Positions 1-64,000 of a DNA stretch of 64,000 nucleotides are shown here, piece after piece. Position numbers and translations under genes: made by a program. Below the pieces are notes generated by a model. That model saw only the letters and a list, made by a program, of their open reading frames with translations, ran no database searches and was not told the DNA's origin. Each line of letters begins with the position of its first letter. Position 1 is the first letter of the stretch. The stretch covers positions 217,939 to 281,938 of the forward strand of contig CAIKZD010000009.1 of assembly GCA_903831805.1 (NCBI GenBank), in the 5' to 3' direction. The DNA is from an uncultured bacterium. GTDB lineage: Bacteria; Patescibacteriota; Minisyncoccia; Moranbacterales; UBA2206.

Positions 1-637
1 AAGCAATCACGACGGAGAAAAAAATTATATTGGCTACCACCCGTCTTTGGCTTAACAGGTTCAAAAAATAGCTCTGAATGAGGTCCCAAAGAACATAATA
101 GAGTATAAGCGCAATCGCCCCGACCGTCAAGTAGCCGAAAGGCCAAAAGTTTATCGTCCAAATCATTTCCGCCATGGCCAGGGACAGCATAAAACTATAC
201 ACCCAGACGATGCGCTTATCCCCTTCTTTGATGATGGAAAAATACTGGAAGCTGACTAGGAGCGTGACCACCAGATAGACCAACATCAAGACCCAGAGCG
301 GGACAAGAAAATTAAGATACAGACCATAAGAGGCGGTATAGGTGAAAAAAATCGTGGAGACGGTGGCAGCCATATTCATCGCGCGGGCCGTTTGGTCCAA
401 AGAATATTCATTTAAACGATAAGCGCCAAAAAGAGCCAGATAATACATGCCGAAAGTTAGCCAGATAAAAGTCTGCTGCTCATAGGGCACCGTGATGAGA
501 TAGAGGAGAGCCGACGCGGACAGGGTGAAAAACGCCGGCAAAACGGCAAACTTCCATTTTTTGCCGACCGACCGACCTTGATAGATGGAAAAAAGCAACA
601 AGCAAAAGATGATGAGAGCCACATGCGAACGCCACAA
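1..637 (-). CDS. polytopic membrane protein, 3' part only (runs off window start); likely TTG/GTG start, not in ORF track
   Basis: Manual minus-strand translation gives an uninterrupted hydrophobic ORF from about 637 to position 1 (..VALIIFCLLLFSIYQGRSVGKKWKFAVLPAFFTLSASALLYLITVPYEQQTFIWLTFGMYYLALF..). It has no in-frame ATG near its 5' end; a TTG at 635-637 or GTG at 620-622 is a candidate start. Confidence 0.35.
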   Translation of the reverse strand, partial: MWRSHVALIIFCLLLFSIYQGRSVGKKWKFAVLPAFFTLSASALLYLITVPYEQQTFIWLTFGMYYLALFGAYRLNEYSLDQTARAMNMAATVSTIFFTYTASYGLYLNFLVPLWVLMLVYLVVTLLVSFQYFSIIKEGDKRIVWVYSFMLSLAMAEMIWTINFWPFGYLTVGAIALILYYVLWDLIQSYFLNLLSQRRVVANIIFFSVVIA

Positions 638-722
638 AACAATCGTCTCCAAACCAAGAAGAAAAATCAGGCTGTAAAAAAATGGGCGCAGTTTTAAAAA
701 CACGCGGGCGAATAATTAACTT

Positions 723-3329
723 CTATTTAAAAACAATCTTCTCTTTTTCGACATCTATCTTAACCTTGTCCCCTTCCTTTATCTTACCCTCTATTATGCG
801 CAATGCCAACTCATCCATAATTTCGTTCTGCATAACGCGCTTCAAGGGTCGCGCGCCATAAGCCGGATCATAGCCGGCGGTGGCCAGATATTTTTTGGCC
901 GCAACAGTCAACATTAGGCGGATGTTTTTTTCATCCAGCCGCTTTTGAATATTTTTCAGTTCAAGCTCGGTAATCATCTGCAACATCTTTTGATTGATCG
1001 GATGAAAAATAATCACTTCATCCAAGCGGTTCAGAAACTCCGGCTTGAAATTTTCCCGCAGAGACACCATAACTTTCTGCCGCATATCTTCTTCCCCGAA
1101 CACTTGATTCTTTTCCTCTTCGAAGCCCAGGGAACTTTTATAAATTATATCCGACCCGACATTGGACGTCATGATGATGACGGTATTTTTGAAATTGATC
1201 CGACGCCCTTTAGCGTCCGTCAAATGGCCTTCGTCCAAAATTTGCAACATAATGTTGAAAATCTGCGGGTGGGCTTTTTCAATTTCATCAAACAGAATAA
1301 CGCTATAGGGTTTGCGCCGCACCATTTCGGTGAGTTGCCCGCCTTCTTCATGCCCGACATATCCCGGGGGCGAACCGATAATCTTGGCCACACTGTGCGA
1401 TTCCATGTATTCACTCATATCCACGCGCACCATGGCGGCTTCGTCGTTGAACAAAAATTCCGCCAAAGCTTTGGCCAGTTCCGTCTTGCCCACCCCGGTT
1501 GGCCCCAAGAACATGAAAGAGCCGATTGGACGCCCGGTCGCCGAAACACCGGCCCGCGATCTGCGCACGGCGTTGGAAATTGACTTGATAGCTTCCTCTT
1601 GTCCGACCACCCGCACGGCTAGTTCCGCCTCCATGGTGGTTAATTTGGCCAGTTCATTTTCCAGCATCTTGACCACCGGCACACCTGTCCAGCGAGAAAC
1701 TACTTTGGCAATGTCCTCTTCGGTCACTTCTTCTTTGAGAATCGGCGTCTTGTTCTGGATCTTATCCAGTTTATTTTTTTCTTCTTTGATTTTCTTTTCC
1801 AACTCAGGCACTTTGCCATACCGGATTTCAGCCACTCTGTCCAATTCCATTTTCCGTTCGGCAATTTCCGCTTCCGACTTCAATTTTTCAATTTCGGCCG
1901 AGTGTTTTCGGATGACCGTTATCAGATCTTTCTCCGCTTTCCACTGCACCATCATTTTTTGCGATTGTTCTTTCACTTCCGCCAATTTCCGGCTGAGTTC
2001 TCGCGCTTTCTTCTTGGAATTCGGATCATTTTCTCGCTCCAGCGCTTTCTTTTCGATTTCCATGCGGCGCGTCAGTCTTTGTACGGCGTCAATTTCCGCC
2101 GGCATGGAATCGATTTCCATGCGGAGAGCTGAAGTGGCTTCATCGATGAGATCCACCGCTTTATCCGGCAAGAAACGATCTGTAATATAACGATCAGACA
2201 GAAGCGCCGCTTCTTGGAGCGCGCCGTCAGTGATTTTCACCCCGTGATGGACTTCATATTTCTCTTTTAAGCCGCGCAAAATGGCAATCGTATCTTCAAT
2301 GGAAGGCTCGCCAATCACAATCGGCTGAAAGCGCCGCTCCAAAGCCGCGTCCTTTTCAATGTATCTTTGATATTCTCTGGTGGTGGTTGCTCCAATCATT
2401 TTGATCCGGCCGCGCGCCAAAGCAGGCTTCAACATATTGGAAGCGTCCAGCGATCCCTCAATCGCCCCTGCCCCGACCAAGGTATGTAATTCGTCGATAA
2501 AAAGAATATATTTCCCACTGGCTCGATCAATTTCATTCATAATGGCTTTCAGCCGTTCTTCAAATTCTCCGCGAAATTTTGTCCCGGCCAAAAGCGACCC
2601 GAGATCCAAGGAAACCAACGACTTATCCTTGAGAGTTTCCGGCACGTCTCCGTCAGCAATCCGTTGCGCTAAACCTTCCACCACGGCTGTTTTTCCAGTC
2701 CCAGCTTCCCCAATAAGCACTGGATTATTTTTCGTGCGCCGCGATAAGACTTGCATCACACGACGGATTTCATTGTCTCGACCGATGACTGGATCAAGTT
2801 TTTTATTCCTGGCCAATTCCGTCAGATTAAGGGTATATTTTTCCATCACTTGAAATTTTCTTTCCGGTTCCGGCGTATCCACCGTTTGTGCGCCGCGGAT
2901 CTGCGACATGACTTTCAAAACACTCTCGTAGGTCAATGATTTTTTTTCCAAATATTCCTTAGCTTTAGTCTTGCTGATGAGCAGCGACATCAAGAGGTGC
3001 TCAGTGGAAATATATTCATCTCCAATTTTCTTCGCTTCCTCTTCGGCATTGCTCAAAACCATGATAAGTTCCGGCGTGATGAAAATCTGCGCCGCATTCC
3101 CCTCGGTTAATTTCGGATATTTTTCGATTTCGCGGATGAGTTCCACTTTGATTTTTTCCAGATCCATTTCCAATTTCTTGAAAATAATCGGCACGGAAGA
3201 ATCCACTTGGGAAAGCAAAGAATACAGCAAATGAAAAACATCCACCTGTTGCTGGTTTTTTATGATAGCCAACTCTTGGGAGTTGCGCAAAGCTTCTTGT
3301 GATTTGGTTGTCAGTTTATTTAAATCCAT
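723..3329 (-). CDS. clpB: ClpB AAA+ disaggregase chaperone
   Basis: 868 aa with two Walker A motifs ([13 protein letters not shown]; [12 protein letters not shown]), a long coiled-coil middle domain and a Clp N-domain. Confidence 0.9.
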
Positions 3330-3356
3330 AAAATCCTTTAGTGAGACGACATTTCT

Positions 3357-4691
3357 TTATTGCTTCCTTTCTTCTAGCACCACCGAGACATCCTTTGTTT
3401 CTCCTTTGTGCCAAATTTTAAGCGTGATCGTGTCACCCGCCTTATACTGCGCGATGAGTTCAGTCAAGCCTTGTCCGTTCGCATCGTCAATCTTGTTCCC
3501 GTTCACTTCTAAGATAATATCATTTTCCACTAGACCGGCTTTATCCGCCGGAGAACCAGGCACCACGGCCAGATCTGTAATAGCATTCCCTCTGGCAATC
3601 AAGTCGCCATAACTTTGCGGCAAATTGTTTTGTTTTTGCAAATTTTCGTCCACGGGAATGTAGCGCACCCCTAAAAACGGAGTGGAAATTTTCCCGGTCG
3701 CTTTGACTTGATTGATAATTTTTGCCACCTGATTGGCTGGAATGGCAAAACCGATATTTTGCGCACCACTCGCAATCGCCACATTGATACCAATGACTTT
3801 GCCATCGATATCCAAAAGTGGTCCGCCGGAATTGCCGGGATTAATGGCCGCATCCGTTTGGATTATATTAGTCAGATTTTCCGATTGACCAATTTCCCCG
3901 CCGGCCGTAACGTTTCGTTTGAGGCCGGAAATGATGCCCCGGCTGACCGTATTGGAAAATTGTCCCAAGGAATTACCGATGGCCACCACCGTTTGCCCGA
4001 TTTGGACCGCATTAGAATCTCCAATTTCCAGTGTTGGAAAATTAGTGCCATCGACTTTGATAACCGCGATATCTCCCACCGGATCAATGGCCAAAACTTT
4101 AGCCGGATATTTTTTCCCGTCACTGGTCACGACAGTATAACTAGCGCTAGGATCATCCACCACATGCCGGTTAGTCACAACCATGCCATCAGCGGTGATG
4201 AAAAATCCCGTTCCGCCCCCGATGTCTTGCTTCTGGGTGCCGCCAGCGGAATTGCCACCCCCGCCTCCTCGACTATTCCCGGAGTTGCCGGAACCTTGGC
4301 CGAAGAAATTGAAAGGATCGAAAGAATTCGGGGCCAACGTCGAAACATCCTTGCTGATAACAATGCTTACCACTGAGGGACTGGTTTTTTTGACTACATC
4401 AATGACGGCTGAATCTTCTTGAATTATATTTTGCCGTATCTCCGCCGGAGCGGGTGCTTGTTTTTGCGGGAAGAGTCGACTCAATCTGCCGTTGCCTATT
4501 TTTGCTAAAAGCGCAGAGCCATTCTTAGCCGCCAAAAATCCGAAAAAACCGCCCACAGTCGCCGAAATGAAAAAAGAAACAAGCAAAACCACCGCCACAA
4601 AAAAGACGCGGCTGCGCGAATGGCTTTGCTTCCTTTCATCTTGGATATCAGCAGTTGTTTGATTTTCTATGTTTCCATTTTCCATATGCAT
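3357..4691 (-). CDS. HtrA/DegP-family serine protease with C-terminal PDZ domain, N-terminal TM anchor
   Basis: GNSGGPL catalytic-Ser motif, trypsin-like core, Gly-rich linker and a PDZ-like C-terminus. Confidence 0.85.
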   Translation of the reverse strand: MHMENGNIENQTTADIQDERKQSHSRSRVFFVAVVLLVSFFISATVGGFFGFLAAKNGSALLAKIGNGRLSRLFPQKQAPAPAEIRQNIIQEDSAVIDVVKKTSPSVVSIVISKDVSTLAPNSFDPFNFFGQGSGNSGNSRGGGGGNSAGGTQKQDIGGGTGFFITADGMVVTNRHVVDDPSASYTVVTSDGKKYPAKVLAIDPVGDIAVIKVDGTNFPTLEIGDSNAVQIGQTVVAIGNSLGQFSNTVSRGIISGLKRNVTAGGEIGQSENLTNIIQTDAAINPGNSGGPLLDIDGKVIGINVAIASGAQNIGFAIPANQVAKIINQVKATGKISTPFLGVRYIPVDENLQKQNNLPQSYGDLIARGNAITDLAVVPGSPADKAGLVENDIILEVNGNKIDDANGQGLTELIAQYKAGDTITLKIWHKGETKDVSVVLEERKQ

Positions 4692-4762
4692 TTTACGCCA
4701 TCGGAAAAAATCAAACTAAAATTGTTTTTCCGACACGCTTTTTTTAAGAGTGTGTAAAAAAA

Positions 4763-4942
4763 TTATTCCATCGAAATGGCACTGACCGGGCAGCTATCGA
4801 TGGTCTCTTGGCAATTGCAATCGCCACATTCTTCGGCAATGACATGCGATTTGCCATCTTCTATTTTGAATACGTTCGGACAAAGAGATTCGCAGGTTCC
4901 GCAACCGATACAAAGTTCTTCGTTTACTTTTGGCTTAGCCAT
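4763..4942 (-). CDS. small 4Fe-4S ferredoxin (59 aa), absent from ORF track (<60 aa)
   Basis: Manual translation gives MAKPKVNEELCIGCGTCESLCPNVFKIEDGKSHVIAEECGDCNCQETIDSCPVSAISME* with a CxxCxxC...CP ferredoxin signature. The plus-strand ORF 4776..4970 is its antisense shadow. Confidence 0.7.
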   Translation of the reverse strand: MAKPKVNEELCIGCGTCESLCPNVFKIEDGKSHVIAEECGDCNCQETIDSCPVSAISME

Positions 4943-4970
4943 AGTTTTGTTTTTTAAAATTATTAATTAA

Positions 4971-6044
4971 CTAAAAAATTACCGATGGGTCATTAGGCGG
5001 ATTATCCTGCATTTTTTTTTCGTAATCTCGCAGATCTGCTGACCTGAATTCCAATGCCTGAGACTGAGCATCCCACTGGAATTCTCTGGAAAAAACTGTC
5101 ACGCGATATTTTTTCTCAGTTTCAGCCAACCAGTCGGAAAATGACTTGGTCTTCACAAAAATCTGGCTGACCTTCACCACATTGACATTATTCTCCGTTT
5201 TTTTATCCTCCACTCTCACAATATGATACCCCAAACCGCTGCGAATTATTTCGCTTTGTTGCCCGGCGTTCAATTTAAAAACGGCCACCGCCACTTCGGG
5301 TAGCATCTGTGGAGCACTGAACCAGCCCAGCGACCCGCCGGAAGCCGCATTTTTACCGTCGGAATATTTCTTAACCGCGTCAGAAAAGCTCATGCCGTCT
5401 TTCAAGCTTTTCTCCGCGGCCGCAATTTTCTCCTTGGCCGCTGAGAAAGAGGGATCATTTTCTTGGATATAGCCGACGATTTTTTCCCGATACAGATCCG
5501 GTTTGACGATATTTTCCTTAAAATCATCCAAGTTCCAACCGTACAATTTGGCCAGATTATTTTTCAACATATCCCCTGTTCCATATTCTTTCAATGTCCG
5601 ATCCACTTCTTGATTGATCATTTCGGGCGTCAGTGTAAGGCCATCTTTCTCCGCCTCAGCTTGGATAACAGCGTCATCGATTAATTTATTGAAAACTTCT
5701 TTGCCTTTTATCTCCAGCCTTTTTTTTCCGTCAACGGTGGAAAAATCGATTCGGAGACCTATCTTGGAAAAATCTTGATTTTCATAAAATCTTTGCACGC
5801 TCGCCAGATTGGCTAACACTTTTTTGTTCGTTATAAAACTACCCCCAACCAATGCGACCGGATACGGCACGATTTCGCTGGTTTTTTGGACGATTCGGCT
5901 TTGATCAATGCGACTAGTGAGTGCTCCCGAAAAATAGAGCAAAAGTCCAATGATGACAATATAGGCCGCCACAAAAATCAACAATCCTGCCAGAACAGTA
6001 CTCCAAGCCACTTTTTTTTCTATTGGTTCTTCTCGTTCATCCAT
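4971..6044 (-). CDS. membrane-anchored parvulin-type peptidyl-prolyl isomerase (PrsA/SurA-like)
   Basis: N-terminal TM helix and a C-terminal parvulin domain (SLGWFSAPQMLPEVAVAVFKLNAGQQSEIIRSGLGYHIV). Confidence 0.75.
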   Translation of the reverse strand: MDEREEPIEKKVAWSTVLAGLLIFVAAYIVIIGLLLYFSGALTSRIDQSRIVQKTSEIVPYPVALVGGSFITNKKVLANLASVQRFYENQDFSKIGLRIDFSTVDGKKRLEIKGKEVFNKLIDDAVIQAEAEKDGLTLTPEMINQEVDRTLKEYGTGDMLKNNLAKLYGWNLDDFKENIVKPDLYREKIVGYIQENDPSFSAAKEKIAAAEKSLKDGMSFSDAVKKYSDGKNAASGGSLGWFSAPQMLPEVAVAVFKLNAGQQSEIIRSGLGYHIVRVEDKKTENNVNVVKVSQIFVKTKSFSDWLAETEKKYRVTVFSREFQWDAQSQALEFRSADLRDYEKKMQDNPPNDPSVIF

Positions 6045-6052
6045 AATTTATT

Positions 6053-6466
6053 CTAAAAAACTTGCGGCTTAAAAAAATAACTCAGCCATTTCTCATAATT
6101 AGGTGCTGTCTCGGCTGCGGAAATCGTTTCATTCTTAGCTGATGGCGGAGCGGCACTCGCTGCAGAATTGCGCGGCGCAATGATCACCACGCTTTCTCCG
6201 GGACTTTGCAAATTAAGCTTGTCCTTGGCTTGCACTTCTTGATAGTCCTTGCTCCCCAAATAGGCAATGCGGTCTCCCAGCGCCATATTTTCTTTTTTGA
6301 TATTTTCGGCTTGCTGTTTGAGCGACGCAATGTTGTTTTCTATTTCTTTCTTCTTAGCGTTTTCCTTGGAAATGGAATAACCGAAAAGGCTCAGCACCAC
6401 AAACGCCAGAAACACCACAGCCGCCACTAAAAACGAAGTGGCCGATCCTTTTGCGTATTTGCTCAT
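6053..6466 (-). CDS. FtsB/DivIC-like septum formation initiator (TM + coiled coil)
   Basis: 137 aa with an N-terminal TM helix followed by a coiled coil (KENAKKKEIENNIASLKQQAENIKKEN). Confidence 0.45.
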   Translation of the reverse strand: MSKYAKGSATSFLVAAVVFLAFVVLSLFGYSISKENAKKKEIENNIASLKQQAENIKKENMALGDRIAYLGSKDYQEVQAKDKLNLQSPGESVVIIAPRNSAASAAPPSAKNETISAAETAPNYEKWLSYFFKPQVF

Positions 6467-6472
6467 TTTTGT

Positions 6473-6585
6473 TTATTTATAAGCCAACATCGGCGCCAGC
6501 GTGAAAGCCACCATCGACAAAACCGCGATGACCGTTATCACCAACCAAACTCTTGCAAATCGTTTGTGACTTTTTCTTGTTCTCA
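6473..6585 (-). CDS. possible 37-aa small membrane protein immediately upstream of ftsB-like gene
   Basis: Manual translation gives MRTRKSHKRFARVWLVITVIAVLSMVAFTLAPMLAYK*. A basic N-terminus is followed by one TM helix. There is no clear SD. Confidence 0.25.
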
Positions 6586-6633
6586 TACTGGGTATTTTAG
6601 CAAATTTTTAGAATTTCGCCAAGAAAAGAATTA

Positions 6634-7218
6634 TTACGTATTTTTTGCCTTTCTTATCTTCTCTGCATAATGTGCTTCGGTTTCTTTTTTCAATTCCGGC
6701 CATTTGGCAATCCACTCTGGTCCGTCTCCGGCCGATTGGATTTCTCCTTCTCCTGTTATTTCAATGCGTATGCAAAAACCGGCCTGATTTTTTTCCAGAT
6801 ATAAAAATTGCTTTTGTGCGTCTGGCAGATTAAGCAGCGCTTCATCGGAAAAATTCGGCCAAGAATATTGCCCGTCACGGATCGGCCTGAGTGGCGTGCC
6901 ATTCGGCGCTTGCACGCTCGCCTTGCTGTGAATGTTAAATCTATAAATCCCAGCTGGCCACTCGATTGTGTCCACTGTGAACCAATCGGGAAACTTTTCA
7001 CTTTCAACCAAGTCCACCGCCTCAATGCCTGAAATCCGATGATTTGGTTCTTTTCGGCTTTCCTCTTCCCTAGCGCGTTCTTGCAAGACGCGCTGATCAT
7101 CATTGTCCGCTGGACCGTTCGGACTCAGCCCGATCCACAGCTGCGCTTCGGACAAGCCGAGCAATTCCACGTTGAGCAAGAATAAATTCTGGTCTTGGAT
7201 TTTGATGAAATTTTGCAT
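6634..7218 (-). CDS. hypothetical protein
   Basis: Complete 194-aa ORF with no recognisable motifs. Confidence 0.5.
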   Translation of the reverse strand: MQNFIKIQDQNLFLLNVELLGLSEAQLWIGLSPNGPADNDDQRVLQERAREEESRKEPNHRISGIEAVDLVESEKFPDWFTVDTIEWPAGIYRFNIHSKASVQAPNGTPLRPIRDGQYSWPNFSDEALLNLPDAQKQFLYLEKNQAGFCIRIEITGEGEIQSAGDGPEWIAKWPELKKETEAHYAEKIRKAKNT

Positions 7219-7224
7219 AAACTT

Positions 7225-7524
7225 TTATACATTGAATCTTTCTTTAATTTTTTTCATCTTCTTCTCAATAGCTGCTTCCACATCTACATCAAAATTAGTA
7301 GCCAATTGTAATAACAAGACTATGCAATCAGAAAAGCCTGATTCCAAAAGCTCTCTATTGACTTCTTCTCGTCCAATCTTGTGATTATATATCTGTGCCG
7401 ACAACTCCCCAAGCTCCTCCAATAGATGTGCCAGAGTCGTATCTGCATCATGCTTTCCCGAATATTGTTTATCAATTTCAGAAATTATATTTTTTGTTTC
7501 TTTTTGCAATTCATTAATTTCCAT
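7225..7524 (-). CDS. small MazG-like nucleotide pyrophosphohydrolase
   Basis: 99 aa with an EExxE-type acidic helix (LAHLLEELGELSAQI), typical of all-alpha NTP-PPase MazG-like proteins. Confidence 0.45.
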   Translation of the reverse strand: MEINELQKETKNIISEIDKQYSGKHDADTTLAHLLEELGELSAQIYNHKIGREEVNRELLESGFSDCIVLLLQLATNFDVDVEAAIEKKMKKIKERFNV

Positions 7525-7560
7525 AATTATTTTTATTAGAATTATAAAATTATCATTCTT

Positions 7561-7635
7561 CTATTTCTTCAGCACCGACAAAAAGGCGGTCGAGGGGATG
7601 TTGACGCGGCCGATGGTTTTCATTTTCTTTTTGCC
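7561..7635. repeat. 75-bp direct repeat copy of the lepA 3' end (second copy at 8310..8384, 74/75 identical)
   Basis: The sequence ctatttcttcagcaccgacaaaaaggcggtcgaggggatgttgacgcggccgatggttttcattttctttttgcc recurs at the genuine lepA C-terminus. The two copies bracket the HepT/MNT pair. Confidence 0.85.
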
Positions 7636-7638
7636 ACC

Positions 7639-7983
7639 TTAAATCTTTTCAATGATTTTCAAAATTTGTTTTTTCAATTTAGGAACATCCTTAATGGAAA
7701 TTTTCCAAACCAGCTCCATATCAACGCCGAAATATTCATGGATCAAAATGTCACGCATGCCAGCCATCTTTTTCCAAAAAATCTTCGGGTGCTTCTTGCG
7801 GAAAGAAAGAGGCAAATTTTTCACCGCCTCCCCGATGACCTCCAATCGGCGTAAGGTCGCGTCCTGGATAGTGACATCTTTTGAAAAAGATTTTTCATCC
7901 AAATCAAAAAGATCAATCTCAATTTTATCTATATTATCTAGGATATGTTCCAGAAAAATTTTAGGATCTTTTGGTTTTTTCAT
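7639..7983 (-). CDS. hepT: HepT (DUF86, HEPN) toxin
   Basis: 114 aa with the Rx4HxY HEPN motif (RDILIHEY). It overlaps the MNT gene. Confidence 0.8.
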   Translation of the reverse strand: MKKPKDPKIFLEHILDNIDKIEIDLFDLDEKSFSKDVTIQDATLRRLEVIGEAVKNLPLSFRKKHPKIFWKKMAGMRDILIHEYFGVDMELVWKISIKDVPKLKKQILKIIEKI

Positions 7984-8299
7984 AGATGACTTTTTGTTCT
8001 TTCAAGATGATGTCTTTGAGACGATGATTTAGGCCATTATAAGTCAAGACGTCCACTTTTCTGCCCAATTCTTCTTCAAGATCCAGTTTGAGTCCTACCA
8101 AGTCGAGCAAGGTTTTACTTTTACCCAATTGTACTAGGATATCCACATCGCTGTTTTCTGTTTCTTCCCCTCTGGAAAAGGAACCGAAAAGAGACGCCTT
8201 GATCACTCCTTGGCGCCTTAAAATGGGAATTATTTGTTTTTTAATGGCTAAATTTTCCATGATTTTAGTGTAACAATAAATATACAATCCCGCAATCAA
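7961..8299 (-). CDS. MNT minimal nucleotidyltransferase antitoxin
   Basis: GSxxRGx..DxD motif (LFGSFSRGEETENSDVDILV). TTG start in the ORF track. Confidence 0.8.
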   Translation of the reverse strand: MIAGLYIYCYTKIMENLAIKKQIIPILRRQGVIKASLFGSFSRGEETENSDVDILVQLGKSKTLLDLVGLKLDLEEELGRKVDVLTYNGLNHRLKDIILKEQKVIYEKTKRS

Positions 8300-8309
8300 T
8301 ATTATTACC

Positions 8310-10139
8310 CTATTTCTTCAACACCGACAAAAAGGCGGTCGAGGGGATGTTGACGCGGCCGATGGTTTTCATTTTCTTTTTGCCTTTTTTCTGTTTTTCC
8401 AAAAGTTTTCTTTTGCGAGTGATGTCGCCGCCATAGAGGCCGCTAGTCACATCTTTTCGGAAAGCTTTGATGGTTTCTCTGGCGATGATTTTGGCCCCGA
8501 TGGTGGCTTGCAGAGCGATTTGGAAATTTTGGCGCGGGATGACGTCTTTTAATTTTTCCACAATCCTTTTCCCTTCGCCGTGAGCGTTTTCACGCGGCAC
8601 GATACGCGAAAAAGCGTCCACTTTTTCATCCGCCACCAAGAAATCCAACTTGATGAGATCATAAGCACGATAATCTTCGATTTCATAATTCATCGAAGCA
8701 TAACCGGAAGAAGCACTTTTCAAATCGTCGTGCAAATTGGTCACCACATCAGTCAAGGGACAGCTGAATTTGATGATCATCCGTTCGGCGTCCAGATATT
8801 CCGTATCGCGATACTCAGCCCGGGTGTTGCCCATCACTTCCATGATAGCCCCCAGATAGGACGAGGGTGAGACAATTTCCAACTTGACGAACGGTTCATA
8901 CACTTCTTCAATGACTGATGGATCAGGAAACTCTGAGGGAGAATAGACTTTGATGCGGCCAGGTTTATCTTTGAGTTTGATTTCATATACCACGCTCGGT
9001 GAAGTGATGGTTGGGCTGATTTCAAATTCACGTTCCAAGCGAGATTGGATGATTTCTAAATGCAAGAGTCCCAAAAAGCCGCAACGAAAGCCGCGCCCCA
9101 AGGCCGTGTTAGATTCCGGTTCAAAAACAAAAGCGGCGTCATTTAATTTGAGCTTGTCTAAGGCGTCACGCATGAAATTGTAGTCATCCCCTTCCACCGG
9201 ATAGAAACTGGCATAGACCATCGGTTGCACTTCTTTGTAGCCTGGCAACGGCTCGACGACCGAGTTTTTAATTTTGAAATTAGTAATTGTGTCGCCCACT
9301 CGACAATGTTCCACGCTTTTTAGGCCCGTGGCAATGTAGCCGATTTCACCGGCGGTCAATTTTTCCGCTTTCACCAGCTGCGGCTTGAAATTGCCTACCT
9401 CAATCACATCACTATCAGTTTGGCCGATCATCATCCTGATTTTTTCGTCCGCCCCAATTTCGCCGTCAAAAATCCGCACATAAGCCAAGACTCCTTTATA
9501 TGTATCATATTTCGAATCAAAAATCAGAGCACGGAGAGGTTTGGCCGGATCACCGATGGGTGCCGGGATGATTTTCACAATTCTTTCCAAAAGTTCGGGA
9601 ACGCCCACGCCGGTCTTGCCGGACACTTCCAAAATTTCTTCTTCGGCGCAGCCCAGGAGATGCATGATTTCTTTTTTGACTTTCGGCGCATTGGCGTTGG
9701 GCAGATCGATTTTGTTCACCACTGGAATGATTTCCAAATTATGTTCCAAGGCTTGATAGAGATTGGCCAAGGTCTGTGCTTGCACACCTTTAGTGGCGTC
9801 CACCAGCAAAACCGCCCCGTCCACCGCCGCCAAAGAGCGCGACACTTCATAGCCAAAGTCCACATGTCCCGGCGTATCTATCAAATTGAGAATGTATTCC
9901 CCCTCCCCTGTATTCAGGGGAGGTGTCCCGTAATCGGGACGGAGGGGTTGATAATTCATGCGCACCGGCTGCATCTTAATAGTAATCCCCCGTTCTCGTT
10001 CCAAGTCCATGGTGTCCAGTAGCTGCTCTTTCATTTTGCGCGCCTCAACAGTGCCGGTCATTTCCAACATGCGGTCCGACAAAGTCGACTTACCATGATC
10101 GATATGCGCGATAATGCAAAAATTCCTGATGTTTTTCAT
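8310..10139 (-). CDS. lepA: elongation factor 4 (LepA) GTPase
   Basis: AHIDHGKST G1 motif, DTPGH and NKID motifs, and a LepA C-terminal domain. A repeat-derived loop insertion lies between G1 and G3. Confidence 0.95.
   Translation of the reverse strand: MKNIRNFCIIAHIDHGKSTLSDRMLEMTGTVEARKMKEQLLDTMDLERERGITIKMQPVRMNYQPLRPDYGTPPLNTGEGEYILNLIDTPGHVDFGYEVSRSLAAVDGAVLLVDATKGVQAQTLANLYQALEHNLEIIPVVNKIDLPNANAPKVKKEIMHLLGCAEEEILEVSGKTGVGVPELLERIVKIIPAPIGDPAKPLRALIFDSKYDTYKGVLAYVRIFDGEIGADEKIRMMIGQTDSDVIEVGNFKPQLVKAEKLTAGEIGYIATGLKSVEHCRVGDTITNFKIKNSVVEPLPGYKEVQPMVYASFYPVEGDDYNFMRDALDKLKLNDAAFVFEPESNTALGRGFRCGFLGLLHLEIIQSRLEREFEISPTITSPSVVYEIKLKDKPGRIKVYSPSEFPDPSVIEEVYEPFVKLEIVSPSSYLGAIMEVMGNTRAEYRDTEYLDAERMIIKFSCPLTDVVTNLHDDLKSASSGYASMNYEIEDYRAYDLIKLDFLVADEKVDAFSRIVPRENAHGEGKRIVEKLKDVIPRQNFQIALQATIGAKIIARETIKAFRKDVTSGLYGGDITRKRKLLEKQKKGKKKMKTIGRVNIPSTAFLSVLKK
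9899..9950. repeat. in-frame double-hairpin intragenic element (copy 1 of 3) inside lepA
   Basis: The sequence cctcccctgtattcaggggagg forms a 9-bp stem with a 4-nt loop, and gtcccgtaatcgggac forms a 6-bp stem. Together they encode PLRPDYGTPPLNTGEG. Related copies lie in valS and pheT. Confidence 0.6.
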
Positions 10140-10180
10140 AAATAATGACTCTTGTTATTTAGCCTATAAGCCATTCTAGC

Positions 10181-10209
10181 TTGATTGGACGAAAAAATCA
10201 ATCTATGGT
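10181..10209 (+). promoter_or_regulatory. sigma70-like promoter TTGATT-N17-TATGGT for the small two-gene cassette
   Basis: Hexamers and 17-bp spacing read directly from the sequence. About 75 nt leader before the first ATG. Confidence 0.35.
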
Positions 10210-10284
10210 AAGCTCGGAGCAAGAAAAAGAATAGATCTTTACCAAAGCAATTATCAGTTCACATTAAACCAGAGGGGTAAATTC

Positions 10285-10473
10285 ATGACCGGACAACAAC
10301 AAAAAGATAGGAGAAAGGCTCTCGAGGTATTGGATGCTCTGGAAAAAGAAGGTGCAGATGTTACAGCTCTCAGGGAGCTTATTGAAGAAAATGGTAAAGT
10401 AAACTATGGCATCAGTCCAGGACTTATACCATGCACTGCTTTCAATACCATGCTTGAAGATGATGATTACTAA
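10285..10473 (+). CDS. small acidic protein (62 aa)
   Basis: Strong SD (agagggg) 7 nt before the ATG. First gene of a compact promoter-to-terminator cassette. Confidence 0.45.
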   Translation: MTGQQQKDRRKALEVLDALEKEGADVTALRELIEENGKVNYGISPGLIPCTAFNTMLEDDDY

Positions 10474-10489
10474 CAAAGAGGAGGTAGCT

Positions 10490-10699
10490 ATGGATACAAG
10501 CACTTTAGTAATTACTGTTATTGTTATTGTTGTTGTTTGGTTTATTGCTGGGTATGCCGCTGCATGGGGAAGTATACCTGGAAAAGAAAACAATATTCAA
10601 TTGAACTGGAAAAATGTTAAACTTCTCGTCGGCGGGCCAATATCACTTACCTGTGTCGTTGTAAGTAGATTACTTGACATACTTCCAACCATTGATTAA
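10490..10699 (+). CDS. small single-TM membrane protein (69 aa)
   Basis: Near-consensus SD aagaggagg before the ATG at 10490. Translates to MDTSTLVITVIVIVVVWFIAGYAAAWG... The ORF track chose a longer upstream start. Confidence 0.45.
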   Translation: MDTSTLVITVIVIVVVWFIAGYAAAWGSIPGKENNIQLNWKNVKLLVGGPISLTCVVVSRLLDILPTID

Positions 10700-10707
10700 C
10701 CCTTCCC

Positions 10708-10752
10708 CCGGTCCCGGCTTGTATAACTCGCCGTGACCGGATTTTTTTTATT
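10708..10752 (+). terminator. rho-independent terminator
   Basis: GC-rich hairpin ccggtc...gaccgg followed by a run of eight T. Confidence 0.6.
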
Positions 10753-10810
10753 CAAGAAATACATTTCATCCTTAATCCTAAAAACCACAAAAGTCAAATG
10801 TCTACAGTTC

Positions 10811-12448
10811 TTATATTCCACTGATCTCACCTGTATCTTCTTCAAGAATAAGTTGTTTTTTGCGGAAAAGTCTCCTATTTAAAGATCCTTTCAAATAAAT
10901 ATATTCTTCCATTCTAAGCAGGTGTGCCACAAGAATAAAAACCGCCACGCCGGCCATCGAAGAAATAACCAATTGCGAAAAAACGCCGATAAATCTTTCC
11001 AGATCAACCAGGCCGGACATCAGATATTTGAAAAGTTGCACGGAGAGGCCCGCAAAAAAAGTAGCTGTGACAACTTTGCCAACGCTAATGATTATCCTGC
11101 GATCATCCAAATTTTCAAACTCCATGCGCAACGCAAAAAGCAAAAGAAACATCTGGACCACCGCAGCTAGAGAAAAAGCAATGGCCAAACTGAGAATCTG
11201 GTATTTTCCAATCAGAAGCACCACGGCCAAAATATTGACCCCCTCGCTGACGAGGGCGATATAGAAGGGCGTCTTAGTGTTGTGCATGGCATAGAAGGCC
11301 CGCGCCAAAAGCGGCGTCACACTCTGCGCGAAAAGACTGAGCGAAAAAATGCCAAGACATTGGAAAGTGAGAATGGTATCTTCCCAGTCGAATTTCCCCG
11401 CCCCAAAAACCACCCGCACGATTTGCGCTCGGAGCAAAAGCATCAGAACACTGATCGGAATGACGAAAAAAATAATTTGCCGGAAAGTTTCGGAAAAGGC
11501 ATTGATAAATTCTTCGTTTTTTTTCTGAGCAAACAAACTGGAAAGAGTTGGAAAAACGGCCATCGCGAAAGAAATTCCGACCAGCCCCAAGGGCACGCTT
11601 TGCAAATTTTGCGCCAAATTAAAAACGCCCAGTGATCCGGAGGCTAAGAGTGAGGCAAAAATTGTGATAACAAAAAGATTGATCTGATTGACTGCGATGC
11701 CCATGGTACGCGGAATCATTAAGGTGAAAACTTTGCGCACTTCTTGATTGGAAAAACTGGCCGCCAATGACCACTTATGTTTAAATCCCAGTTGACCGAC
11801 AAAAAGATATTGGGACATGAGATGCAAAAATCCCCCGAAAACCACGCCCCACGCCAGACCGATCGGTCCCATCATCCTGGCAAACACCAGAATGCCAAAA
11901 ATGATGCCGGCATTATAAAAAATCGGCGCCAAAGAATAGGTCAGAAAACGTTTATAAGAAGTTAGAATACCGCCAAGGATGCCACTAATACCTAGAAGCA
12001 AGGGGCTGAGAAACATGACTCGGGTGAAAACTACCAACTGTGCCAATTTGTCGGGCGAGAACCCGGGTGTGAGCGCTTTCATAATGAACGGAGTAAAAAT
12101 GGCAAAGGCAGCGGAGAGGACCACGATGAAACACAAAGCCAAATTCATAATACCATTCGCCATGTCCCACGCCTCTTCTTCTTTATCATTACTGAGCATC
12201 GCCGCAAACACCGGAATAAAAGCGGAAGAGAGCGCCCCCACAATAAGCAGATTGTAAATCAGATCCGGCACGCGAAAGGCAGCGTAGTAGACATCGAGTG
12301 TATCCCCTGCTCCAAAAGTAGAAGCCAGCAAACGATCACGAAAAAGTCCCAGCACTCGACTGACTAAGCCTGTCACAGTAATCAAAAACGCCGCCGAAAC
12401 AACCGAGCCGGAAATATGGTCATTGAGTTTTAGGATTTTTTTGATCAT
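10811..12448 (-). CDS. murJ: lipid II flippase MurJ
   Basis: 545-aa polytopic protein with MurJ/MviN N-terminal conserved residues (LFRDRLLASTFGAGDTLDVYYAAFRVPDLIYNLLIVGALSSAFIPVF). Confidence 0.85.
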   Translation of the reverse strand: MIKKILKLNDHISGSVVSAAFLITVTGLVSRVLGLFRDRLLASTFGAGDTLDVYYAAFRVPDLIYNLLIVGALSSAFIPVFAAMLSNDKEEEAWDMANGIMNLALCFIVVLSAAFAIFTPFIMKALTPGFSPDKLAQLVVFTRVMFLSPLLLGISGILGGILTSYKRFLTYSLAPIFYNAGIIFGILVFARMMGPIGLAWGVVFGGFLHLMSQYLFVGQLGFKHKWSLAASFSNQEVRKVFTLMIPRTMGIAVNQINLFVITIFASLLASGSLGVFNLAQNLQSVPLGLVGISFAMAVFPTLSSLFAQKKNEEFINAFSETFRQIIFFVIPISVLMLLLRAQIVRVVFGAGKFDWEDTILTFQCLGIFSLSLFAQSVTPLLARAFYAMHNTKTPFYIALVSEGVNILAVVLLIGKYQILSLAIAFSLAAVVQMFLLLFALRMEFENLDDRRIIISVGKVVTATFFAGLSVQLFKYLMSGLVDLERFIGVFSQLVISSMAGVAVFILVAHLLRMEEYIYLKGSLNRRLFRKKQLILEEDTGEISGI

Positions 12449-12452
12449 ACTA

Positions 12453-14825
12453 TTATTGCGTAAATGCTACTCCGATAAATTTGTCTGTTTTTAAATCAGT
12501 TTCCGTCCTGGCGCCCATTTCATTATTCGGCCCACTATCAGTGGGCAACATTTTGAGATCCGGCGATTGCCAAAGAGTTTTGTAGGTGGATGGATAATCG
12601 ATCTCACTGGAAAAACCGCTCCCCAGGCTGCCGGATTGTTTCTGCGCCAAGAGCGAATAAGTATCCGAGAGATGTAACGGATCCATGACTATTTTGAAAG
12701 GCAAGAGATAGGTATATTTAACGGTCACTGTTTCTTTCGGACTGACATAAACCCAATTGGCAAAAACAGTTTTTTCGCCGGTGGTATAAATTTTGGTTCC
12801 ACTCTCCGGATCGATTTGGGCCGCATCTTCTTCCGCTTGCACTTGCGGGTCACTGCTATACCCAAGTGCTTTGTAATCGAGCGGCGGAGCATCCACTTCG
12901 CGCGTCTGGCCTTCGGCGCTGAGCAGTTTCGCGCCTTTGGGCACATACACACGCAAATAATCAGCATTCACCTTGTTCCACCATTCATAAGGCGTATCTC
13001 CTCCATTATGATGACGAACAATCGTCAAGGTGTCAATGATACTGCCATCGGCTTGAATCTCGGCTTTATGCGTCAAGTGCTCATCAATCACCCCGTCAGT
13101 CTTAAAACCATTAATATTAGTGTTTATAACGCTCACATAATCTTTCGGAGTGTTTAACATTTCTCCCGACCAACCATTATCCGACAAGACCTGCTCAATC
13201 TCGGGATTCTTGGAATAGATCAAAATCTGTTTTTCATTAAGACTGGCCACTAGCACGTTTAGCGCCTGAGACATCTCAGAAAAACTTTTCATATTCAGTA
13301 TCTTATCCAGAATTTTGGGCGCCAGATCTCCCAAAATTTTCTTGGGATTATTCAATTCCTTATCATAATCCACTTCCACTTGATATTGGATTTCCTGGAT
13401 AAAATTATCCTTGTCGACTGTAATGCCATATTCCGGCATCTCAATCGGACCGGTCATCTCCAGCAGTTTTTGCATCACTGTCGGCGTCATAGTGACAACG
13501 CCGTCCACCGTGGGACCACCGGCTTTTTCATAGAACCAGGCCGCTTTTTCAGCGCTGGTGGGAAAATCCGGGAACCAGTTGGAGTCATGCAAGCTCCAAT
13601 TGGCGCTGATTTTTTGGATAGGCCCAGGTGGGATAATTTTAGTCCTGAGCTGCCCGTCCGGATTGAATATTCCGTCGATGAAAAACTTGCGCACTCGTCC
13701 GTTAAAAATATCCAAGAGGCCATAGCTACCGATGAAGCCGCCCGTCGCGCGGGCCTCCTGATTGTTTTGGAATAGGAACAAATATTTCCGCGGCCCATTG
13801 CCACCCAAAATGTCATTAAAGATTTTTTCTTGCCCCAAAAAAGCGGCGGCGGCCTGATTGACTTCCGGCAGCGCCTGTTTCATTTCCACAAATTGGCTCC
13901 TTTCGCTGCTCGGCACATCATCCACATTAACACTATTTAATTCCTTTTGCGCCGAAGCAAACAGCGCGGCGATCTGTTTGAGATGATCCTCATTGCCGCG
14001 GAAAAGACTGAGATATGAAATGGAATTACCTTGATCATTTCCCGTTTTTAGAGCGTCCATATTTTTGAGCATCCCCGCAGCCAAGATTCCAATCTGGGAA
14101 ATATCATTGCCGGCGGAAATGATGTGGCTACCGGAGGAAATTTTGGAGAGATAAGGCACGTATTTAGTCGCATTCACCAGGAGTTGCCCCATGTCATCAA
14201 ACTGACCAGACACTTGATCCAATTTTTCATGCGCGCTATTGAACTCGCCGTAAGCTTTCTCAAAATTGCCGCTTTTGATGCTGCCTTTGGCCGCTAAGAT
14301 TTCCCCCATCGCCGCCTCTGCGTTCGCGAGACCATTTTTCTTAATGGCCAATCCGCGGATGACAAAATTAGCCACTAACGCAATCGCTATGAAGGCGACG
14401 CCGAACTTCAAAAAAAGCACAGTTCTTCTTTTTTTTTCTTGCCCGGATAATGGACGTGTCTTTTCCAAGCGGAACGTTGGCGCGTTTTCCTCTTCTTCTG
14501 AATTTACGTTCTGATAATCGCGATCAGTTGCCTCAGCATAATTTCGACTGCCGCTGTTGGAAAAATCTTCCCATTGTTTCTTTTCCGCCTCCCTTTCTTC
14601 TCGCAGATATTTACTATAGCTAAACTCTTCCTGCTTTTTATCCGGTGGCTGTACTACGCCGCGAGTTGACATACCTCTTTCAACTGCATTGCTAACACCC
14701 TCCTCCACTTCCACAAGAGTCACAACTTTTTTCATTTTTTTGATTTTTTCCAGATCCAAATCACCCGCCTCATTGACCGGTCTGACATCGAACATTTGTG
14801 GTAATATTTTTTTTCGTTCTGTCAT
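12453..14825 (-). CDS. large membrane-anchored protein, DUF4012-like (recalled from memory)
   Basis: An N-terminal charged region, one TM helix and a roughly 600-aa extracytoplasmic domain (..YLFLFQNNQEARATGGFIGSYGLL..). It sits at the head of the glycosyltransferase cluster. Start taken at MTERKK.. to avoid overlap with the next gene. Confidence 0.45.
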   Translation of the reverse strand: MTERKKILPQMFDVRPVNEAGDLDLEKIKKMKKVVTLVEVEEGVSNAVERGMSTRGVVQPPDKKQEEFSYSKYLREEREAEKKQWEDFSNSGSRNYAEATDRDYQNVNSEEEENAPTFRLEKTRPLSGQEKKRRTVLFLKFGVAFIAIALVANFVIRGLAIKKNGLANAEAAMGEILAAKGSIKSGNFEKAYGEFNSAHEKLDQVSGQFDDMGQLLVNATKYVPYLSKISSGSHIISAGNDISQIGILAAGMLKNMDALKTGNDQGNSISYLSLFRGNEDHLKQIAALFASAQKELNSVNVDDVPSSERSQFVEMKQALPEVNQAAAAFLGQEKIFNDILGGNGPRKYLFLFQNNQEARATGGFIGSYGLLDIFNGRVRKFFIDGIFNPDGQLRTKIIPPGPIQKISANWSLHDSNWFPDFPTSAEKAAWFYEKAGGPTVDGVVTMTPTVMQKLLEMTGPIEMPEYGITVDKDNFIQEIQYQVEVDYDKELNNPKKILGDLAPKILDKILNMKSFSEMSQALNVLVASLNEKQILIYSKNPEIEQVLSDNGWSGEMLNTPKDYVSVINTNINGFKTDGVIDEHLTHKAEIQADGSIIDTLTIVRHHNGGDTPYEWWNKVNADYLRVYVPKGAKLLSAEGQTREVDAPPLDYKALGYSSDPQVQAEEDAAQIDPESGTKIYTTGEKTVFANWVYVSPKETVTVKYTYLLPFKIVMDPLHLSDTYSLLAQKQSGSLGSGFSSEIDYPSTYKTLWQSPDLKMLPTDSGPNNEMGARTETDLKTDKFIGVAFTQ

Positions 14826-15952
14826 CGCTTTCTTATTTTTCCATAAAGTTCCAACGTCTCCTCCGCCATTTTTTTCCAACTATACTTCTTAGCTTGTGCG
14901 TATCCTTTTTCAATCAAATCTTGGCGTAATTTTTCGTCCTTAAAAATATCGCGGAGAGCGCTTGCGATGCTTTCCACATTTTGACCGTCAAAATAGTAAG
15001 CACTGCTGCCCAAAATTTCCCGTGCACAAGCATAGTCCGAAGCCACCACCGGCGTCCCGCGCGACATCGCTTCCAGGGCCGGCAGTTCAAAGCCCTCATG
15101 CAAAGATGGCCGGACATATGCCAAAGCATTCCGGTACAGCGCGTCCAAATCATAATCCGGCACAAATCCGGCAAACACCACGTTACCGATGCCATTCTCT
15201 GCGACTAAATTTTTCAGTCTCGTATAAAAATAGTCTTCCCCGCCCACAAAAACCAATTCCACTTCTTTAGTTTCGGTTTCGATTTTTTTCATCGCTAGCA
15301 CCAACCGCTCCGGATTTTTGTGCGGATAGACGTTGCCCACATACAGGAAGAACGGCTTGGCGATCCCGTAGCGCGGCAAAATTTGTTCCTTGGCCCGAAA
15401 ATTGAACAAGCAATAATCGTCGCAAGCTTCATAAGTGACCACAATTTTCTCCTCGGGAATTCTGGGATAATTTCTAAGAATGTCCTTTTTGGTGAAACGC
15501 GAAACGGCAATGATGCGGTTCGAGCGATGGACCGCCGAACTGATGACCATCTTATAAGCCGTAAATTTCAACCAATACAGAATGGGCGACAAGGTAGAAC
15601 TTCGGATGGTTGGATAATTAAGCAATATCAAATCATGGATAGTCACGATAAATTTTCCGAAATAAAAAATCGGCACGTTGAAATGCGGAAAATGCGCCAG
15701 ATCCAATTTATATTTTTTCAAGAGCCGGGGGAATTTCAATTGTTCGGCAAAACCATACCATTTGAAATCCGCTAGCACTTTTTGAAAATTTTTGTTCTGT
15801 GGTACATATTCGTCAAAATTTTCTTTTTTCAAGAAGATAAAATACTGATTCTCACGATCGGTTTTTTCCAAATTTTCTATTAGTTTTTGCGTATACCGCC
15901 CCAGCCCCTTCCCAATCGGGCCATAAAAACGCGCATCAATCCCTATTCGCAT
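14822..15952 (-). CDS. glycosyltransferase family 4
   Basis: C-terminal EX7E region (EGFELPALEAMSRGTPVVASD). Confidence 0.8.
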   Translation of the reverse strand: MRIGIDARFYGPIGKGLGRYTQKLIENLEKTDRENQYFIFLKKENFDEYVPQNKNFQKVLADFKWYGFAEQLKFPRLLKKYKLDLAHFPHFNVPIFYFGKFIVTIHDLILLNYPTIRSSTLSPILYWLKFTAYKMVISSAVHRSNRIIAVSRFTKKDILRNYPRIPEEKIVVTYEACDDYCLFNFRAKEQILPRYGIAKPFFLYVGNVYPHKNPERLVLAMKKIETETKEVELVFVGGEDYFYTRLKNLVAENGIGNVVFAGFVPDYDLDALYRNALAYVRPSLHEGFELPALEAMSRGTPVVASDYACAREILGSSAYYFDGQNVESIASALRDIFKDEKLRQDLIEKGYAQAKKYSWKKMAEETLELYGKIRKR

Positions 15953-16043
15953 AATGGCTGATTTTTATATTTACGCTTCCATCCATAACCGCCTCTAGCT
16001 GATTTAATTATACCAAAAAGTCAAGTTTATGGACAGCCAAAAA

Positions 16044-16098
16044 AACAGAGACGCAAAAAAGTAGAGACGCAGCATTGCTGCGTCTCTATTTTTTTGGT
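16044..16098. terminator. palindromic hairpin agagacgcagca-t-tgctgcgtctct followed by a T-run; second copy at 30087
   Basis: 12-bp perfect stem at 16064..16088 followed by atttttttgg. Fits as terminator for the minus-strand GT4 gene. Confidence 0.5.
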
Positions 16099-16109
16099 TA
16101 TGCTATTTC

Positions 16110-17273
16110 TTACAAAGAATTAAACACTTTCAACGTTTTTCGCGCGGTGACCATCCAATCAAATTCCTTGGCTTTCTCCAAACCTTTTTTTGCCAGTGTT
16201 TCTCGCAATTCGTGATCAGTGAGGGCTTCCCGCATGGCGCGGTAGAGTTCATCGGGTTTGTCGGGGTCGACCAGGATGGCTGCGTCGCCGACCACTTCCG
16301 GGAGCGACGAATTATTGCTGGTGATGACCGGCACACCGCATTTCATAGCTTCCAAGGGCGGAAAACCGAATCCTTCAAAAAAAGACGGATAGACAAAAAG
16401 CGCCGATAGATTATACAGATACGGCTTGGCTTCGTTGGGGATAGCATGAATCACTTTAATTTTTTTGCGGTAAGGAGAATTTTCAATTTCAGAGAAAGTT
16501 GTTGCCGCGTTCCAGCCTGACTCGCCCACAATCACCAGCTCATATTTCAAAAGATCCTGACGAGAAGCCGCTGAGGCATATTCTTGTAAAGCGTTATAAG
16601 CCCGCACCGTCCCAATGATATTTTTTCTCGGCTCAATCGTACCGAGGATCAAAATGAAATGATAGGGCAAGGCATATTCTTCCTTTGTCTTGATCAGCTG
16701 CGCATCGTTCCGGTCGATAATCTTAAAATTATGGCCCACCGCGCTATGAATGATTTCAATTTTTTCTTTGCCTATGCCATAAAGACTGACCAGATCATGC
16801 GCAGTCGATTGCGAAACAGCGATAAGTTTTTGCGCCGAGCGACAGATGTTTTTGGTGTTTATGAACATGTGCCACCATTTTCTTTTATAGGAAAAATATT
16901 CGCTATGGCGCTCGAAAGAAAGATCATGCACCGTCAGCACTAATTTCGCTTTCTGGCTCACCGCGCCAAAGATAATATTGGGCATAAAAACCACGTCAGC
17001 ATTCCCGCATAATTGATCGATTTTTGGCCAAGCTAAATACCAAAAAGCCAGATTAAGCAGCTTGTTAGGAATTTTCAATCTTTTTAGACTGACATTTTTA
17101 TAGTCGGCAAAAATCCCGAAATCAAAATTCGGTTCCTTCCAAGAGTTTAGAAAAAGAATATACTCATTTTTGCGGTCCAACTTGAACAAGCTCTGCAAAA
17201 GTCCGAGCGTGTATTCCTCCACCCCGGTGCGTCTTCCCTCCATCAGGCATCTGACATCGATTGCAATCTTCAT
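16110..17273 (-). CDS. glycosyltransferase family 4
   Basis: [20 protein letters not shown] motif. Confidence 0.8.
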
Positions 17274-17300
17274 ATGTTGATCAGTATTTCTGCTGAGCTG

Positions 17301-17906
17301 TTATTCCAAATAATGTTTGATTAGCACCACCCAAAAGGCCAAAAATATTCCTAGGCAGAGTGACGCCAAAAGAATGATAAAATAATTCGGCTGGAACTTC
17401 GCAATCACCGGTGCGCCATAAACCAGCTTGAACCAGGTGTTTTCTTTTTGATCCAGGTTCAGTGCCTCCGTATTGCCGTTGAGCACATTCACGACACCAG
17501 CCGAGATTTTTTGCGCCTGACCCGCAAGCGGCGCATGAAATGAAACATTCACGACCTGAGAAGATCTTTTTTCGGCGGTAATATTTTTGGCAAACTGGCC
17601 CGGAGAAAAAGCACTGGCGTCGATGTTGGCTGCGGTATAAATATCGCTTACCACGCGCGGACTTTTCAGCCACTCTACCAGCGTATCGGCAAATCTTTCA
17701 TCGGCTTGCAAACGATAGAAATCGTCATATTTATAATCCGCTGTATCCTGCGTGCCAAGCCGCGTAATGCTCAACGTAAGAGAAGCATCATAGCGCACCG
17801 GCAAAAAATAGAAATAACCGAGAGCGATAATCACAACGGTCAAAATCGTTCCAAGAAAAATATTCTTATGTTTTTTTATTATATTGTAATATTCCTTGAG
17901 CTCCAT
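17301..17906 (-). CDS. Wzz/YveK-like polysaccharide chain-length determinant (short form)
   Basis: N- and C-terminal TM helices flank a periplasmic domain; located in the polysaccharide locus. Confidence 0.5.
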   Translation of the reverse strand: MELKEYYNIIKKHKNIFLGTILTVVIIALGYFYFLPVRYDASLTLSITRLGTQDTADYKYDDFYRLQADERFADTLVEWLKSPRVVSDIYTAANIDASAFSPGQFAKNITAEKRSSQVVNVSFHAPLAGQAQKISAGVVNVLNGNTEALNLDQKENTWFKLVYGAPVIAKFQPNYFIILLASLCLGIFLAFWVVLIKHYLE

Positions 17907-18068
17907 ATTTTTTAAATTTCAAAATCTAAATTTCAAATTTCAAATCAATTTCCAATGACAAATTTCAAATTTTTGTCATTTGAATTTTAGATTTTATTTG
18001 ACATTTGTAATTTGAAATTTGTAATTTTTTCATACCTCATTCTTTGCACAAAGTCATTTAACCACACT
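17907..18068. repeat. AT-rich imperfect palindrome / short tandem motifs (aatttcaaat family)
   Basis: aaatttcaaatttcaaat ... atttgaaatttgtaatt arms centred near 17975, upstream of the wzz-like gene. Confidence 0.4.
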
Positions 18069-19172
18069 TTAACCTTCTTCCTTGAACAAATTGTACTCCC
18101 TTTCCACGTAGTCTTTAATTTTAGCTTTAAATAGACTTTTGTCAAATTTCAAGACCGAATTGCGGATATAGTGCGCGTCATAGTGCGCCGCGTCGAATTT
18201 CTTAACAGCCGCCATGATGCTTTCAGCCGTCTGTTCATCAAAGAAAATTCCTGTCTTACCTTCTTCCACGTGCTCCGGGATATCTCCCCCGCGATACGCG
18301 ATGAGCGGCGTGCCGGCCGCCATGGCCTCAATCGCGGTAATGCCGAAATCTTCTTCTTGCGGAAAAATCAAAGCCTGGCACTGCGCAAAGTGTTGTCGTA
18401 ATTCCTCATCACTCACGCGCCCCAAAAATTCCACGTTGGACTTGGCCATCTTCTTAAGCTTGCCAAATTCCGGCCCGCGCCCGATCACTTTGAGCGCCAG
18501 TCCCATCCGGCTGAAAGCTTCCACCACAATATCAAAACGCTTATAAGCCATCATGCGGCCGGAAACTAAAAAATAATTTTTCTTTTCCGGACTGATGGCA
18601 AAATCATGGACATCAATAGGCGGATTGATCACCAGACTGTCTCTTTTATAATATTTTTTTATCCGGCGCGCGATGAAGTGTGAATTAGCAATAATTCTGT
18701 CCGGCCGATCGGCGCTGGAGCGGTCCCACAAACGGACATAGTTCATCGCGAACGGCACCAGTTTTTTGACGCAACTCGGAAAAGAAAAATCGCGCGTATA
18801 TTTTTGACAATCATCCCACGCGAATCTCATCGGCGTATGGATGTAGGAAATGTGCAGCGTGTCCACGCCAGTGATGATGCCTTTAGCGAAACTGGAAGAA
18901 TCAGAGAGCACCAGATCATAATCGGAAAAATCGAATTGTTCGATGGCAAAAGGCATGAACTGGGGAAAAATACGATGGCGCATAATGGCAAAAGGGATTT
19001 TTTGCAAAAAAGAAGTCCGAATGTCCTTGCCGGCGAAACTGCCGTGCATCAATTTCTCGCTATAGATCAAAGTATAAATCGGCGCATCCGGAAAAAGCTC
19101 GCAAAAAGCTTCCAGCACTTTTTCTGCGCCGCCATTCTGCACTAAATAATCATGAACTAGGGCGATTCTCAT
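18069..19172 (-). CDS. glycosyltransferase family 4
   Basis: GT4 fold with an E..E C-terminal motif region (FGITAIEAMAAGTPLIA). Confidence 0.8.
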   Translation of the reverse strand: MRIALVHDYLVQNGGAEKVLEAFCELFPDAPIYTLIYSEKLMHGSFAGKDIRTSFLQKIPFAIMRHRIFPQFMPFAIEQFDFSDYDLVLSDSSSFAKGIITGVDTLHISYIHTPMRFAWDDCQKYTRDFSFPSCVKKLVPFAMNYVRLWDRSSADRPDRIIANSHFIARRIKKYYKRDSLVINPPIDVHDFAISPEKKNYFLVSGRMMAYKRFDIVVEAFSRMGLALKVIGRGPEFGKLKKMAKSNVEFLGRVSDEELRQHFAQCQALIFPQEEDFGITAIEAMAAGTPLIAYRGGDIPEHVEEGKTGIFFDEQTAESIMAAVKKFDAAHYDAHYIRNSVLKFDKSLFKAKIKDYVEREYNLFKEEG

Positions 19173-19233
19173 ATAACTCCATTATACCAAAAAACCGCCC
19201 AAAAGGCGATTTTAAGGAAACTTTCAAAAAATA

Positions 19234-20649
19234 CTATAAATTGCGTCTTTTTCGAAACAGTACCCCGACAGTCTTCAAACAAATTTGAATGTCGAGCCAC
19301 AAAGACCAGTTCTCAATGTAATACAAATCAAGTCGATATTCATCTTCAAAATCCAGATCCGAGCGGCCGGAAATCTGCGCCATGCCGGTCACGCCGGGTT
19401 TGATAGTGAGAAGTCGACGGTGATATTCCATATATTTTTCCACTTCCCTTTTCTGGTGTGGCCGCGGGCCCACCAAGCTCATCGAACCGAACAACACATT
19501 GAAAAATTGCGGCAGTTCATCGATGGAATATTTCTCAATGAATCTGCCTACCCGCGTCTTTCGCGGGTCGTCTTTGATTTTGTAGAGCGGACCCCTCCTA
19601 ACACTTTGCTTATCAATCAATTCTTTTTCATATTTCAAAGCGTCTTGCAAATTTGGGTTTTTCTTAGAAATGCAAAATTCATTCTTGAAATAGCGAAATT
19701 TATACACAAAAATCTTCTTACCGTTGTCGCCGATGCGTTCATTCTTGTAGATGATTGGGCCTTCACTGTCTAAATTGATTGCCAGCGCTGTGGCAAGCAT
19801 GATCGGCGAAGTGATGATGATGCCGCAGATCGAAGCGATGATATCAAAAACCCGTTTCAAAATCCGGCCCCAACCTTCCAAAGGTGTGTTTCTCACCTCG
19901 ATGATCGGCTCGCCGGAGAGGACGCCCAAAGTGAATTTGGAAGTTTGCAACGTAGTGGGGATATATTTAAATTCAATATTATTAATAGCGGAATAGTCGA
20001 TCAATTTTTCTTGCTCGGCGTCCGTGATCATCGGGTCGCACAAAATGATTTCGTCAATGCCTTTTTCTTTTTGAATGCCTTTAATTATGTGCGGACTAGC
20101 CGTTTCAATTTGATCGATGACGCGATATCCCATGTTCGGAGTCTGGCTGATGATTTTGGAAATTTTGTCCATCTTGCCATTCCGACCGATCAAAAGAATT
20201 TTGTGCACCCCGATGCCGCGCGTCCTCAAAAGCCATTTTTGGATGAGCTGGATCAAATAGCGCGCCATGACGATATAGAAAGTGCCCAGCATCCAAGCGG
20301 ACAAAATGACAAAGCGCGAAGAAAACCATTCCCGTTTCAAAAATATCGCCACGATGACAATCACCAACCCGATGGAAGTGGCGGAAAAAATCTTCAACAC
20401 TTCTTTCCAAAATTTGCGCGTAGAGCGGATGTCATACAAGCCTTCAATGGCATAGATGATGATGAAAATCGGTGCCACCATCAGAATAATTTTGATATAG
20501 CTATGGAAAGGGAAAGTGTAGAGTTTGGGTTTCAACGCCAAAATTTCCGGCACATTCCGGATAGTATAGGCTGAAACCGCCGCCAAGACCAACATCAAAA
20601 AATCAACGGGGACTTGGATGGCGCTAAAAAATAATTCTGATTTTTTCAT
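19234..20649 (-). CDS. undecaprenyl-phosphate sugar phosphotransferase (WbaP/WcaJ-type initiating transferase)
   Basis: N-terminal TM bundle and C-terminal bacterial sugar transferase domain (DELPQFFNVLFGSMSLVGPRP). Confidence 0.85.
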   Translation of the reverse strand: MKKSELFFSAIQVPVDFLMLVLAAVSAYTIRNVPEILALKPKLYTFPFHSYIKIILMVAPIFIIIYAIEGLYDIRSTRKFWKEVLKIFSATSIGLVIVIVAIFLKREWFSSRFVILSAWMLGTFYIVMARYLIQLIQKWLLRTRGIGVHKILLIGRNGKMDKISKIISQTPNMGYRVIDQIETASPHIIKGIQKEKGIDEIILCDPMITDAEQEKLIDYSAINNIEFKYIPTTLQTSKFTLGVLSGEPIIEVRNTPLEGWGRILKRVFDIIASICGIIITSPIMLATALAINLDSEGPIIYKNERIGDNGKKIFVYKFRYFKNEFCISKKNPNLQDALKYEKELIDKQSVRRGPLYKIKDDPRKTRVGRFIEKYSIDELPQFFNVLFGSMSLVGPRPHQKREVEKYMEYHRRLLTIKPGVTGMAQISGRSDLDFEDEYRLDLYYIENWSLWLDIQICLKTVGVLFRKRRNL

Positions 20650-20666
20650 ATTTTAATCATTTATCA

Positions 20667-21022
20667 AGGTAAATCTATAAGCCGGATTCTGTCGAGCCTG
20701 CCTCATCGGCAGACAAGAATAGTCATTTATCTAGCTCCATAATTACTCATGGAGTCATGCGGCACTTTCTGTAATTACGTAAATTACAGAACACGGCCTT
20801 GCACTCACGTAGGGATTTAGCCGTTTCACTTCTTATGTTTCCATAAGAACTTATCCCGAAGGATATTCTTATTATTGCTAATAAGAACGTCTCTGCTCGC
20901 ACCCCGCAAATTACTTTGGATGGGAATTACCCACTACGCTTTCCGCCTTGCGACGAAAAAGTGTCCGGACTTTCCTCCCCAACATTACTGCCAGGGCAAC
21001 TATTCGATTTACCTTGATAAAT
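20667..21022 (-). ncRNA. rnpB: RNase P RNA (bacterial type A)
   Basis: The minus strand contains GGAGGAAAGTCCGGAC (P4 5' strand) and ACAGAATCCGGCTTA (P4 3' strand). The termini caaggtaaatc / gatttaccttg form an 11-bp P1 helix. Length about 355 nt with no ORF. Confidence 0.8.
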
Positions 21023-21246
21023 AACTAAAAACACAACTTCAGGTACGATGCTCAATTATACTCCCTTTTTAGGCTTTTGTCAAAGGTAAATTAGGTTTAT
21101 TGCTTAAAATAAAGCTTTTTTATCATAATATTCACACCCCCACCTTGCCTGATATTAGCATAATTCATACAAACTGTAAAATAAAAAATAGCCGGACATG
21201 CTCAACGCGTCAGACTATTTTCTCCTGATACTTATCTTATTCGTTC

Positions 21247-23973
21247 TTATCCCAAATTCCCCAACAATTCTTTCTGTCCTTCCAGCTTTTCTTGATATTC
21301 TTTCAGTCTGGATTTATTCTGCGCCACAATTTCTTTCGGCGCGCTGGCGGTGAATTTTTTGTTGGCCAAAAGTCCCTCTGTGTTTGAAACTAATTTTGTT
21401 AGATTTTCGATTTCTTTTTGCAATCTGACTTTTTCTTTTTCCGTGTCGATCAGTTCCGCAATGTCTATTCCTAGATCGGATATCTTTACCAAAGATTTTC
21501 CTACGGAGGCTAACCCTCCAATTGGAGGTTTAGCCTCCAATATTTTCACCCGCGCTAGCTTCTCGATGATGCCCTGGTTAGCGACTTTTCCGTAAGCCGT
21601 AATGACACGCACCGGATCAATCTTATAACTCGAACGCAAATTCCTAATCTGACCGACAGTTTTTTGCAGCTTCTCAAATTCTTTCTCAGATTTTTTATCA
21701 ATTAGTTTCTTGTCACTCACTGGCCATTTAGAAACCATCAGAAGATCAAGGTTCGACCTTTGGCGCGCCAAAGGTCGAACCTTTGGAGACATTTTATCCG
21801 CCGATGAGGCGGGCATATCGGTCCATATTTTTTCCGTCACGAACGGCGCGAACGGATGGGTCAGTTTCAAAATCTTGTCCAAGACATAGCCCAGCACTTT
21901 TTCATTCTTTTCAATCTTGTTCGTTTCCAAGTACCAATCCGCCAGATCATTCCAGATGAAGTTTTGCAGCTTCTCTCCCGCCAAGGAAAATTTATATCCC
22001 TCCAGATCATTGGTCAGTCCAGCAATTAGGATATTCGACTTGCTCACAATCCACTTGTCGGCCAAGGTCTTGATGTCTTTCGGGTTTATTTTTTCCACCA
22101 GCTGCATGTCCGGATGAGTCGTGGCCGCATAGCGGTAGATGTTCCAGAGTTTAGTCACAAAATTGCGGAAAGATTCAATTTTTTCTTCCGAGATCCGCAC
22201 ATCGTTGCCTGGGGTGGAACCAATAAGCAACGCCAAGCGTACGGCGTCCGTGCCGAATTTTTCAATCATGTCCAAGGGATCAATGCCATTGCCTTTCGAC
22301 TTAGACATTTTCTTGCCGAACTTGTCCAAAACCATGCCGTGCAGATAAACATTTTCAAATGGAATTTCTCCCACCGCAAACAGTGACATCATGATCATGC
22401 GCGACACCCAGAGTGTAATAATTTCATAACCGGTTTCCAGCACTTGCGTCGGATGGAATTTTTTCAAGTCACCCGATTTTTCATTCTTCTTGAAATTATT
22501 AGGCCAACCCAAAGTCGAGAATGTCCACATCCCGGAAGAAAACCAAGTATCGAGCGTGTCTGGATCTTGCGTCCAACCCTTCCCCACCGGAGGATTATCC
22601 CCAACGTAAACTTCCTCCCCTGTACGGAGGGGCTTTACCCCCTCTCCTGTATTCAGGAGAGGGCTGGGGTGAGGTTCTGAACTCCGATACCACACCGGAA
22701 TCTCATGCCCGAACCAGATTTGTCTTGAGATGCACCAATCATGCAAATTTTCCATCCAATCGGTATAGCGTTTAGCGAAACGGAGCGGAATGAACTGAAT
22801 TTTTTTCTGCTTGGCCACTTCCAAAGCCTTTTCTTTCAAAGATTTATTGCCTAGACGTTTCAGTTTTTTGTCCACCGCCACAAACCACTGCTTCGACGGC
22901 AATGGTTCCACGGCGGTGCCGCAACGATAGCAAGTCGACAAATTATTCTCCATCTCTTCTTCTTTTTCCAAAAGACCTGCCTTTTTTAATTCGGAAACGA
23001 CTAGCTCGCGCGCTTCTAGCGCCGTGCGACCACTAAACTGGCCGAAATTATTTTTAATCTTACCATCCTCGTCGATGACTTTCACGATTGGAAGCGCATT
23101 TTTTTCCGCCATCTGCCAGTCCACCATGGAATGCGCCGGGGTCACGCCGAGCGCACCGGTGCCAAAATCTTTTTCCACGTTGCGATCAGCGATGATTTTT
23201 ATTTTCAAAGGTACGCCGAAAAAGTCCACCTCAATTATTTGACCGATGAATTTTTTGTATCTTTCATCTTTCGGGTTCACCGCCACCGCCGTGTCCCCTA
23301 GTTTGGTTTCCGGCCGCGTGGTAGCGATAGCAATCGGAAAGTTTTTAGCATATTTAAAAGTGTAAAGTTTGGTCTTTTGGTTTTCATATTCCAACTCATC
23401 ATCCGCCAAAGTCGAATGGCAGCGCGGACACCAATTCACAATTCTTTCTCCGCGATAAATTACGCCTTCGTTGTACATATCGATAAACATCTTTTTGACC
23501 GCCACTTTTCTTTCTTCATCCATCGTAAAAGCTTCGCGCGACCAATCCAGCGATGCCCCCATTTTCCTGGTCTGGCCCAGAATAGTTTTTTGCGTCACGT
23601 GCAAAAATTTCCAAATCTCTTCCAAAAATTTTTTCCGTCCCAAATCATGCCTGGTTTTCCCGGTTTCTTTCAGAAGTTTTCTCTCCACTACATTATGCGT
23701 CGCAATGGCCGCATGATCCGTCCCTGGCAGCCACAGTGTCCGATAGCCTTTCATCCGATGGAAGCGGATGAGCAGATCCTGGATGGCCAACATCGAAGAA
23801 TGACCGAGATGCAATTTATCGGTGATATTAGGCGGCGGCAAAATAATCGTATACGGCTTGGCATTCTTCGGCAATTTCAAATTATCCGGGTTGAAAAAAC
23901 CGCTCTTTTCCCAAAGCTTATAAATCTTGTCCTCGTATTTTTTTGGTTCGTACGTTTTTGGAATTTCGCGCAT
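21247..23973 (-). CDS. valS: valyl-tRNA synthetase
   Basis: HLGH (HIGH-class) and KMSKS motifs, 908 aa, C-terminal coiled coil. Contains two in-frame repeat insertions. Confidence 0.95.
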   Translation of the reverse strand: MREIPKTYEPKKYEDKIYKLWEKSGFFNPDNLKLPKNAKPYTIILPPPNITDKLHLGHSSMLAIQDLLIRFHRMKGYRTLWLPGTDHAAIATHNVVERKLLKETGKTRHDLGRKKFLEEIWKFLHVTQKTILGQTRKMGASLDWSREAFTMDEERKVAVKKMFIDMYNEGVIYRGERIVNWCPRCHSTLADDELEYENQKTKLYTFKYAKNFPIAIATTRPETKLGDTAVAVNPKDERYKKFIGQIIEVDFFGVPLKIKIIADRNVEKDFGTGALGVTPAHSMVDWQMAEKNALPIVKVIDEDGKIKNNFGQFSGRTALEARELVVSELKKAGLLEKEEEMENNLSTCYRCGTAVEPLPSKQWFVAVDKKLKRLGNKSLKEKALEVAKQKKIQFIPLRFAKRYTDWMENLHDWCISRQIWFGHEIPVWYRSSEPHPSPLLNTGEGVKPLRTGEEVYVGDNPPVGKGWTQDPDTLDTWFSSGMWTFSTLGWPNNFKKNEKSGDLKKFHPTQVLETGYEIITLWVSRMIMMSLFAVGEIPFENVYLHGMVLDKFGKKMSKSKGNGIDPLDMIEKFGTDAVRLALLIGSTPGNDVRISEEKIESFRNFVTKLWNIYRYAATTHPDMQLVEKINPKDIKTLADKWIVSKSNILIAGLTNDLEGYKFSLAGEKLQNFIWNDLADWYLETNKIEKNEKVLGYVLDKILKLTHPFAPFVTEKIWTDMPASSADKMSPKVRPLARQRSNLDLLMVSKWPVSDKKLIDKKSEKEFEKLQKTVGQIRNLRSSYKIDPVRVITAYGKVANQGIIEKLARVKILEAKPPIGGLASVGKSLVKISDLGIDIAELIDTEKEKVRLQKEIENLTKLVSNTEGLLANKKFTASAPKEIVAQNKSRLKEYQEKLEGQKELLGNLG
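21748..21783. repeat. perfect 36-bp palindrome in-frame within valS linker
   Basis: aaggttcgacctttggcgcgccaaaggtcgaacctt equals its own reverse complement. It encodes KVRPLARQRSNL. Confidence 0.6.
22611..22670. repeat. in-frame double-hairpin intragenic element (copy 2 of 3) inside valS
   Basis: cccctctcctgtattcaggagaggg and cctcccctgtacggagggg encode SPLLNTGEGVKPLRTGEE. The modules are in swapped order relative to the lepA/pheT copies. Confidence 0.6.
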
Positions 23974-23974
23974 A

Positions 23975-26407
23975 TTATTTTCTCACTTCCACCTTCAACT
24001 CTTTCTCTAAGCTTGAAATTATTTTTTCCATCACCTTTTCCACTTCAACGCTTTCCAAGGTTTTGTCTTTGGCAGCGAGAGTGATCCGGATGGCTAAACT
24101 CTGCTTGGCTTTGAAAAAGTCAAACAGTGAAACACTGTCAATCAATTGTCCACCGATTTTTTTGGTCAGTTTCTCGATTTCACCATACGTCACAGTTTCT
24201 GGCACGATCATGGAGATGTCGCGCGTGAGCGAAGGAAATTTGTTGATGGGGTGATATTTTTTAGTTTTCGGCAACACTGCCAATAGTTTCTCCAGATCAA
24301 TTTCTGCCATAGCGACACGCTTGGTGATTTTATATTTAGCTAAAACCGCCGGATTCACTTCGCTGATCATGCCGACCGCGTGATTATATATTTTCACTTC
24401 GGCCACGCGTCCCGGATGCGCCACGGCGGATTTAGTTTCTGCGAAAGAAACTGCCACACCTTTTATGCCTAAACTTTCCAGCAGATTTTCAACTGCGCTC
24501 TTCATGCTATAGAAAGAATCTGCGTCTTTGTCTTTTTCCAGAACAGACGCCGCTACCAACATTCTTTTTTCTTCCGCCTGATTATTCTGCGGATAATAGA
24601 CTCGGCCAATTTCAAATAGATTAAAACTTTCAAAATGTTTAAGATTTTGACGGACGTTTTTCAGAAGGTTCGGAATGAGACTGGCGCGCACCAACTCTTG
24701 GTCCGGATTCATCGGATTGGCAATTTCATAATGTTTGATACCGCCTAGTCCGCAAATTTCTGCGTCGCGATTAGAATAGAAAGAATAGTTATACATTTCA
24801 TCAAACCCAAAATTGGCCAGCGTATTTTTCAGCTGACGTTCGAAAAACACTTGCTCATTTTTCTTGGCCGGTTCCACCGGTTCCAACAGCGCTTGCGGCT
24901 GGATTTTTTCATAGCCGCGCAGACGGCCGATTTCTTCGATCAAATCTTCTTGCGTCTTCAAATCAATCCGATAAGTCGGAATTTCACATACTACTTTATT
25001 CGGCTGAACGGTTGGGTGGATGTTTATACTGTTTAATATTTTAACAATTTCTTTCTGCGTAACATTTTCACCTAAAAGACTATTTACATATTCCAAATCT
25101 AATTTAATTTTCCACGGCTTGATCTTGTTCGGATAAATATCGACAACTCCTTCCAGTTTCGCATTGGCGGTGTGTTCCAAGATTTCGATAATTCTGACCA
25201 TGGCCTTTTCTGCTAAGTTTGGATCAATATCTTTTTCAAATCGATCGGACGATTCAGTCTTAATATTTAGCCTACTTCTGGATTTACGGATATTTATAGC
25301 ATGAAAATTAGCCGCTTCCAAGACAATGGTTTTCGTATTTTCATTGATGCCGGAATCTTTTCCACCCATAATCCCTGCCAACGCCAAGGGTGTTTCGCCA
25401 TTAGTGATCAGCAGATCATTCTCGTCTAAAATTATTTCGCTATCATCCAACAAAACTAGCTTTTCTTTATCCTTAGCTCTCCTAACTACAATTTCCGTTT
25501 TTTTGTTTTTATGATTTTGGATTTGTTCCGCATCAAAAGCGTGCATCGGTTGCCCGAGTTCCAGCATCACATAATTGGTCGCATCCACGACATTGTTAAT
25601 GGCTTTGATGCCGCAAGTTTTCAATCGATCTTGCATCCACTCCGGCGACGGTTTGATCTCAACATTCTCCATCACGGTGCCGATGTAACGCGGACATAGT
25701 TTCTTGTCTTTGATCACTACGGATAATTTTTTGGATTTTTTAGCCGACAATTTTAATTCGTCGAAATCATAATCAAATTTTTTGCCTTCCAACGCCGCCA
25801 TTTCCCGCGCCACGCCCACATGACTCATCGCATCATGTGCCCGGTCCGGCAAAACTTTGATTTCAAAAACCGTATCCGCCTCGCCAAAATATTGTGCCAA
25901 TGGTTGACCGACTTTAGCAGATTTATCTAAGATGAGAATTCCGCTATGATCCTCGCCCAGTCCCAGTTCATCCTTGGCGCAGAGCATCCCGAATGATTTT
26001 TCGCCGCGAATTTCAGTGGCTTTGATTTCTGTTCCATTTGGCAATTTAGCACCGACAAGTGCCACTGGCACTTTTTGGCCAACTGCAATATTGGGCGCGC
26101 CACAGACAATCAAAAGTCCATCCTTATCACCCTCTCCTGTACTCAGGGGAGGTGTCCCGTACCCGGTACGGAGGGGTTGTGCGCCGCCTACGTCCACCCT
26201 CGCAATCTGTAATTTATCCGCGTTCGGATGCTTTTTGACTTCCAAAATTTTCCCGACCGCCACACCTTCAAACTCTTGGCCGGCTTTTTCCAAACCTTCC
26301 AATTCAAAAGCATGCATCGTCAAAACATCCGCCGCCTTTTCCGGTGACAGTTTTGTGCCTGATAATTCTTTGAGCCAATTATAGCTATATTTCATATTTT
26401 TAATCAA
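23975..26407 (-). CDS. pheT: phenylalanyl-tRNA synthetase beta subunit
   Basis: 810 aa with a canonical PheT N-terminus (MKYSYNWLKEL), tRNA-binding, B3/B4 and FDX-ACB domains. Confidence 0.95.
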   Translation of the reverse strand: MIKNMKYSYNWLKELSGTKLSPEKAADVLTMHAFELEGLEKAGQEFEGVAVGKILEVKKHPNADKLQIARVDVGGAQPLRTGYGTPPLSTGEGDKDGLLIVCGAPNIAVGQKVPVALVGAKLPNGTEIKATEIRGEKSFGMLCAKDELGLGEDHSGILILDKSAKVGQPLAQYFGEADTVFEIKVLPDRAHDAMSHVGVAREMAALEGKKFDYDFDELKLSAKKSKKLSVVIKDKKLCPRYIGTVMENVEIKPSPEWMQDRLKTCGIKAINNVVDATNYVMLELGQPMHAFDAEQIQNHKNKKTEIVVRRAKDKEKLVLLDDSEIILDENDLLITNGETPLALAGIMGGKDSGINENTKTIVLEAANFHAINIRKSRSRLNIKTESSDRFEKDIDPNLAEKAMVRIIEILEHTANAKLEGVVDIYPNKIKPWKIKLDLEYVNSLLGENVTQKEIVKILNSINIHPTVQPNKVVCEIPTYRIDLKTQEDLIEEIGRLRGYEKIQPQALLEPVEPAKKNEQVFFERQLKNTLANFGFDEMYNYSFYSNRDAEICGLGGIKHYEIANPMNPDQELVRASLIPNLLKNVRQNLKHFESFNLFEIGRVYYPQNNQAEEKRMLVAASVLEKDKDADSFYSMKSAVENLLESLGIKGVAVSFAETKSAVAHPGRVAEVKIYNHAVGMISEVNPAVLAKYKITKRVAMAEIDLEKLLAVLPKTKKYHPINKFPSLTRDISMIVPETVTYGEIEKLTKKIGGQLIDSVSLFDFFKAKQSLAIRITLAAKDKTLESVEVEKVMEKIISSLEKELKVEVRK
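26128..26180. repeat. in-frame double-hairpin intragenic element (copy 3 of 3) inside pheT
   Basis: caccctctcctgtactcaggggaggtgtcccgtacccggtacggaggggttg encodes QPLRTGYGTPPLSTGEGDK. It is a clean roughly 17-aa insertion relative to the canonical ..VGG....L.IVCGAPN.. region. Confidence 0.6.
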
Positions 26408-26910
26408 TATTTCTTTAAAATTGCGAAGTGCGCTGGCATACTAATGGTATATTTTTGCGGATATAGCATTAAGTTCTTCTCAAATTCATCTTTGTCCATC
26501 CATATCACTTCATCCACCTCATCTTTTTGAATTGTAAGATTACTAATATCCAAATCTTCTTTCAATAAATACCATTGGCAGAAAAAATTGTGTTTGACAT
26601 TTGGCACTCTAATCTTATCTATTTTTTTAAAATTATACTTTTTTAAATCAACTCCTATTTCTTCCTGAGTTTCTTTCAATATGTTATCCATGTAATCTTC
26701 ACCTTGAGCCACGGTGCCAGACACTGCTGGACCCCATCTTCCAGGATCATTTTTTTTATTAGCACTTCTCTTGGAAATCAAAATCTGATTTTTGGAATTA
26801 ACAATCCATAACGCTGAAACCCGATAAATATCGACTAGCTGAATTTCAGATCTTTCCTTGGCTCCGATTGGATTATCTTCATTATCGACAATAACACTCT
26901 TTTCACCCAT
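26404..26910 (-). CDS. NUDIX hydrolase
   Basis: Nudix box GTVAQGEDYMDNILKETQEEIGV. Confidence 0.75.
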   Translation of the reverse strand: MGEKSVIVDNEDNPIGAKERSEIQLVDIYRVSALWIVNSKNQILISKRSANKKNDPGRWGPAVSGTVAQGEDYMDNILKETQEEIGVDLKKYNFKKIDKIRVPNVKHNFFCQWYLLKEDLDISNLTIQKDEVDEVIWMDKDEFEKNLMLYPQKYTISMPAHFAILKKY

Positions 26911-26924
26911 ATTTTATAAATAAA

Positions 26925-27941
26925 CTAGAATTGTTTTATGAATCGCAAATCCCCCGAGTGAAAAAGCCTCACGTCATCAATCTTATATTTCATCATCGCC
27001 AAACGTTCAAAGCCGAAGCCCCAGGCGAAACCTTGATACTTATTCCGCGGATAGCCCGCAGCCACAAAGACATTTTGATTGACCATGCCGGCGCCGCCTA
27101 GTTCCAGCCAGCCCCCACCGCGACAGCCTTTGCAGCCAGTTCCGCCGCACATCGTACAAGTGATGTCAAACTCAAAACTCGGTTCGGTGAACGGGAAATA
27201 GCTGGGACGCAGCCGCACTTTGACATCGGTCTGAAAAAATTCCGAGAAAAAAACTTCCGCGACATGTTTCAAGTTGCCCACATTCACTTTCTCTCCCACC
27301 ACCAGCGCTTCGAATTGATAGAAAGTGTGTTCGTGTGTGGCGTCCGTCGCTTCATTACGGAAAACTTTTCCCGGGGCAATGATGCGGAACGGTGGTTTAT
27401 GCAATTGCATATATCTAGCTTGCACCGCCGAAGTTTGAGAGCGCATAGTCAGGTTTTCACCTTTTACAAAAAAAGTGTCTTGCATATCACGCGCCGGATG
27501 ATCAGCTGGAATATTCAAAGCATCAAAATTATAGAAATCAGTTTCCACTTCCGGTCCGTCGGCAATTTCAAAACCCATGCCAGTGAAAATATCTTCGATT
27601 TCCGCGCGCACAATGGAAATCGGATTCAAATGCCCGATGTTTTGTTTTTGGCCGGGCAACGTCACATCTATTTTTTCTTCCGCCAAATTTTGTTGGCCGG
27701 ACAGCGCTTGGCGCTTGGCTTCAATCAGGGCGGCGATTTCATTTTTCGTGTTGTTGGCGAGTGGTCCGATTGCTTGGCGCTCGCTCGGCGTCAAATTCTT
27801 GAGGTTTTTCAGGATTTCATTGAATTCGCTCTTGCGCCCGGCATATTTCTTCTCTAACTCAAAAAGCGCGTCAACTGTGGTGACCTTCTCTATTTCCTCC
27901 AAAAACTGCTTTTTTAAGCCGGCTATTTTTTGCGTAGTCAT
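26925..27941 (-). CDS. pheS: phenylalanyl-tRNA synthetase alpha subunit
   Basis: Class II motifs (FRIIAPGKVFRNE; GFAWGFGFERLAM). Confidence 0.95.
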   Translation of the reverse strand: MTTQKIAGLKKQFLEEIEKVTTVDALFELEKKYAGRKSEFNEILKNLKNLTPSERQAIGPLANNTKNEIAALIEAKRQALSGQQNLAEEKIDVTLPGQKQNIGHLNPISIVRAEIEDIFTGMGFEIADGPEVETDFYNFDALNIPADHPARDMQDTFFVKGENLTMRSQTSAVQARYMQLHKPPFRIIAPGKVFRNEATDATHEHTFYQFEALVVGEKVNVGNLKHVAEVFFSEFFQTDVKVRLRPSYFPFTEPSFEFDITCTMCGGTGCKGCRGGGWLELGGAGMVNQNVFVAAGYPRNKYQGFAWGFGFERLAMMKYKIDDVRLFHSGDLRFIKQF

Positions 27942-28151
27942 TGATTTTTATTCCTAATAAGCTATTTTATCCTGCTTCTATTCTATAATTTAACCTTAAA
28001 AAAGTCAAAAAATAATTCAAGCAGTCCCACCGCCATAAATATTCGAGTGTTGATAACTTTTCTTGACAAAGAGCTCTTCCGATGATAGTCTAAAAAGTTC
28101 CAAAAACATCAGTTCTTTCCATCAATAATACTTTCAAAAAAGGAGATTCTC

Positions 28152-28532
28152 ATGTCATCACTCATAAAATTCCCGGGAAGATTCATGGGAAAATTGAGTG
28201 AAGAAGAAATTCTCCGCTCAATTAAAGAACTAGTCCTCATCAAGAGGAGCAACTCGATACTAATCATTTTTTCGAAAAAAATTAAATGGTTTGATATCGA
28301 AAAATTCTCCCGCTATTTCGCAGTCTATTTCAGCCGCAAAGGTAAGGAAAAATTTTATTTATCAATGCCGTTGGTCGATGTAAGTACGAGAAACAACAGA
28401 CATGCCTTGGAAATGAATTTGTCTCTACCCAAAAAAGGGAGTAACATCACGCATATCTTATGCAAAACAGATAAAGTGATGTTCGTCCATGTCGCAACTG
28501 ACAAAGGCATGGAGTTCAACTTCAACCCATAA
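28152..28532 (+). CDS. hypothetical protein
   Basis: SD aaaaaggaga upstream of the ATG. 126 aa with no recognisable motifs. Confidence 0.5.
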   Translation: MSSLIKFPGRFMGKLSEEEILRSIKELVLIKRSNSILIIFSKKIKWFDIEKFSRYFAVYFSRKGKEKFYLSMPLVDVSTRNNRHALEMNLSLPKKGSNITHILCKTDKVMFVHVATDKGMEFNFNP

Positions 28533-28536
28533 ACAA

Positions 28537-28569
28537 AGCGATGCTCACTCATGTGAACATCGCTTTTTA
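28537..28569 (+). terminator. rho-independent terminator
   Basis: agcgatg...catcgct hairpin followed by ttttt. Confidence 0.5.
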
Positions 28570-28592
28570 TAATTGTTCGGCTTCCATCACAA

Positions 28593-29228
28593 CTAGGCCT
28601 GTTCAATATCCTTCTTTAACATTTCGATTACCAACTTGCTATCTTTGACCGCTTCCTCATCAACCGCATTAATATTATCCCAAACGCTTATCGCCATAAC
28701 CATTTCGTTTTTCACTTTCTGAACTTCCTCCAGGCGACCACTTTCAATTGTCATTCTGGCAACATCATTAAGTTTTAATGAAAGCCCTCTTAAATATTCC
28801 TTGGCACCTGGCGACATCAATATTTTTGCAATTTCAAATGATCCGCCTTCAGACAAGATTTTTTCCGCTATTTTCAAAAGTTTCAAGGATTTTTCCATAT
28901 TGCCTATATCCATCTTATCTTTTCCTTTGTCTGTAGGATATTCTTGGATATGTTCGATATGTTCATCCATCAGAGCGATCATGCCCTTGATTTTCTCTAT
29001 AGAAGGGCTCCCTGCCAACATTTCTTCCGCTTGCTCCAGGTTCTTATTTGTGACGCTCCGGACTATCTGCTCTTGGCCAATGATGTCTCCGTCAAGCACA
29101 GACTCTCTGCCTTTGGTAGCTTCCGTTACTAGTGATTTTTCCTTCCTCTTCGCCTGAGCAGCTATAAATCTTTTTCTTTCTTCAGGATCATCGGCAAAGA
29201 CCCCGAATTTTGGCATTTCACTTATCAT
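28593..29228 (-). CDS. hypothetical all-alpha protein
   Basis: 211 aa, convergent with the previous gene, no recognisable motifs. Confidence 0.5.
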   Translation of the reverse strand: MISEMPKFGVFADDPEERKRFIAAQAKRKEKSLVTEATKGRESVLDGDIIGQEQIVRSVTNKNLEQAEEMLAGSPSIEKIKGMIALMDEHIEHIQEYPTDKGKDKMDIGNMEKSLKLLKIAEKILSEGGSFEIAKILMSPGAKEYLRGLSLKLNDVARMTIESGRLEEVQKVKNEMVMAISVWDNINAVDEEAVKDSKLVIEMLKKDIEQA

Positions 29229-29303
29229 ATTTTTTTTATTAAAAAATAATTAATTTATTTTTTTACTTTAATGTGATTATACATTAACCTCTAAAAATGA
29301 CAA

Positions 29304-29996
29304 TTACAATCCCAAGTCCTCTAAAAGTTCTTTCAGTTCGTCTTTTCTGATCGGGCGATATTGGCCTTCGCCAAGACTCCCCAATTGCACGTTCATGATT
29401 CTCACGCGGTTCAAATCCACGACGCGATAACTCAAAGCGGAACACATGCGCCGAATCTGGCGCTTTTTTCCTTCAGTCAGAGTGATGGAAAAAAAATCCG
29501 GTGATTCTTTTTTGATGATACACTTCTTCGTGCGATAACCATCGTCCAATTTCACGCCGTCCCCCATCCGTTTGATGAATTCTTTCGTAATCGGACGATT
29601 CACCTGCACCACATATTTTTTCTCATGTTCATAATCCGGGTTCAAAAGCTTATCCGTCATGCGCCCGTCGTTGGTGAGAATGATCAGGCCACGGGAATCT
29701 TTGTCCAACCGCCCAAGCGGAAAAACTTTTTCCGGAAATTTCACCGCTTCCAAAATGCCCTGCTCGCCTTTTTGCGGACTGTGCGTCACGATGCCGGTCG
29801 GCTTGTTAAGGGCATAATAGACACATTTTTTCTGATTGGAAAAAGTGACTTCATCGGTTTCATTCACCATATCGCCCAGTTTGGCTTTTTTGCCATTAAG
29901 TTTGACCAACCCGCCTTCAATCAACTCGTCCGCTTCGCGCCGGCTGGCGACATTCTGACTGGCTAAATATTTATTGATTCTGATGGGAAATTCCAT
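29304..29996 (-). CDS. rRNA pseudouridine synthase (RsuA/RluB family) with S4 domain
   Basis: S4 domain at the N-terminus and the catalytic motif RLDKDSRGLIILTNDG. Confidence 0.8.
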   Translation of the reverse strand: MEFPIRINKYLASQNVASRREADELIEGGLVKLNGKKAKLGDMVNETDEVTFSNQKKCVYYALNKPTGIVTHSPQKGEQGILEAVKFPEKVFPLGRLDKDSRGLIILTNDGRMTDKLLNPDYEHEKKYVVQVNRPITKEFIKRMGDGVKLDDGYRTKKCIIKKESPDFFSITLTEGKKRQIRRMCSALSYRVVDLNRVRIMNVQLGSLGEGQYRPIRKDELKELLEDLGL

Positions 29997-30086
29997 AGTT
30001 TTAGAAAATAGTCTTAATTGTTGCGTCTGGGAATAATAGCACGCACAAATGCGCCGTCAAATATATGCAAAATAGTTTCCAGCGCA

Positions 30087-30115
30087 GTAGAGACGCAGCA
30101 CTGCTGCGTCTCTAC
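30087..30115. repeat. palindromic hairpin gtagagacgcagc-a-ctgctgcgtctctac (second copy of the 16064 element)
   Basis: 29-bp near-perfect palindrome sharing a 24-nt core with the hairpin at 16064. Confidence 0.45.
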
Positions 30116-30152
30116 TTTACACTAAAATAATCCCCTGAAATAATATTTGACT

Positions 30153-30629
30153 TTAGTTGGTCGGAGCGCCAGCCGGAACCGCTCCAGCCGTGTCTTGCGG
30201 AGCTGCCGGTCGGATTTGGATGTTTTGCGCTGTTACTGAGCCGTCTGAGTTAGCCGTACCATTGACCATCACATTTTGACCGGTCGCCAGATCAGAGAGA
30301 GCGCCATCGACCGATTTCCCGACGGTCGCCGAAGCAGAATACAAAACAATTTTAGAACTGCCATTCCGGTCTTGCACCGTAATACTTTTATCGTCTTTAG
30401 CGGTTATTTTACCGGTCAGGAAGCCGCCGCCATTCCGCATGCCGCCGCGATTTTGACCTTGACCTTGTGCGCCGCCATTTCTGCCAGCAAAATTTCCTCC
30501 GGGAGTCATCATGCCGCCTTGATTTTGCGCGGCTAGAGAATTCTTTTCATAGACCGTGCCGCCATAAAATCCTGCCCCGCCCACAATGAGGGCAACTGCT
30601 ACTGTAATTATAATTGATTTGTTGTTCAT
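30153..30629 (-). CDS. secreted/anchored Gly-Gln-rich protein with C-terminal beta-rich domain (paralog of 33765..34286)
   Basis: Signal anchor, low-complexity G/Q/N region, then a domain matching the pattern G.I.....DK.I...DR.G...V....T...L.DL....V.V.G..N.DG. Confidence 0.5.
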   Translation of the reverse strand: MNNKSIIITVAVALIVGGAGFYGGTVYEKNSLAAQNQGGMMTPGGNFAGRNGGAQGQGQNRGGMRNGGGFLTGKITAKDDKSITVQDRNGSSKIVLYSASATVGKSVDGALSDLATGQNVMVNGTANSDGSVTAQNIQIRPAAPQDTAGAVPAGAPTN

Positions 30630-30647
30630 AATTTTATTATTACTTAA

Positions 30648-31862
30648 TTATTCATATCTTAACGCTTCAATCGGGCTCAAAGCCGCCGCGCGCCGGGCTG
30701 GATAGAAACCGAAGATGATGCCAATGGCCGCTGACACTCCGAAAGCGAGCAGGATGGAGGAAACGGAAACTTGCGTAGTCATGCTCAAGAAATGCGAAGC
30801 GAGCATAGACATCAACCAGCCGAGAATAATGCCGATGAAGCCACCAAGAAATGTTAGCACCACCGCTTCGGCCAGAAATTGCAGATTGATATAAATCCGC
30901 CGCACCCCGACCGCTTTTCGCAGGCCAATCTCGCGCGTCCGTTCGGTGACGGTGGTGAGCATCATATTCATGATCCCGATGCCGCCCACCAGAAGAGAAA
31001 TACCGGCGATGGAAGCCAGGAGCGCAGTGAAAGTGCCAGTCACACTGGAAGCGGTGGAAATAATGTCGGCTTGATTTAAAATATTGAAATCAGCTTGGGT
31101 CGGATCAGTGATTTTGTGGCGATTGAGAAGCAAATCAGTGACCTCTTGCTGGGCGGCTGCGATGTTGTCCGGCGAAGTGGCTGCCGCACTGATGTCGGAA
31201 ACAAAACTATTACCAGCCAGATAGTGCTGGTCAGTAGTAATCGGAATATAGACATAATCATCCGGGTTAGTAAATCCGGCGCCACCTTTCAAAACTGTCA
31301 CCCCGATAACCGTAAACCCCACTCCATTAACACGGATAGATTGCCCGACTGGATTAGCATCCGTTCCAAATAGGTCATCTCGAGCAGTGGGTCCCAAGAC
31401 AGCCACTTTCGAAGAAGCCTGCACTTGTTGAGTACTGATAAAAGAACCAAGGTCAACTTGGACATTACGCACATCCAGATAGGTTGGCAAAGTGCCGACC
31501 ACTTGCGTGTTAGTGTTATTGCCCCCGGCGGTGATTTGATAGCGGCGAGAAACTTCCGGCGCCACTGCTTTGACATCCGGTACTTGCGTCGCAATGGCAT
31601 TCACATCGTCCATCGTGAGTGTCTCAGCACTGCCCCGTCCCGCACTGATCCCGCCGCCGCGTTGCGCTCCCGGCATCACAATGATCAGATTCGATCCGAT
31701 CGACTCGATACTGGCTGAGATAGAACTTTGTGCACCTTGACCGATGGCCACCATGGCGATAACAGAAGCAATGCCAATCACAATGCCAAGCATCGTAAGA
31801 GATGAGCGGACTTTATTGCCGGTCAAAGACCAGAGTGTTTCTTTTAATAAATCAATAAACAT
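30648..31862 (-). CDS. ABC transporter permease, FtsX/MacB family
   Basis: N-terminal TM, large periplasmic domain and C-terminal 3-TM FtsX fold. Confidence 0.8.
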   Translation of the reverse strand: MFIDLLKETLWSLTGNKVRSSLTMLGIVIGIASVIAMVAIGQGAQSSISASIESIGSNLIIVMPGAQRGGGISAGRGSAETLTMDDVNAIATQVPDVKAVAPEVSRRYQITAGGNNTNTQVVGTLPTYLDVRNVQVDLGSFISTQQVQASSKVAVLGPTARDDLFGTDANPVGQSIRVNGVGFTVIGVTVLKGGAGFTNPDDYVYIPITTDQHYLAGNSFVSDISAAATSPDNIAAAQQEVTDLLLNRHKITDPTQADFNILNQADIISTASSVTGTFTALLASIAGISLLVGGIGIMNMMLTTVTERTREIGLRKAVGVRRIYINLQFLAEAVVLTFLGGFIGIILGWLMSMLASHFLSMTTQVSVSSILLAFGVSAAIGIIFGFYPARRAAALSPIEALRYE

Positions 31863-31866
31863 AATT

Positions 31867-32550
31867 TTATAATTTTTTTACCACATCACTTTCGACCACT
31901 CCATCTCTGATTGAGATGACTCGCTCAGCAAAATTGGCAATTTCTTCTTCATGTGTAATGAGAATGATTGTATGGCCTTTGGCATTAAGGTCTTGGAAAG
32001 TTTTCATCACGATATGACTGGTTTTAGTGTCCAGATTGCCCGTCGGTTCGTCCGCCAGAATAATAGCTGGGTTATTGATAAGCGCCCTAGCAATCGCCAC
32101 TCTTTGCATCTGTCCGCCGGATAATTGATTGGAAAGATTATTTTTTTTACTTTCATCCATACCAGCATACCTCAAAGATTCCAATGCCCGCTGCTCGCGT
32201 TCTTTTTCCGAAGTGTTGGAATAGAGCAAGGGCAACATCACATTTCGCATAACCGTGGTTCGTGGCAAAAGATTAAACGACTGAAAAACAAAACCAATCT
32301 TAGTGCGCCGGATATCCGATAATTCATCATCATTAAGACTAGAAACTTCATGGCCATCTAAAATATATTTGCCCGAAGTGGGCGTATCCAGCGCGCCAAT
32401 AATATGCATCAAGGTGGATTTGCCCGAACCCGACGGCCCGATGATAGCCACGAACTCACCCTCTTTGATTTCGAAGGAAACACCTTTTAGGGCATTAGTT
32501 TCCACGTCGCCATTGATATATGTTTTCACTAAATCACGACATTCAATCAT
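31867..32550 (-). CDS. ABC transporter ATP-binding protein (MacB/LolD-type)
   Basis: Walker A GPSGSGKST, signature LSGGQMQRVAIARAL and Walker B ILADEPT. Confidence 0.9.
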   Translation of the reverse strand: MIECRDLVKTYINGDVETNALKGVSFEIKEGEFVAIIGPSGSGKSTLMHIIGALDTPTSGKYILDGHEVSSLNDDELSDIRRTKIGFVFQSFNLLPRTTVMRNVMLPLLYSNTSEKEREQRALESLRYAGMDESKKNNLSNQLSGGQMQRVAIARALINNPAIILADEPTGNLDTKTSHIVMKTFQDLNAKGHTIILITHEEEIANFAERVISIRDGVVESDVVKKL

Positions 32551-32574
32551 AATCTGTTTTCTAATTTATTTAAG

Positions 32575-33762
32575 TTAGCCTCGTCCGCCACCGCCGAGTC
32601 CGGGAATTCTGATCCCTCCGCCACCAGTGTTGCCAGTAGTGGTTGTCGTACTCTTGGCACCGGCCGCGATAGTCTGCGTAACCACATTGTCACCGACATT
32701 CACCCCACTAGTGATTTCCGTATCCGTCCCATTAGTATCACCAACCTGGACATTCACTTTCTGCGGCACGCCGTTTTGCAAAACTTGTACGTAAACTTGT
32801 CCGTTCTGGTTTTTAATGGCGCTGCTCGGCACCATAATCACATCGGCTTTAGTATTGGTGATGATGGCGGCTGATACACTCATGCCCGGTTTGATTTTCG
32901 GATCTATTGTGTCAAAACCAATCGTCACATTATACGTCACCACGCCAGAACTGACTGTGCCGAGAGAATCCATAGTTTCCACTTGGCCGGTCGCCGTGAA
33001 ATCTGGCAGGGCGTCAAAAGTCAAAGTCACTTTCTGACCAATTTTCACATTCGACACATCCACTTCATTGACTTGCACCTGCGTTTTCAGCGTGCCCATA
33101 TCCCCCACGATGATCGGCGCCTTGGCATTACTGCCGGAACCGGACACCCGGCTCAAGTCGTCACCATTTTTGATGTTCACTTCATTGACTGTGCCATCGA
33201 TCGGAGAAGTAACATTCCGTTTAGCTGCCTGCTGCTGGGCATAACTTAGATTGGCAGCCGCACTGGTCAAACTTTGCTTAGAGGCTGTGACGGAAGATTT
33301 GGAAGCATCAATTTTTTGCGCCGCCGCCACCTTATCTTCATGCACTGAGGTAGCACTTTTTTTAGCGGCCTTAAGACTGGCTTCAGAGGAAGTCACTCCC
33401 GCCTGCGCACTCAACAAAGAAGCTTGTGAGGATTTATAGCTAGACTGCGCTTGATCGACGTTCAGTCCCAATTGATCGTTGACAATAGTAAAAAGCAATT
33501 GCCCTTTTTTCACTTGCTCACCCACGCTCACCGCTAGGCTAGCCACAGTGCCTGTAATCGTCGGGTCAACCGTCGCACTTTGATTGACCACAACATTGCC
33601 CGAAGCCGAAACAGAACTAACCAAAGTGCCCTTAGCCGCCGCTTCAGTCCGATACTGCACCTGGCTTTGAGTGGAATGGGCCTTATTATACCAATAATAT
33701 CCTCCTGCCAACAGGATAATAGCCATTGCTAGATAGACATAACGTTTCTTTTTCATATTCAT
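32575..33762 (-). CDS. HlyD/MacA-family periplasmic adaptor
   Basis: TM anchor, coiled-coil hairpin and beta-barrel domains; Gly-rich C-terminal tail. Confidence 0.75.
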   Translation of the reverse strand: MNMKKKRYVYLAMAIILLAGGYYWYNKAHSTQSQVQYRTEAAAKGTLVSSVSASGNVVVNQSATVDPTITGTVASLAVSVGEQVKKGQLLFTIVNDQLGLNVDQAQSSYKSSQASLLSAQAGVTSSEASLKAAKKSATSVHEDKVAAAQKIDASKSSVTASKQSLTSAAANLSYAQQQAAKRNVTSPIDGTVNEVNIKNGDDLSRVSGSGSNAKAPIIVGDMGTLKTQVQVNEVDVSNVKIGQKVTLTFDALPDFTATGQVETMDSLGTVSSGVVTYNVTIGFDTIDPKIKPGMSVSAAIITNTKADVIMVPSSAIKNQNGQVYVQVLQNGVPQKVNVQVGDTNGTDTEITSGVNVGDNVVTQTIAAGAKSTTTTTGNTGGGGIRIPGLGGGGRG

Positions 33763-33764
33763 AA

Positions 33765-34286
33765 TTATTGGTTATTATTCGGAGCCGGTTGATTATTGTT
33801 TTGGTCAGTCGGAGGCAAATTGCCAAACACTCGGATAAGATCCGCGTCCAGAGTGCCAGCATCATTCGGCCGACCCATCACCACCACGTTATCGTTGGCC
33901 TTAAGATCACTTAGCTTCAAATCACTCGCTTGATTCTTAATAATCGTATGATTCGTCACCGCCACGGTGTTTTCTTGGCCGTCCCTATCTTTGATGATTA
34001 TTTTATCCGTCGCCACGGAAATGATTGTGCCGGCCAAACCATGGGCGTTACGAAAATCACCACCAGAAAAACCGCGCATCATTGGCCCAAAAAAATCTTG
34101 ATGACCATTCATCGGTGGCCGACCACCCATAAAATTCCGTTCATAATTTTCTCCCCACCGACAGGAAAACAAAGCTCGGTGTGCGCCGACTTTAGCCCCG
34201 CCTATAAAACTCACCAGGGCGATGAGCATGGCCGCCACCACGAGCGCGGCAATTTTGAATCCTTTGGATTTCATCATTTCATGCAT
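33765..34286 (-). CDS. secreted/anchored protein, paralog of 30153..30629
   Basis: Shares the DRDG..TV...T......L.LSDL......V.V.G..NDAG motif pattern with the 158-aa protein; N-terminal TM. Confidence 0.5.
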   Translation of the reverse strand: MHEMMKSKGFKIAALVVAAMLIALVSFIGGAKVGAHRALFSCRWGENYERNFMGGRPPMNGHQDFFGPMMRGFSGGDFRNAHGLAGTIISVATDKIIIKDRDGQENTVAVTNHTIIKNQASDLKLSDLKANDNVVVMGRPNDAGTLDADLIRVFGNLPPTDQNNNQPAPNNNQ

Positions 34287-34295
34287 AAATTTATG

Positions 34296-34700
34296 TTAAA
34301 TATAATTATAATGACTGCGCTTCTCCAATTTGAAATAAGCGGAAAAAGAAAGCAGCAGGATAAGCACGGGCATCAAAAGGATAGTGGCGCTGACCGCCGG
34401 GAAAGTTTCCAACAAAGAAAAGGCAAAATCATTCCAATTGCGCAGGACGGAGGAAGCATCAGTCAAAAGTAGCCGGAGCAGGACCCAAAAATCTGATTGC
34501 AAAAACGCATTGCCATAGGCCATGGCCGCCCAAACAGTCGCTCCGAGCGAGCCCACTAGGCTGAAATGGGCCAAGATCAATTTTTGTCTAATCTGTCTTT
34601 TTTGCAACCGCTCTATGCGCGCCAAAATTGAACCGGCCAGCTTCGCAGATGGCTCAATTCCTCTCATTTCCTTAAATATTTGATGTAAATTCGGTTTCAT
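34296..34700 (-). CDS. putative membrane-bound anti-sigma factor
   Basis: Short cytoplasmic N-terminal segment followed by TM helices, directly downstream of the ECF sigma gene. Confidence 0.4.
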   Translation of the reverse strand: MKPNLHQIFKEMRGIEPSAKLAGSILARIERLQKRQIRQKLILAHFSLVGSLGATVWAAMAYGNAFLQSDFWVLLRLLLTDASSVLRNWNDFAFSLLETFPAVSATILLMPVLILLLSFSAYFKLEKRSHYNYI

Positions 34701-34737
34701 ACATTTATATACGATTCATTTATTCTTTTAGACACAA

Positions 34738-35307
34738 CTACAAGTCCAAAAAGGTTTTTTTCAGCGCCGCTAAAGCTCGACCATGATAAGCCTTAATCGT
34801 GTTGTAGGGGCGGCCTAAAATTTCGGCAATTTCAGTGAGCGTAAAATCCTCTTTGTAATGCAGCGTGAGAATCACTCGATATTTTTCCGGTAGAAGTGCC
34901 AACCTGCCTTCCAGTTCGCGCGCTAAATCTTTTTTCACCAAGATTTCATCCGGCCAGATTGCGTCCTCGGGCATATCCTCCAGTCTGTTGCGCCCATCTT
35001 CATCCGCAAAAAAAGCAAACGGCGTCGTTTTCTTTTTTTTAAAAAAATCCAACGCTGTATTTTTAGTAATAGCAAAAAGCCAAGTCTTGAAACTTTTAGA
35101 CTGATCGAACTTGGACAAATTTTTCCAAGCCTTGATGAATGTCTCTTGCGCCAGGTCTTCCGCGACCGTCGCATCTTTGGTCAGATAATACAAAAAACCG
35201 TAGATCGGTTTCAAATATTTATCCAGTAATTTTTTAAAAGCGTCCTCATCCCCCGCCAGAGAAGCACTCACCAGCCGGCTGTCTCCCTCATTTGTATTTG
35301 GCACCAT
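34738..35307 (-). CDS. ECF-type RNA polymerase sigma factor (sigma-70 family)
   Basis: Region 2 (DLAQETFIKAW) and region 4 (LTEIAEILGRPYNTIKAYHGRAL) are present. Confidence 0.8.
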   Translation of the reverse strand: MVPNTNEGDSRLVSASLAGDEDAFKKLLDKYLKPIYGFLYYLTKDATVAEDLAQETFIKAWKNLSKFDQSKSFKTWLFAITKNTALDFFKKKKTTPFAFFADEDGRNRLEDMPEDAIWPDEILVKKDLARELEGRLALLPEKYRVILTLHYKEDFTLTEIAEILGRPYNTIKAYHGRALAALKKTFLDL

Positions 35308-35310
35308 AGA

Positions 35311-36087
35311 CTATTTTTGATCATACTTCATCTTTTCAAATTCCAAGGCCGCCCCAATGTTTTCCGAAAGAGCACTGCTGAGTTCCAAAGTCTTTTCTCT
35401 AAGCCCGGTCAGATCAAAAAAGTTGAACGCTTCTTCAGCAATGAGCGGATTATAGCTGATTACATGATTACCGTTTTTGAAAAAAATAACTTCTTTTTTG
35501 ACACTGGCAATACGCGGCAGATACTCTTCCAAGGCCAAATAGTCCGTCACGCCATCCCGCCGGCTGTGCAAAAAAAGAACCGGAGTAGTAATACTTTCCA
35601 AGTTTTCCAAGAATCGCCTTTCCATAAAATCAACCATGACCGGCGCCGCGCCCAGCGGATTGAGCCGCCACCTTTCAATTTTTTGCAGCTGGCGCCAAAT
35701 CGGATAAAGTACAGGAAATATTTTTTTTCCAAAATTCATCAATCTTTTGTTCTTCAAACGAAACGGTGTGCCGATACTCACAATCCCAGCTAAATTAGAA
35801 TTCTTTTTCGCGTGCTCTAGCAGCAACGCCCCGCCCAAACTGATGCCGATGCCAAAAACTTTTTCGTATCTGGTCGAGACATCTGATACGACCTTACTAA
35901 TATGCGCAACACAGTCTTTTTCGGTTAGGTGCGTAAAGTCGTTGATAATTTTCGGACCATAAAAACTAACTGCGCTGGCACTGTAGCCCACGCCCTCCAA
36001 AATGTTTTTCAAACCTAAAACTTCCTGATTATCCGAAGAAAAACCGGCCACTAAGATAAAATGAATTTTGGATTTTTCCTCCATCAT
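35311..36087 (-). CDS. alpha/beta hydrolase
   Basis: GxSxG nucleophile elbow (GISLGGAL). Confidence 0.65.
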   Translation of the reverse strand: MMEEKSKIHFILVAGFSSDNQEVLGLKNILEGVGYSASAVSFYGPKIINDFTHLTEKDCVAHISKVVSDVSTRYEKVFGIGISLGGALLLEHAKKNSNLAGIVSIGTPFRLKNKRLMNFGKKIFPVLYPIWRQLQKIERWRLNPLGAAPVMVDFMERRFLENLESITTPVLFLHSRRDGVTDYLALEEYLPRIASVKKEVIFFKNGNHVISYNPLIAEEAFNFFDLTGLREKTLELSSALSENIGAALEFEKMKYDQK

Positions 36088-36719
36088 TCTTTGAATAAAT
36101 TATATTCTTTAGCGAATACCTTCATCGCTATATGAAAAATTGCGTAAGTCATAAAGAAAGCCGCAAAAACATCGATGGAATAATGTAAATGACCCAAGAG
36201 GACCGAACTGCCAAAAACTATCGAGGTGAGAATCGCAATATATCTGATCAATTTTTCATCCCAGAAAATTAAGGCGATCAAAAAAGGCACTCCAGTGTGG
36301 GCACTGAAGAAAAAGTCATTACCCGAGATGAGGGTGGACAATAAGTTGCGCGGATCAATCGGTGTCATGACCGGATACGGGCCCAGATGCGTCAAAGTGA
36401 TGGAAACTGAACGGATCAGATAGAAAAGCGCCATGCTTTTGAAAACGAAAGGCGCTCTTTTCGGTTCGACAATCACACAGTACATCACAAACAGAAAAAA
36501 CAGCTCCACCCCATAATTCAAAAGACCATCCACATCCATCACTGGCAGATTATCCAGGACGATATCATTCACATAATTACTGGCTCGCAGATTGGCGTAG
36601 AGACTGGCAAAATGATTGATCATCAGACTGGCCGCCAGCAAAATCAAACTGGAAAAAACCGCATAACGAAAACCATGTCGACGCCAATAATATTTATATT
36701 TAGAAGCAATTTTTTTCAT
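36084..36719 (-). CDS. polytopic membrane protein, possibly PAP2-like phosphatase fold
   Basis: SAHTG and HLHYSID motifs resemble PAP2 motifs 2 and 3. The assignment is weak. Confidence 0.35.
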   Translation of the reverse strand: MKKIASKYKYYWRRHGFRYAVFSSLILLAASLMINHFASLYANLRASNYVNDIVLDNLPVMDVDGLLNYGVELFFLFVMYCVIVEPKRAPFVFKSMALFYLIRSVSITLTHLGPYPVMTPIDPRNLLSTLISGNDFFFSAHTGVPFLIALIFWDEKLIRYIAILTSIVFGSSVLLGHLHYSIDVFAAFFMTYAIFHIAMKVFAKEYNLFKE

Positions 36720-36725
36720 TTTGTT

Positions 36726-37463
36726 CTATTCGCGAATATCGTTGTATTTTCTTGAAAAAGGTTTCTTAAAAAGAGTAATCCAAATATGGTTAATCGCGTA
36801 CCGGATAGCCGTCACAACCACCCCTTCTCTGGTCAATCGCCGTCCGGAAGTGAACATGGGCAGTTTAAAAGTGAACTTCACCCGTCCAACTTTTTGAATC
36901 CTTTTAGCAATATCCGTATCCTCACCGTAAAAATCAATATTGAGGTCATAACCACCAATTTTTTCCATGGCTGATTTTCTTACTATAAAATTTCCACCTT
37001 GCAACATCGCGCCACGCCGGAGAATAAAATGATTGAACAGATACCCGAGATAACCGATAAAATAAAAAATCTTAGTGCCGATCTTGGCCAAAGGCGATAA
37101 GTCATAATAGATATATGGTCCGCTGAGCGCGACCAGATTTCTATTTTCAGAAAATTCCTTGTATACCCTGTCCAGCCAGCCTTTCGGCAAACGTGTATCC
37201 GCATCGACATTAGCAATCAATTCCCCCGTGGCTGCCAGAAAACCGGCGTGCCGCGCCCAGGTCAAGCCTTTTTTCGGCTGATCAACCACCTGCACGCCAG
37301 GATATGACAGTGCCACTTCGCTGGTCCGGTCAGAACTGGCATTGTTTACTACAATAATTTCAATATCATAATTCTTACCGGAAGTTTCTTTCAGGATAGA
37401 TTCCAAACAACCACCAATCTGTTTCTCTTCATTATAAGCCGGAATGGCAAAAGTGAGTTTCAT
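36726..37463 (-). CDS. glycosyltransferase family 2
   Basis: FAIPAYNEE..VVNNASSDRT..VDADTRLP are GT2 DXD-type motifs. Start taken at MKLTF. Confidence 0.75.
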   Translation of the reverse strand: MKLTFAIPAYNEEKQIGGCLESILKETSGKNYDIEIIVVNNASSDRTSEVALSYPGVQVVDQPKKGLTWARHAGFLAATGELIANVDADTRLPKGWLDRVYKEFSENRNLVALSGPYIYYDLSPLAKIGTKIFYFIGYLGYLFNHFILRRGAMLQGGNFIVRKSAMEKIGGYDLNIDFYGEDTDIAKRIQKVGRVKFTFKLPMFTSGRRLTREGVVVTAIRYAINHIWITLFKKPFSRKYNDIRE

Positions 37464-37464
37464 A

Positions 37465-38691
37465 TTATTTTTGCTTAATCGTCTCTTCATAAATTTTCGC
37501 CCACTCGGCCGCAATCTGCGAGGGCGAAAAATTAGCTACCATCTTCAAGCCGCCTTGTCCTAGAGCTTGTGCCGCCGCTGGATTATTATAAAGATAAACA
37601 ATTTTTTCAGCCATCGTGGCAAAATCTCCCGGTTCCACGATAAAGCCGTTTTGTTCATTGATATATTCCGGCAAGGCCCACGCATTCACCCCGATGGCCG
37701 GTAATCCCGTGGCAAAAGCTTTCATAAGGCTCAAGCTCTGCATCTCGGCCGTACTGGCAATGGCAAACATTTCCACAGCGCGATAGATCCGCGCATGCTC
37801 GGGAGTCGGCAAAGTGCCAAAAAATTTCACCTGATCGCCTATTCCTAATTCCGAAGCTAATTTTTTCAAATCTTTTTCCGCCGCGCCATGTCCCGTAATG
37901 GCAAAATTTATGTTTGGGATTTTTTTGGCCGCCGCGGCCACCGCGCGGATAATCACATCCACGTGCTTTTCTACTCCCAAACGGCCGGTATAAAGCACGG
38001 TGAAATCAGACAGGCCGAATTCTTTTTTAATAATGGCTTTTTCTTCCGCCGAAGCCGGAAAGAAATTTTTGAGATCGACTGGATTGGAAATGACCCGGCG
38101 CGTCTTCTTGAAACCATTTTTTTCCATCTCGGTAAAAATCGCAGCGCACGGCGCACTGACAAACTTGCAACGGTTATAGAACCAAGAAACATAGTTCAGC
38201 GCCAGCTTGTCAATCAACTTGTTCTGCACCGGTCCATATTTCAGAAATTCCGTGATCGGGGTATGATTAGTGCCCACTAAAGGGATTTTCAAAAACCTGG
38301 CGGTCGCCATGCCTTCCACGCCCAAGCCAAAACAATCATGCACGTGAATAACATCCGGCCGATTTTTCTTAACTTTCAGCCAACGCAGAAAAGTCGGCAC
38401 CACCATCCGCCCTTGATTGGTCGGGGCCGGATATGAAAAAGCAAAAAACCGATAAACTTGAATATTTTTGCCTAAGTCCAATTCGATGGCCGGCACTTTG
38501 AAAATCGCAAATTCTTTCGGAGAATATTTCGCCGCGTAGATATCCACAAAATGCCCTAAGCTCGCCAACTCACGCGCCGACTCAATAATAGAATCAGAAA
38601 TCCCACTCATCTCAGGATAAAAGTTGTCAGAAAACATGGCTATTCGCATAGTCTTTTTTGTTCGCTTTATTATATCCCCATAGTAGACCAA
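37465..38691 (-). CDS. glycosyltransferase family 4
   Basis: GT4 fold with a C-terminal E..E region. Confidence 0.8.
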
Positions 38692-38760
38692 AACTGTTTT
38701 TTTGTCACTTATATTGCGCCTATCTCATTATTGTTATACTATAATTGTACTACTAAAGTT

Positions 38761-39828
38761 ATGAACGACCAAATCGAAGCCATTAAAAAAGAATACGCTG
38801 AAATTTCCGCTGAGCTCAATAATCCTGAGAATTTTTCTGATTCCCCCAAAATGGCGGGTTTAGGCAAGCGAAAATCGGATTTAGAAGAAATAATAGCTAA
38901 AATTGGCGAATTTGAAGCGGTGGAAAAAGCCATGCAGGACAATGCGGAAATGGTCAATTCGGCCGAAGAAGACCCGGAGATGAAACAGATGGCCATGGAA
39001 GAAAACGTATCGCTTTCCCAAAAAATGGATGTTTTACAAAAAGAATTGGAGCTTTTAATCCTTCCGAAAGATCCGCATGACAACAAAGGTGTCATCGTGG
39101 AAATCCGAGCGGGCGCCGGCGGCGATGAAGCTGCGCTTTTTGCCGGGGAAATTTTTCGCATGTATTCCAGATTTGCCGAGCGTGATCGTTGGCAAATTTC
39201 CCTGCTCAACACTAGCGTCATCGGCATCGGTGGGTATAAAGAAGTCGTTTTCGAAATCAATGGTCAGGGCGTATACGGCAAGATGAAATATGAATCCGGC
39301 GTGCACCGCGTGCAGCGCATTCCGGAAACGGAAAAGAATGGCCGGGTGCAAACTTCCACCATCACTGTGGCCGTTCTGCCACAAGCTGAAGAGGTGGAAC
39401 TCAAAATTGAAGACAAAGATTTGCGCATCGACACTTTCTGCTCATCGGGCCCGGGTGGCCAATCCGTCAACACCACCAAATCAGCCGTGCGCATCACTCA
39501 TCTCCCGACCGGCCTCATCGTTTCTTGCCAAGATGAAAAATCACAGATTAAGAACAAAGAAAAAGCTATGAAAGTTTTGCGTTCGCGACTGTTGCAAGCC
39601 GAAGAAGAAAAAGCGGCCAAAGAACGGGGCGACGCACGCAAATCTCAGATTGGCACCGGCGACCGCAGCGAAAAGATCCGCACCTACAACTTCCCCCAAG
39701 ACCGCATCACTGACCATCGCGTGAAAGAATCTTGGAGCAACATCAAAACTATTCTCGAGGGCAATCTCAATCAAATTATCGACGTCCTGATCCAAGAAAA
39801 TCAAAAAAGACTATTGGAGAAAAAATAA
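38761..39828 (+). CDS. prfA: peptide chain release factor 1
   Basis: GGQ motif ([10 protein letters not shown]) and a PET tripeptide at the RF1 PxT position. Start taken at [10 protein letters not shown]. Confidence 0.9.
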
Positions 39829-39833
39829 AGATA

Positions 39834-40196
39834 TTATTTGCCTTGCAAAAACTTCCCCACCTCCGGCGAGAAATATTTCTCGCCTTTAACCATTTTGTAT
39901 TGATGATAGTCTTTGCTCATGTGTGAGCGATGCACTTCCGCAAAAATATCTCCGATCTTGTCTTGCAAACCATGTTCCAAGATCGTGCCATACACGCCGT
40001 ATAAAATATCACACAATTCTTTGGCAATGTTTTCCAGGTCATTATTTTGTACACCTTTAGCATATTCTCGCACCTCTTCTTCCATCAAACGATAGCGCAA
40101 ATCTGACCGGTCTTTCGGAATCAAAGCTGGCCTTTCCAAGATGGGCGCTTGGAATTTTTGGTGGAATTTTTTGACTAAGTCGAGTTGTTTTTGCAT
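39834..40196 (-). CDS. MazG-like NTP pyrophosphohydrolase family protein
   Basis: 120-aa all-alpha protein with an EExxE acidic motif (LMEEEVREYAKG). Confidence 0.4.
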   Translation of the reverse strand: MQKQLDLVKKFHQKFQAPILERPALIPKDRSDLRYRLMEEEVREYAKGVQNNDLENIAKELCDILYGVYGTILEHGLQDKIGDIFAEVHRSHMSKDYHQYKMVKGEKYFSPEVGKFLQGK

Positions 40197-40419
40197 GTAT
40201 TTAAAATAATCATTTATTCAAGATACTGTCTATGTATTCTGCTTTTGTTTGAGTTGATAAGTAGAACCTGACATTAAACTGTTTTATAGTGTTACTTGGA
40301 TTAATTTTATCATAGCTTGCGGCTCCCACTAAGGTTGCTTTCTGAGAAAAATCTCCACTTTTAATGGAATTGCGGAACAAAAAATTTAGGAGAGAAAATT
40401 TTGTTTTCCTTATCGTAAT

Positions 40420-41253
40420 TTATTTTGGTGATTCCAATTTTTTCGCGCCATTACTAGTTAAAAGCGATTTCATTTGAATAATCGCAGTATTATTTAATTT
40501 TAAAATTCGGTCTTGTTGGGTCATTCCATCACGAATTAGCAGTGCGTTGATACTCTCGATATTAGATAAAACCACCAACTGTTCAATTGTGGCATAGTCT
40601 CGAATGTTTCCTTTTAGCTTTGGATTTTTGTCCCGCCATATTTTGGCGGTCATTCCAAATAATGCCATGTTGAGCAAGTCTGCTTCATTGGCATATTTCA
40701 TAATTGCTTGATCCTTCGTTAATTCGTGTGGGATTAGATTATCCTTGATGGCATCAGTATGAATTTTGTAATTGATTTTTGCCAGCGTTCTTTGAAGATT
40801 CCATTCTAATTTTTGCCTGTTATTTTCATCCTCCTTTAATCTCTGAAATTCTTTTATAAGGTAAAATTTGAATTCCGCCGAAATCCACGAGGCAAATTCA
40901 AAAGCAATGTCTTTGTGGGCGAAAGTGCCGCTATTATAGCGCCCTCTCGTGGCAAAAATTCCAATAGCGCCCGTTTTATTGACCCATTGTTGGACTGACA
41001 ATGCAAATCCATTGGCGCCGCTTTGATTTTTAAAGTCACTGAATTCAGTTACTTTAAAACTGGAGTTGTTCATCTTCTCCCATATTCCCATGAATTCAAT
41101 AGCAAAACGAGTGCTCATCCAATGAGATATAACCAGGCCAGCTTCTGAGTTTTTATGTTTAGCTATATCGGTCAAAGAAATATAATCTTCGCTCCTCTGT
41201 TTGAAGACTGTAATATCCATGCCCTCTACATTTATTTTTTGATTCTTTGTCAT
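40420..41253 (-). CDS. KilA-N domain protein (phage-associated)
   Basis: The N-terminal 120 aa resemble the KilA-N/APSES fold (..GTFAHKDIAFEFASWISAEFKFYLIKEF..). Confidence 0.55.
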   Translation of the reverse strand: MTKNQKINVEGMDITVFKQRSEDYISLTDIAKHKNSEAGLVISHWMSTRFAIEFMGIWEKMNNSSFKVTEFSDFKNQSGANGFALSVQQWVNKTGAIGIFATRGRYNSGTFAHKDIAFEFASWISAEFKFYLIKEFQRLKEDENNRQKLEWNLQRTLAKINYKIHTDAIKDNLIPHELTKDQAIMKYANEADLLNMALFGMTAKIWRDKNPKLKGNIRDYATIEQLVVLSNIESINALLIRDGMTQQDRILKLNNTAIIQMKSLLTSNGAKKLESPK

Positions 41254-41262
41254 AAGGTAATT

Positions 41263-41286
41263 ATGGCGAATTCGCCGTAATTAAAA
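41263..41286. promoter_or_regulatory. 24-bp near-perfect palindrome (aattatggcgaattcgccgtaatt) in the KilA-N 5' leader; operator-like
   Basis: 22 of 24 positions are symmetric, lying 10 bp upstream of the KilA-N start codon. Confidence 0.35.
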
Positions 41287-41296
41287 AATTTACTTT

Positions 41297-41399
41297 GTCT
41301 AACGTTTCGGCATATCTGATGTTTGCCGTAGCGTAGCGGAGGCAAATATGGGTGGAGGCTCGCCGGAGGCGAACCGCAACCAGATATGCCGTGTTATGT
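41297..41399. repeat. F3 attC-like element copy a (103 bp)
   Basis: Ends GTCTAAC...GTTATGT on the plus strand (ACATAAC...GTTAGAC in gene sense). Inner inverted boxes ggcatatctg / cagatatgcc. Variable centre. Confidence 0.55.
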
Positions 41400-41475
41400 G
41401 ATGTGCATGTTTTACTTTAATCCCGATGGCAATCGGGATTGCTCTAAAAAAGAATTTTAATTTTGTTTTTTTGTT

Positions 41476-41520
41476 TTGGATTTTGGGCAGAGGGGTTAGG
41501 GGTGAATGCCCAAAATCCAA
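41476..41520. repeat. F1 hairpin element copy a
   Basis: ttggattttgggca-gaggggttaggggtgaa-tgcccaaaatccaa. The stem covaries with copies b and c. Confidence 0.6.
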
Positions 41521-41594
41521 AACTCCTTATTCTGTTTGAGGGAGGGGCAAGAGGGGAATTAAAGGGGTGAATTGCCCCGACCGAAAAAATTCAA

Positions 41595-42095
41595 TTAAAC
41601 TATCAATAAGACAAATAATAAAACTACTAAAACAAACAGGCATTTTGTACTGTTTTTAACATTATTCATTTTTTGATCAGCAATTATCGAGTTTGTATAT
41701 ATTTGCTCTGATATTTGCTTTTTTGCATCTTCTTCTGTTAATTTTTCCATTTCATTAAAATAATCAATCGGTTTTAACTTGGCGACATTTCCAAAGTAAA
41801 AAAGTGATTTATTTGTATTTGTATTTTTCAAACGAGGGAAAACGGAGCTGATTAAAAAGAATATTCCTAAAATAAATAGACCAATAGTTATTATAATTAA
41901 AATAGTATACAGACAAAGACCCCAGTTCTCAAAGTTTGAAATTGAGGAAATCACAATTCCTTTAAATGAAACAGTGCCTAAAAAAATTCCTGAATAATAA
42001 GCAGACAAAAACGCACTTTTTTTATCAGCAGACTGAATCCAGTCGCTAACTCTATTTAATTCATTTTGTAAAAAAGATAATTCTAGGTTTTTCAT
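41595..42095 (-). CDS. small 3-TM membrane protein, candidate effector paired with the cyclase
   Basis: 166 aa with a soluble N-terminal 30 aa, two adjacent TM helices, a roughly 60-aa charged loop and a C-terminal TM. A 3-bp gap separates it from the cyclase gene. Confidence 0.5.
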   Translation of the reverse strand: MKNLELSFLQNELNRVSDWIQSADKKSAFLSAYYSGIFLGTVSFKGIVISSISNFENWGLCLYTILIIITIGLFILGIFFLISSVFPRLKNTNTNKSLFYFGNVAKLKPIDYFNEMEKLTEEDAKKQISEQIYTNSIIADQKMNNVKNSTKCLFVLVVLLFVLLIV

Positions 42096-42098
42096 AGT

Positions 42099-42911
42099 TT
42101 AATTTAGTTTATCTATATAATTATCAGCACAGTGCACACACCAACCAACTTGGGTGTAATAAAATTTGTCTCCAAGCGTATCATCTGAAAAATCAGTAAC
42201 TTCTATAAAAACAGGATTTCTTTGTTCTAAAATGTCGGTATCGCCATTATGGCAGTTATATAATCCGAATTTCGGTTGCGCAACAAAATCTTTGTAGACT
42301 TCCTCAGATATTATTATTGGCGATTTGGCCCCATTAAATTTTTCAGGGGCGTCTTGGAATTGCTTGGATAATTTTGCAGCATTATTAACAAGTCTTCCTG
42401 CCCATACCTCATTATAGTCACCTCTCTTGCCGATCTTTTTGACTAAAATTTTGTCTTTATGGATGCCAATTTTACAACTAAGATTACCGCCTTCATCATC
42501 TTGAAATTTTGTTTTAATCTTTTCTTCAAAAATTTTTCTAAAAGTGATTGATGCGTAAAATGCTTTATACGAAGCATGCTCGCCTTCGTAGATAGCAAAT
42601 GCGCCATCTCCTTTTATATCTACATAGTCAGCACAGAAAGATTCATGATTAAAAACATCAACTAGCGTTTGAGTAAAGTAGTCATAGATCTTTGCCATTG
42701 TGACCGGATGTTTTTTGAATGAGATTTTTGACGATTTATCTAAGTCAACAAAAAGACAAACAAATTTATTATCACCACCAACCCAAGTAGGTTTTTCTAA
42801 GTAAGCATCTTCTTTGATGCTTGAAATTGATTCAATTTCAGCAATTTTAAAATCATCAAAGCGTTTTTCTGCCTTTTCCTTCAATTCTTCTATAAAGTCA
42901 TCAATTTGCAT
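42099..42911 (-). CDS. class III nucleotidyl cyclase homolog (adenylate/guanylate-cyclase fold; Pycsar/cNMP-cyclase-like)
   Basis: Metal-binding motifs CLFVDLDKSS (F.D..GFT-like) and VDIKGDGAFAIYEG (iGDa-like), plus VWAGRLVNNAAKLSK matching the conserved VWGd.VN.AaR transition-state region. Confidence 0.65.
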   Translation of the reverse strand: MQIDDFIEELKEKAEKRFDDFKIAEIESISSIKEDAYLEKPTWVGGDNKFVCLFVDLDKSSKISFKKHPVTMAKIYDYFTQTLVDVFNHESFCADYVDIKGDGAFAIYEGEHASYKAFYASITFRKIFEEKIKTKFQDDEGGNLSCKIGIHKDKILVKKIGKRGDYNEVWAGRLVNNAAKLSKQFQDAPEKFNGAKSPIIISEEVYKDFVAQPKFGLYNCHNGDTDILEQRNPVFIEVTDFSDDTLGDKFYYTQVGWCVHCADNYIDKLN

Positions 42912-42927
42912 ATTGTTATTATAAATA

Positions 42928-43584
42928 TTATAAATTATCCGTTACTCCAAAAAAATTCTTAATTATCGGATACTCTTGTTTTAAAAAGTATCTTCCCGAC
43001 TCGTTGTCTTTGATGAGAAAAAATTGTTTTTTTATACATTCCTCGTCTTCTTCCAAGCAGGCAATGCAAACGATAAAATCAATATGCGGATATTCTATGC
43101 TGACGGCAGTATTTTCTTTCCAGCTTTCTAAGTCTTTGTCATAAGTCCAGCCGAAACGGTTTAAAATTGTCTTTTTCTCAATAGCAGTGTTGTAGCAAAA
43201 CAATCCGCATAGTGGCTTGATGCCAGGGTCAATGGCTTTTATCCTTTCAAAATTCTTGTTCGTCTTTTTTATGTCTGGTCCGGTTGCGTTGGATTTTACT
43301 TCCAAAACTAATTTGCAATGTCGTGGATCAATCATTACTTGGTCGCCCAATGGGGTCGTGGTTGCCGTGGTTTCGTGAAATATCAAATCACATTCTCCGC
43401 TCTGTATTCCGTTTTTGGCGACTATGCCTTTTTTGCCTCGCAACGATTCTTTTCTTTTTAATACCAAATCACGCAAAAAGTCTTCTCGGATTGTTCCTCT
43501 GGGCAAGTGTTGTTGCACAAATTCCGACACTCGATATTGAGCGCGGAGCAGGTCTTCATAGTATTGTGCAAATATCTCGTCCAT
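42928..43584 (-). CDS. hypothetical protein with PD-(D/E)xK-like motif
   Basis: GECDLIFHE ... LVLEVKSN spacing is consistent with a restriction-endonuclease-like core. The assignment is weak. Confidence 0.35.
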   Translation of the reverse strand: MDEIFAQYYEDLLRAQYRVSEFVQQHLPRGTIREDFLRDLVLKRKESLRGKKGIVAKNGIQSGECDLIFHETTATTTPLGDQVMIDPRHCKLVLEVKSNATGPDIKKTNKNFERIKAIDPGIKPLCGLFCYNTAIEKKTILNRFGWTYDKDLESWKENTAVSIEYPHIDFIVCIACLEEDEECIKKQFFLIKDNESGRYFLKQEYPIIKNFFGVTDNL

Positions 43585-43593
43585 ACATAAAAA

Positions 43594-44718
43594 TTACAAT
43601 TCACCCTTAAACGCTTTTTGCATCAAGGCTTGAAATTGGGTTTCGAGTTCGTTGGATTGAGAAAGCATTTTTTGTTTAATTAATTCGGTTTTTTCTTTCA
43701 ATCCGAGATAAATTTTTTGCTCATCAAGACTTGGTACTAATATTTTTATTTTTTTAATAATACCTACATTTACAATTCCCATCGTCCCGCCATGAGATAC
43801 ATCTTTTATTTGTTTCTGTACTGATTGGCTAGTTAATAATTCTTTCAAAAATAACGGCAGTATAATATTTTGATTTGGTGTTATTTTCATTAGACGAGGA
43901 TTAATAATGCCTGGTTCAAATTTTTCTGGCACAACACTAATTTTCCCAAATGTTCCTACTAAGCTTATTAAAATATCTCCTTGTTGTATTTTACAACTTT
44001 CTAAGGTTCGATATCTTTCTTCGTTAATATAATAATCTCCATAATTGAAGTCATCTTTAATAACCTGTTCTTGTCCATATATTTTATAACCTGATTTTAC
44101 ATAAAATTCCTTCTTCAAAGATGAGCCAAATGGACCTGCCTTGATTCCATTTTTTTCTTTAATGGCAACATCATTAATTATTTGTATATTATAATTTTTC
44201 GGATTCTTCACTGGATCCCCAAACATCTCCAAAAACACCGACTTCAAATAATCATCCAAAAGCCCGATGGCTTGTTTTCGTTTTTGGCGAAGCGCGTCCG
44301 CCTCATCAAGAATTTTTACAATGCGTTTTTGGTCTTCGAGCGGTGGAAGTGGGATTATTGGATCAGTTAAATTATTTATCTTTATGTATTTTATAACTCC
44401 GCCAATAGATAATTCTCTTAATTTTTCAACATACTTAAATAAAAACCAATAAAGATATCGGGTATCCAAAACTGATTCGTCTTTACTTTCGATTATATAG
44501 GTTCTTTGATATGCATCGAATTTACCTTCGTAATATTTTACATTTAAATCACCATTTCCAGCCACAAGCACGCACTTACAATCATAAGAATATGAGCTTA
44601 TTTTTAAGGGCTTTTTGGAACAAGTAAAAAAAGGATACTCGCCATCAGGCGAGCTCGCATTTGCATCAAGTTTGCCAGTCCTTATTTTTACAAAATTTCC
44701 AAGTTTATTTTTAATCAT
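43594..44718 (-). CDS. hsdS: Type I restriction-modification specificity subunit
   Basis: Two target-recognition domains separated by the conserved central region (LPPLEDQKRIVKILDEADALRQKRKQA) and a C-terminal conserved helix (LVPSLDEQKIYL). Confidence 0.85.
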   Translation of the reverse strand: MIKNKLGNFVKIRTGKLDANASSPDGEYPFFTCSKKPLKISSYSYDCKCVLVAGNGDLNVKYYEGKFDAYQRTYIIESKDESVLDTRYLYWFLFKYVEKLRELSIGGVIKYIKINNLTDPIIPLPPLEDQKRIVKILDEADALRQKRKQAIGLLDDYLKSVFLEMFGDPVKNPKNYNIQIINDVAIKEKNGIKAGPFGSSLKKEFYVKSGYKIYGQEQVIKDDFNYGDYYINEERYRTLESCKIQQGDILISLVGTFGKISVVPEKFEPGIINPRLMKITPNQNIILPLFLKELLTSQSVQKQIKDVSHGGTMGIVNVGIIKKIKILVPSLDEQKIYLGLKEKTELIKQKMLSQSNELETQFQALMQKAFKGEL

Positions 44719-44720
44719 AA

Positions 44721-46241
44721 TTACAAATTTTTCAAATCACTAAGTCCAGCAACGATTTCTTGCTCCAGCGATTCAATCTTTCCCAAAATCACTTTTGGAT
44801 CTTCGTAAACCATTTCATCGTAATCCGTTACTTTGTAGCGATTGATACTCAAATCAAAATCAGCTTTTTCTATATCACTTTTATTAACATAGAAAAATTT
44901 ACTATTGAGCTTGTTTTCGGTTTGGTCTTTTCTTGTTTTCCATTTCGCCACAATATCCGGCAAATCACCCCCGCCGTTGATCTTGCTTCGCTTGTCGTCC
45001 AATGTGTAGCCGTCGGATTGCATATCATAAAACCAAACCTTTTCAGTTTCGCCGCCTTTTACAAATATCAAAATCGCGGTGCTTACTCCAGCGTAGGGCT
45101 TGAATACTCCGCTCGGCATCGAAATAACGCCTTGCAGTTCACACTCATTGATAAGCATCTTGCGCGCTTGCTTGTGGGCATTGCTAGAACCGAACAGCAC
45201 GCCGTCTGGCACAATCACACCGGCTCGTCCTCCGATTTTGAGGGATTTTATAATGGTATTGATAAACAATAATTCCGTTTTTGTCGTAGCGAGTGAGAGC
45301 GATTCGTTGATGTCGCCCTTATCAATACTGCCTTTGAAAGGCGGATTCGCCATGATGCAGTCATAAAAATTATTCTCGTCGTATTTTTTGGAGAGCGTAT
45401 CTTTTTGTTCGATGTTTGGATTGGAGATGCCGTGCATCATCAAGTTCATGAGTCCAATACGCACCATGCTTTCGTCCATGTCATAGCCGTAGAAAGTTTT
45501 TTCTTTGAGATGCGTCCATTGTCGCTCGTCGGTGAGCTTGTCGCCCAGATCGCCACGCGTCAGTCCGTTTTCATCAGTTTTTCTGTGTTCTTTGCTGGTA
45601 TGTGCTGTGAGAATATGCTGATAGGCACCGAGCAAAAATCCGCCTGTACCACAAGCTGGATCACAAATAGTATCGCCCAATTTTGGATCTACGAGTTCAC
45701 AAATAAGTTGAATGATGTGGCGCGGTGTGCGGAATTGGCCGAGCTTGCCGGCGCTCGTGATTTCTGAGAGCAAATATTCGTAGAGATCTCCCTGGGTGTC
45801 TTGAAAACCTTGTCCGGCCGAATCTTGCTTGGCGATTTCTTCAAAAATATCATCAATAATATTCACCGCTTCCACCAAAAGCGACGGCTTGGAAATGATA
45901 AAAACCGCGTTGCCCATGTGTTTGGCAAAGGGACTTTCTTCTTTGCCGATAGTTTTCAGAAATGGAAAAACTTTAGTTTGAATATGTGTCAGCATTTCGC
46001 CACCTTCCATTTGTCTGAAATGGCTCCAGCGCAAATTTTCTTTGTCATTTCCAAAAAGTGACTTGTACGCTTCTCCGGTAAATTCGGCGTCTTGTCTTTT
46101 CTTAATATCCATCTCGTCCAAGCGCTTCATAAAAAGCAAATAGGAAATTTGCTCAATAGCCGTGAGCGGATTGGATATGCCACCGCTCCAAAATTTATCC
46201 CAGAGCCTGCCAATTGATGATTTGAGTGTTGGATTAAGCAT
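44721..46241 (-). CDS. hsdM: Type I R-M N6-adenine DNA methyltransferase
   Basis: HsdM N-domain, AdoMet motif (DPACGTGGFL) and catalytic NPPF. Confidence 0.9.
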   Translation of the reverse strand: MLNPTLKSSIGRLWDKFWSGGISNPLTAIEQISYLLFMKRLDEMDIKKRQDAEFTGEAYKSLFGNDKENLRWSHFRQMEGGEMLTHIQTKVFPFLKTIGKEESPFAKHMGNAVFIISKPSLLVEAVNIIDDIFEEIAKQDSAGQGFQDTQGDLYEYLLSEITSAGKLGQFRTPRHIIQLICELVDPKLGDTICDPACGTGGFLLGAYQHILTAHTSKEHRKTDENGLTRGDLGDKLTDERQWTHLKEKTFYGYDMDESMVRIGLMNLMMHGISNPNIEQKDTLSKKYDENNFYDCIMANPPFKGSIDKGDINESLSLATTKTELLFINTIIKSLKIGGRAGVIVPDGVLFGSSNAHKQARKMLINECELQGVISMPSGVFKPYAGVSTAILIFVKGGETEKVWFYDMQSDGYTLDDKRSKINGGGDLPDIVAKWKTRKDQTENKLNSKFFYVNKSDIEKADFDLSINRYKVTDYDEMVYEDPKVILGKIESLEQEIVAGLSDLKNL

Positions 46242-49065
46242 AATGTAAAATTTTATTAGTAAATGACAAGATTTCCGTTTGCAACTGCGGAGTGAATAGC
46301 CCCAAGAAACCGCGAGCGTGCAATTTGGTAAATGGCTCGCTAACGAGATCTTTCTTTGTCAGTTCACCATTGTTGATAATAAAATCACGAAGTACAATCA
46401 GAAACTGGATTTGATTTGAAGCCAGTGTGTTATGTTCGGCAATAAATTCAGCAAAAGCCTCCGAGACTTTTTCGGAAAAAGTGACGAGTCCGCCAATACC
46501 CATAATGTATTTAATCAAATCCAAAAACTGTACCTTGCGGGCATCATAGGCTTTTTGCAGGTTCTCTTCGGTTGGATAGGGATCATACTCGTTTAGCGTG
46601 TCAGCCAGTTCTTCCACTTCTTCCTGCGTAATATCTGCACCTTGTTTTATTTTCTGCAATATTTTGTTTTCTGCTTCCAATTTTTTCACCAGCGCCTCAA
46701 CTTTTTCACGATATTTTTTGATAGTAATGCGTTCATGCGCCGGACCAAATTTGATAAATTCTTTTTCGCTTGTTATATCGCGTAAATCCAGAGAATCTTG
46801 GTCGGGCTTGATGCCTTCTTCGCGATATTTCATCAATGGAGCGATTTTTTGGATCAGAATTTCTAAGGCATTTTCATCGGCTTTTTCAAGATAGCCATTA
46901 TTCAATATCTCTTCTATCAGTTCTTTCTCTTTGACGACAACATTCACAGACAACGGCAAATCAGACACCATTTCAATAATTACTTCCGCAAGAGTTTTTA
47001 CCTTTTTATCTTGACCATCTTGTTCATCAAGTTTGGCGATGGAATAATATAAAACTTTAAGTTCAAAGCTCATTGCCTTGTAGTCTTCGCCGGTTCGCGT
47101 GCGCATAAGTGGCGCGATTTCCTTTTCTAAAAATAGTTTTTTATCTTCATTAAGTTTTTGCCAAAAGGTTTCATCGACTTTATCAATCTTGCTTTTTGCG
47201 TCCAAAATAACCACATTGTTTGGTGGAAGTTTGGCAATATCTTCTTTTAATTTTTGAATGGTATTCTGTACAAGCTCAGCATTATTTTGCGCTTCAGCCA
47301 GATTGAGTTTTTGTAGTTTAGTTTCAAAAAGACGGACAGGCAGCGGTTTTGATGGCTTATCTATTTTTCCGGTTGGGTTCATTTGAAAATATTCAAAATT
47401 TTCCCAACAATCAATGATAAGGAATTTATCTTTTACCTTGCACCATGGCTTTATTTTCTTAGCTTCCAAAAGTCTTGTTCCTCGCCCGATCATCTGCCAA
47501 AATTTGGTATAAGAAAAAACTGGTTTTACAAAAACAAGATTGACGAGTTCGCGCACATCTATACCAGTATCAAGCATATCCACGCTAATGGCGATGCGCG
47601 GAAAGTCTTTATTAACAAATTGATCGAGCAGACCGCCTTTTCCATAAACACGAGAATCGTCCGAAACGATAACTTTGGCAATATTGCCTTTATGTTCAGG
47701 GTAGAGATCATCAAAAACTTCTTGTAATCTTCGTGCGTGCTTCATCGTCATGGCAAAGAAAATAGTTTTGCCGGGCAGAGTTCCACTTTCGTCTTTTATG
47801 CACGATTCCATAAACTCTTGCACGATAAGCGCGTTCGTTCCTTTGTTGGTTACTTTTTTCTCAATTTCACTGCCATCATAATTTATTTCTGTTGGCTCTT
47901 TGCCGTCGGCAAGTAATTTTTGTTGTTCGGCAATGGTAATATTGTCTTTTCTTATTCCTTCTTTTTGGAATTTGGTGCGAACTTTTAGAACTTCAAAATC
48001 TGAAAGATATGGGGGCTTATTGTTTATCGCTTCCTCGTATGAGTAGGCATAAGTCGGTATGCCGTCTTCACATTCAAAAATACCAAAAGTATTATGCTCA
48101 ATCGCATCTTTTGGCGTAGCAGTTAAACCAAGCTGAACAGAATCAAAATAATCAAAAATATTTTTGTAAACATTGTAGATTGACCTATGACTTTCATCTG
48201 CCACAATCATGTCAAAAAAATGAGGACTAAGCGGACAGTCTTTATCTTCAATGATATTGAGCATTGTCGGATAAGTAGCACAATAAATTCGTCTATCCGT
48301 TACAATGTCATGCTCGCCGACTTTTGGCCAAACCGGAGCGTTTGGTAAAAATTCTTTAAAAGCATCAAGAGCTTGATTTCTAAGTGCGATTCTGTCCACT
48401 AAAAACAAAACTTTTTGCACTTTGTTTGCTCGCATCAACGACTCAATCATTGCCACGCAGGTTCTTGTTTTTCCGGTACCTGTTGCCATTACAAGCAATG
48501 ATTTTCTCTTTCCTTTGTCTAAGTTTTCAAAAACTGAGCGGATAGCCTCGATCTGATATGGTCGTCCAGCAATGTCTTTCTGGATTAATTCTTGGGAAAG
48601 TGGTTTCTCGTTTTTGCGCAAAAACAACATTCTTTCTAAATCTTTTTTTGTTGGAAATCCGTACACTTTGCGGGGTGGATATTTTTCAGTATCCCAAAAA
48701 TAAATATCGTGTCCGTTTGTATAAAAAACGAATGGCATATCCTTACCAGAATTTTTCTGAATATTTTCGGCATATTGACGGGCTTGTTCTTGTCCGACCC
48801 TCGCATCCTTCGAGGTTTTTTTTGCTTCTACAATTGCCAAAGGATAACCACTATCTCCAAGTAAGGCGTAATCAGCAAATTGAAAGCCTTGATATTCGTG
48901 TTCCGGCTCCTTAACCCCTTCTGGCAAGCCAATCCAAATATCAAGCTCGGATGTAACTTGTGCTGGATCATTAACTTTCCAGCCGGCTTTTGCGAGCCTT
49001 CCATCTATAATTTCTTGTCTTGTTTGTGCTTCAGTTTTTGTCATAATTATTTTCAAGTTAAACAA
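46234..49065 (-). CDS. hsdR: Type I R-M restriction subunit (SF2 helicase + nuclease)
   Basis: Typical HsdR N-terminus (TEAQTRQEIID..AGW), Walker A GTGKT and DEAH-box IVADESHRS. 943 aa. Confidence 0.9.
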   Translation of the reverse strand: MFNLKIIMTKTEAQTRQEIIDGRLAKAGWKVNDPAQVTSELDIWIGLPEGVKEPEHEYQGFQFADYALLGDSGYPLAIVEAKKTSKDARVGQEQARQYAENIQKNSGKDMPFVFYTNGHDIYFWDTEKYPPRKVYGFPTKKDLERMLFLRKNEKPLSQELIQKDIAGRPYQIEAIRSVFENLDKGKRKSLLVMATGTGKTRTCVAMIESLMRANKVQKVLFLVDRIALRNQALDAFKEFLPNAPVWPKVGEHDIVTDRRIYCATYPTMLNIIEDKDCPLSPHFFDMIVADESHRSIYNVYKNIFDYFDSVQLGLTATPKDAIEHNTFGIFECEDGIPTYAYSYEEAINNKPPYLSDFEVLKVRTKFQKEGIRKDNITIAEQQKLLADGKEPTEINYDGSEIEKKVTNKGTNALIVQEFMESCIKDESGTLPGKTIFFAMTMKHARRLQEVFDDLYPEHKGNIAKVIVSDDSRVYGKGGLLDQFVNKDFPRIAISVDMLDTGIDVRELVNLVFVKPVFSYTKFWQMIGRGTRLLEAKKIKPWCKVKDKFLIIDCWENFEYFQMNPTGKIDKPSKPLPVRLFETKLQKLNLAEAQNNAELVQNTIQKLKEDIAKLPPNNVVILDAKSKIDKVDETFWQKLNEDKKLFLEKEIAPLMRTRTGEDYKAMSFELKVLYYSIAKLDEQDGQDKKVKTLAEVIIEMVSDLPLSVNVVVKEKELIEEILNNGYLEKADENALEILIQKIAPLMKYREEGIKPDQDSLDLRDITSEKEFIKFGPAHERITIKKYREKVEALVKKLEAENKILQKIKQGADITQEEVEELADTLNEYDPYPTEENLQKAYDARKVQFLDLIKYIMGIGGLVTFSEKVSEAFAEFIAEHNTLASNQIQFLIVLRDFIINNGELTKKDLVSEPFTKLHARGFLGLFTPQLQTEILSFTNKILHYA

Positions 49066-49082
49066 TGTTATTGTATTCGTTT

Positions 49083-49155
49083 TCCCCTTATAAATAAATC
49101 GTTTTCGTAGCGTAGCGGAGAAAACACCTTATACCCCTTTCTAAATAAATAAAAA
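49083..49155. repeat. F2 shared promoter/leader element copy a (immediately 5' of hsdR)
   Basis: ccccttataaataaatcgttttcgtagcgtagcggagaaaacaccttatacccct; near-identical copies lie 5' of the 429-aa gene and the GIY-YIG gene. Confidence 0.5.
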
Positions 49156-49217
49156 ACAAAATTCAAATTCTTTTTTTGAGCTGGGCGATAGCCCAAAAGT
49201 AAAACATGCATTTCACA

Positions 49218-49585
49218 TAACGTGCGCGGATAATCCGAAGTAGTCGGAGGGAAATTCATTTCCCGACGGCTATTTCGGATATCCGCTGATATCCGATGTG
49301 TCGCAAGCGAAGCGAAGCGGCACAGAGGGTATCGGCGGAGGTATCCGCGCACGATATTCAAAATGGAGCAAGCGTAGCGCGCGACATTTTGGATATCGTT
49401 TACGCATCATCTGAAGTTTTCATCCCGACTTTGCAGGATAAACTTTTGATTTCAAACAATGCTTTATTAAATTATCTCCGCCTAAACCTTCATCTAAACT
49501 AAAGGATGAAAATTTGGGCGGAGGGAAATTGACACTCCTTGAATCGCTTTGGTCAATTTCCTGTAGCCAGATATGCGTTGTTAGG
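49218..49585. repeat. degenerate F3-like copy (49218..49300) plus F3 attC-like copy b (49397..49585)
   Basis: Copy b ends ...cagatatgcgttGTTAGGC on the plus strand (GCCTAAC in gene sense) with the inner box cgcatcatctg. The upstream degenerate copy has gcggataatccg / cggatatccgc boxes. Confidence 0.45.
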
Positions 49586-49639
49586 CGATGAAACTAAAAA
49601 TTTCCTTTCCTAATAATAAAGAATTTTTGGCAATTTTAT

Positions 49640-50353
49640 TTAAAAACTCTTTCCATCTTCGTTATGACAACCATTCTCATTGCAAGTAAGTATTTTGCCA
49701 GATGATGTTGTAGCACAATACTGGAAAGTCGCCTCATTGCCATTGCGCCTTACAAAGAATTCACAACCACCCCATTTACCACCATCAATCTCAAGATTAA
49801 GCCAGACCTCTTTTACTGCGCTATTCTGACACACAGACAATCCTGTTTTTGGCTCAAGTAGATACCCACCATCATCCACACAGAGGCTAGCATCTGGCCA
49901 TAGAAATTGAATCTTATCTTCTATAATTTTATCATTTATATCATTCATGTATGCAGCATTAACAATTTTAGCAGCGCGCTCCTCGCCAATATATTCACTC
50001 AATTTTTTATTTTTTTCTTCTTTGAGCGAAGAACTATCATTTTCATCAGAAAGAAGGTTCACGGTAGTTAGCTCAACCAAAGAGATTGCGCATGATTCAT
50101 CCTGTGATTGTGCCATCGCCATCATCGCCCGCTCTCTTTTAACTTCATATCGAGTTATATGGATATAGTCAATATTATCAGCCACGAATTTTTCATTAAG
50201 CTTCTTCTTAAGCGCTGTGGCTTGTTCACAAAGATTATTCTTCACCACACTTTCACTTTTTTTATCCAATACTTGAGCTGTTGGCTGTTGACCACACCCA
50301 GCCAAAAAGACTACTCCAAACAGCACTGAACTTATTGCTATTACTTTTTTCAT
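49640..50353 (-). CDS. lipoprotein, Cys-rich C-terminal domain
   Basis: Signal peptide with lipobox (FLAGC). 237 aa, function unknown. Confidence 0.6.
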   Translation of the reverse strand: MKKVIAISSVLFGVVFLAGCGQQPTAQVLDKKSESVVKNNLCEQATALKKKLNEKFVADNIDYIHITRYEVKRERAMMAMAQSQDESCAISLVELTTVNLLSDENDSSSLKEEKNKKLSEYIGEERAAKIVNAAYMNDINDKIIEDKIQFLWPDASLCVDDGGYLLEPKTGLSVCQNSAVKEVWLNLEIDGGKWGGCEFFVRRNGNEATFQYCATTSSGKILTCNENGCHNEDGKSF

Positions 50354-50461
50354 AATTATTTTTTTGTTAATTTATTAAAAATTATTATTAGAACGAGTTG
50401 CCGACCGAGCAAAATTGCCAAAAATTCTTTTCAAAATAGATAGGAAATTTTTAGTTTTTTC

Positions 50462-50611
50462 GCCTAACGTTACTCATATCTGAAGTTTTTGTCTTCCTTC
50501 CTTAGTGTAATATATAAAGAAAAAGAAGGCAAAAATTTGGGTGGAAGAAATTTGCACTCCTTATTATTAGTTATTGATGCAAATTTCTGTAACCAGATAT
50601 GAGTTGTTAGA
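50462..50611. repeat. F3 attC-like element copy c (150 bp)
   Basis: GCCTAAC...GTTAGAC terminal boxes. Inner boxes ctcatatctg / cagatatgag are compensatory relative to copies a and d. Confidence 0.55.
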
Positions 50612-50679
50612 CGATGTAAATTTATTTTCTTTTTTAAATCCGCTTTTTATTCTAAATAGATTAAATAAGTTTTTTTGTT

Positions 50680-50724
50680 TTGAATTTTGGGCAGAGGGGT
50701 CAGGGGTGAATGCCCAAAATTCAA
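50680..50724. repeat. F1 hairpin element copy b
   Basis: ttgaattttgggca-gaggggtcaggggtgaa-tgcccaaaattcaa. Confidence 0.6.
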
Positions 50725-50758
50725 AACTCCTTATTACAATTTTTCCGTAACATTTTAT

Positions 50759-52048
50759 TTATTTTTGTTTGTCGGTTAAATTTTGTATCACAGCTTGATT
50801 AACTCTATACATATCCAAAATATTTTTTTCTAATTCGCTTAAATTAGAGATTATATTAATATCGTCTAGGGCATCAAGAGGTTGAGTGATTTGAATAGGA
50901 TTATTGTCACGTGTGCCAATATTTAGCTTTAATAATCCGTTTTCTACATGAGCATCAATTTCGTGCATTGGCCAACGTGTTTGTGCAACTTCTTTTGTGT
51001 TATATTTATGATTTACATCCTCATAGCCAATATATAATGCATCGACTCCAAAGGAGCTTCCGTTTTCACTTTGATATTGTATATACGCAACACGACCGTT
51101 AGAACCTTGGACTGGTTTTGACAATGAAATTTTGTCGTATCCCATGACGATCGCTCTATTTTTTATTACGTCGACATAAAGCTTGCGTCCAATCTCGGTG
51201 CTGATTTTTGAAAGTTCTCTTGCAAGCTGTGCTTCTTCGTGTGAAATGTTTTTCCTAACAGGAGGGGTTAATTTCTCCGACATATCTTCTCTAATTTCTG
51301 AATTGTATTCGAAGGAAAGCATAATATTCTTCGCCTGGTCTCTGAGTGACACACCATAATCTTCTGAGATGAAAGTGTGGCCTCCGTGCGACAAGCTACT
51401 AAACACCTCGGATAAATTATCCACACTTTCCTTATATATTTTCTCCACTTGCTCAATGTTGGATAATTTTTGAAGACTTTTGATATTCATCATTTCTAGG
51501 TCTGCGATTACTATTTTCATATCAACATCGCTCCCTTTTTTTGGAATAACTACAAAAAAGGCATCGAATCTAATTTTGATACCGTAAAGAGCTGCTCTTA
51601 TAAGATCGTGGTGTATATCCTCAAGGGCTTGCACAAAGTTTGTAATTGATTCGATTTTTTCATCTCGACTCTCTTTTATTTTGTTATGTGCAAGGGCGAT
51701 GTTATTGCCAGCATTAAAATCAGTCATTGCGATTTCATTTTTGCCAATTGCTCGAAATGTAGTAGGTATGTGTTTTAATCCAATTATTTTTAATGCACTA
51801 TACACATCAATAGCAACATCACGATTGTAATTACATTCTTCCGCATCATAACCACGAAAATATTTTAGAACTAAATTCATCTCTCTAAAATTTTCGCCTC
51901 GTTCAACACGAGCTACGACACGAGAGATGTTTCCTACATTAGCAAAGCTTAAATTAGGATTATCTATGGGGTCTTCCTCCTTTTTGATTGAAAATTCAGT
52001 TTCCTTGCCACTGCTATGAGAAGCAATTTTGGTTATTCTTTCGAACAT
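50759..52048 (-). CDS. hypothetical protein with weak protein-kinase-like motifs
   Basis: 429 aa. HHDLIRAALYG (HxD catalytic-loop-like) and KIVIADLE (DFG-position-like). Speculative. Confidence 0.45.
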   Translation of the reverse strand: MFERITKIASHSSGKETEFSIKKEEDPIDNPNLSFANVGNISRVVARVERGENFREMNLVLKYFRGYDAEECNYNRDVAIDVYSALKIIGLKHIPTTFRAIGKNEIAMTDFNAGNNIALAHNKIKESRDEKIESITNFVQALEDIHHDLIRAALYGIKIRFDAFFVVIPKKGSDVDMKIVIADLEMMNIKSLQKLSNIEQVEKIYKESVDNLSEVFSSLSHGGHTFISEDYGVSLRDQAKNIMLSFEYNSEIREDMSEKLTPPVRKNISHEEAQLARELSKISTEIGRKLYVDVIKNRAIVMGYDKISLSKPVQGSNGRVAYIQYQSENGSSFGVDALYIGYEDVNHKYNTKEVAQTRWPMHEIDAHVENGLLKLNIGTRDNNPIQITQPLDALDDINIISNLSELEKNILDMYRVNQAVIQNLTDKQK

Positions 52049-52077
52049 GTTTATATTATCTCAAAATATTAATAAAT

Positions 52078-52185
52078 TCGTTTTCGTAGCCTTAGCGGAG
52101 AAAACACCTTTTTCCCCTCTATAAATAGATAAAAAAAACTTATTTTTCCTTATTATAAAAAGCGAATTTAAAAAAGAAAATAAAT
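52078..52185. repeat. F2 shared promoter/leader element copy b (extended homology to copy c)
   Basis: cgttttcgtagccttagcggagaaaacacc...ataaaaaaaacttatttttccttattataaaaagcgaatttaaaaaagaaaa. Confidence 0.5.
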
Positions 52186-52192
52186 TTATTTC

Positions 52193-52319
52193 GTCTAACG
52201 TTAGGCATATCCGAAGTTTTTCTGTAGCGTAGCGAAGGAAAAATTTGGGAGAGAAAATTTTGCTTTCCTTATTTTATTATAAAGTGCAAAATTTTTGAAC
52301 CGGATATGCCTTGTTATGT
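52193..52319. repeat. F3 attC-like element copy d (127 bp)
   Basis: GTCTAAC...GTTATGT on the plus strand (ACATAAC...GTTAGAC in gene sense). Inner boxes aggcatatccg / cggatatgcct. Confidence 0.55.
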
Positions 52320-52387
52320 GATGTAAAATTCTTTCTTTTTTCTTTTTTTAAATTTGCTTTATAAATGATAAATAAGTTTTTTTGTTT

Positions 52388-52431
52388 TTGATTTTGGGCA
52401 GAGGGGTAAGGGGTGAATGCCCAAAATCAAA
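52388..52431. repeat. F1 hairpin element copy c
   Basis: ttgattttgggca-gaggggtaaggggtgaa-tgcccaaaatcaa, followed by a second G-rich-loop hairpin at 52448..52500. Confidence 0.6.
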
Positions 52432-52471
52432 AACTCCTTATTCTTAAACAAAAAGGCAAAAAGGAAGGGGT

Positions 52472-53992
52472 TTAAGGGGAGGGAATTTTTGCCTTTTTGT
52501 TTTCTTTCACCAATTTACTCATTTTTATTTTTGGAGATATTCCTAACTCAAAACATTTTCTTGCCCACGATTCAATCTTTTGTTTTAAAATTATAGAATT
52601 AATTTCGGATATTTTTTTAGGTAAATTCTTATTTTGGATAACTAACCAAATGCAATAATTTTTAAAATCAATATCAATCTTTTTTGTGTTCGCTTTTTTG
52701 CCGATGAGTTCTAATGTATTGTTTGCTTGATCACAGACATAACCTAATTTTTGAGCAGTTCCAAATTTTACGGCATAAACAGTTTCGCCCTTTTTTGAAT
52801 CCCACGCCTCAACTAGCGTTCCAGCTTTAACCTTAATAATTGAAAAGTTTTTATCGGCATCAGAATATCCATGTTCTTTTAGACTTTTATTAAAATCACC
52901 TTCTATGCCAGTAATTTCAAGTAAGTCATTTTCAACTTCATCCAGATCAATGCTATCGATGTATTCGTTTAATTGATCCATATAGTCCTCATTAAATTTC
53001 ATCCACTTACCTTGCGTTAGAAGGACATTTTGATCATCAATAATATAATCTATCGATTCTTTTACAGTTTTAGAAAACGGCTTAGCATCTTCCTTGATTA
53101 TATGAACCCTTATACTGAGAATTTGCTCCTTGGGAATGGAATTCGTTGATATAAAAGTATTTAATCTATCGATTGTAAGTTCTTCGAATTCAGCCGATGT
53201 AAAACTGTCTAAGGAAAATTTATATTTTTCCTGTCCAGAGAAAATAAAATCAATTCCGATAAGCTCATGACTATTTGAAGTGAAATCTGTGCTATCTTTT
53301 GAGGCAATAATCTCTTCTGCTAATTTATTTTCATACCCAACTGTTATAGGGGATGTATCAAGAATGATTGTTCGCGGTAATTTAAATAATTCAGGAGATT
53401 CATAAACTTTAATTATTGATTCTAAAAATTCTGGCAATGCTTCTTTCTCAACTAGTGGACTTAGTAATGAAGAAGAACCAAATTTACCTGACTTGCCAAA
53501 ATTTTCTATAAAATCTTTAGAAATAGATGATTGTAAATAATCGATAGATTCACCACTCTCAATATCCAGTTGGCTATTTTTTGTATAACTTTTTATTTCT
53601 TTTTTCTTTTTTCCCGCGAATTTTTTTGACGATTTTTGTCTGATATCTTTTTGATTCGCAATTCTTTTGGCTATATGAATGCCAAAATCATGATCGCAAA
53701 ATTGTCGTAGATAAAAATGCGATTTCCCATAGCTTAATGCAAAACAATATTTTTCATTTTCCCAAATATAAGCGCAAAAGTAGATTCTATTTTCGGGCTT
53801 ATCTTCGTTGAAAAAATCTTTGTATGTTTCTGCCCACGGAATTTGAATCGGATCAATATCTTTGGAAAAATAAAAATCACCTTTCCAGCCTTTTTCTTCG
53901 CTCGAGTTAATATTTTTAAGTCCTAATGATTCAAATTTATCTTTTAAATCATTGACTTTGTCTTTTGGAATTTTAAAAATATTTAGCTTCAT
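52472..53992 (-). CDS. hypothetical 506-aa protein, last gene of the type IIS R-M operon (resembles the sporadically distributed TIGR04141-like family from memory; unverified)
   Basis: No catalytic motif recognised. Separated by a 6-bp gap from the REase candidate. Confidence 0.5.
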   Translation of the reverse strand: MKLNIFKIPKDKVNDLKDKFESLGLKNINSSEEKGWKGDFYFSKDIDPIQIPWAETYKDFFNEDKPENRIYFCAYIWENEKYCFALSYGKSHFYLRQFCDHDFGIHIAKRIANQKDIRQKSSKKFAGKKKKEIKSYTKNSQLDIESGESIDYLQSSISKDFIENFGKSGKFGSSSLLSPLVEKEALPEFLESIIKVYESPELFKLPRTIILDTSPITVGYENKLAEEIIASKDSTDFTSNSHELIGIDFIFSGQEKYKFSLDSFTSAEFEELTIDRLNTFISTNSIPKEQILSIRVHIIKEDAKPFSKTVKESIDYIIDDQNVLLTQGKWMKFNEDYMDQLNEYIDSIDLDEVENDLLEITGIEGDFNKSLKEHGYSDADKNFSIIKVKAGTLVEAWDSKKGETVYAVKFGTAQKLGYVCDQANNTLELIGKKANTKKIDIDFKNYCIWLVIQNKNLPKKISEINSIILKQKIESWARKCFELGISPKIKMSKLVKENKKAKIPSP

Positions 53993-53998
53993 GCTTAT

Positions 53999-55516
53999 TT
54001 ATGCGGTTACTTCATTTAAAGAGGTTTTCATCTCAAGGCTATTAACAAATTTATCAATATTTGAGATTCTCACTTCCAAACCATCTTTTTTGATAAAATC
54101 AAAGTAGCGTTCGGTATCAATAAAAGATTTTGGCGAGATAAACACGGAATATGATTTTGTGCCTTTTTTTACATATTCTTCAAGGTGTCGATGTATAGAA
54201 AACGACTCTCTGATATGCTGTTGCGTTCCAGTCAGTAAAGTTACTTCGATCAAAACTGTGTCTTTTTCTTCCAAACATTCAATGTCGGGGCTTCCGCCAG
54301 ACGCAAAACTTGTTGGCAAGCCTTCATCGTCGGATATGAAATTAGGTTTTACGATAACATCTGGTAATTTTTTGAGGATTGCCAATGAAGTTAAAAATTC
54401 CAATCGTAATGGTTGCTCAATGACTTTCAAAATATTATCGCTAGAAGATTTTTTCTGTGCCAAATTAAGAAGTTCGGTTTTAATTGAATCCCAAGCATAA
54501 TGATCAACCCATTTTTCCAATTCTGCCTTTGTGGTTTTCGCTGGTGCTCCAAATACGGTAAGCGTTGAGATTAAATCGTGGTCGACTTGTCCGATATACT
54601 CAAAAAATTCTTTTTCCGTTTCAAATTCTTTGTAGGAAATATAATTTTTTAAAATATAATCAACGGTTGTAGATTCTTTTGAGTTTATATCTATAAAACG
54701 ACCACCGCCACGCAAAGAAAGTAAGCCAGTTAAACGCATTTTTCGTATAAAATCGTCAGGATAATCACCAAGGATTGAATTATCATCTCTCTTTGTTTCG
54801 TTTAGCAATTCATAGCAAAGATCTAAAATTACTTCGTTGCTCGGTGTATAACCATGTTTTTTGCGTAATTTTTTAATTTCTCGATATAAACTTTCAGCGT
54901 TATCGTTTTGCCAACATAGCAACAATGGTATTTCCGATCTGGATATACCAGCACCCTTGTATGCTGGGTCATTATTCAAAAGTTTTATGGTTTGTATAAG
55001 CAAAATAAGCGGAACATTTTTATTTAAAACGCGACGAAATGGATTTTGGCGTTGATATTTTGCAAAAGCATTTGCAAAAACCATTAACTCATTTTCTGGC
55101 TTTTCTTTGTCCAATAACATCTTTCCGCTTTCGGAAAATTTTATTTCTTCATTTTGCCAATACCAAACAAAACCAAGTTCTTTGGCAATTTTAAACCAAG
55201 TATCAAATCTTGATGGCCATCCTTTTTCAAACCCTGCTTCTTTGTGGCTTTGAGGGTTGTCGGAAAATACTTTTTTGGTTTCAGTTTCGCTTAATTCAAT
55301 CTCATTTTTCCATTTATCTTTTACAGCCGAAGTTACTTTCATGGGTTGGTATAATCCTTTTTGAATTAAGGATTTGGCGACTTTATCAATAATTTCGTTT
55401 GTTAAAATTTCGCCGTCATATTCCGCAAGTACGGTCAAAAAATCCTTCAACCGTTCAGGATTCCTCATTGTTGTTGTAAATAGCAATGGTTTGTATTCAG
55501 ATTGTCGTTTAGTCAT
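53999..55516 (-). CDS. AlwI-family (type IIS, MlyI/PleI/N.BstNBI-like) restriction endonuclease candidate
   Basis: N-terminal LLFTTTMRNPERLKDF resembles the AlwI-family N-terminal motif. The C-terminal SPDIECLEEKDTVLIEVTLLTG resembles the family's PD..E..EVT catalytic region, as recalled for N.BstNBI. It lies adjacent to two Dam-class methyltransferases. Confidence 0.55.
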   Translation of the reverse strand: MTKRQSEYKPLLFTTTMRNPERLKDFLTVLAEYDGEILTNEIIDKVAKSLIQKGLYQPMKVTSAVKDKWKNEIELSETETKKVFSDNPQSHKEAGFEKGWPSRFDTWFKIAKELGFVWYWQNEEIKFSESGKMLLDKEKPENELMVFANAFAKYQRQNPFRRVLNKNVPLILLIQTIKLLNNDPAYKGAGISRSEIPLLLCWQNDNAESLYREIKKLRKKHGYTPSNEVILDLCYELLNETKRDDNSILGDYPDDFIRKMRLTGLLSLRGGGRFIDINSKESTTVDYILKNYISYKEFETEKEFFEYIGQVDHDLISTLTVFGAPAKTTKAELEKWVDHYAWDSIKTELLNLAQKKSSSDNILKVIEQPLRLEFLTSLAILKKLPDVIVKPNFISDDEGLPTSFASGGSPDIECLEEKDTVLIEVTLLTGTQQHIRESFSIHRHLEEYVKKGTKSYSVFISPKSFIDTERYFDFIKKDGLEVRISNIDKFVNSLEMKTSLNEVTA

Positions 55517-55520
55517 AATT

Positions 55521-56426
55521 TTAATAGTTAGTAATCAGAACTTCTTTAATTATCTTTTTGCCGTTGTTATGATAATTAATGTAGTTGCTTTCAATTTTGT
55601 GTACCTTGTATTTTTTCATCCATTCTAATAAAAAATCATTTTTGCTCCCGTTATAGTGAGTAACATTTGATAAAGCGAATTTAACACCTTTTTTGTCTAA
55701 GACATCAATCATTTTCAATAAATCAATTTCTAATTCCTTGTTCCATAATTTATTATATTCGCTTGCGGATATTAAGTATGGTGGATCTAAATATACAAAA
55801 TCATTTTTTGAATATTTTTTGTCCGCAAAAAACTTTTTGAAATCTTTTGAAGTTATAGATATTTTTTTATCATGTACAAAATCAAAGTAGCCGTTCAAGG
55901 CGTTAATCACATTTTTATTAAAATCAACATTGCCAACAGGTAAATTAAATTTTCCTCCGCCATTGAATCTTAACATTCTATTAAATCCATAAATAAGTAG
56001 GATGTATAAAATCAAGGGGTCGTTTTTTTGATAATTATTTACGCTCATTCTTAATTTATCGTATCCTTCCTTATTAAATCTTGCGTAATAGGTTTTTTTA
56101 AACTCCTTTTTTAACGAATCAGGGACAATATCTTTTTTATATGAGTGCGAAAATTTATATTTGTGGATTATTTTTTCGGTATCCTTGAAAAACTTTTCTG
56201 GATTTTTTGAACTGGCGATTAAAAGTTTTTGAATATTTATCAGATGTTTGTCTATATCATTGAGAAAATATTTTTTTGCCTCAATATTCAGAAATACCGT
56301 GCCACCGCCGACAAAAGGTTCATAAAAATTATTTATTTCTTTGGGAAATAAATTTATGAGTTGTTTCATCAACTTATATTTATCGCCGACATAAAACAGG
56401 GGCGATCTTTTTATTTTATTGCTCAT
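55521..56426 (-). CDS. D12-class (Dam-like) N6-adenine DNA methyltransferase
   Basis: YEPFVGGGTVFLN AdoMet motif and catalytic DPPY (VYLDPPYLIS). Confidence 0.8.
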   Translation of the reverse strand: MSNKIKRSPLFYVGDKYKLMKQLINLFPKEINNFYEPFVGGGTVFLNIEAKKYFLNDIDKHLINIQKLLIASSKNPEKFFKDTEKIIHKYKFSHSYKKDIVPDSLKKEFKKTYYARFNKEGYDKLRMSVNNYQKNDPLILYILLIYGFNRMLRFNGGGKFNLPVGNVDFNKNVINALNGYFDFVHDKKISITSKDFKKFFADKKYSKNDFVYLDPPYLISASEYNKLWNKELEIDLLKMIDVLDKKGVKFALSNVTHYNGSKNDFLLEWMKKYKVHKIESNYINYHNNGKKIIKEVLITNY

Positions 56427-58231
56427 ATTTTTGCTTTCGTTACAAACAGGTATTCCTTGTGATTATTGAAATTGGTATTGCCTGCATTAAAATGTCTATA
56501 ATTTTTTTCAAAAACTTTGGTTGGTCCTTTTTTCTGCAAAATCTGTTCAATCTCTTGGAGTGTAATTTTGTTTTTTGATGAATTACTCTTTGAATCGTAA
56601 GTGTTATTGTATGAAACGACCAAAAATTTAGCGTCAAGGTCTCTCACGAGTTCCGCAAATTTATCTTTGGCGTTGGCTCGGCAGTAGTCGCTCATATTTT
56701 CCGGGTCTGGTTTTAACGCAACCCCATGAAGCTTTGGCTTGTCCCACTTAGTTAATGTTTCAAGTACATGGTAAAATCTGCTGTATTGTCTTGAGTTGTA
56801 AGGTGGGTCAATGTAAACCACATCAGCATTAATTTTTTTTGCCAGATTGTTTGTGTCTTCCTGAAAAATAGTTATTTCTTGCGTATCTATCGGATCAATC
56901 GGTTTCATGAAAAAACTATCATTTACAAATTCTTTTTTAAAATATGCGTCAAAATGTCCGACTGTGTTGGCAATTTTATCGGCGGTATAAAGCAACGAGG
57001 CGATTAACATAAAATATTCTCTCTCAGTTAAGTTTTTCCTGTTTTCCTCTATATTTTCACGAATAAAGCCGATGATTTTCGCTGAATTTTTACTAAAAAA
57101 TTTACCGCCAAAATTTTTAGAAAAATAATTTTCCTCTAAATCATCGCCATAAATATTGTTGTAACTTTTAATAATGTTATCGATTTTGACTTTATTCCAT
57201 GCCTCGTTTCCAAAAAAAGCCTGATATATCGCGTAATTTGAATGCAGAAAGTCGTTTAATAAAACTTTTTCAAAGTGTTTGGTTGCAACAGCGGATACAA
57301 CACCCGTTCCTGCAAAAATATCCGCAAAGGAATTGCCACTGCATTCTTTATTTATTATAGAAAAAATCCATTCAATCAGCTTGTGTTTGTTACCAATATA
57401 TCTGCGATTGTGTAATTGAAGATGGTTTTCTTTCACTTGTGGGATATAAAAATAATTTTCTTGGATTTTTTCAGCGGTTATTTCATAGGATGGTCGTTCA
57501 GTTTCAAACATAGCAAAAAGCGTGCCTTGTATTCCGTCTGCAACATAATCAACGCTTGCTTTTTCCTTATTTAATTTTTCGTAGAAACTGTAATGATTAT
57601 TTTCAGAGATGATAATAAAATCAATAACTGGTATTCCCATTATTTCACCAGCTTGTACGATTTTTTCAATAATTTGATTATCCTTTTCGCTTGGTAAAGA
57701 ATCGCCCGAAGGGTGATTATGAACTAAAATTACACTGGCGGCGTTTAATTCAGTCGCGGGATAAAAAATTTCTCTCGGATGTAGTAGCGCTTTATCTAAA
57801 AGACCGACACTAACAACTTCTTTTTTCAACAAAACATTTCGTGCGTTTAAATAAAGACAAACTAAATGTTCTTTTTTCTTGTCTCTTAAATCGTAAGTAA
57901 GAGATAAAATATCTTGAGAATTTTTTATAACAATCTCGTTGGTTTTGTTTTCGTCGTAAAATCTTTTTACTAATGAAATTGCGGAAGCAATTTGCAATGC
58001 TTTTGCTTGTCCGATTCCTGAAATCTCTAAAAGATCATCAACGGTTATATTCAAAAAGTTTTTACCGAATTTTTTGATAATATTCTCAGAAAGCTGTCTG
58101 ACATTTTTTCCCTTGATTCCGCTACCCAAAAGAATTGCCAAAAGATCACTCTTTGAAAGTGCATCAGCTCCTTTTTTCAGAAACCTTTCTCTCGGACGAT
58201 CAATTTTTGGTATATCCTTAATTTTTGGCAT
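56423..58231 (-). CDS. RadC-like JAB/MPN domain fused to a D12-class N6-adenine DNA methyltransferase
   Basis: N-terminal HhH plus RadC signature (LLHPREIFYPATELNAASVILVHNHPSGD). C-terminal Dam motifs including DPPY (VVYIDPPYNSRQY). Confidence 0.75.
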   Translation of the reverse strand: MPKIKDIPKIDRPRERFLKKGADALSKSDLLAILLGSGIKGKNVRQLSENIIKKFGKNFLNITVDDLLEISGIGQAKALQIASAISLVKRFYDENKTNEIVIKNSQDILSLTYDLRDKKKEHLVCLYLNARNVLLKKEVVSVGLLDKALLHPREIFYPATELNAASVILVHNHPSGDSLPSEKDNQIIEKIVQAGEIMGIPVIDFIIISENNHYSFYEKLNKEKASVDYVADGIQGTLFAMFETERPSYEITAEKIQENYFYIPQVKENHLQLHNRRYIGNKHKLIEWIFSIINKECSGNSFADIFAGTGVVSAVATKHFEKVLLNDFLHSNYAIYQAFFGNEAWNKVKIDNIIKSYNNIYGDDLEENYFSKNFGGKFFSKNSAKIIGFIRENIEENRKNLTEREYFMLIASLLYTADKIANTVGHFDAYFKKEFVNDSFFMKPIDPIDTQEITIFQEDTNNLAKKINADVVYIDPPYNSRQYSRFYHVLETLTKWDKPKLHGVALKPDPENMSDYCRANAKDKFAELVRDLDAKFLVVSYNNTYDSKSNSSKNKITLQEIEQILQKKGPTKVFEKNYRHFNAGNTNFNNHKEYLFVTKAKI

Positions 58232-58233
58232 AA

Positions 58234-59082
58234 TTATTTTTTGTAAATTTCTTCAAGAGTTTTTCCATTTTTGGTTTTCCATTTTTTCCATCCGCTTGTT
58301 GAGTTTCCCAAAATAATATCTGAAGCTGCGCTTGGGCTATTAAAAACATAATCCTTGGTGAATATATAAAGATCACTATCTTTCTTTTCCAAATATCCAT
58401 TTAAAATTAACTTCTCGATGTTCTTTGAGTTTCTTTCGGCTACCGCACTAGAAAATTGAGTTGTGGCTGTAGAATCTTTATATACAACAAAACCTTCGTT
58501 GGTCATACGGCCACTAGCTAAAGCCATTTTGCCACCACATGTAAACAATGGATCGGATGAGTTTGGTTGCTCTTTTGAGGTAATCTCTTGCAAAATAGGA
58601 TAACCGACCGCAGTAAGAAGTAATTTTAAGTTACTTAAAAATTCTTCCATTTCAGCAATATCGGCTTCGGACAATGAGGGCAGTACTGATTTGGCGCCAT
58701 TCTCTAAATTAAATCTTTTTACTAATGTAGCAATTTCTATACACCTACTTTCAAGATATTTTACATGTGCTTTTGTGAGGTTATTGTCTTTACTTACAAA
58801 AGCTATTGCAGTAAACCAAAAGTCTTTTGAGCTATCATGTGTAATCAATCTGTTCCATAAATTTTCAGCTTCACCTATGTATGCAGTAGACAGTAGGGCT
58901 TCTTCATCTTCTTTTCCAATTAAAAAATAAACTGCAGGCTTGTTGCAATCGGGGCGTTGTTTCGTGTCCTTGAGTTTATTACGTGGAATAACTATTGCTT
59001 GACCCACCCAGTTGCTTAACTCAACAGTTTTTAGACCATTTGGTTCACCATCGACGAGAAAAATTTTAATTGTCTTTGCCAT
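58234..59082 (-). CDS. GIY-YIG nuclease with DUF4357-like C-terminal domain
   Basis: VYFLIG ... YIGEAENLWNRLITH are GIY-YIG motifs. First gene of the operon. Confidence 0.6.
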   Translation of the reverse strand: MAKTIKIFLVDGEPNGLKTVELSNWVGQAIVIPRNKLKDTKQRPDCNKPAVYFLIGKEDEEALLSTAYIGEAENLWNRLITHDSSKDFWFTAIAFVSKDNNLTKAHVKYLESRCIEIATLVKRFNLENGAKSVLPSLSEADIAEMEEFLSNLKLLLTAVGYPILQEITSKEQPNSSDPLFTCGGKMALASGRMTNEGFVVYKDSTATTQFSSAVAERNSKNIEKLILNGYLEKKDSDLYIFTKDYVFNSPSAASDIILGNSTSGWKKWKTKNGKTLEEIYKK

Positions 59083-59119
59083 ATTTTATCTAGGTCAAGT
59101 AATTGAATTATATCAGTTT

Positions 59120-59245
59120 TCCCCTTATAAATAAATCGTTTTCGTAGCGGAGCGGAGAAAACACCTTATACCCCTATATAAATAGATAAAAAAACTTATT
59201 TTTCCTTATTATTAAAAAAGCAAATTTAAAAAAAGAAAAAAGAAA
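59120..59245. repeat. F2 shared promoter/leader element copy c
   Basis: ccccttataaataaatcgttttcgtagcggagcggagaaaacaccttatacccct...ataaaaaaacttatttttccttattattaaaaaagcaaatttaaaaaaag. Confidence 0.5.
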
Positions 59246-59282
59246 GAATTTTATTTCACATAACTCTTTATATACGAACTGA

Positions 59283-59311
59283 TTGATTTTTTGTTGTTAA
59301 TTGGCTATAAT
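59283..59311 (+). promoter_or_regulatory. near-consensus sigma70 promoter TTGATT-N17-TATAAT for the recombinase gene
   Basis: Hexamers and spacing read directly from the sequence, 30 nt upstream of the ATG at 59342. Confidence 0.45.
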
Positions 59312-59341
59312 CCAGATATAAACTTTAAATCATAATGTGTT

Positions 59342-60178
59342 ATGAATGAAAGTTATTATCCAAGTCAAGATCCAATTTTAAAATTGAAGCAGGAAATGAA
59401 ATTGCGGAAGTTTAGTCCGAAAACCGTCAAGTCCTATTTATATTATATCACGGATTTACTGAAGCAATCAAACAAAAATCCCAAAACTGTCAATACGGAC
59501 GATATTCGGGGATATTTAGAATATCTAGCTGACAAAAATTTCGCTGCTTCAACCCTAAATGGTGCCTATAGTGCTTTCAAACTCTACTTTGAAAAAATCC
59601 TTTATCGTCATTTCTTTGCCAATATTCCACGCGCCAAATGCCCCAAAAAATTGCCGGAAACCCTCACCAAAGAAGAGGTGAAAAAAATTCTAGGCACGAT
59701 TCAGAACGTAAAACACAAGCTGTTACTAGGATTGATGTATTCATCAGGACTGCGAGTTTCGGAAGTTGTGAATTGCAAGGTCAAAGATTTGGATTTTGAA
59801 AGCAAATTGATGCGGGTGCGCCAAGCCAAGGGAGCTAAGGACAGAATGACTATCTTATCAGAAAAAATGATTGTTGTTTTGCAAAGATATTTAAAGAATA
59901 AAAAATCTGACGACTATGTTTTCGAAAGCGACCGTGGTGGCAAACTGACTGAAAGAACGGCTCAGAAAATTTTTTGCGACGCCTTGCAAAAATCTGGCAT
60001 CAAAAAACCGGCTACTTGCCACAGTTTGCGCCATTCTTTTGCCACTCACCTCTTGGAATCCGGCACCAGCATCCGCTATATCCAAGAACTTCTTGGCCAT
60101 GCACGCCTCGAGACCACGCAAATTTACACCAAAGTGGCCAACACGAACCTGCAAACTATCAAAAGTCCATTAGATTAG
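59342..60178 (+). CDS. tyrosine site-specific recombinase (Xer/IntI-like)
   Basis: R..H.LRHSFATHLLESG...IQELLGHARLETTQIYTKV catalytic R-H-R-Y region. The KVKDLDF..RVRQAKGAKDR patch and the KSPLD tail resemble integron integrases, but the IntI-specific extra domain is absent. 278 aa. Confidence 0.85.
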   Translation: MNESYYPSQDPILKLKQEMKLRKFSPKTVKSYLYYITDLLKQSNKNPKTVNTDDIRGYLEYLADKNFAASTLNGAYSAFKLYFEKILYRHFFANIPRAKCPKKLPETLTKEEVKKILGTIQNVKHKLLLGLMYSSGLRVSEVVNCKVKDLDFESKLMRVRQAKGAKDRMTILSEKMIVVLQRYLKNKKSDDYVFESDRGGKLTERTAQKIFCDALQKSGIKKPATCHSLRHSFATHLLESGTSIRYIQELLGHARLETTQIYTKVANTNLQTIKSPLD

Positions 60179-60187
60179 AAAATTATT

Positions 60188-61138
60188 ATGCCAGTCAAAA
60201 CTATTGCTGACCTCCAGAAAGAATACGCCGGCCGGATCGACCATCTTGATTTGGAACTTTTGATCGCGCATACCATCAAAAAACCGCGCGAATTCGTCAT
60301 GGCACACCCGGAATACACTCTTTCGCCAGCGAAAATTGAAACTTGTAAATTGAAACTTGCTCGCCGGATGCGGGCGGAGCCCTTAGCCTATATTTTAGGC
60401 TCTAAGGAGTTTTTTGGCCTCCCCTTCCTGGTATCGCCTGCCACCCTTATCCCCCGCCCTGAGACCGAATTGATGGTGGAGATGGCGTTGGAAGAGGTCG
60501 CCAGTCATCGGTCATCGGTCATCGGTATTGTCGATGTAGGCACCGGCAGTGGAAATATCATTATCTCCATTGCAAAAAACTTAGAGAGTCTTTGTCATCC
60601 TCGCGTAGGCGGGGATCCAGTCGCGCATCAAAAAGTTTCTACACTAGATTCCCGTCTTCACGGGAATGACAGATATAATTTTTACGGCATAGATATTTCA
60701 AGAGATGCACTCGCTGTCGCCAAGCGTAACGCCAAAAAAAATGATGTCGCAACAAAAATAAAATTTCTGCACGGTAATTTATTAGAACCACTCATTCAAA
60801 ATTCAAAATTCAAAATTCAAAATTCCAAGATGATAATTTTAGCCAATCTTCCCTATCTCTCCAAAAAAATTTATGCCGCCACGGCACCCACTGTGAAAAA
60901 ATTTGAGCCGAAGTCCGCGCTATATTCTGCCAAAGAAGGCTTAGCGCATTATGAAAAATTATTCCAACAACTGAAAGAGCTGACGACCAACAACCGAGAG
61001 TTAATGGCCATCTTAGAATTCAGTCCTGAACAAAAAGCTGCACTACAAAAATTGATTCTAAAATATTTCCCTAAAGCTAGAGTAATTTTCAAAAAAGACT
61101 TAGCCCGGAAATGGCGCTTAGCTATCATTACGCCTTAA
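60188..61138 (+). CDS. prmC: release factor glutamine methyltransferase PrmC (HemK) with unusual insertions
   Basis: VDVGTGSGNI AdoMet motif and NLPY (NPPY variant). It is 316 aa, longer than typical, and contains two in-frame heptamer tandem repeats and a roughly 90-bp TIR-flanked insertion. Confidence 0.8.
   Translation: MPVKTIADLQKEYAGRIDHLDLELLIAHTIKKPREFVMAHPEYTLSPAKIETCKLKLARRMRAEPLAYILGSKEFFGLPFLVSPATLIPRPETELMVEMALEEVASHRSSVIGIVDVGTGSGNIIISIAKNLESLCHPRVGGDPVAHQKVSTLDSRLHGNDRYNFYGIDISRDALAVAKRNAKKNDVATKIKFLHGNLLEPLIQNSKFKIQNSKMIILANLPYLSKKIYAATAPTVKKFEPKSALYSAKEGLAHYEKLFQQLKELTTNNRELMAILEFSPEQKAALQKLILKYFPKARVIFKKDLARKWRLAIITP
60494..60514. repeat. (gtcatcg)x3 in-frame tandem repeat in prmC
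   Basis: Read directly; encodes SHRSSVIG. Confidence 0.7.
60797..60824. repeat. (caaaatt)x4 in-frame tandem repeat in prmC
   Basis: Read directly; encodes QNSKFKIQNSK. Confidence 0.7.
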
Positions 61139-61168
61139 AAAAGACTTGGAAATACTTACAAAATATAG

Positions 61169-61196
61169 CAAAAAACCGCCTGTTAGCGGTTTTTTG
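61169..61196 (+). terminator. rho-independent terminator after prmC, followed by two ccccgag...ttttcgggg hairpins
   Basis: aaaaccgc-ctgtta-gcggtttttt. Confidence 0.6.
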
Positions 61197-61339
61197 CTTG
61201 CCCCGAGATTGCGGTTAGCAACTTTTCGGGACTTGCCCCGAGATGGCAAAGCCATTTTTCGGGGCTGTATGCCTTTAACTCTTGCTGAAAAAGGCGGTTT
61301 TGCGACCAATTACATTTGAATTGGTCTCAAGAAGTCAGA

Positions 61340-61468
61340 CTATTTCTTTTTCTTAGTCGCTTTCTTTTTGGTAACTTTTTTCACAGCTTTCTTCACGGTT
61401 TTTTTCACAGCTTTCTTAGCAACTTTTTTCACAACTTTCTTCTTGGTAACTTTTTTCTTTGTAGCCAT
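61340..61468 (-). CDS. 42-aa Lys/Ala/Val-repeat basic protein (histone H1/Hc1-like tail), not in ORF track
   Basis: Manual translation gives MATKKKVTKKKVVKKVAKKAVKKTVKKAVKKVTKKKATKKKK*. SD ggaaggtga lies 9 nt upstream. A hairpin gaccaatt..aattggtc lies downstream. Confidence 0.5.
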   Translation of the reverse strand: MATKKKVTKKKVVKKVAKKAVKKTVKKAVKKVTKKKATKKKK

Positions 61469-62019
61469 TTTTTATTTCACCTTCCTTTCTAATTTTATTT
61501 TTCAAATTTATAATTTTGTTTTCGACCTTTTGTTTTAAGTGAAAATATTTTTTGATAAAAATATTTTCCACTTGATTAAATTATAGACTATTTATTTTTA
61601 TTTGCAATAGAAAAAAGTTATCCACACCCTAAAATTTTTAAAAAATATTTTTCTATCCTGTTTATTACTACATCTTATAAAAAATTTTATTCGATTTGTT
61701 TAGAAAATAATTTCAAATTTTTAATTTTTAATTTTTATTGAATTTTAAATTTATTAATTTTAAAACCCCTTAAGAAATTGGTTTTATGAATTAGAAATTA
61801 AAACATTATTTAAAAATTACAAAATTAAAAATTAAAAATTTCCCCGATTATTACGCCCTAAAATGACTTTTTGTCCAGTTGACGAGAGGGCCGGATACTA
61901 TTAAGATTTAGAAGAAGAATACGCTTCAACGAAAGCACGTTAACAACTTTTGCGTCATAAGAAAGAGAGGTAGGCGCAAAAACCATAATTAAACTAACAT
62001 AGAAAGGAAGGTGAAATCT

Positions 62020-62649
62020 ATGGAATTCAACCAAGAAGAAAATGATGAGAAAATGAAAGAGGAAGGCGAAAACTCACAAGGTCAAGCCAAGCAATGGTTG
62101 CAAGACAACTTGCGCATCATCATCAGCGTCCTGATCGTAGTGTTGATTGCCGGTGGGATCTATTCCTATTCAAAAAGGACCCAAGCTCCGACAGCTTCAG
62201 ATAACTCTGGCGTAACGACAAGCCAAGTAGCTTCCGATAGCAGCAACCAGAACGATCAAGCGACCGACCAAACAACAGCCAATACGACTCAAGCTCAACC
62301 GGCAGCCACAACGCAAGAAAAAGTCTCTTCAGTTGCCACGAGCCAAGAAACTGATAATTCATTCATCGAAACAGCCGTCAAGGGTGATGGGATGACGAAA
62401 TTGGCCCGTAAAGCGGCCGCGAATTATCTCGAAAAAAATCCTAACTCGGCCTTGAGCGCTGAACACAAGATTTATATCGAGGATTATCTCCGAAAAAACG
62501 TCAACCATACTAAGGGAGTTTCCGTCGGAACATCCGTGGAATTTTCAAAAGAACTGATTAAAACGGCGATTGAAAAGTCTCAGACTCTCAGTCCAAAACA
62601 ACTTACTAACTTGCACAAATATGCAGTGAGAGTGCCGTCACTATCCTGA
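62020..62649 (+). CDS. single-pass membrane protein with S/T/Q-rich low-complexity region
   Basis: SD aaggaaggtga precedes the ATG at 62020 (the track used the upstream GTG). TM helix IIISVLIVVLIAGGIY. Confidence 0.5.
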   Translation: MEFNQEENDEKMKEEGENSQGQAKQWLQDNLRIIISVLIVVLIAGGIYSYSKRTQAPTASDNSGVTTSQVASDSSNQNDQATDQTTANTTQAQPAATTQEKVSSVATSQETDNSFIETAVKGDGMTKLARKAAANYLEKNPNSALSAEHKIYIEDYLRKNVNHTKGVSVGTSVEFSKELIKTAIEKSQTLSPKQLTNLHKYAVRVPSLS

Positions 62650-62736
62650 AAAACAGATTCTGCAAGCTAAGCACAAAAAAATTACTGTTCTTTCATTGAG
62701 ATTAAGAAGTATATTATTACTCACTTTCTAAATAAC

Positions 62737-62768
62737 AAAAATCCCTGCCGATGAGGCAGGGATTTTTG
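62737..62768. terminator. bidirectional terminator hairpin between convergent genes
   Basis: aaaatccctgcc-gatga-ggcagggatttt with T/A runs on both sides. Confidence 0.55.
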
Positions 62769-62780
62769 TTATCCGGAAAA

Positions 62781-63209
62781 TTAGTATAGGCTGACGTCAT
62801 CCCCCACTTGAAAACCATACCGGTCGCTTAATCCGGCGCCAATTTCCAGCACATTATCAGCGGGGACGAGCGGACGAGCGATTTCCGCCGAATCAGCGGC
62901 AAAATTTTTCTTGATATACACTATTTTTCCGTCCGCGAGGAAGAGGATGTCTAGCGCGAACTGCATATCTTTCATCCAAAAAGCATACTTCCCTTTTTGG
63001 GGAAAAGCAAAAAGCATCGCACAATGGGGGCATAGATTTTCTCGGCCGCCCAATCCTTTTTGATATTCTTCTTGGGAGCGCGGTAATTCGGCTATAAAAT
63101 TTTGACCATCAATCCTGACCACTTTCCGATAGAAAATGTCCACCAAAAATCCCGTGGCGAGGACGAGGCTACTTAGCAAGAAAAAAATCGCCAGTTTCTT
63201 TTTGATCAT
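62781..63209 (-). CDS. DUF192 (COG1430) domain protein
   Basis: 142 aa with N-terminal TM anchor; conserved pattern FPQKGKYAFWMKDMQFALDILFLADGKIVYI. Confidence 0.65.
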   Translation of the reverse strand: MIKKKLAIFFLLSSLVLATGFLVDIFYRKVVRIDGQNFIAELPRSQEEYQKGLGGRENLCPHCAMLFAFPQKGKYAFWMKDMQFALDILFLADGKIVYIKKNFAADSAEIARPLVPADNVLEIGAGLSDRYGFQVGDDVSLY

Positions 63210-63220
63210 ATTGAAAAAAG

Positions 63221-64000
63221 TTAGCCTTGCGTCTTGAGGGAAGAAATTTTTTTATTCACCGCCACTAGTACCCCGGCCATGATTAGCGCTATCAAAAACA
63301 AAGTTATGCCCTTTCCGATTGCCCGCGTATTAAGCGCCACTGCGGCCACCACCACCGTCACTGCCCAATAGCTGCCCACTATTTTTTTTTGCGACCAGCC
63401 CAGTTCCATCAGCTTATAATGCAAATGATTCTTGTCCGGCAGAAAGATGGATTTTTTGTTCTTGAGTCTTTCGCCAATGACCCAAAGAAAGTCCATGATT
63501 GGCACCGCTAGGACCAAAAGAGCCGTGGCCACCTTGGTGCCGGAAAAAATTGACATGACCGCCAGAGAAAAACCCATGAACATGGCGCCGGCCGTCCCAG
63601 CAATGATCATCGACGGATTAAAATTAAATATCAGAAAGCCCAAAATTGTCCCCATGAGGATGGCCGAAAGGATGGCCATCGGTGGTTGATTAACTTCCGG
63701 TCGGAAACTCAGGATAAAAATGCTGGCCGCGGTGATGAAGGTGATGCCGCTCGCCATCCCATCGATCCCATCCGACCAGTTGATAGCGTTTATAACCAGG
63801 ACGATCCAAAAAATCACCAGCGCCACAGACAAAATTATGCCCAAGCCGGAATCTAAGTTTAAGATGCCGCCAGAGAGTGGATTGGTGATGTAGTAGATCC
63901 GAATGCCCATAATGAAAACCAGAATGGCCACGGCTACCTGGATGAAAAGCTGAATTTTCCAAAAAAGTTCTTTCAAATCATCCAAAAATCCGACTATTAG
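63221..64000 (-). CDS. MraY/WecA-family polyprenyl-phosphate N-acetylhexosamine-1-phosphate transferase, 3' portion (gene runs off window end)
   Basis: NAINWSDGIDG conserved motif and polytopic membrane topology. The ORF is open to position 64000. Confidence 0.7.
   Translation of the reverse strand, partial: LIVGFLDDLKELFWKIQLFIQVAVAILVFIMGIRIYYITNPLSGGILNLDSGLGIILSVALVIFWIVLVINAINWSDGIDGMASGITFITAASIFILSFRPEVNQPPMAILSAILMGTILGFLIFNFNPSMIIAGTAGAMFMGFSLAVMSIFSGTKVATALLVLAVPIMDFLWVIGERLKNKKSIFLPDKNHLHYKLMELGWSQKKIVGSYWAVTVVVAAVALNTRAIGKGITLFLIALIMAGVLVAVNKKISSLKTQG

What the first reader, a model, noticed from the sequence alone, without database searches (positions are those of the whole stretch)
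52472..59082. Five-gene type IIS R-M-like operon with a RadC-Dam methyltransferase fusion, flanked by a GIY-YIG/DUF4357 nuclease and a 506-aa unknown
The gene order is GIY-YIG nuclease, then a RadC(JAB/MPN)-Dam MTase fusion (HNHPSGD + DPPY), then a second Dam-like MTase (DPPY), then an AlwI-family REase candidate (TTMRNPER N-terminal motif; SPDIECLEEKDTVLIEVT catalytic motif), then a 506-aa protein. Gaps range from -4 to +6 bp. Two adenine MTases plus an AlwI-family nuclease fit an asymmetric-site type IIS system like MlyI, PleI or N.BstNBI. The RadC-MTase fusion, the extra GIY-YIG nuclease and the large unknown go beyond a minimal R-M and may represent an additional linked defense function.
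Basis: partly seen in the sequence, partly recalled or inferred. Interest (0 to 1): 0.6.

Follow-up and report, generated by a model that had tools for sequence, protein, structure and literature searches.

The report
Restriction-modification cassette in integron-like array
The five genes are a real AlwI-family type IIS restriction-modification operon with two optional companion genes, and the whole 7-kb block is one mobile cassette in a 19-kb integron-like array of defence genes whose recombinase lacks the domain that defines integron integrases.

Summary
Five co-directional minus-strand ORFs lie at 52472-59082 with gaps of 2, -4, 4 and 6 bp: PDC-S14 (DUF4357), RadC fused to a D12 methyltransferase, a Dam-like methyltransferase, an AlwI-family endonuclease, and DUF6119/TIGR04141.

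The conserved unit is the middle three genes. It recurs at 61-98% identity in about 30 loci from more than 15 phyla. S14 and DUF6119 are optional. S14 also heads unrelated R-M operons. DUF6119 occupies a slot after R that elsewhere holds SIR2-HerA, DUF4297-HerA, Shedu or Gabija-like genes.

The block is bounded by 103-nt inverted repeats that start GTTRRRY and end RYYYAAC. It is followed by a structured attC-like site and lies next to a divergent tyrosine recombinase. Five such cassettes (R-M, unknown, lipoprotein, type I R-M plus Pycsar, KilA-N) fill 40.4-59.3 kb between prfA and prmC.

The site model hits 28 times upstream and 0 times downstream of related recombinases. Eight of the 10 L-stem pairs covary. 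The recombinase aligns end to end with XerA and lacks the roughly 43-residue IntI-specific insertion.

RadC's role, the recognition site, and the S14 and DUF6119 activities remain inferred.

The parts
58234..59082 (-). S14 gene (282 aa). The N-terminal region carries GIY-YIG-like motifs (VYF..YIGEAENLWNRLITH). The C-terminal part is a DUF4357/RAMA-like domain (aa 223-276). It is an optional leader gene of the cassette.
   Evidence: PADLOC PDC-S14 6e-105. Pfam GIY-YIG E=0.06; phrog_12629 2e-74; upstream of RadC-M1 in 9 of 47 genome loci; homologues head other R-M operons.
57575..58231 (-). RadC module of the 602-aa protein (aa 1-219): UPF0758_N helix-hairpin-helix region plus JAB/MPN domain with an intact HNHPSGDSLPSEKD motif.
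   Evidence: NCBIfam RadC equivalog 216 bits, cut-off 180. PDB 2qlc RadC homologue 3.5e-25; 91-96% identical in L035-37, where it is fused to a different methyltransferase.
56423..57427 (-). M1: D12-class N6-adenine methyltransferase domain of the 602-aa protein (aa about 269-602; FAGTG and DPPY motifs).
   Evidence: PF02086 2e-36. PDLC03373 1.5e-124; also aligns to the N-terminal halves of the fused models PDLC03287 and PDLC03292.
55521..56426 (-). M2: Dam-family D12 N6-adenine methyltransferase (301 aa). It overlaps M1 by 4 bp.
   Evidence: TIGR00571 dam 146 bits, cut-off 115; aligns to the C-terminal halves of PDLC03287 and PDLC03292. T4 Dam 3e-38, DpnM 6e-19.
53999..55516 (-). R: AlwI-family type IIS endonuclease (505 aa). 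It has an N-terminal recognition region and a C-terminal PD...EVT cleavage domain.
   Evidence: RE_AlwI 1e-42. PDLC03507 5e-130 over the full length. BspD6I small subunit 4e-11, with an alignment that covers the catalytic motif.
52472..53992 (-). DUF6119/TIGR04141 protein (506 aa). It is the occupant of the variable slot after R.
   Evidence: 302 homologues; follows RadC-type R-M cassettes in three contexts; stands alone in a Hahella island. AF2 pLDDT 78, no PDB fold match.
59107..59264 (-). Cassette head (5'E). On the gene strand it starts GTTATGTGAAAT. Its outer 103 nt (59162-59264) are complementary to 52313-52415. Its inner part is a leader shared with the heads of cassettes C2 and C4.
   Evidence: homology to the region upstream of RadC-M1 in L006, L008, L013, L034-36, L051, L056-60; repeats I1, D2, D3; sequence.
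52313..52471 (-). Cassette tail (3'E). It holds a conserved long hairpin (TTTTGATTTTGGGCA...TGCCCAAAATCAAAA, within about 52380-52434) and ends ...ACATCACATAAC on the gene strand.
   Evidence: family D1 (3 copies) and repeat I1; sequence; homology to L006 and L056.
52192..52323 (-). attC-like recombination site that closes the R-M cassette. Layout: R'' CACATAAC, L'' GGCATATCCGG, a variable two-hairpin region, L' TCGGATATGCC, then TAAC-GTTAGAC (R', which starts the next cassette).
   Evidence: alignment; ssDNA fold z=-4.1 and -5.3; 134 bits; covariation.
59265..59341 (.). attI-like junction between the first cassette and the recombinase gene (…CACATAAC|TCTTTATATACGA…).
   Evidence: the junction motif ATTTC-RYRTAAC|TCGTT..TATACGA recurs upstream of related recombinases; most of the nine loci aligned show it and L051 diverges.
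59342..60178 (+). XerA-like tyrosine recombinase (278 aa), divergent from the array. It lacks the IntI-specific additional domain.
   Evidence: Phage_integrase 2e-45; recomb_XerA_Arch 242 bits, cut-off 220; integron-integrase model 220 bits, below its cut-off of 265. XerA 4a8e 1e-47 over the full length; against VchIntIA, query 183-201 aligns to chain 180-241.
50606..52199 (-). Cassette C2: 429-aa protein with no family match, flanked by 50-nt inverted repeats (GTTAGACG.../...CGTCTAAC).
   Evidence: no hits; repeat I3, 90% complementary; own-end score 51.
50461..50616 (-). attC-like site between C2 and C3.
   Evidence: 110 bits; fold z=-5.0.
49580..50468 (-). Cassette C3: 237-aa predicted lipoprotein, flanked by GTTAGGCG.../...CGCCTAAC.
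   Evidence: repeat I2, 58 nt, 83% complementary; lipoprotein signal-like N-terminus, weak match.
49214..49590 (-). Two tandem attC-like sites (49390-49590 strong; 49214-49298 weak) with no ORF between them.
   Evidence: 65.8 bits (this copy was not in the training set) and 23 bits; sequence.
41393..49221 (-). Cassette C4: type I R-M (HsdR, HsdM, HsdS), DUF6602, and Pycsar (cyclase plus PycTM). It is flanked by GTTATGTG.../...CACATAAC.
   Evidence: repeats I5 and I7..
41296..41403 (-). attC-like site between C4 and C5.
   Evidence: 106 bits..
40357..41303 (-). Cassette C5: KilA-N domain protein (40420-41253), followed by a partial, degenerate site (40357-40423). This is the end of the array.
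   Evidence: 15.8 bits, partial match; sequence.

Best explanation
SHOWN. The region holds an AlwI-family type IIS-type restriction-modification operon with three core genes: M1 (a D12 adenine methyltransferase carrying an N-terminal full-length RadC), M2 (a Dam-like D12 methyltransferase) and R (a recognition domain plus a PD-(D/E)XK-type cleavage domain). This triad is a horizontally mobile unit found nearly unchanged in many phyla.

In this genome the triad, with a leader gene (S14) and a trailer gene (DUF6119), forms one 6.95-kb cassette (52313-59264). The cassette has its own head and tail elements and is closed by a structured attC-like site. It is the first of five cassettes in a 19-kb low-GC array. 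All cassette genes point away from a divergent XerA-like tyrosine recombinase. The array lies between prfA and prmC.

INFERRED.
1. M1 and M2 each N6-methylate the adenine on one strand of an asymmetric site, possibly one containing GATC. R cuts unmethylated DNA beside that site.
2. The recombinase excises and inserts cassettes by integron-style recombination at G|TT of the R boxes, using the folded attC-like DNA.
3. S14 is an independent accessory nuclease: a GIY-YIG-like catalytic domain plus DUF4357, a domain otherwise fused to type IV restriction enzymes. It most likely attacks DNA that the R-M cannot cut.
4. DUF6119 is an independent defence gene, judged from the slot it occupies.
5. RadC, a helix-hairpin-helix plus JAB domain predicted to process nucleic acids, couples M1 to incoming, single-stranded or replicating DNA. 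This would let the cassette establish methylation before restriction. This step is the most speculative.
For: R-M identity.

Conservation of the triad:
- More than 120 fusion-protein clusters at 79-97% identity.
- 47 genome loci from Patescibacteria, Gammaproteobacteria, Nitrospirae, Atribacteria, Planctomycetia, Margulisbacteria, Nanoarchaeota and other groups. M1, M2 and R are co-linear in about 30 of them.

Optional partners:
- S14 is present in 9 of 47 genome loci upstream and 2 downstream.
- S14 homologues lead unrelated R-M operons.
- The slot after R holds SIR2-HerA, DUF4297-HerA, an AriA/PtuA-like ATPase, a GajB-like helicase or Shedu in other loci.
- DUF6119 follows two different RadC-type R-M cassettes.

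Cassette and array:
- Conserved head and tail elements travel with the genes into Nitrospirae.
- Each block is flanked by GTTRRRY.../...RYYYAAC inverted repeats. They match their own partner better than any other cassette's partner: scores 39-58 against 12-37.
- The junction sites fold as ssDNA with z between -3.8 and -5.3.
- The covariance model hits only the minus strand between 40.4 and 52.3 kb of the window and gives no hit in 109 kb of non-array loci.
- Across 44 sites, 96.8% of cells are paired and 8 of 10 L-stem pairs show compensatory changes. The covariation score is 0.47 against at most 0.065 when partners are slid. The TAAC/GTTA R stem is nearly invariant.
- Around the 26 closest recombinase relatives there are 28 sites upstream and 0 downstream, in 118 and 125 kb respectively. 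Twenty-seven of the 28 lie on the opposite strand.
- An attI-like junction motif recurs upstream of related recombinases, in most of the nine loci aligned.
- The orthologous platform in a related genome (prfA 70%, recombinase 89%, prmC 54% identity) carries three sites and entirely different small ORFs.
- In L082 and L013 an attC-like site precedes the R-M cassette, so it is not always the first cassette.
- GC falls to 0.30-0.39 across most of 40-60 kb, against 0.43-0.50 for most of the rest of the window.
Against: - No activity has been measured, and the recognition sequence is unknown. GGATC and GAGTC are not depleted beyond their sub-words. Only GATC is depleted, at 0.79 of expectation in the host part.
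- The recombinase lacks the IntI-specific domain that contacts extrahelical bases in true integrons. Integron-style chemistry is therefore an analogy.
- Its gene lies 9 bp upstream of prmC, so it could be a housekeeping Xer.
- All 18 contigs with the identical recombinase carry the same first cassette, so no ongoing shuffling is seen in this population.
- Most loci that carry the triad have no detectable attC-like site. The cassette is therefore not the only vehicle for the triad.
- The 50-100-nt inverted cassette ends and the shared head and tail are not features of classical integron cassettes.
- The covariation counts come from an alignment fitted to the model.
- The GIY-YIG assignment of S14 is only at motif level.
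- The AlphaFold models of S14 and DUF6119 gave no fold match.
Confidence: 0.72

Rival explanations
1. This is an ordinary chromosomal defence island. The repeated intergenic elements are REP/BIME-like or terminator hairpins that spread locally. The neighbouring recombinase is the housekeeping Xer, and nothing moves as a cassette.
For: The recombinase is XerA-like and full length, lacks the IntI domain, and lies 9 bp upstream of prmC. The tail element contains a terminator-like hairpin. The array is identical in all contigs of this population. A Y1 (IS200-type) transposase replaces the recombinase in L061.
Against: - Site distribution is 28 upstream against 0 downstream of related recombinases, with fixed strand polarity.
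- Each cassette's GTTRRRY end is complementary to its own distant RYYYAAC end.
- The same head-genes-tail-site unit is found in Nitrospirae next to a 48%-identical recombinase.
- An orthologous platform has different content.
- The L stem covaries while the R boxes are sequence-conserved.
Confidence: 0.12
2. All five genes form one obligate five-component defence system, in which S14 and DUF6119 are mechanistically required partners of the R-M.
For: Gene spacing is tight at 2 to 6 bp. DUF6119 follows RadC-type R-M cassettes in three contexts with the same 5-6 bp gap. S14 abuts RadC-M1 in 11 loci.
Against: The triad occurs without S14 and DUF6119 in most loci. The slot after R holds unrelated known defence systems. 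S14 at 78-79% identity heads unrelated R-M operons. DUF6119 stands alone in Hahella.
Confidence: 0.08
3. R is a strand-specific nicking enzyme, or one subunit of a heterodimer, like N.BstNBI or BspD6I. It is not a double-strand-cutting type IIS endonuclease.
For: The only solved relatives are N.BspD6I and its small subunit. PADLOC nicking-type models also match.
Against: The best full-length match is the non-nicking model PDLC03507 at 5e-130, against 6e-35 (partial) for the nicking model. No small-subunit gene is present in the cassette. The genuinely N.BstNBI-like 605-aa enzyme belongs to the sister cassette.
Confidence: 0.1
4. The RadC part has no R-M-related role. A housekeeping radC was fused by chance to the first methyltransferase, and the fusion hitch-hikes.
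For: The RadC part scores above the cut-off of the housekeeping RadC equivalog model. RadC-less M1 variants exist and presumably work (L040, L043, L044, L046, L047; M1-M2 fusion in L045). RadC's biochemical function is unknown.
Against: The same RadC head, at 91-96% identity, is joined to a second, much more divergent (whole protein 61-65% identical) methyltransferase of a different AlwI-family system. That indicates the fusion was retained or re-created. The fusion is by far the most widespread form. RadC recurs in establishment and anti-restriction modules of mobile elements.
Confidence: 0.3

Closest known systems
AlwI-family type IIS restriction endonucleases (Pfam RE_AlwI: AlwI, MlyI, PleI, N.BstNBI/N.BspD6I)
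   Same: The Pfam family match and the full-length PADLOC REase_II model match. The C-terminal cleavage domain aligns with both BspD6I subunits across the PD...E-V-T motif.
   Different: The N-terminal recognition part shows no significant similarity to N.BspD6I, so the specificity is probably not GAGTC. The enzyme is paired with two D12 methyltransferases. The N.BstNBI-like sister cassette instead has one D12 and one beta-class enzyme.
Two-domain D12 methyltransferases of type IIS systems (fused models PDLC03287 at 646 aa and PDLC03292 at 722 aa; from memory, M.FokI is of this kind)
   Same: M1 aligns to the N-terminal half and M2 to the C-terminal half of these fused enzymes. L045 carries an M1-M2 fusion of 655 aa.
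   Different: Here the two halves are separate genes, and the first carries an N-terminal RadC. I found no description of this architecture in the searched literature.
Sedentary chromosomal integrons (e.g. the Vibrio cholerae superintegron with VchIntIA and VCR attC sites)
   Same: A divergent tyrosine recombinase and a co-oriented cassette array. The sites have RYYYAAC...GTTRRRY boxes, a covarying inner stem and a variable tip. Sites within an array are homologous to each other. Each cassette's 5' core is complementary to its own inverse core. A conserved attI-like junction is present. Content varies between related genomes, and defence genes are the cargo.
   Different: The recombinase lacks the IntI-specific additional domain. 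Cassettes reach 7-8 kb with multi-gene operons. They have 50-100-nt inverted ends and shared head (leader) and tail (hairpin) elements. The host is probably a Patescibacteria-type bacterium.
Xer-dependent modules (pdif modules of Acinetobacter plasmids, IMEX elements); comparison from memory
   Same: Gene modules bounded by inverted recombination sites and moved by a Xer-type recombinase.
   Different: dif-type sites are about 28-bp duplex sites with two arms and a 6-8-bp spacer. Here the sites are 80-200-nt structured elements with a covarying stem. There is one dedicated recombinase with fixed polarity relative to the array.
PADLOC candidate PDC-S14, and DUF4357-containing type IV enzymes (GmrSD, McrB fusions)
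   Same: S14 matches PDC-S14 models over its full length. DUF4357 is reported fused to GmrSD, GIY-YIG and T5orf172 domains and is used as an McrB alias.
   Different: No experimental function is known. Here, and in three other loci, it sits as the leader of adenine-methyltransferase R-M operons.
DpnII system with the ssDNA methyltransferase DpnA (from memory: Johnston et al. 2013)
   Same: Two adenine methyltransferases with one endonuclease. One methyltransferase is specialised for incoming single-stranded DNA. RadC is a competence-regulon protein in streptococci.
   Different: This is purely an analogy for the proposed RadC role. DpnA is not D12-class and has no RadC domain.

Membership tests
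Type IIS R-M, AlwI family | Endonuclease belongs to RE_AlwI, with a recognition domain plus a separate PD-(D/E)XK-type cleavage domain | tested here: met
   Pfam RE_AlwI 1e-42 (147 bits, cut-off 23). PDLC03507 5e-130 over aa 2-503. BspD6I catalytic-domain alignment 4e-11.
Type IIS R-M, AlwI family | Cognate methyltransferase(s) able to modify both strands of an asymmetric site | tested here: met
   Two adjacent D12 N6-adenine methyltransferases with intact FxGxG and DPPY motifs. They correspond to the two halves of fused type II enzymes.
Type IIS R-M, AlwI family | Asymmetric recognition sequence with cleavage outside it; m6A on both strands | not testable with these tools
   Word-frequency analysis was uninformative. 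This needs a methylome or a cleavage assay.
Integron | Integrase is a tyrosine recombinase carrying the IntI-specific additional domain around patch III (Messier & Roy 2001, cited in PMC9668308) | tested here: not met
   The protein is 278 aa. Against VchIntIA, query 183-201 spans chain 180-241, so about 43 residues are missing. The integron-integrase model TIGR02249 scores 220 bits, below its cut-off of 265. XerA aligns over the full length.
Integron | attC sites: RYYYAAC ... GTTRRRY boxes enclosing an imperfect hairpin (L''/L') that is conserved in structure rather than sequence | tested here: met
   Consensus and boxes. ssDNA folds with z between -3.8 and -5.3. In 44 sites, 8 of 10 L pairs are compensatory and the R stem is nearly invariant. 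I did not test whether IntegronFinder's attC model would accept them.
Integron | Array of co-oriented cassettes next to the integrase, with an attI; each cassette's 5' core matches its own inverse core | tested here: met
   Five cassettes, all on the minus strand. Own-end scores against cross-end scores. A shared attI-like junction motif. 28 sites upstream and 0 downstream.
Integron | Integrase-catalysed excision and insertion of cassettes through folded single-stranded attC | not testable with these tools
   Only indirect evidence: different content in the orthologous platform L065, and the same cassette in other hosts and array positions.
RadC (UPF0758) family | N-terminal HhH region plus JAB domain with the HxHPSGxxxPSxxD metal motif | tested here: met
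   UPF0758_N 1e-22. RadC 1e-36. NCBIfam equivalog 216 bits, above the cut-off of 180. Motif HNHPSGDSLPSEKD is present. PDB 2qlc 3.5e-25.
GIY-YIG nuclease superfamily (S14 N-terminus) | GIY...YIG...R...H/Y...E catalytic motif set in an alpha/beta fold of about 90 residues | tested here: inconclusive
   Motifs VYF(52), YIG(68-70), R78, H82 and E111 are invariant in 21 homologues. However, Pfam gives E=0.06, below the cut-off. hhalign gives probability 4%. The AF2 N-terminus has pLDDT below 50.
PADLOC PDC-S14 candidate defence gene | Full-length match to the PDC-S14 profiles | tested here: met
   PDLC04925 6e-105, aa 2-280 of 282. The family itself is only a candidate.
DUF6119 / TIGR04141 | Match above the curated cut-offs | tested here: met
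   Pfam 76.5 bits (cut-off 27). TIGR04141 48.6 bits (cut-off 35).

The most novel reading that the evidence does not exclude
The operon is cargo of a previously undescribed class of integron-like gene-capture platforms. These platforms are widespread in Patescibacteria and also seen in Nitrospirae and Atribacteria. They work with a XerA-like recombinase that lacks the hallmark IntI domain. They use long structured attC-like sites and carry whole multi-gene defence systems (type IIS and type I R-M, Pycsar, SIR2-HerA and others) as self-contained cassettes with a standard head (leader) and tail (hairpin). Within that frame, the RadC-methyltransferase fusion would be an adaptation that lets an R-M cassette establish itself safely after single-strand-mediated transfer.
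Probability: 0.35. Interest if true: 0.85.

Novelty: new variant of a known kind. Interest (0 to 1): 0.68.

Why it matters
First, the RadC-methyltransferase fusion is a concrete, very widespread architecture: more than 120 clusters at the 90% level across many phyla. It ties RadC, whose function has been disputed for decades, to DNA methylation and restriction. That gives an experimentally tractable handle on RadC.

Second, the slot after R and the leader position define two 'guilt-by-position' defence candidates, DUF6119 and PDC-S14/DUF4357. Both can be tested directly.

Third, if the array works as inferred, integron-type cassette capture is not restricted to recombinases with the IntI domain. 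Tools that require that domain would then miss a whole class of platforms. Such arrays could be a major route by which complete defence systems move between ultra-small CPR bacteria and other phyla.

Tried and rejected
1. Inferring the recognition site from word avoidance. Markov-corrected 5-mer counts in the host part of the window, the whole window and 17 pooled loci show no specific depletion of GGATC, GAGTC, GGATG or GCATC. Only GATC is depleted: 358 observed against 453 expected in the host part, and 82 against 141 in the array. That is not specific.

3. GIY-YIG confirmation by Pfam and hhalign gave only motif-level support.

4. Rfam search of 38-64 kb found no credible family.

5. The promoter/terminator scan found no enrichment over shuffles.

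6. Phage carriage: no relatives of the fusion protein in IMG/VR.

7. Cassette polymorphism within the population: all contigs with the identical recombinase carry the same first cassette.

8. A C-protein regulator: an HTH gene precedes S14 in L004, L005 and L146, but no such ORF exists in the window at 59083-59341.

9. Literature. I found no paper on DUF6119 function, on RadC-methyltransferase fusions, or on integrons in CPR/Patescibacteria in the searchable library.

10. Host name: the cluster look-up returned no names.

Full report
**1. The observation**

One search lists five minus-strand ORFs at the coordinates given:
- 58234-59082 (282 aa)
- 56423-58231 (602 aa)
- 55521-56426 (301 aa)
- 53999-55516 (505 aa)
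- 52472-53992 (506 aa)

The gaps between them are 2, -4, 4 and 6 bp.

Profile searches identify the genes:
- The 282-aa protein has a DUF4357 C-terminus and matches the PADLOC candidate PDC-S14 at 6e-105.
- The 602-aa protein has UPF0758_N plus RadC (JAB) plus a D12 methyltransferase. It scores 216 bits on the NCBIfam RadC equivalog, cut-off 180.
- The 301-aa protein is a Dam-family D12 methyltransferase.
- The 505-aa protein matches RE_AlwI at 1e-42 and PADLOC REase_II PDLC03507 at 5e-130 over its full length. Its cleavage domain aligns with both BspD6I subunits.
- The 506-aa protein is DUF6119/TIGR04141.

Only the 'GIY-YIG' label is weak. The Pfam hit has E=0.06. hhalign against two small GIY-YIG proteins gives probability 4% over YIGEAENLWNRLITH. 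The catalytic-type residues are nevertheless invariant in homologues, and NCBI names the homologues GIY-YIG nucleases.

**2. What is conserved and what is optional**

The RadC-methyltransferase fusion is real and very common. More than 120 clusters at the 90% level, 601-606 aa long and 79-97% identical, carry both domains.

A scan of one genome per species returned 47 loci from many phyla. These include Uhrbacteria, Saccharibacteria and many other Patescibacteria, and also MAGs labelled Gammaproteobacteria, Nitrospirae, Desulfaltia, Atribacteria, Planctomycetia, Margulisbacteria, Elusimicrobia, Bdellovibrionales and Nanoarchaeota. In about 30 of them M1, M2 and R are co-linear with the same spacing.

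S14 lies directly upstream in 9 of the 47 loci and downstream of R in 2. DUF6119 is in none of them. The triad is therefore the unit.

Several variants exist:
- RadC-less M1 genes occur in L040, L043, L044, L046 and L047. L045 has an M1-M2 fusion.
- In some loci the endonuclease is replaced by a 25-50%-identical AlwI-family enzyme while the methyltransferases stay at about 75%.
- A sister cassette (L035-37, L063) joins the same RadC head, at 91-96% identity, to a much more divergent D12 methyltransferase (whole-protein identity falls to 61-65%). That cassette also has an N.BstNBI-type 605-aa endonuclease (PDLC03393, 1e-134) and a beta-class methyltransferase.

That the RadC head is attached to two different AlwI-family systems argues that the fusion is maintained by selection.

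**3. The accessory genes**

The position after R is a variable slot. In other loci it holds:
- SIR2-HerA (L006)
- DUF4297-HerA (L035)
- an AriA/PtuA-like ATPase (L013)
- a GajB-like helicase (L008)
- Shedu SduA (L004)
- an AAA_16 protein (L001)

DUF6119 occupies this slot in three settings, always with a gap of a few base pairs (1 bp in the Moranbacteria-type genome, 5-6 bp in the other two). These are the window, a Nitrospirae genome (88% identity), and, behind the sister cassette, a Moranbacteria-type genome (87% identity). It stands alone in a Hahella island. By position it is a defence candidate.

Its AlphaFold model (pLDDT 78) has no PDB fold match. It has no PADLOC or PHROG hit either.

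S14 homologues at 78-79% identity lead other operons. One is HTH-S14-D12 methyltransferase-NmeDI-type endonuclease. Another is S14 followed by a fused D12/beta methyltransferase and a 463-aa protein. So S14 is a generic companion of adenine-methyltransferase R-M operons. It is too conserved to share their different specificities.

DUF4357 is reported fused to GmrSD, GIY-YIG and T5orf172 domains and serves as an McrB alias. From this I infer that S14 is a stand-alone accessory nuclease, most likely aimed at DNA the R-M cannot cut.

**4.

A blastn of the window against the related loci showed that non-coding elements travel with the genes. One is a head element upstream of the first gene. The other is a tail element after the last gene. 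Copies of both also flank other gene blocks in the window.

Repeat analysis and the sequences themselves show that every block is bounded by inverted repeats. On the plus strand each pair starts GTTRRRY and ends RYYYAAC:
- 52313-52415 with 59162-59264 around the five genes (103 nt, 75% complementary)
- 50606-50655 with 52150-52199 around a 429-aa unknown
- 49580-49637 with 50411-50468 around a 237-aa lipoprotein (the canonical GTTAGGC...GCCTAAC)
- 41393-41471 with 49151-49221 around a type I R-M plus DUF6602 plus Pycsar block

Each cassette's end pairs with its own partner better than with any other cassette's partner. Own-end scores are 39-58 and cross-cassette scores are 12-37. This is the classical signature of integron cassettes.

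Between the blocks lie sites of 100-200 nt. Their gene-strand layout is CATC-RYYTAAC, then 2 nt, then L'' (for example GGCATATCTGG), then a variable two-hairpin part, then L' (CAGATATGCC), then (G/T)AAAC-GTTAGRC. They fold as single-stranded DNA with z-scores between -3.8 and -5.3.

**5. Testing the sites**

I built a covariance model from seven copies.
- In the window it finds four strong sites, one weaker site and one partial site. All lie on the minus strand between 40.4 and 52.3 kb. One strong hit (49390-49590, 66 bits) was not in the training set.
- It finds arrays in L006, L013, L025 (Atribacteria), L035 and L036, and single sites in the Nitrospirae loci.
- It finds nothing in 109 kb of loci that carry the R-M or accessory genes outside arrays.

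On 44 aligned sites, 96.8% of cells are paired and 8 of the 10 L-stem pairs show compensatory changes. The covariation score is 0.47, against at most 0.065 when the partners are slid. The TAAC/GTTA R stem is almost invariant. One caveat is that the alignment was fitted to the model.

**6. The recombinase**

The gene at 59342-60178 is divergent from the array. It scores above the cut-off for NCBIfam 'recomb_XerA_Arch: site-specific tyrosine recombinase/integron integrase' (242 bits, cut-off 220). It scores below the cut-off for the integron-integrase model (220 bits, cut-off 265).

It aligns end to end with Pyrococcus XerA (1e-47). It aligns in two pieces with VchIntIA (3e-42). Query residues 183-201 correspond to chain residues 180-241, so the roughly 43-residue IntI-specific domain is absent.

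Recombinases 40-50% identical to it lie next to the R-M cassette in L008, L034, L036, L051 and the Nitrospirae loci.

A metagenome scan with their alignment returned 80 loci. In the 26 closest (at least 45% identical), the site model hits 28 times upstream of the recombinase and never downstream. The sequence searched was 118 kb upstream and 125 kb downstream. Twenty-seven of the 28 hits are on the opposite strand. Fifteen of the 22 loci with at least 300 nt of upstream sequence have a hit. The usual spacing is 0.6-1.7 kb.

The junction between the recombinase and the first cassette shares a motif in most of the nine loci aligned (ATTTC-RYRTAAC|TCGTT..TATACGA). This looks like an attI.

**7. 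Platform and turnover**

The array and the recombinase lie between prfA (38731-39828) and prmC (60188-61138). GC falls to 0.30-0.39 across most of 40-60 kb, against 0.43-0.50 for most of the rest of the window.

L065 is the orthologous platform in a related genome: prfA 70%, recombinase 89% and prmC 54% identical. There, only 4.6 kb separates prfA from the recombinase. That stretch holds three sites and small ORFs unrelated to any cassette of the window.

In L013 an attC-like site directly precedes the S14-led R-M cassette, and in L082 one precedes a 64%-identical RadC-methyltransferase gene about 8 kb from the recombinase. So such cassettes are not always first.

Within the window's own population, all 18 contigs with the identical recombinase show the same first cassette. 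The array is therefore sedentary at that scale.

**8. Mechanism, with shown and inferred steps separated**

Shown:
- the gene identities
- the modularity of the block
- the cassette boundaries
- the structured sites and their fixed geometry relative to a specific recombinase family
- the different cassette content of orthologous platforms

Inferred:
- M1 and M2 each methylate one strand of an asymmetric site, and R cuts beside unmethylated sites. M2's strong similarity to T4 Dam (3e-38) and the depletion of GATC are compatible with a GATC-containing site such as GGATC. They do not establish it.
- The recombinase moves cassettes by integron-type recombination at G|TT, using folded DNA.
- S14 and DUF6119 are independent add-on defences.
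- RadC helps the methyltransferase act on incoming, single-stranded or replicating DNA. RadC is a helix-hairpin-helix plus JAB protein that has been predicted to process nucleic acids. It recurs in the establishment and anti-restriction modules of mobile elements. This last step is a hypothesis with low confidence.

**9. Comparison and novelty**

As an R-M system this is a member of the AlwI family with split FokI-type D12 methyltransferases. The RadC fusion is a new, undescribed variant as far as the searchable literature shows.

The array meets the attC, array and attI criteria of integrons. It fails the criterion that defines the integrase. It also differs in three other ways: cassette size, long inverted ends, and shared head and tail elements.

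I therefore call it integron-like, not an integron. I found no description of such platforms in CPR bacteria. Absence from the searchable library is not proof of novelty.

**10. Verdict**

The finding is real. The R-M interpretation is essentially right. The 'five-gene system' reading is not right.

The most interesting aspects are the widespread RadC-methyltransferase fusion and the integron-like cassette platform that carries it.

Interest is 0.68. Novelty is 'new variant of a known kind'.

Noticed in passing
window 41595-42911 (-): A Pycsar-type pair sits inside the same cassette as the type I R-M: a cyclase (270 aa, Guanylate_cyc 5.5e-05) and a PycTM effector (166 aa, 1.5e-15). A DUF6602 gene (42928-43584) lies between the two systems.
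   Followed up: partly
window 50759-52048 (-): A 429-aa protein is the sole gene of cassette C2. It has no Pfam, NCBIfam, PADLOC or PHROG match. By context it is a defence or cargo candidate of unknown kind.
   Followed up: partly
window 41453-41533, 50657-50737, 52364-52444: Three copies, 86-100% identical, of an 81-nt tail element. It contains a long hairpin (TTTTGRATTTTGGGCA - 17 nt - TGCCCAAAATYCAAAA) just after the last gene of cassettes C4, C2 and C1. It could be a terminator or a protein-binding site; this is undecided.
   Followed up: no
window 49035-49221, 52067-52184, 59083-59241: A shared cassette head contains a small hairpin (CGTTTTCGTAGCGGAGCGGAGAAAACAC) and the leader ...TTATAAGGGGAAAAC.... 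The leader upstream of hsdR in C4 is almost identical to the one upstream of RadC-M1 in the Nitrospirae locus L056. This suggests a standard expression leader reused by different cassettes.
   Followed up: partly
window 49214-49590: Two attC-like sites lie in tandem with no ORF between them. The interval is GC-rich (49220-49400). It may be an empty or decayed cassette.
   Followed up: no
window 38731-39828 (+) and 60188-61138 (+): prfA and prmC are adjacent in many bacteria (from memory). Here they are separated by about 20 kb of array plus recombinase. A MazG/PRA-PH-like gene (39834-40196, minus strand) lies at the prfA side.
   Followed up: partly
L061 382-834: In one Nitrospirae contig a Y1 (IS200/IS605-type) transposase gene replaces the recombinase upstream of the same R-M plus DUF6119 cassette.
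   Followed up: no
L056 5509-5540: A scaffold gap (a run of N) flanked by a duplicated 20-nt string lies just upstream of the cassette head in the Nitrospirae record. The attI-side junction there is therefore uncertain.
   Followed up: no
L050 9974-12612: A decayed copy. The ORF starts with the RadC-fusion N-terminus (MPKIKDMPKK) but lacks the RadC domain. The M1 gene is interrupted by unrelated ORFs.
   Followed up: no
L004 8935-9144, L005 213-422, L146 6783-6995: A 69-70-aa HTH_3/HTH_19 gene precedes S14 in some loci, where it looks like an R-M controller (C) protein. It is absent from the window.
   Followed up: partly
window 61365-61447: Short tandem and overlapping direct repeats (TTTTTCACAGCTTTCTTCACGG-like, repeat family D6) lie in the AT-rich stretch between prmC and the next gene.
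   Followed up: no
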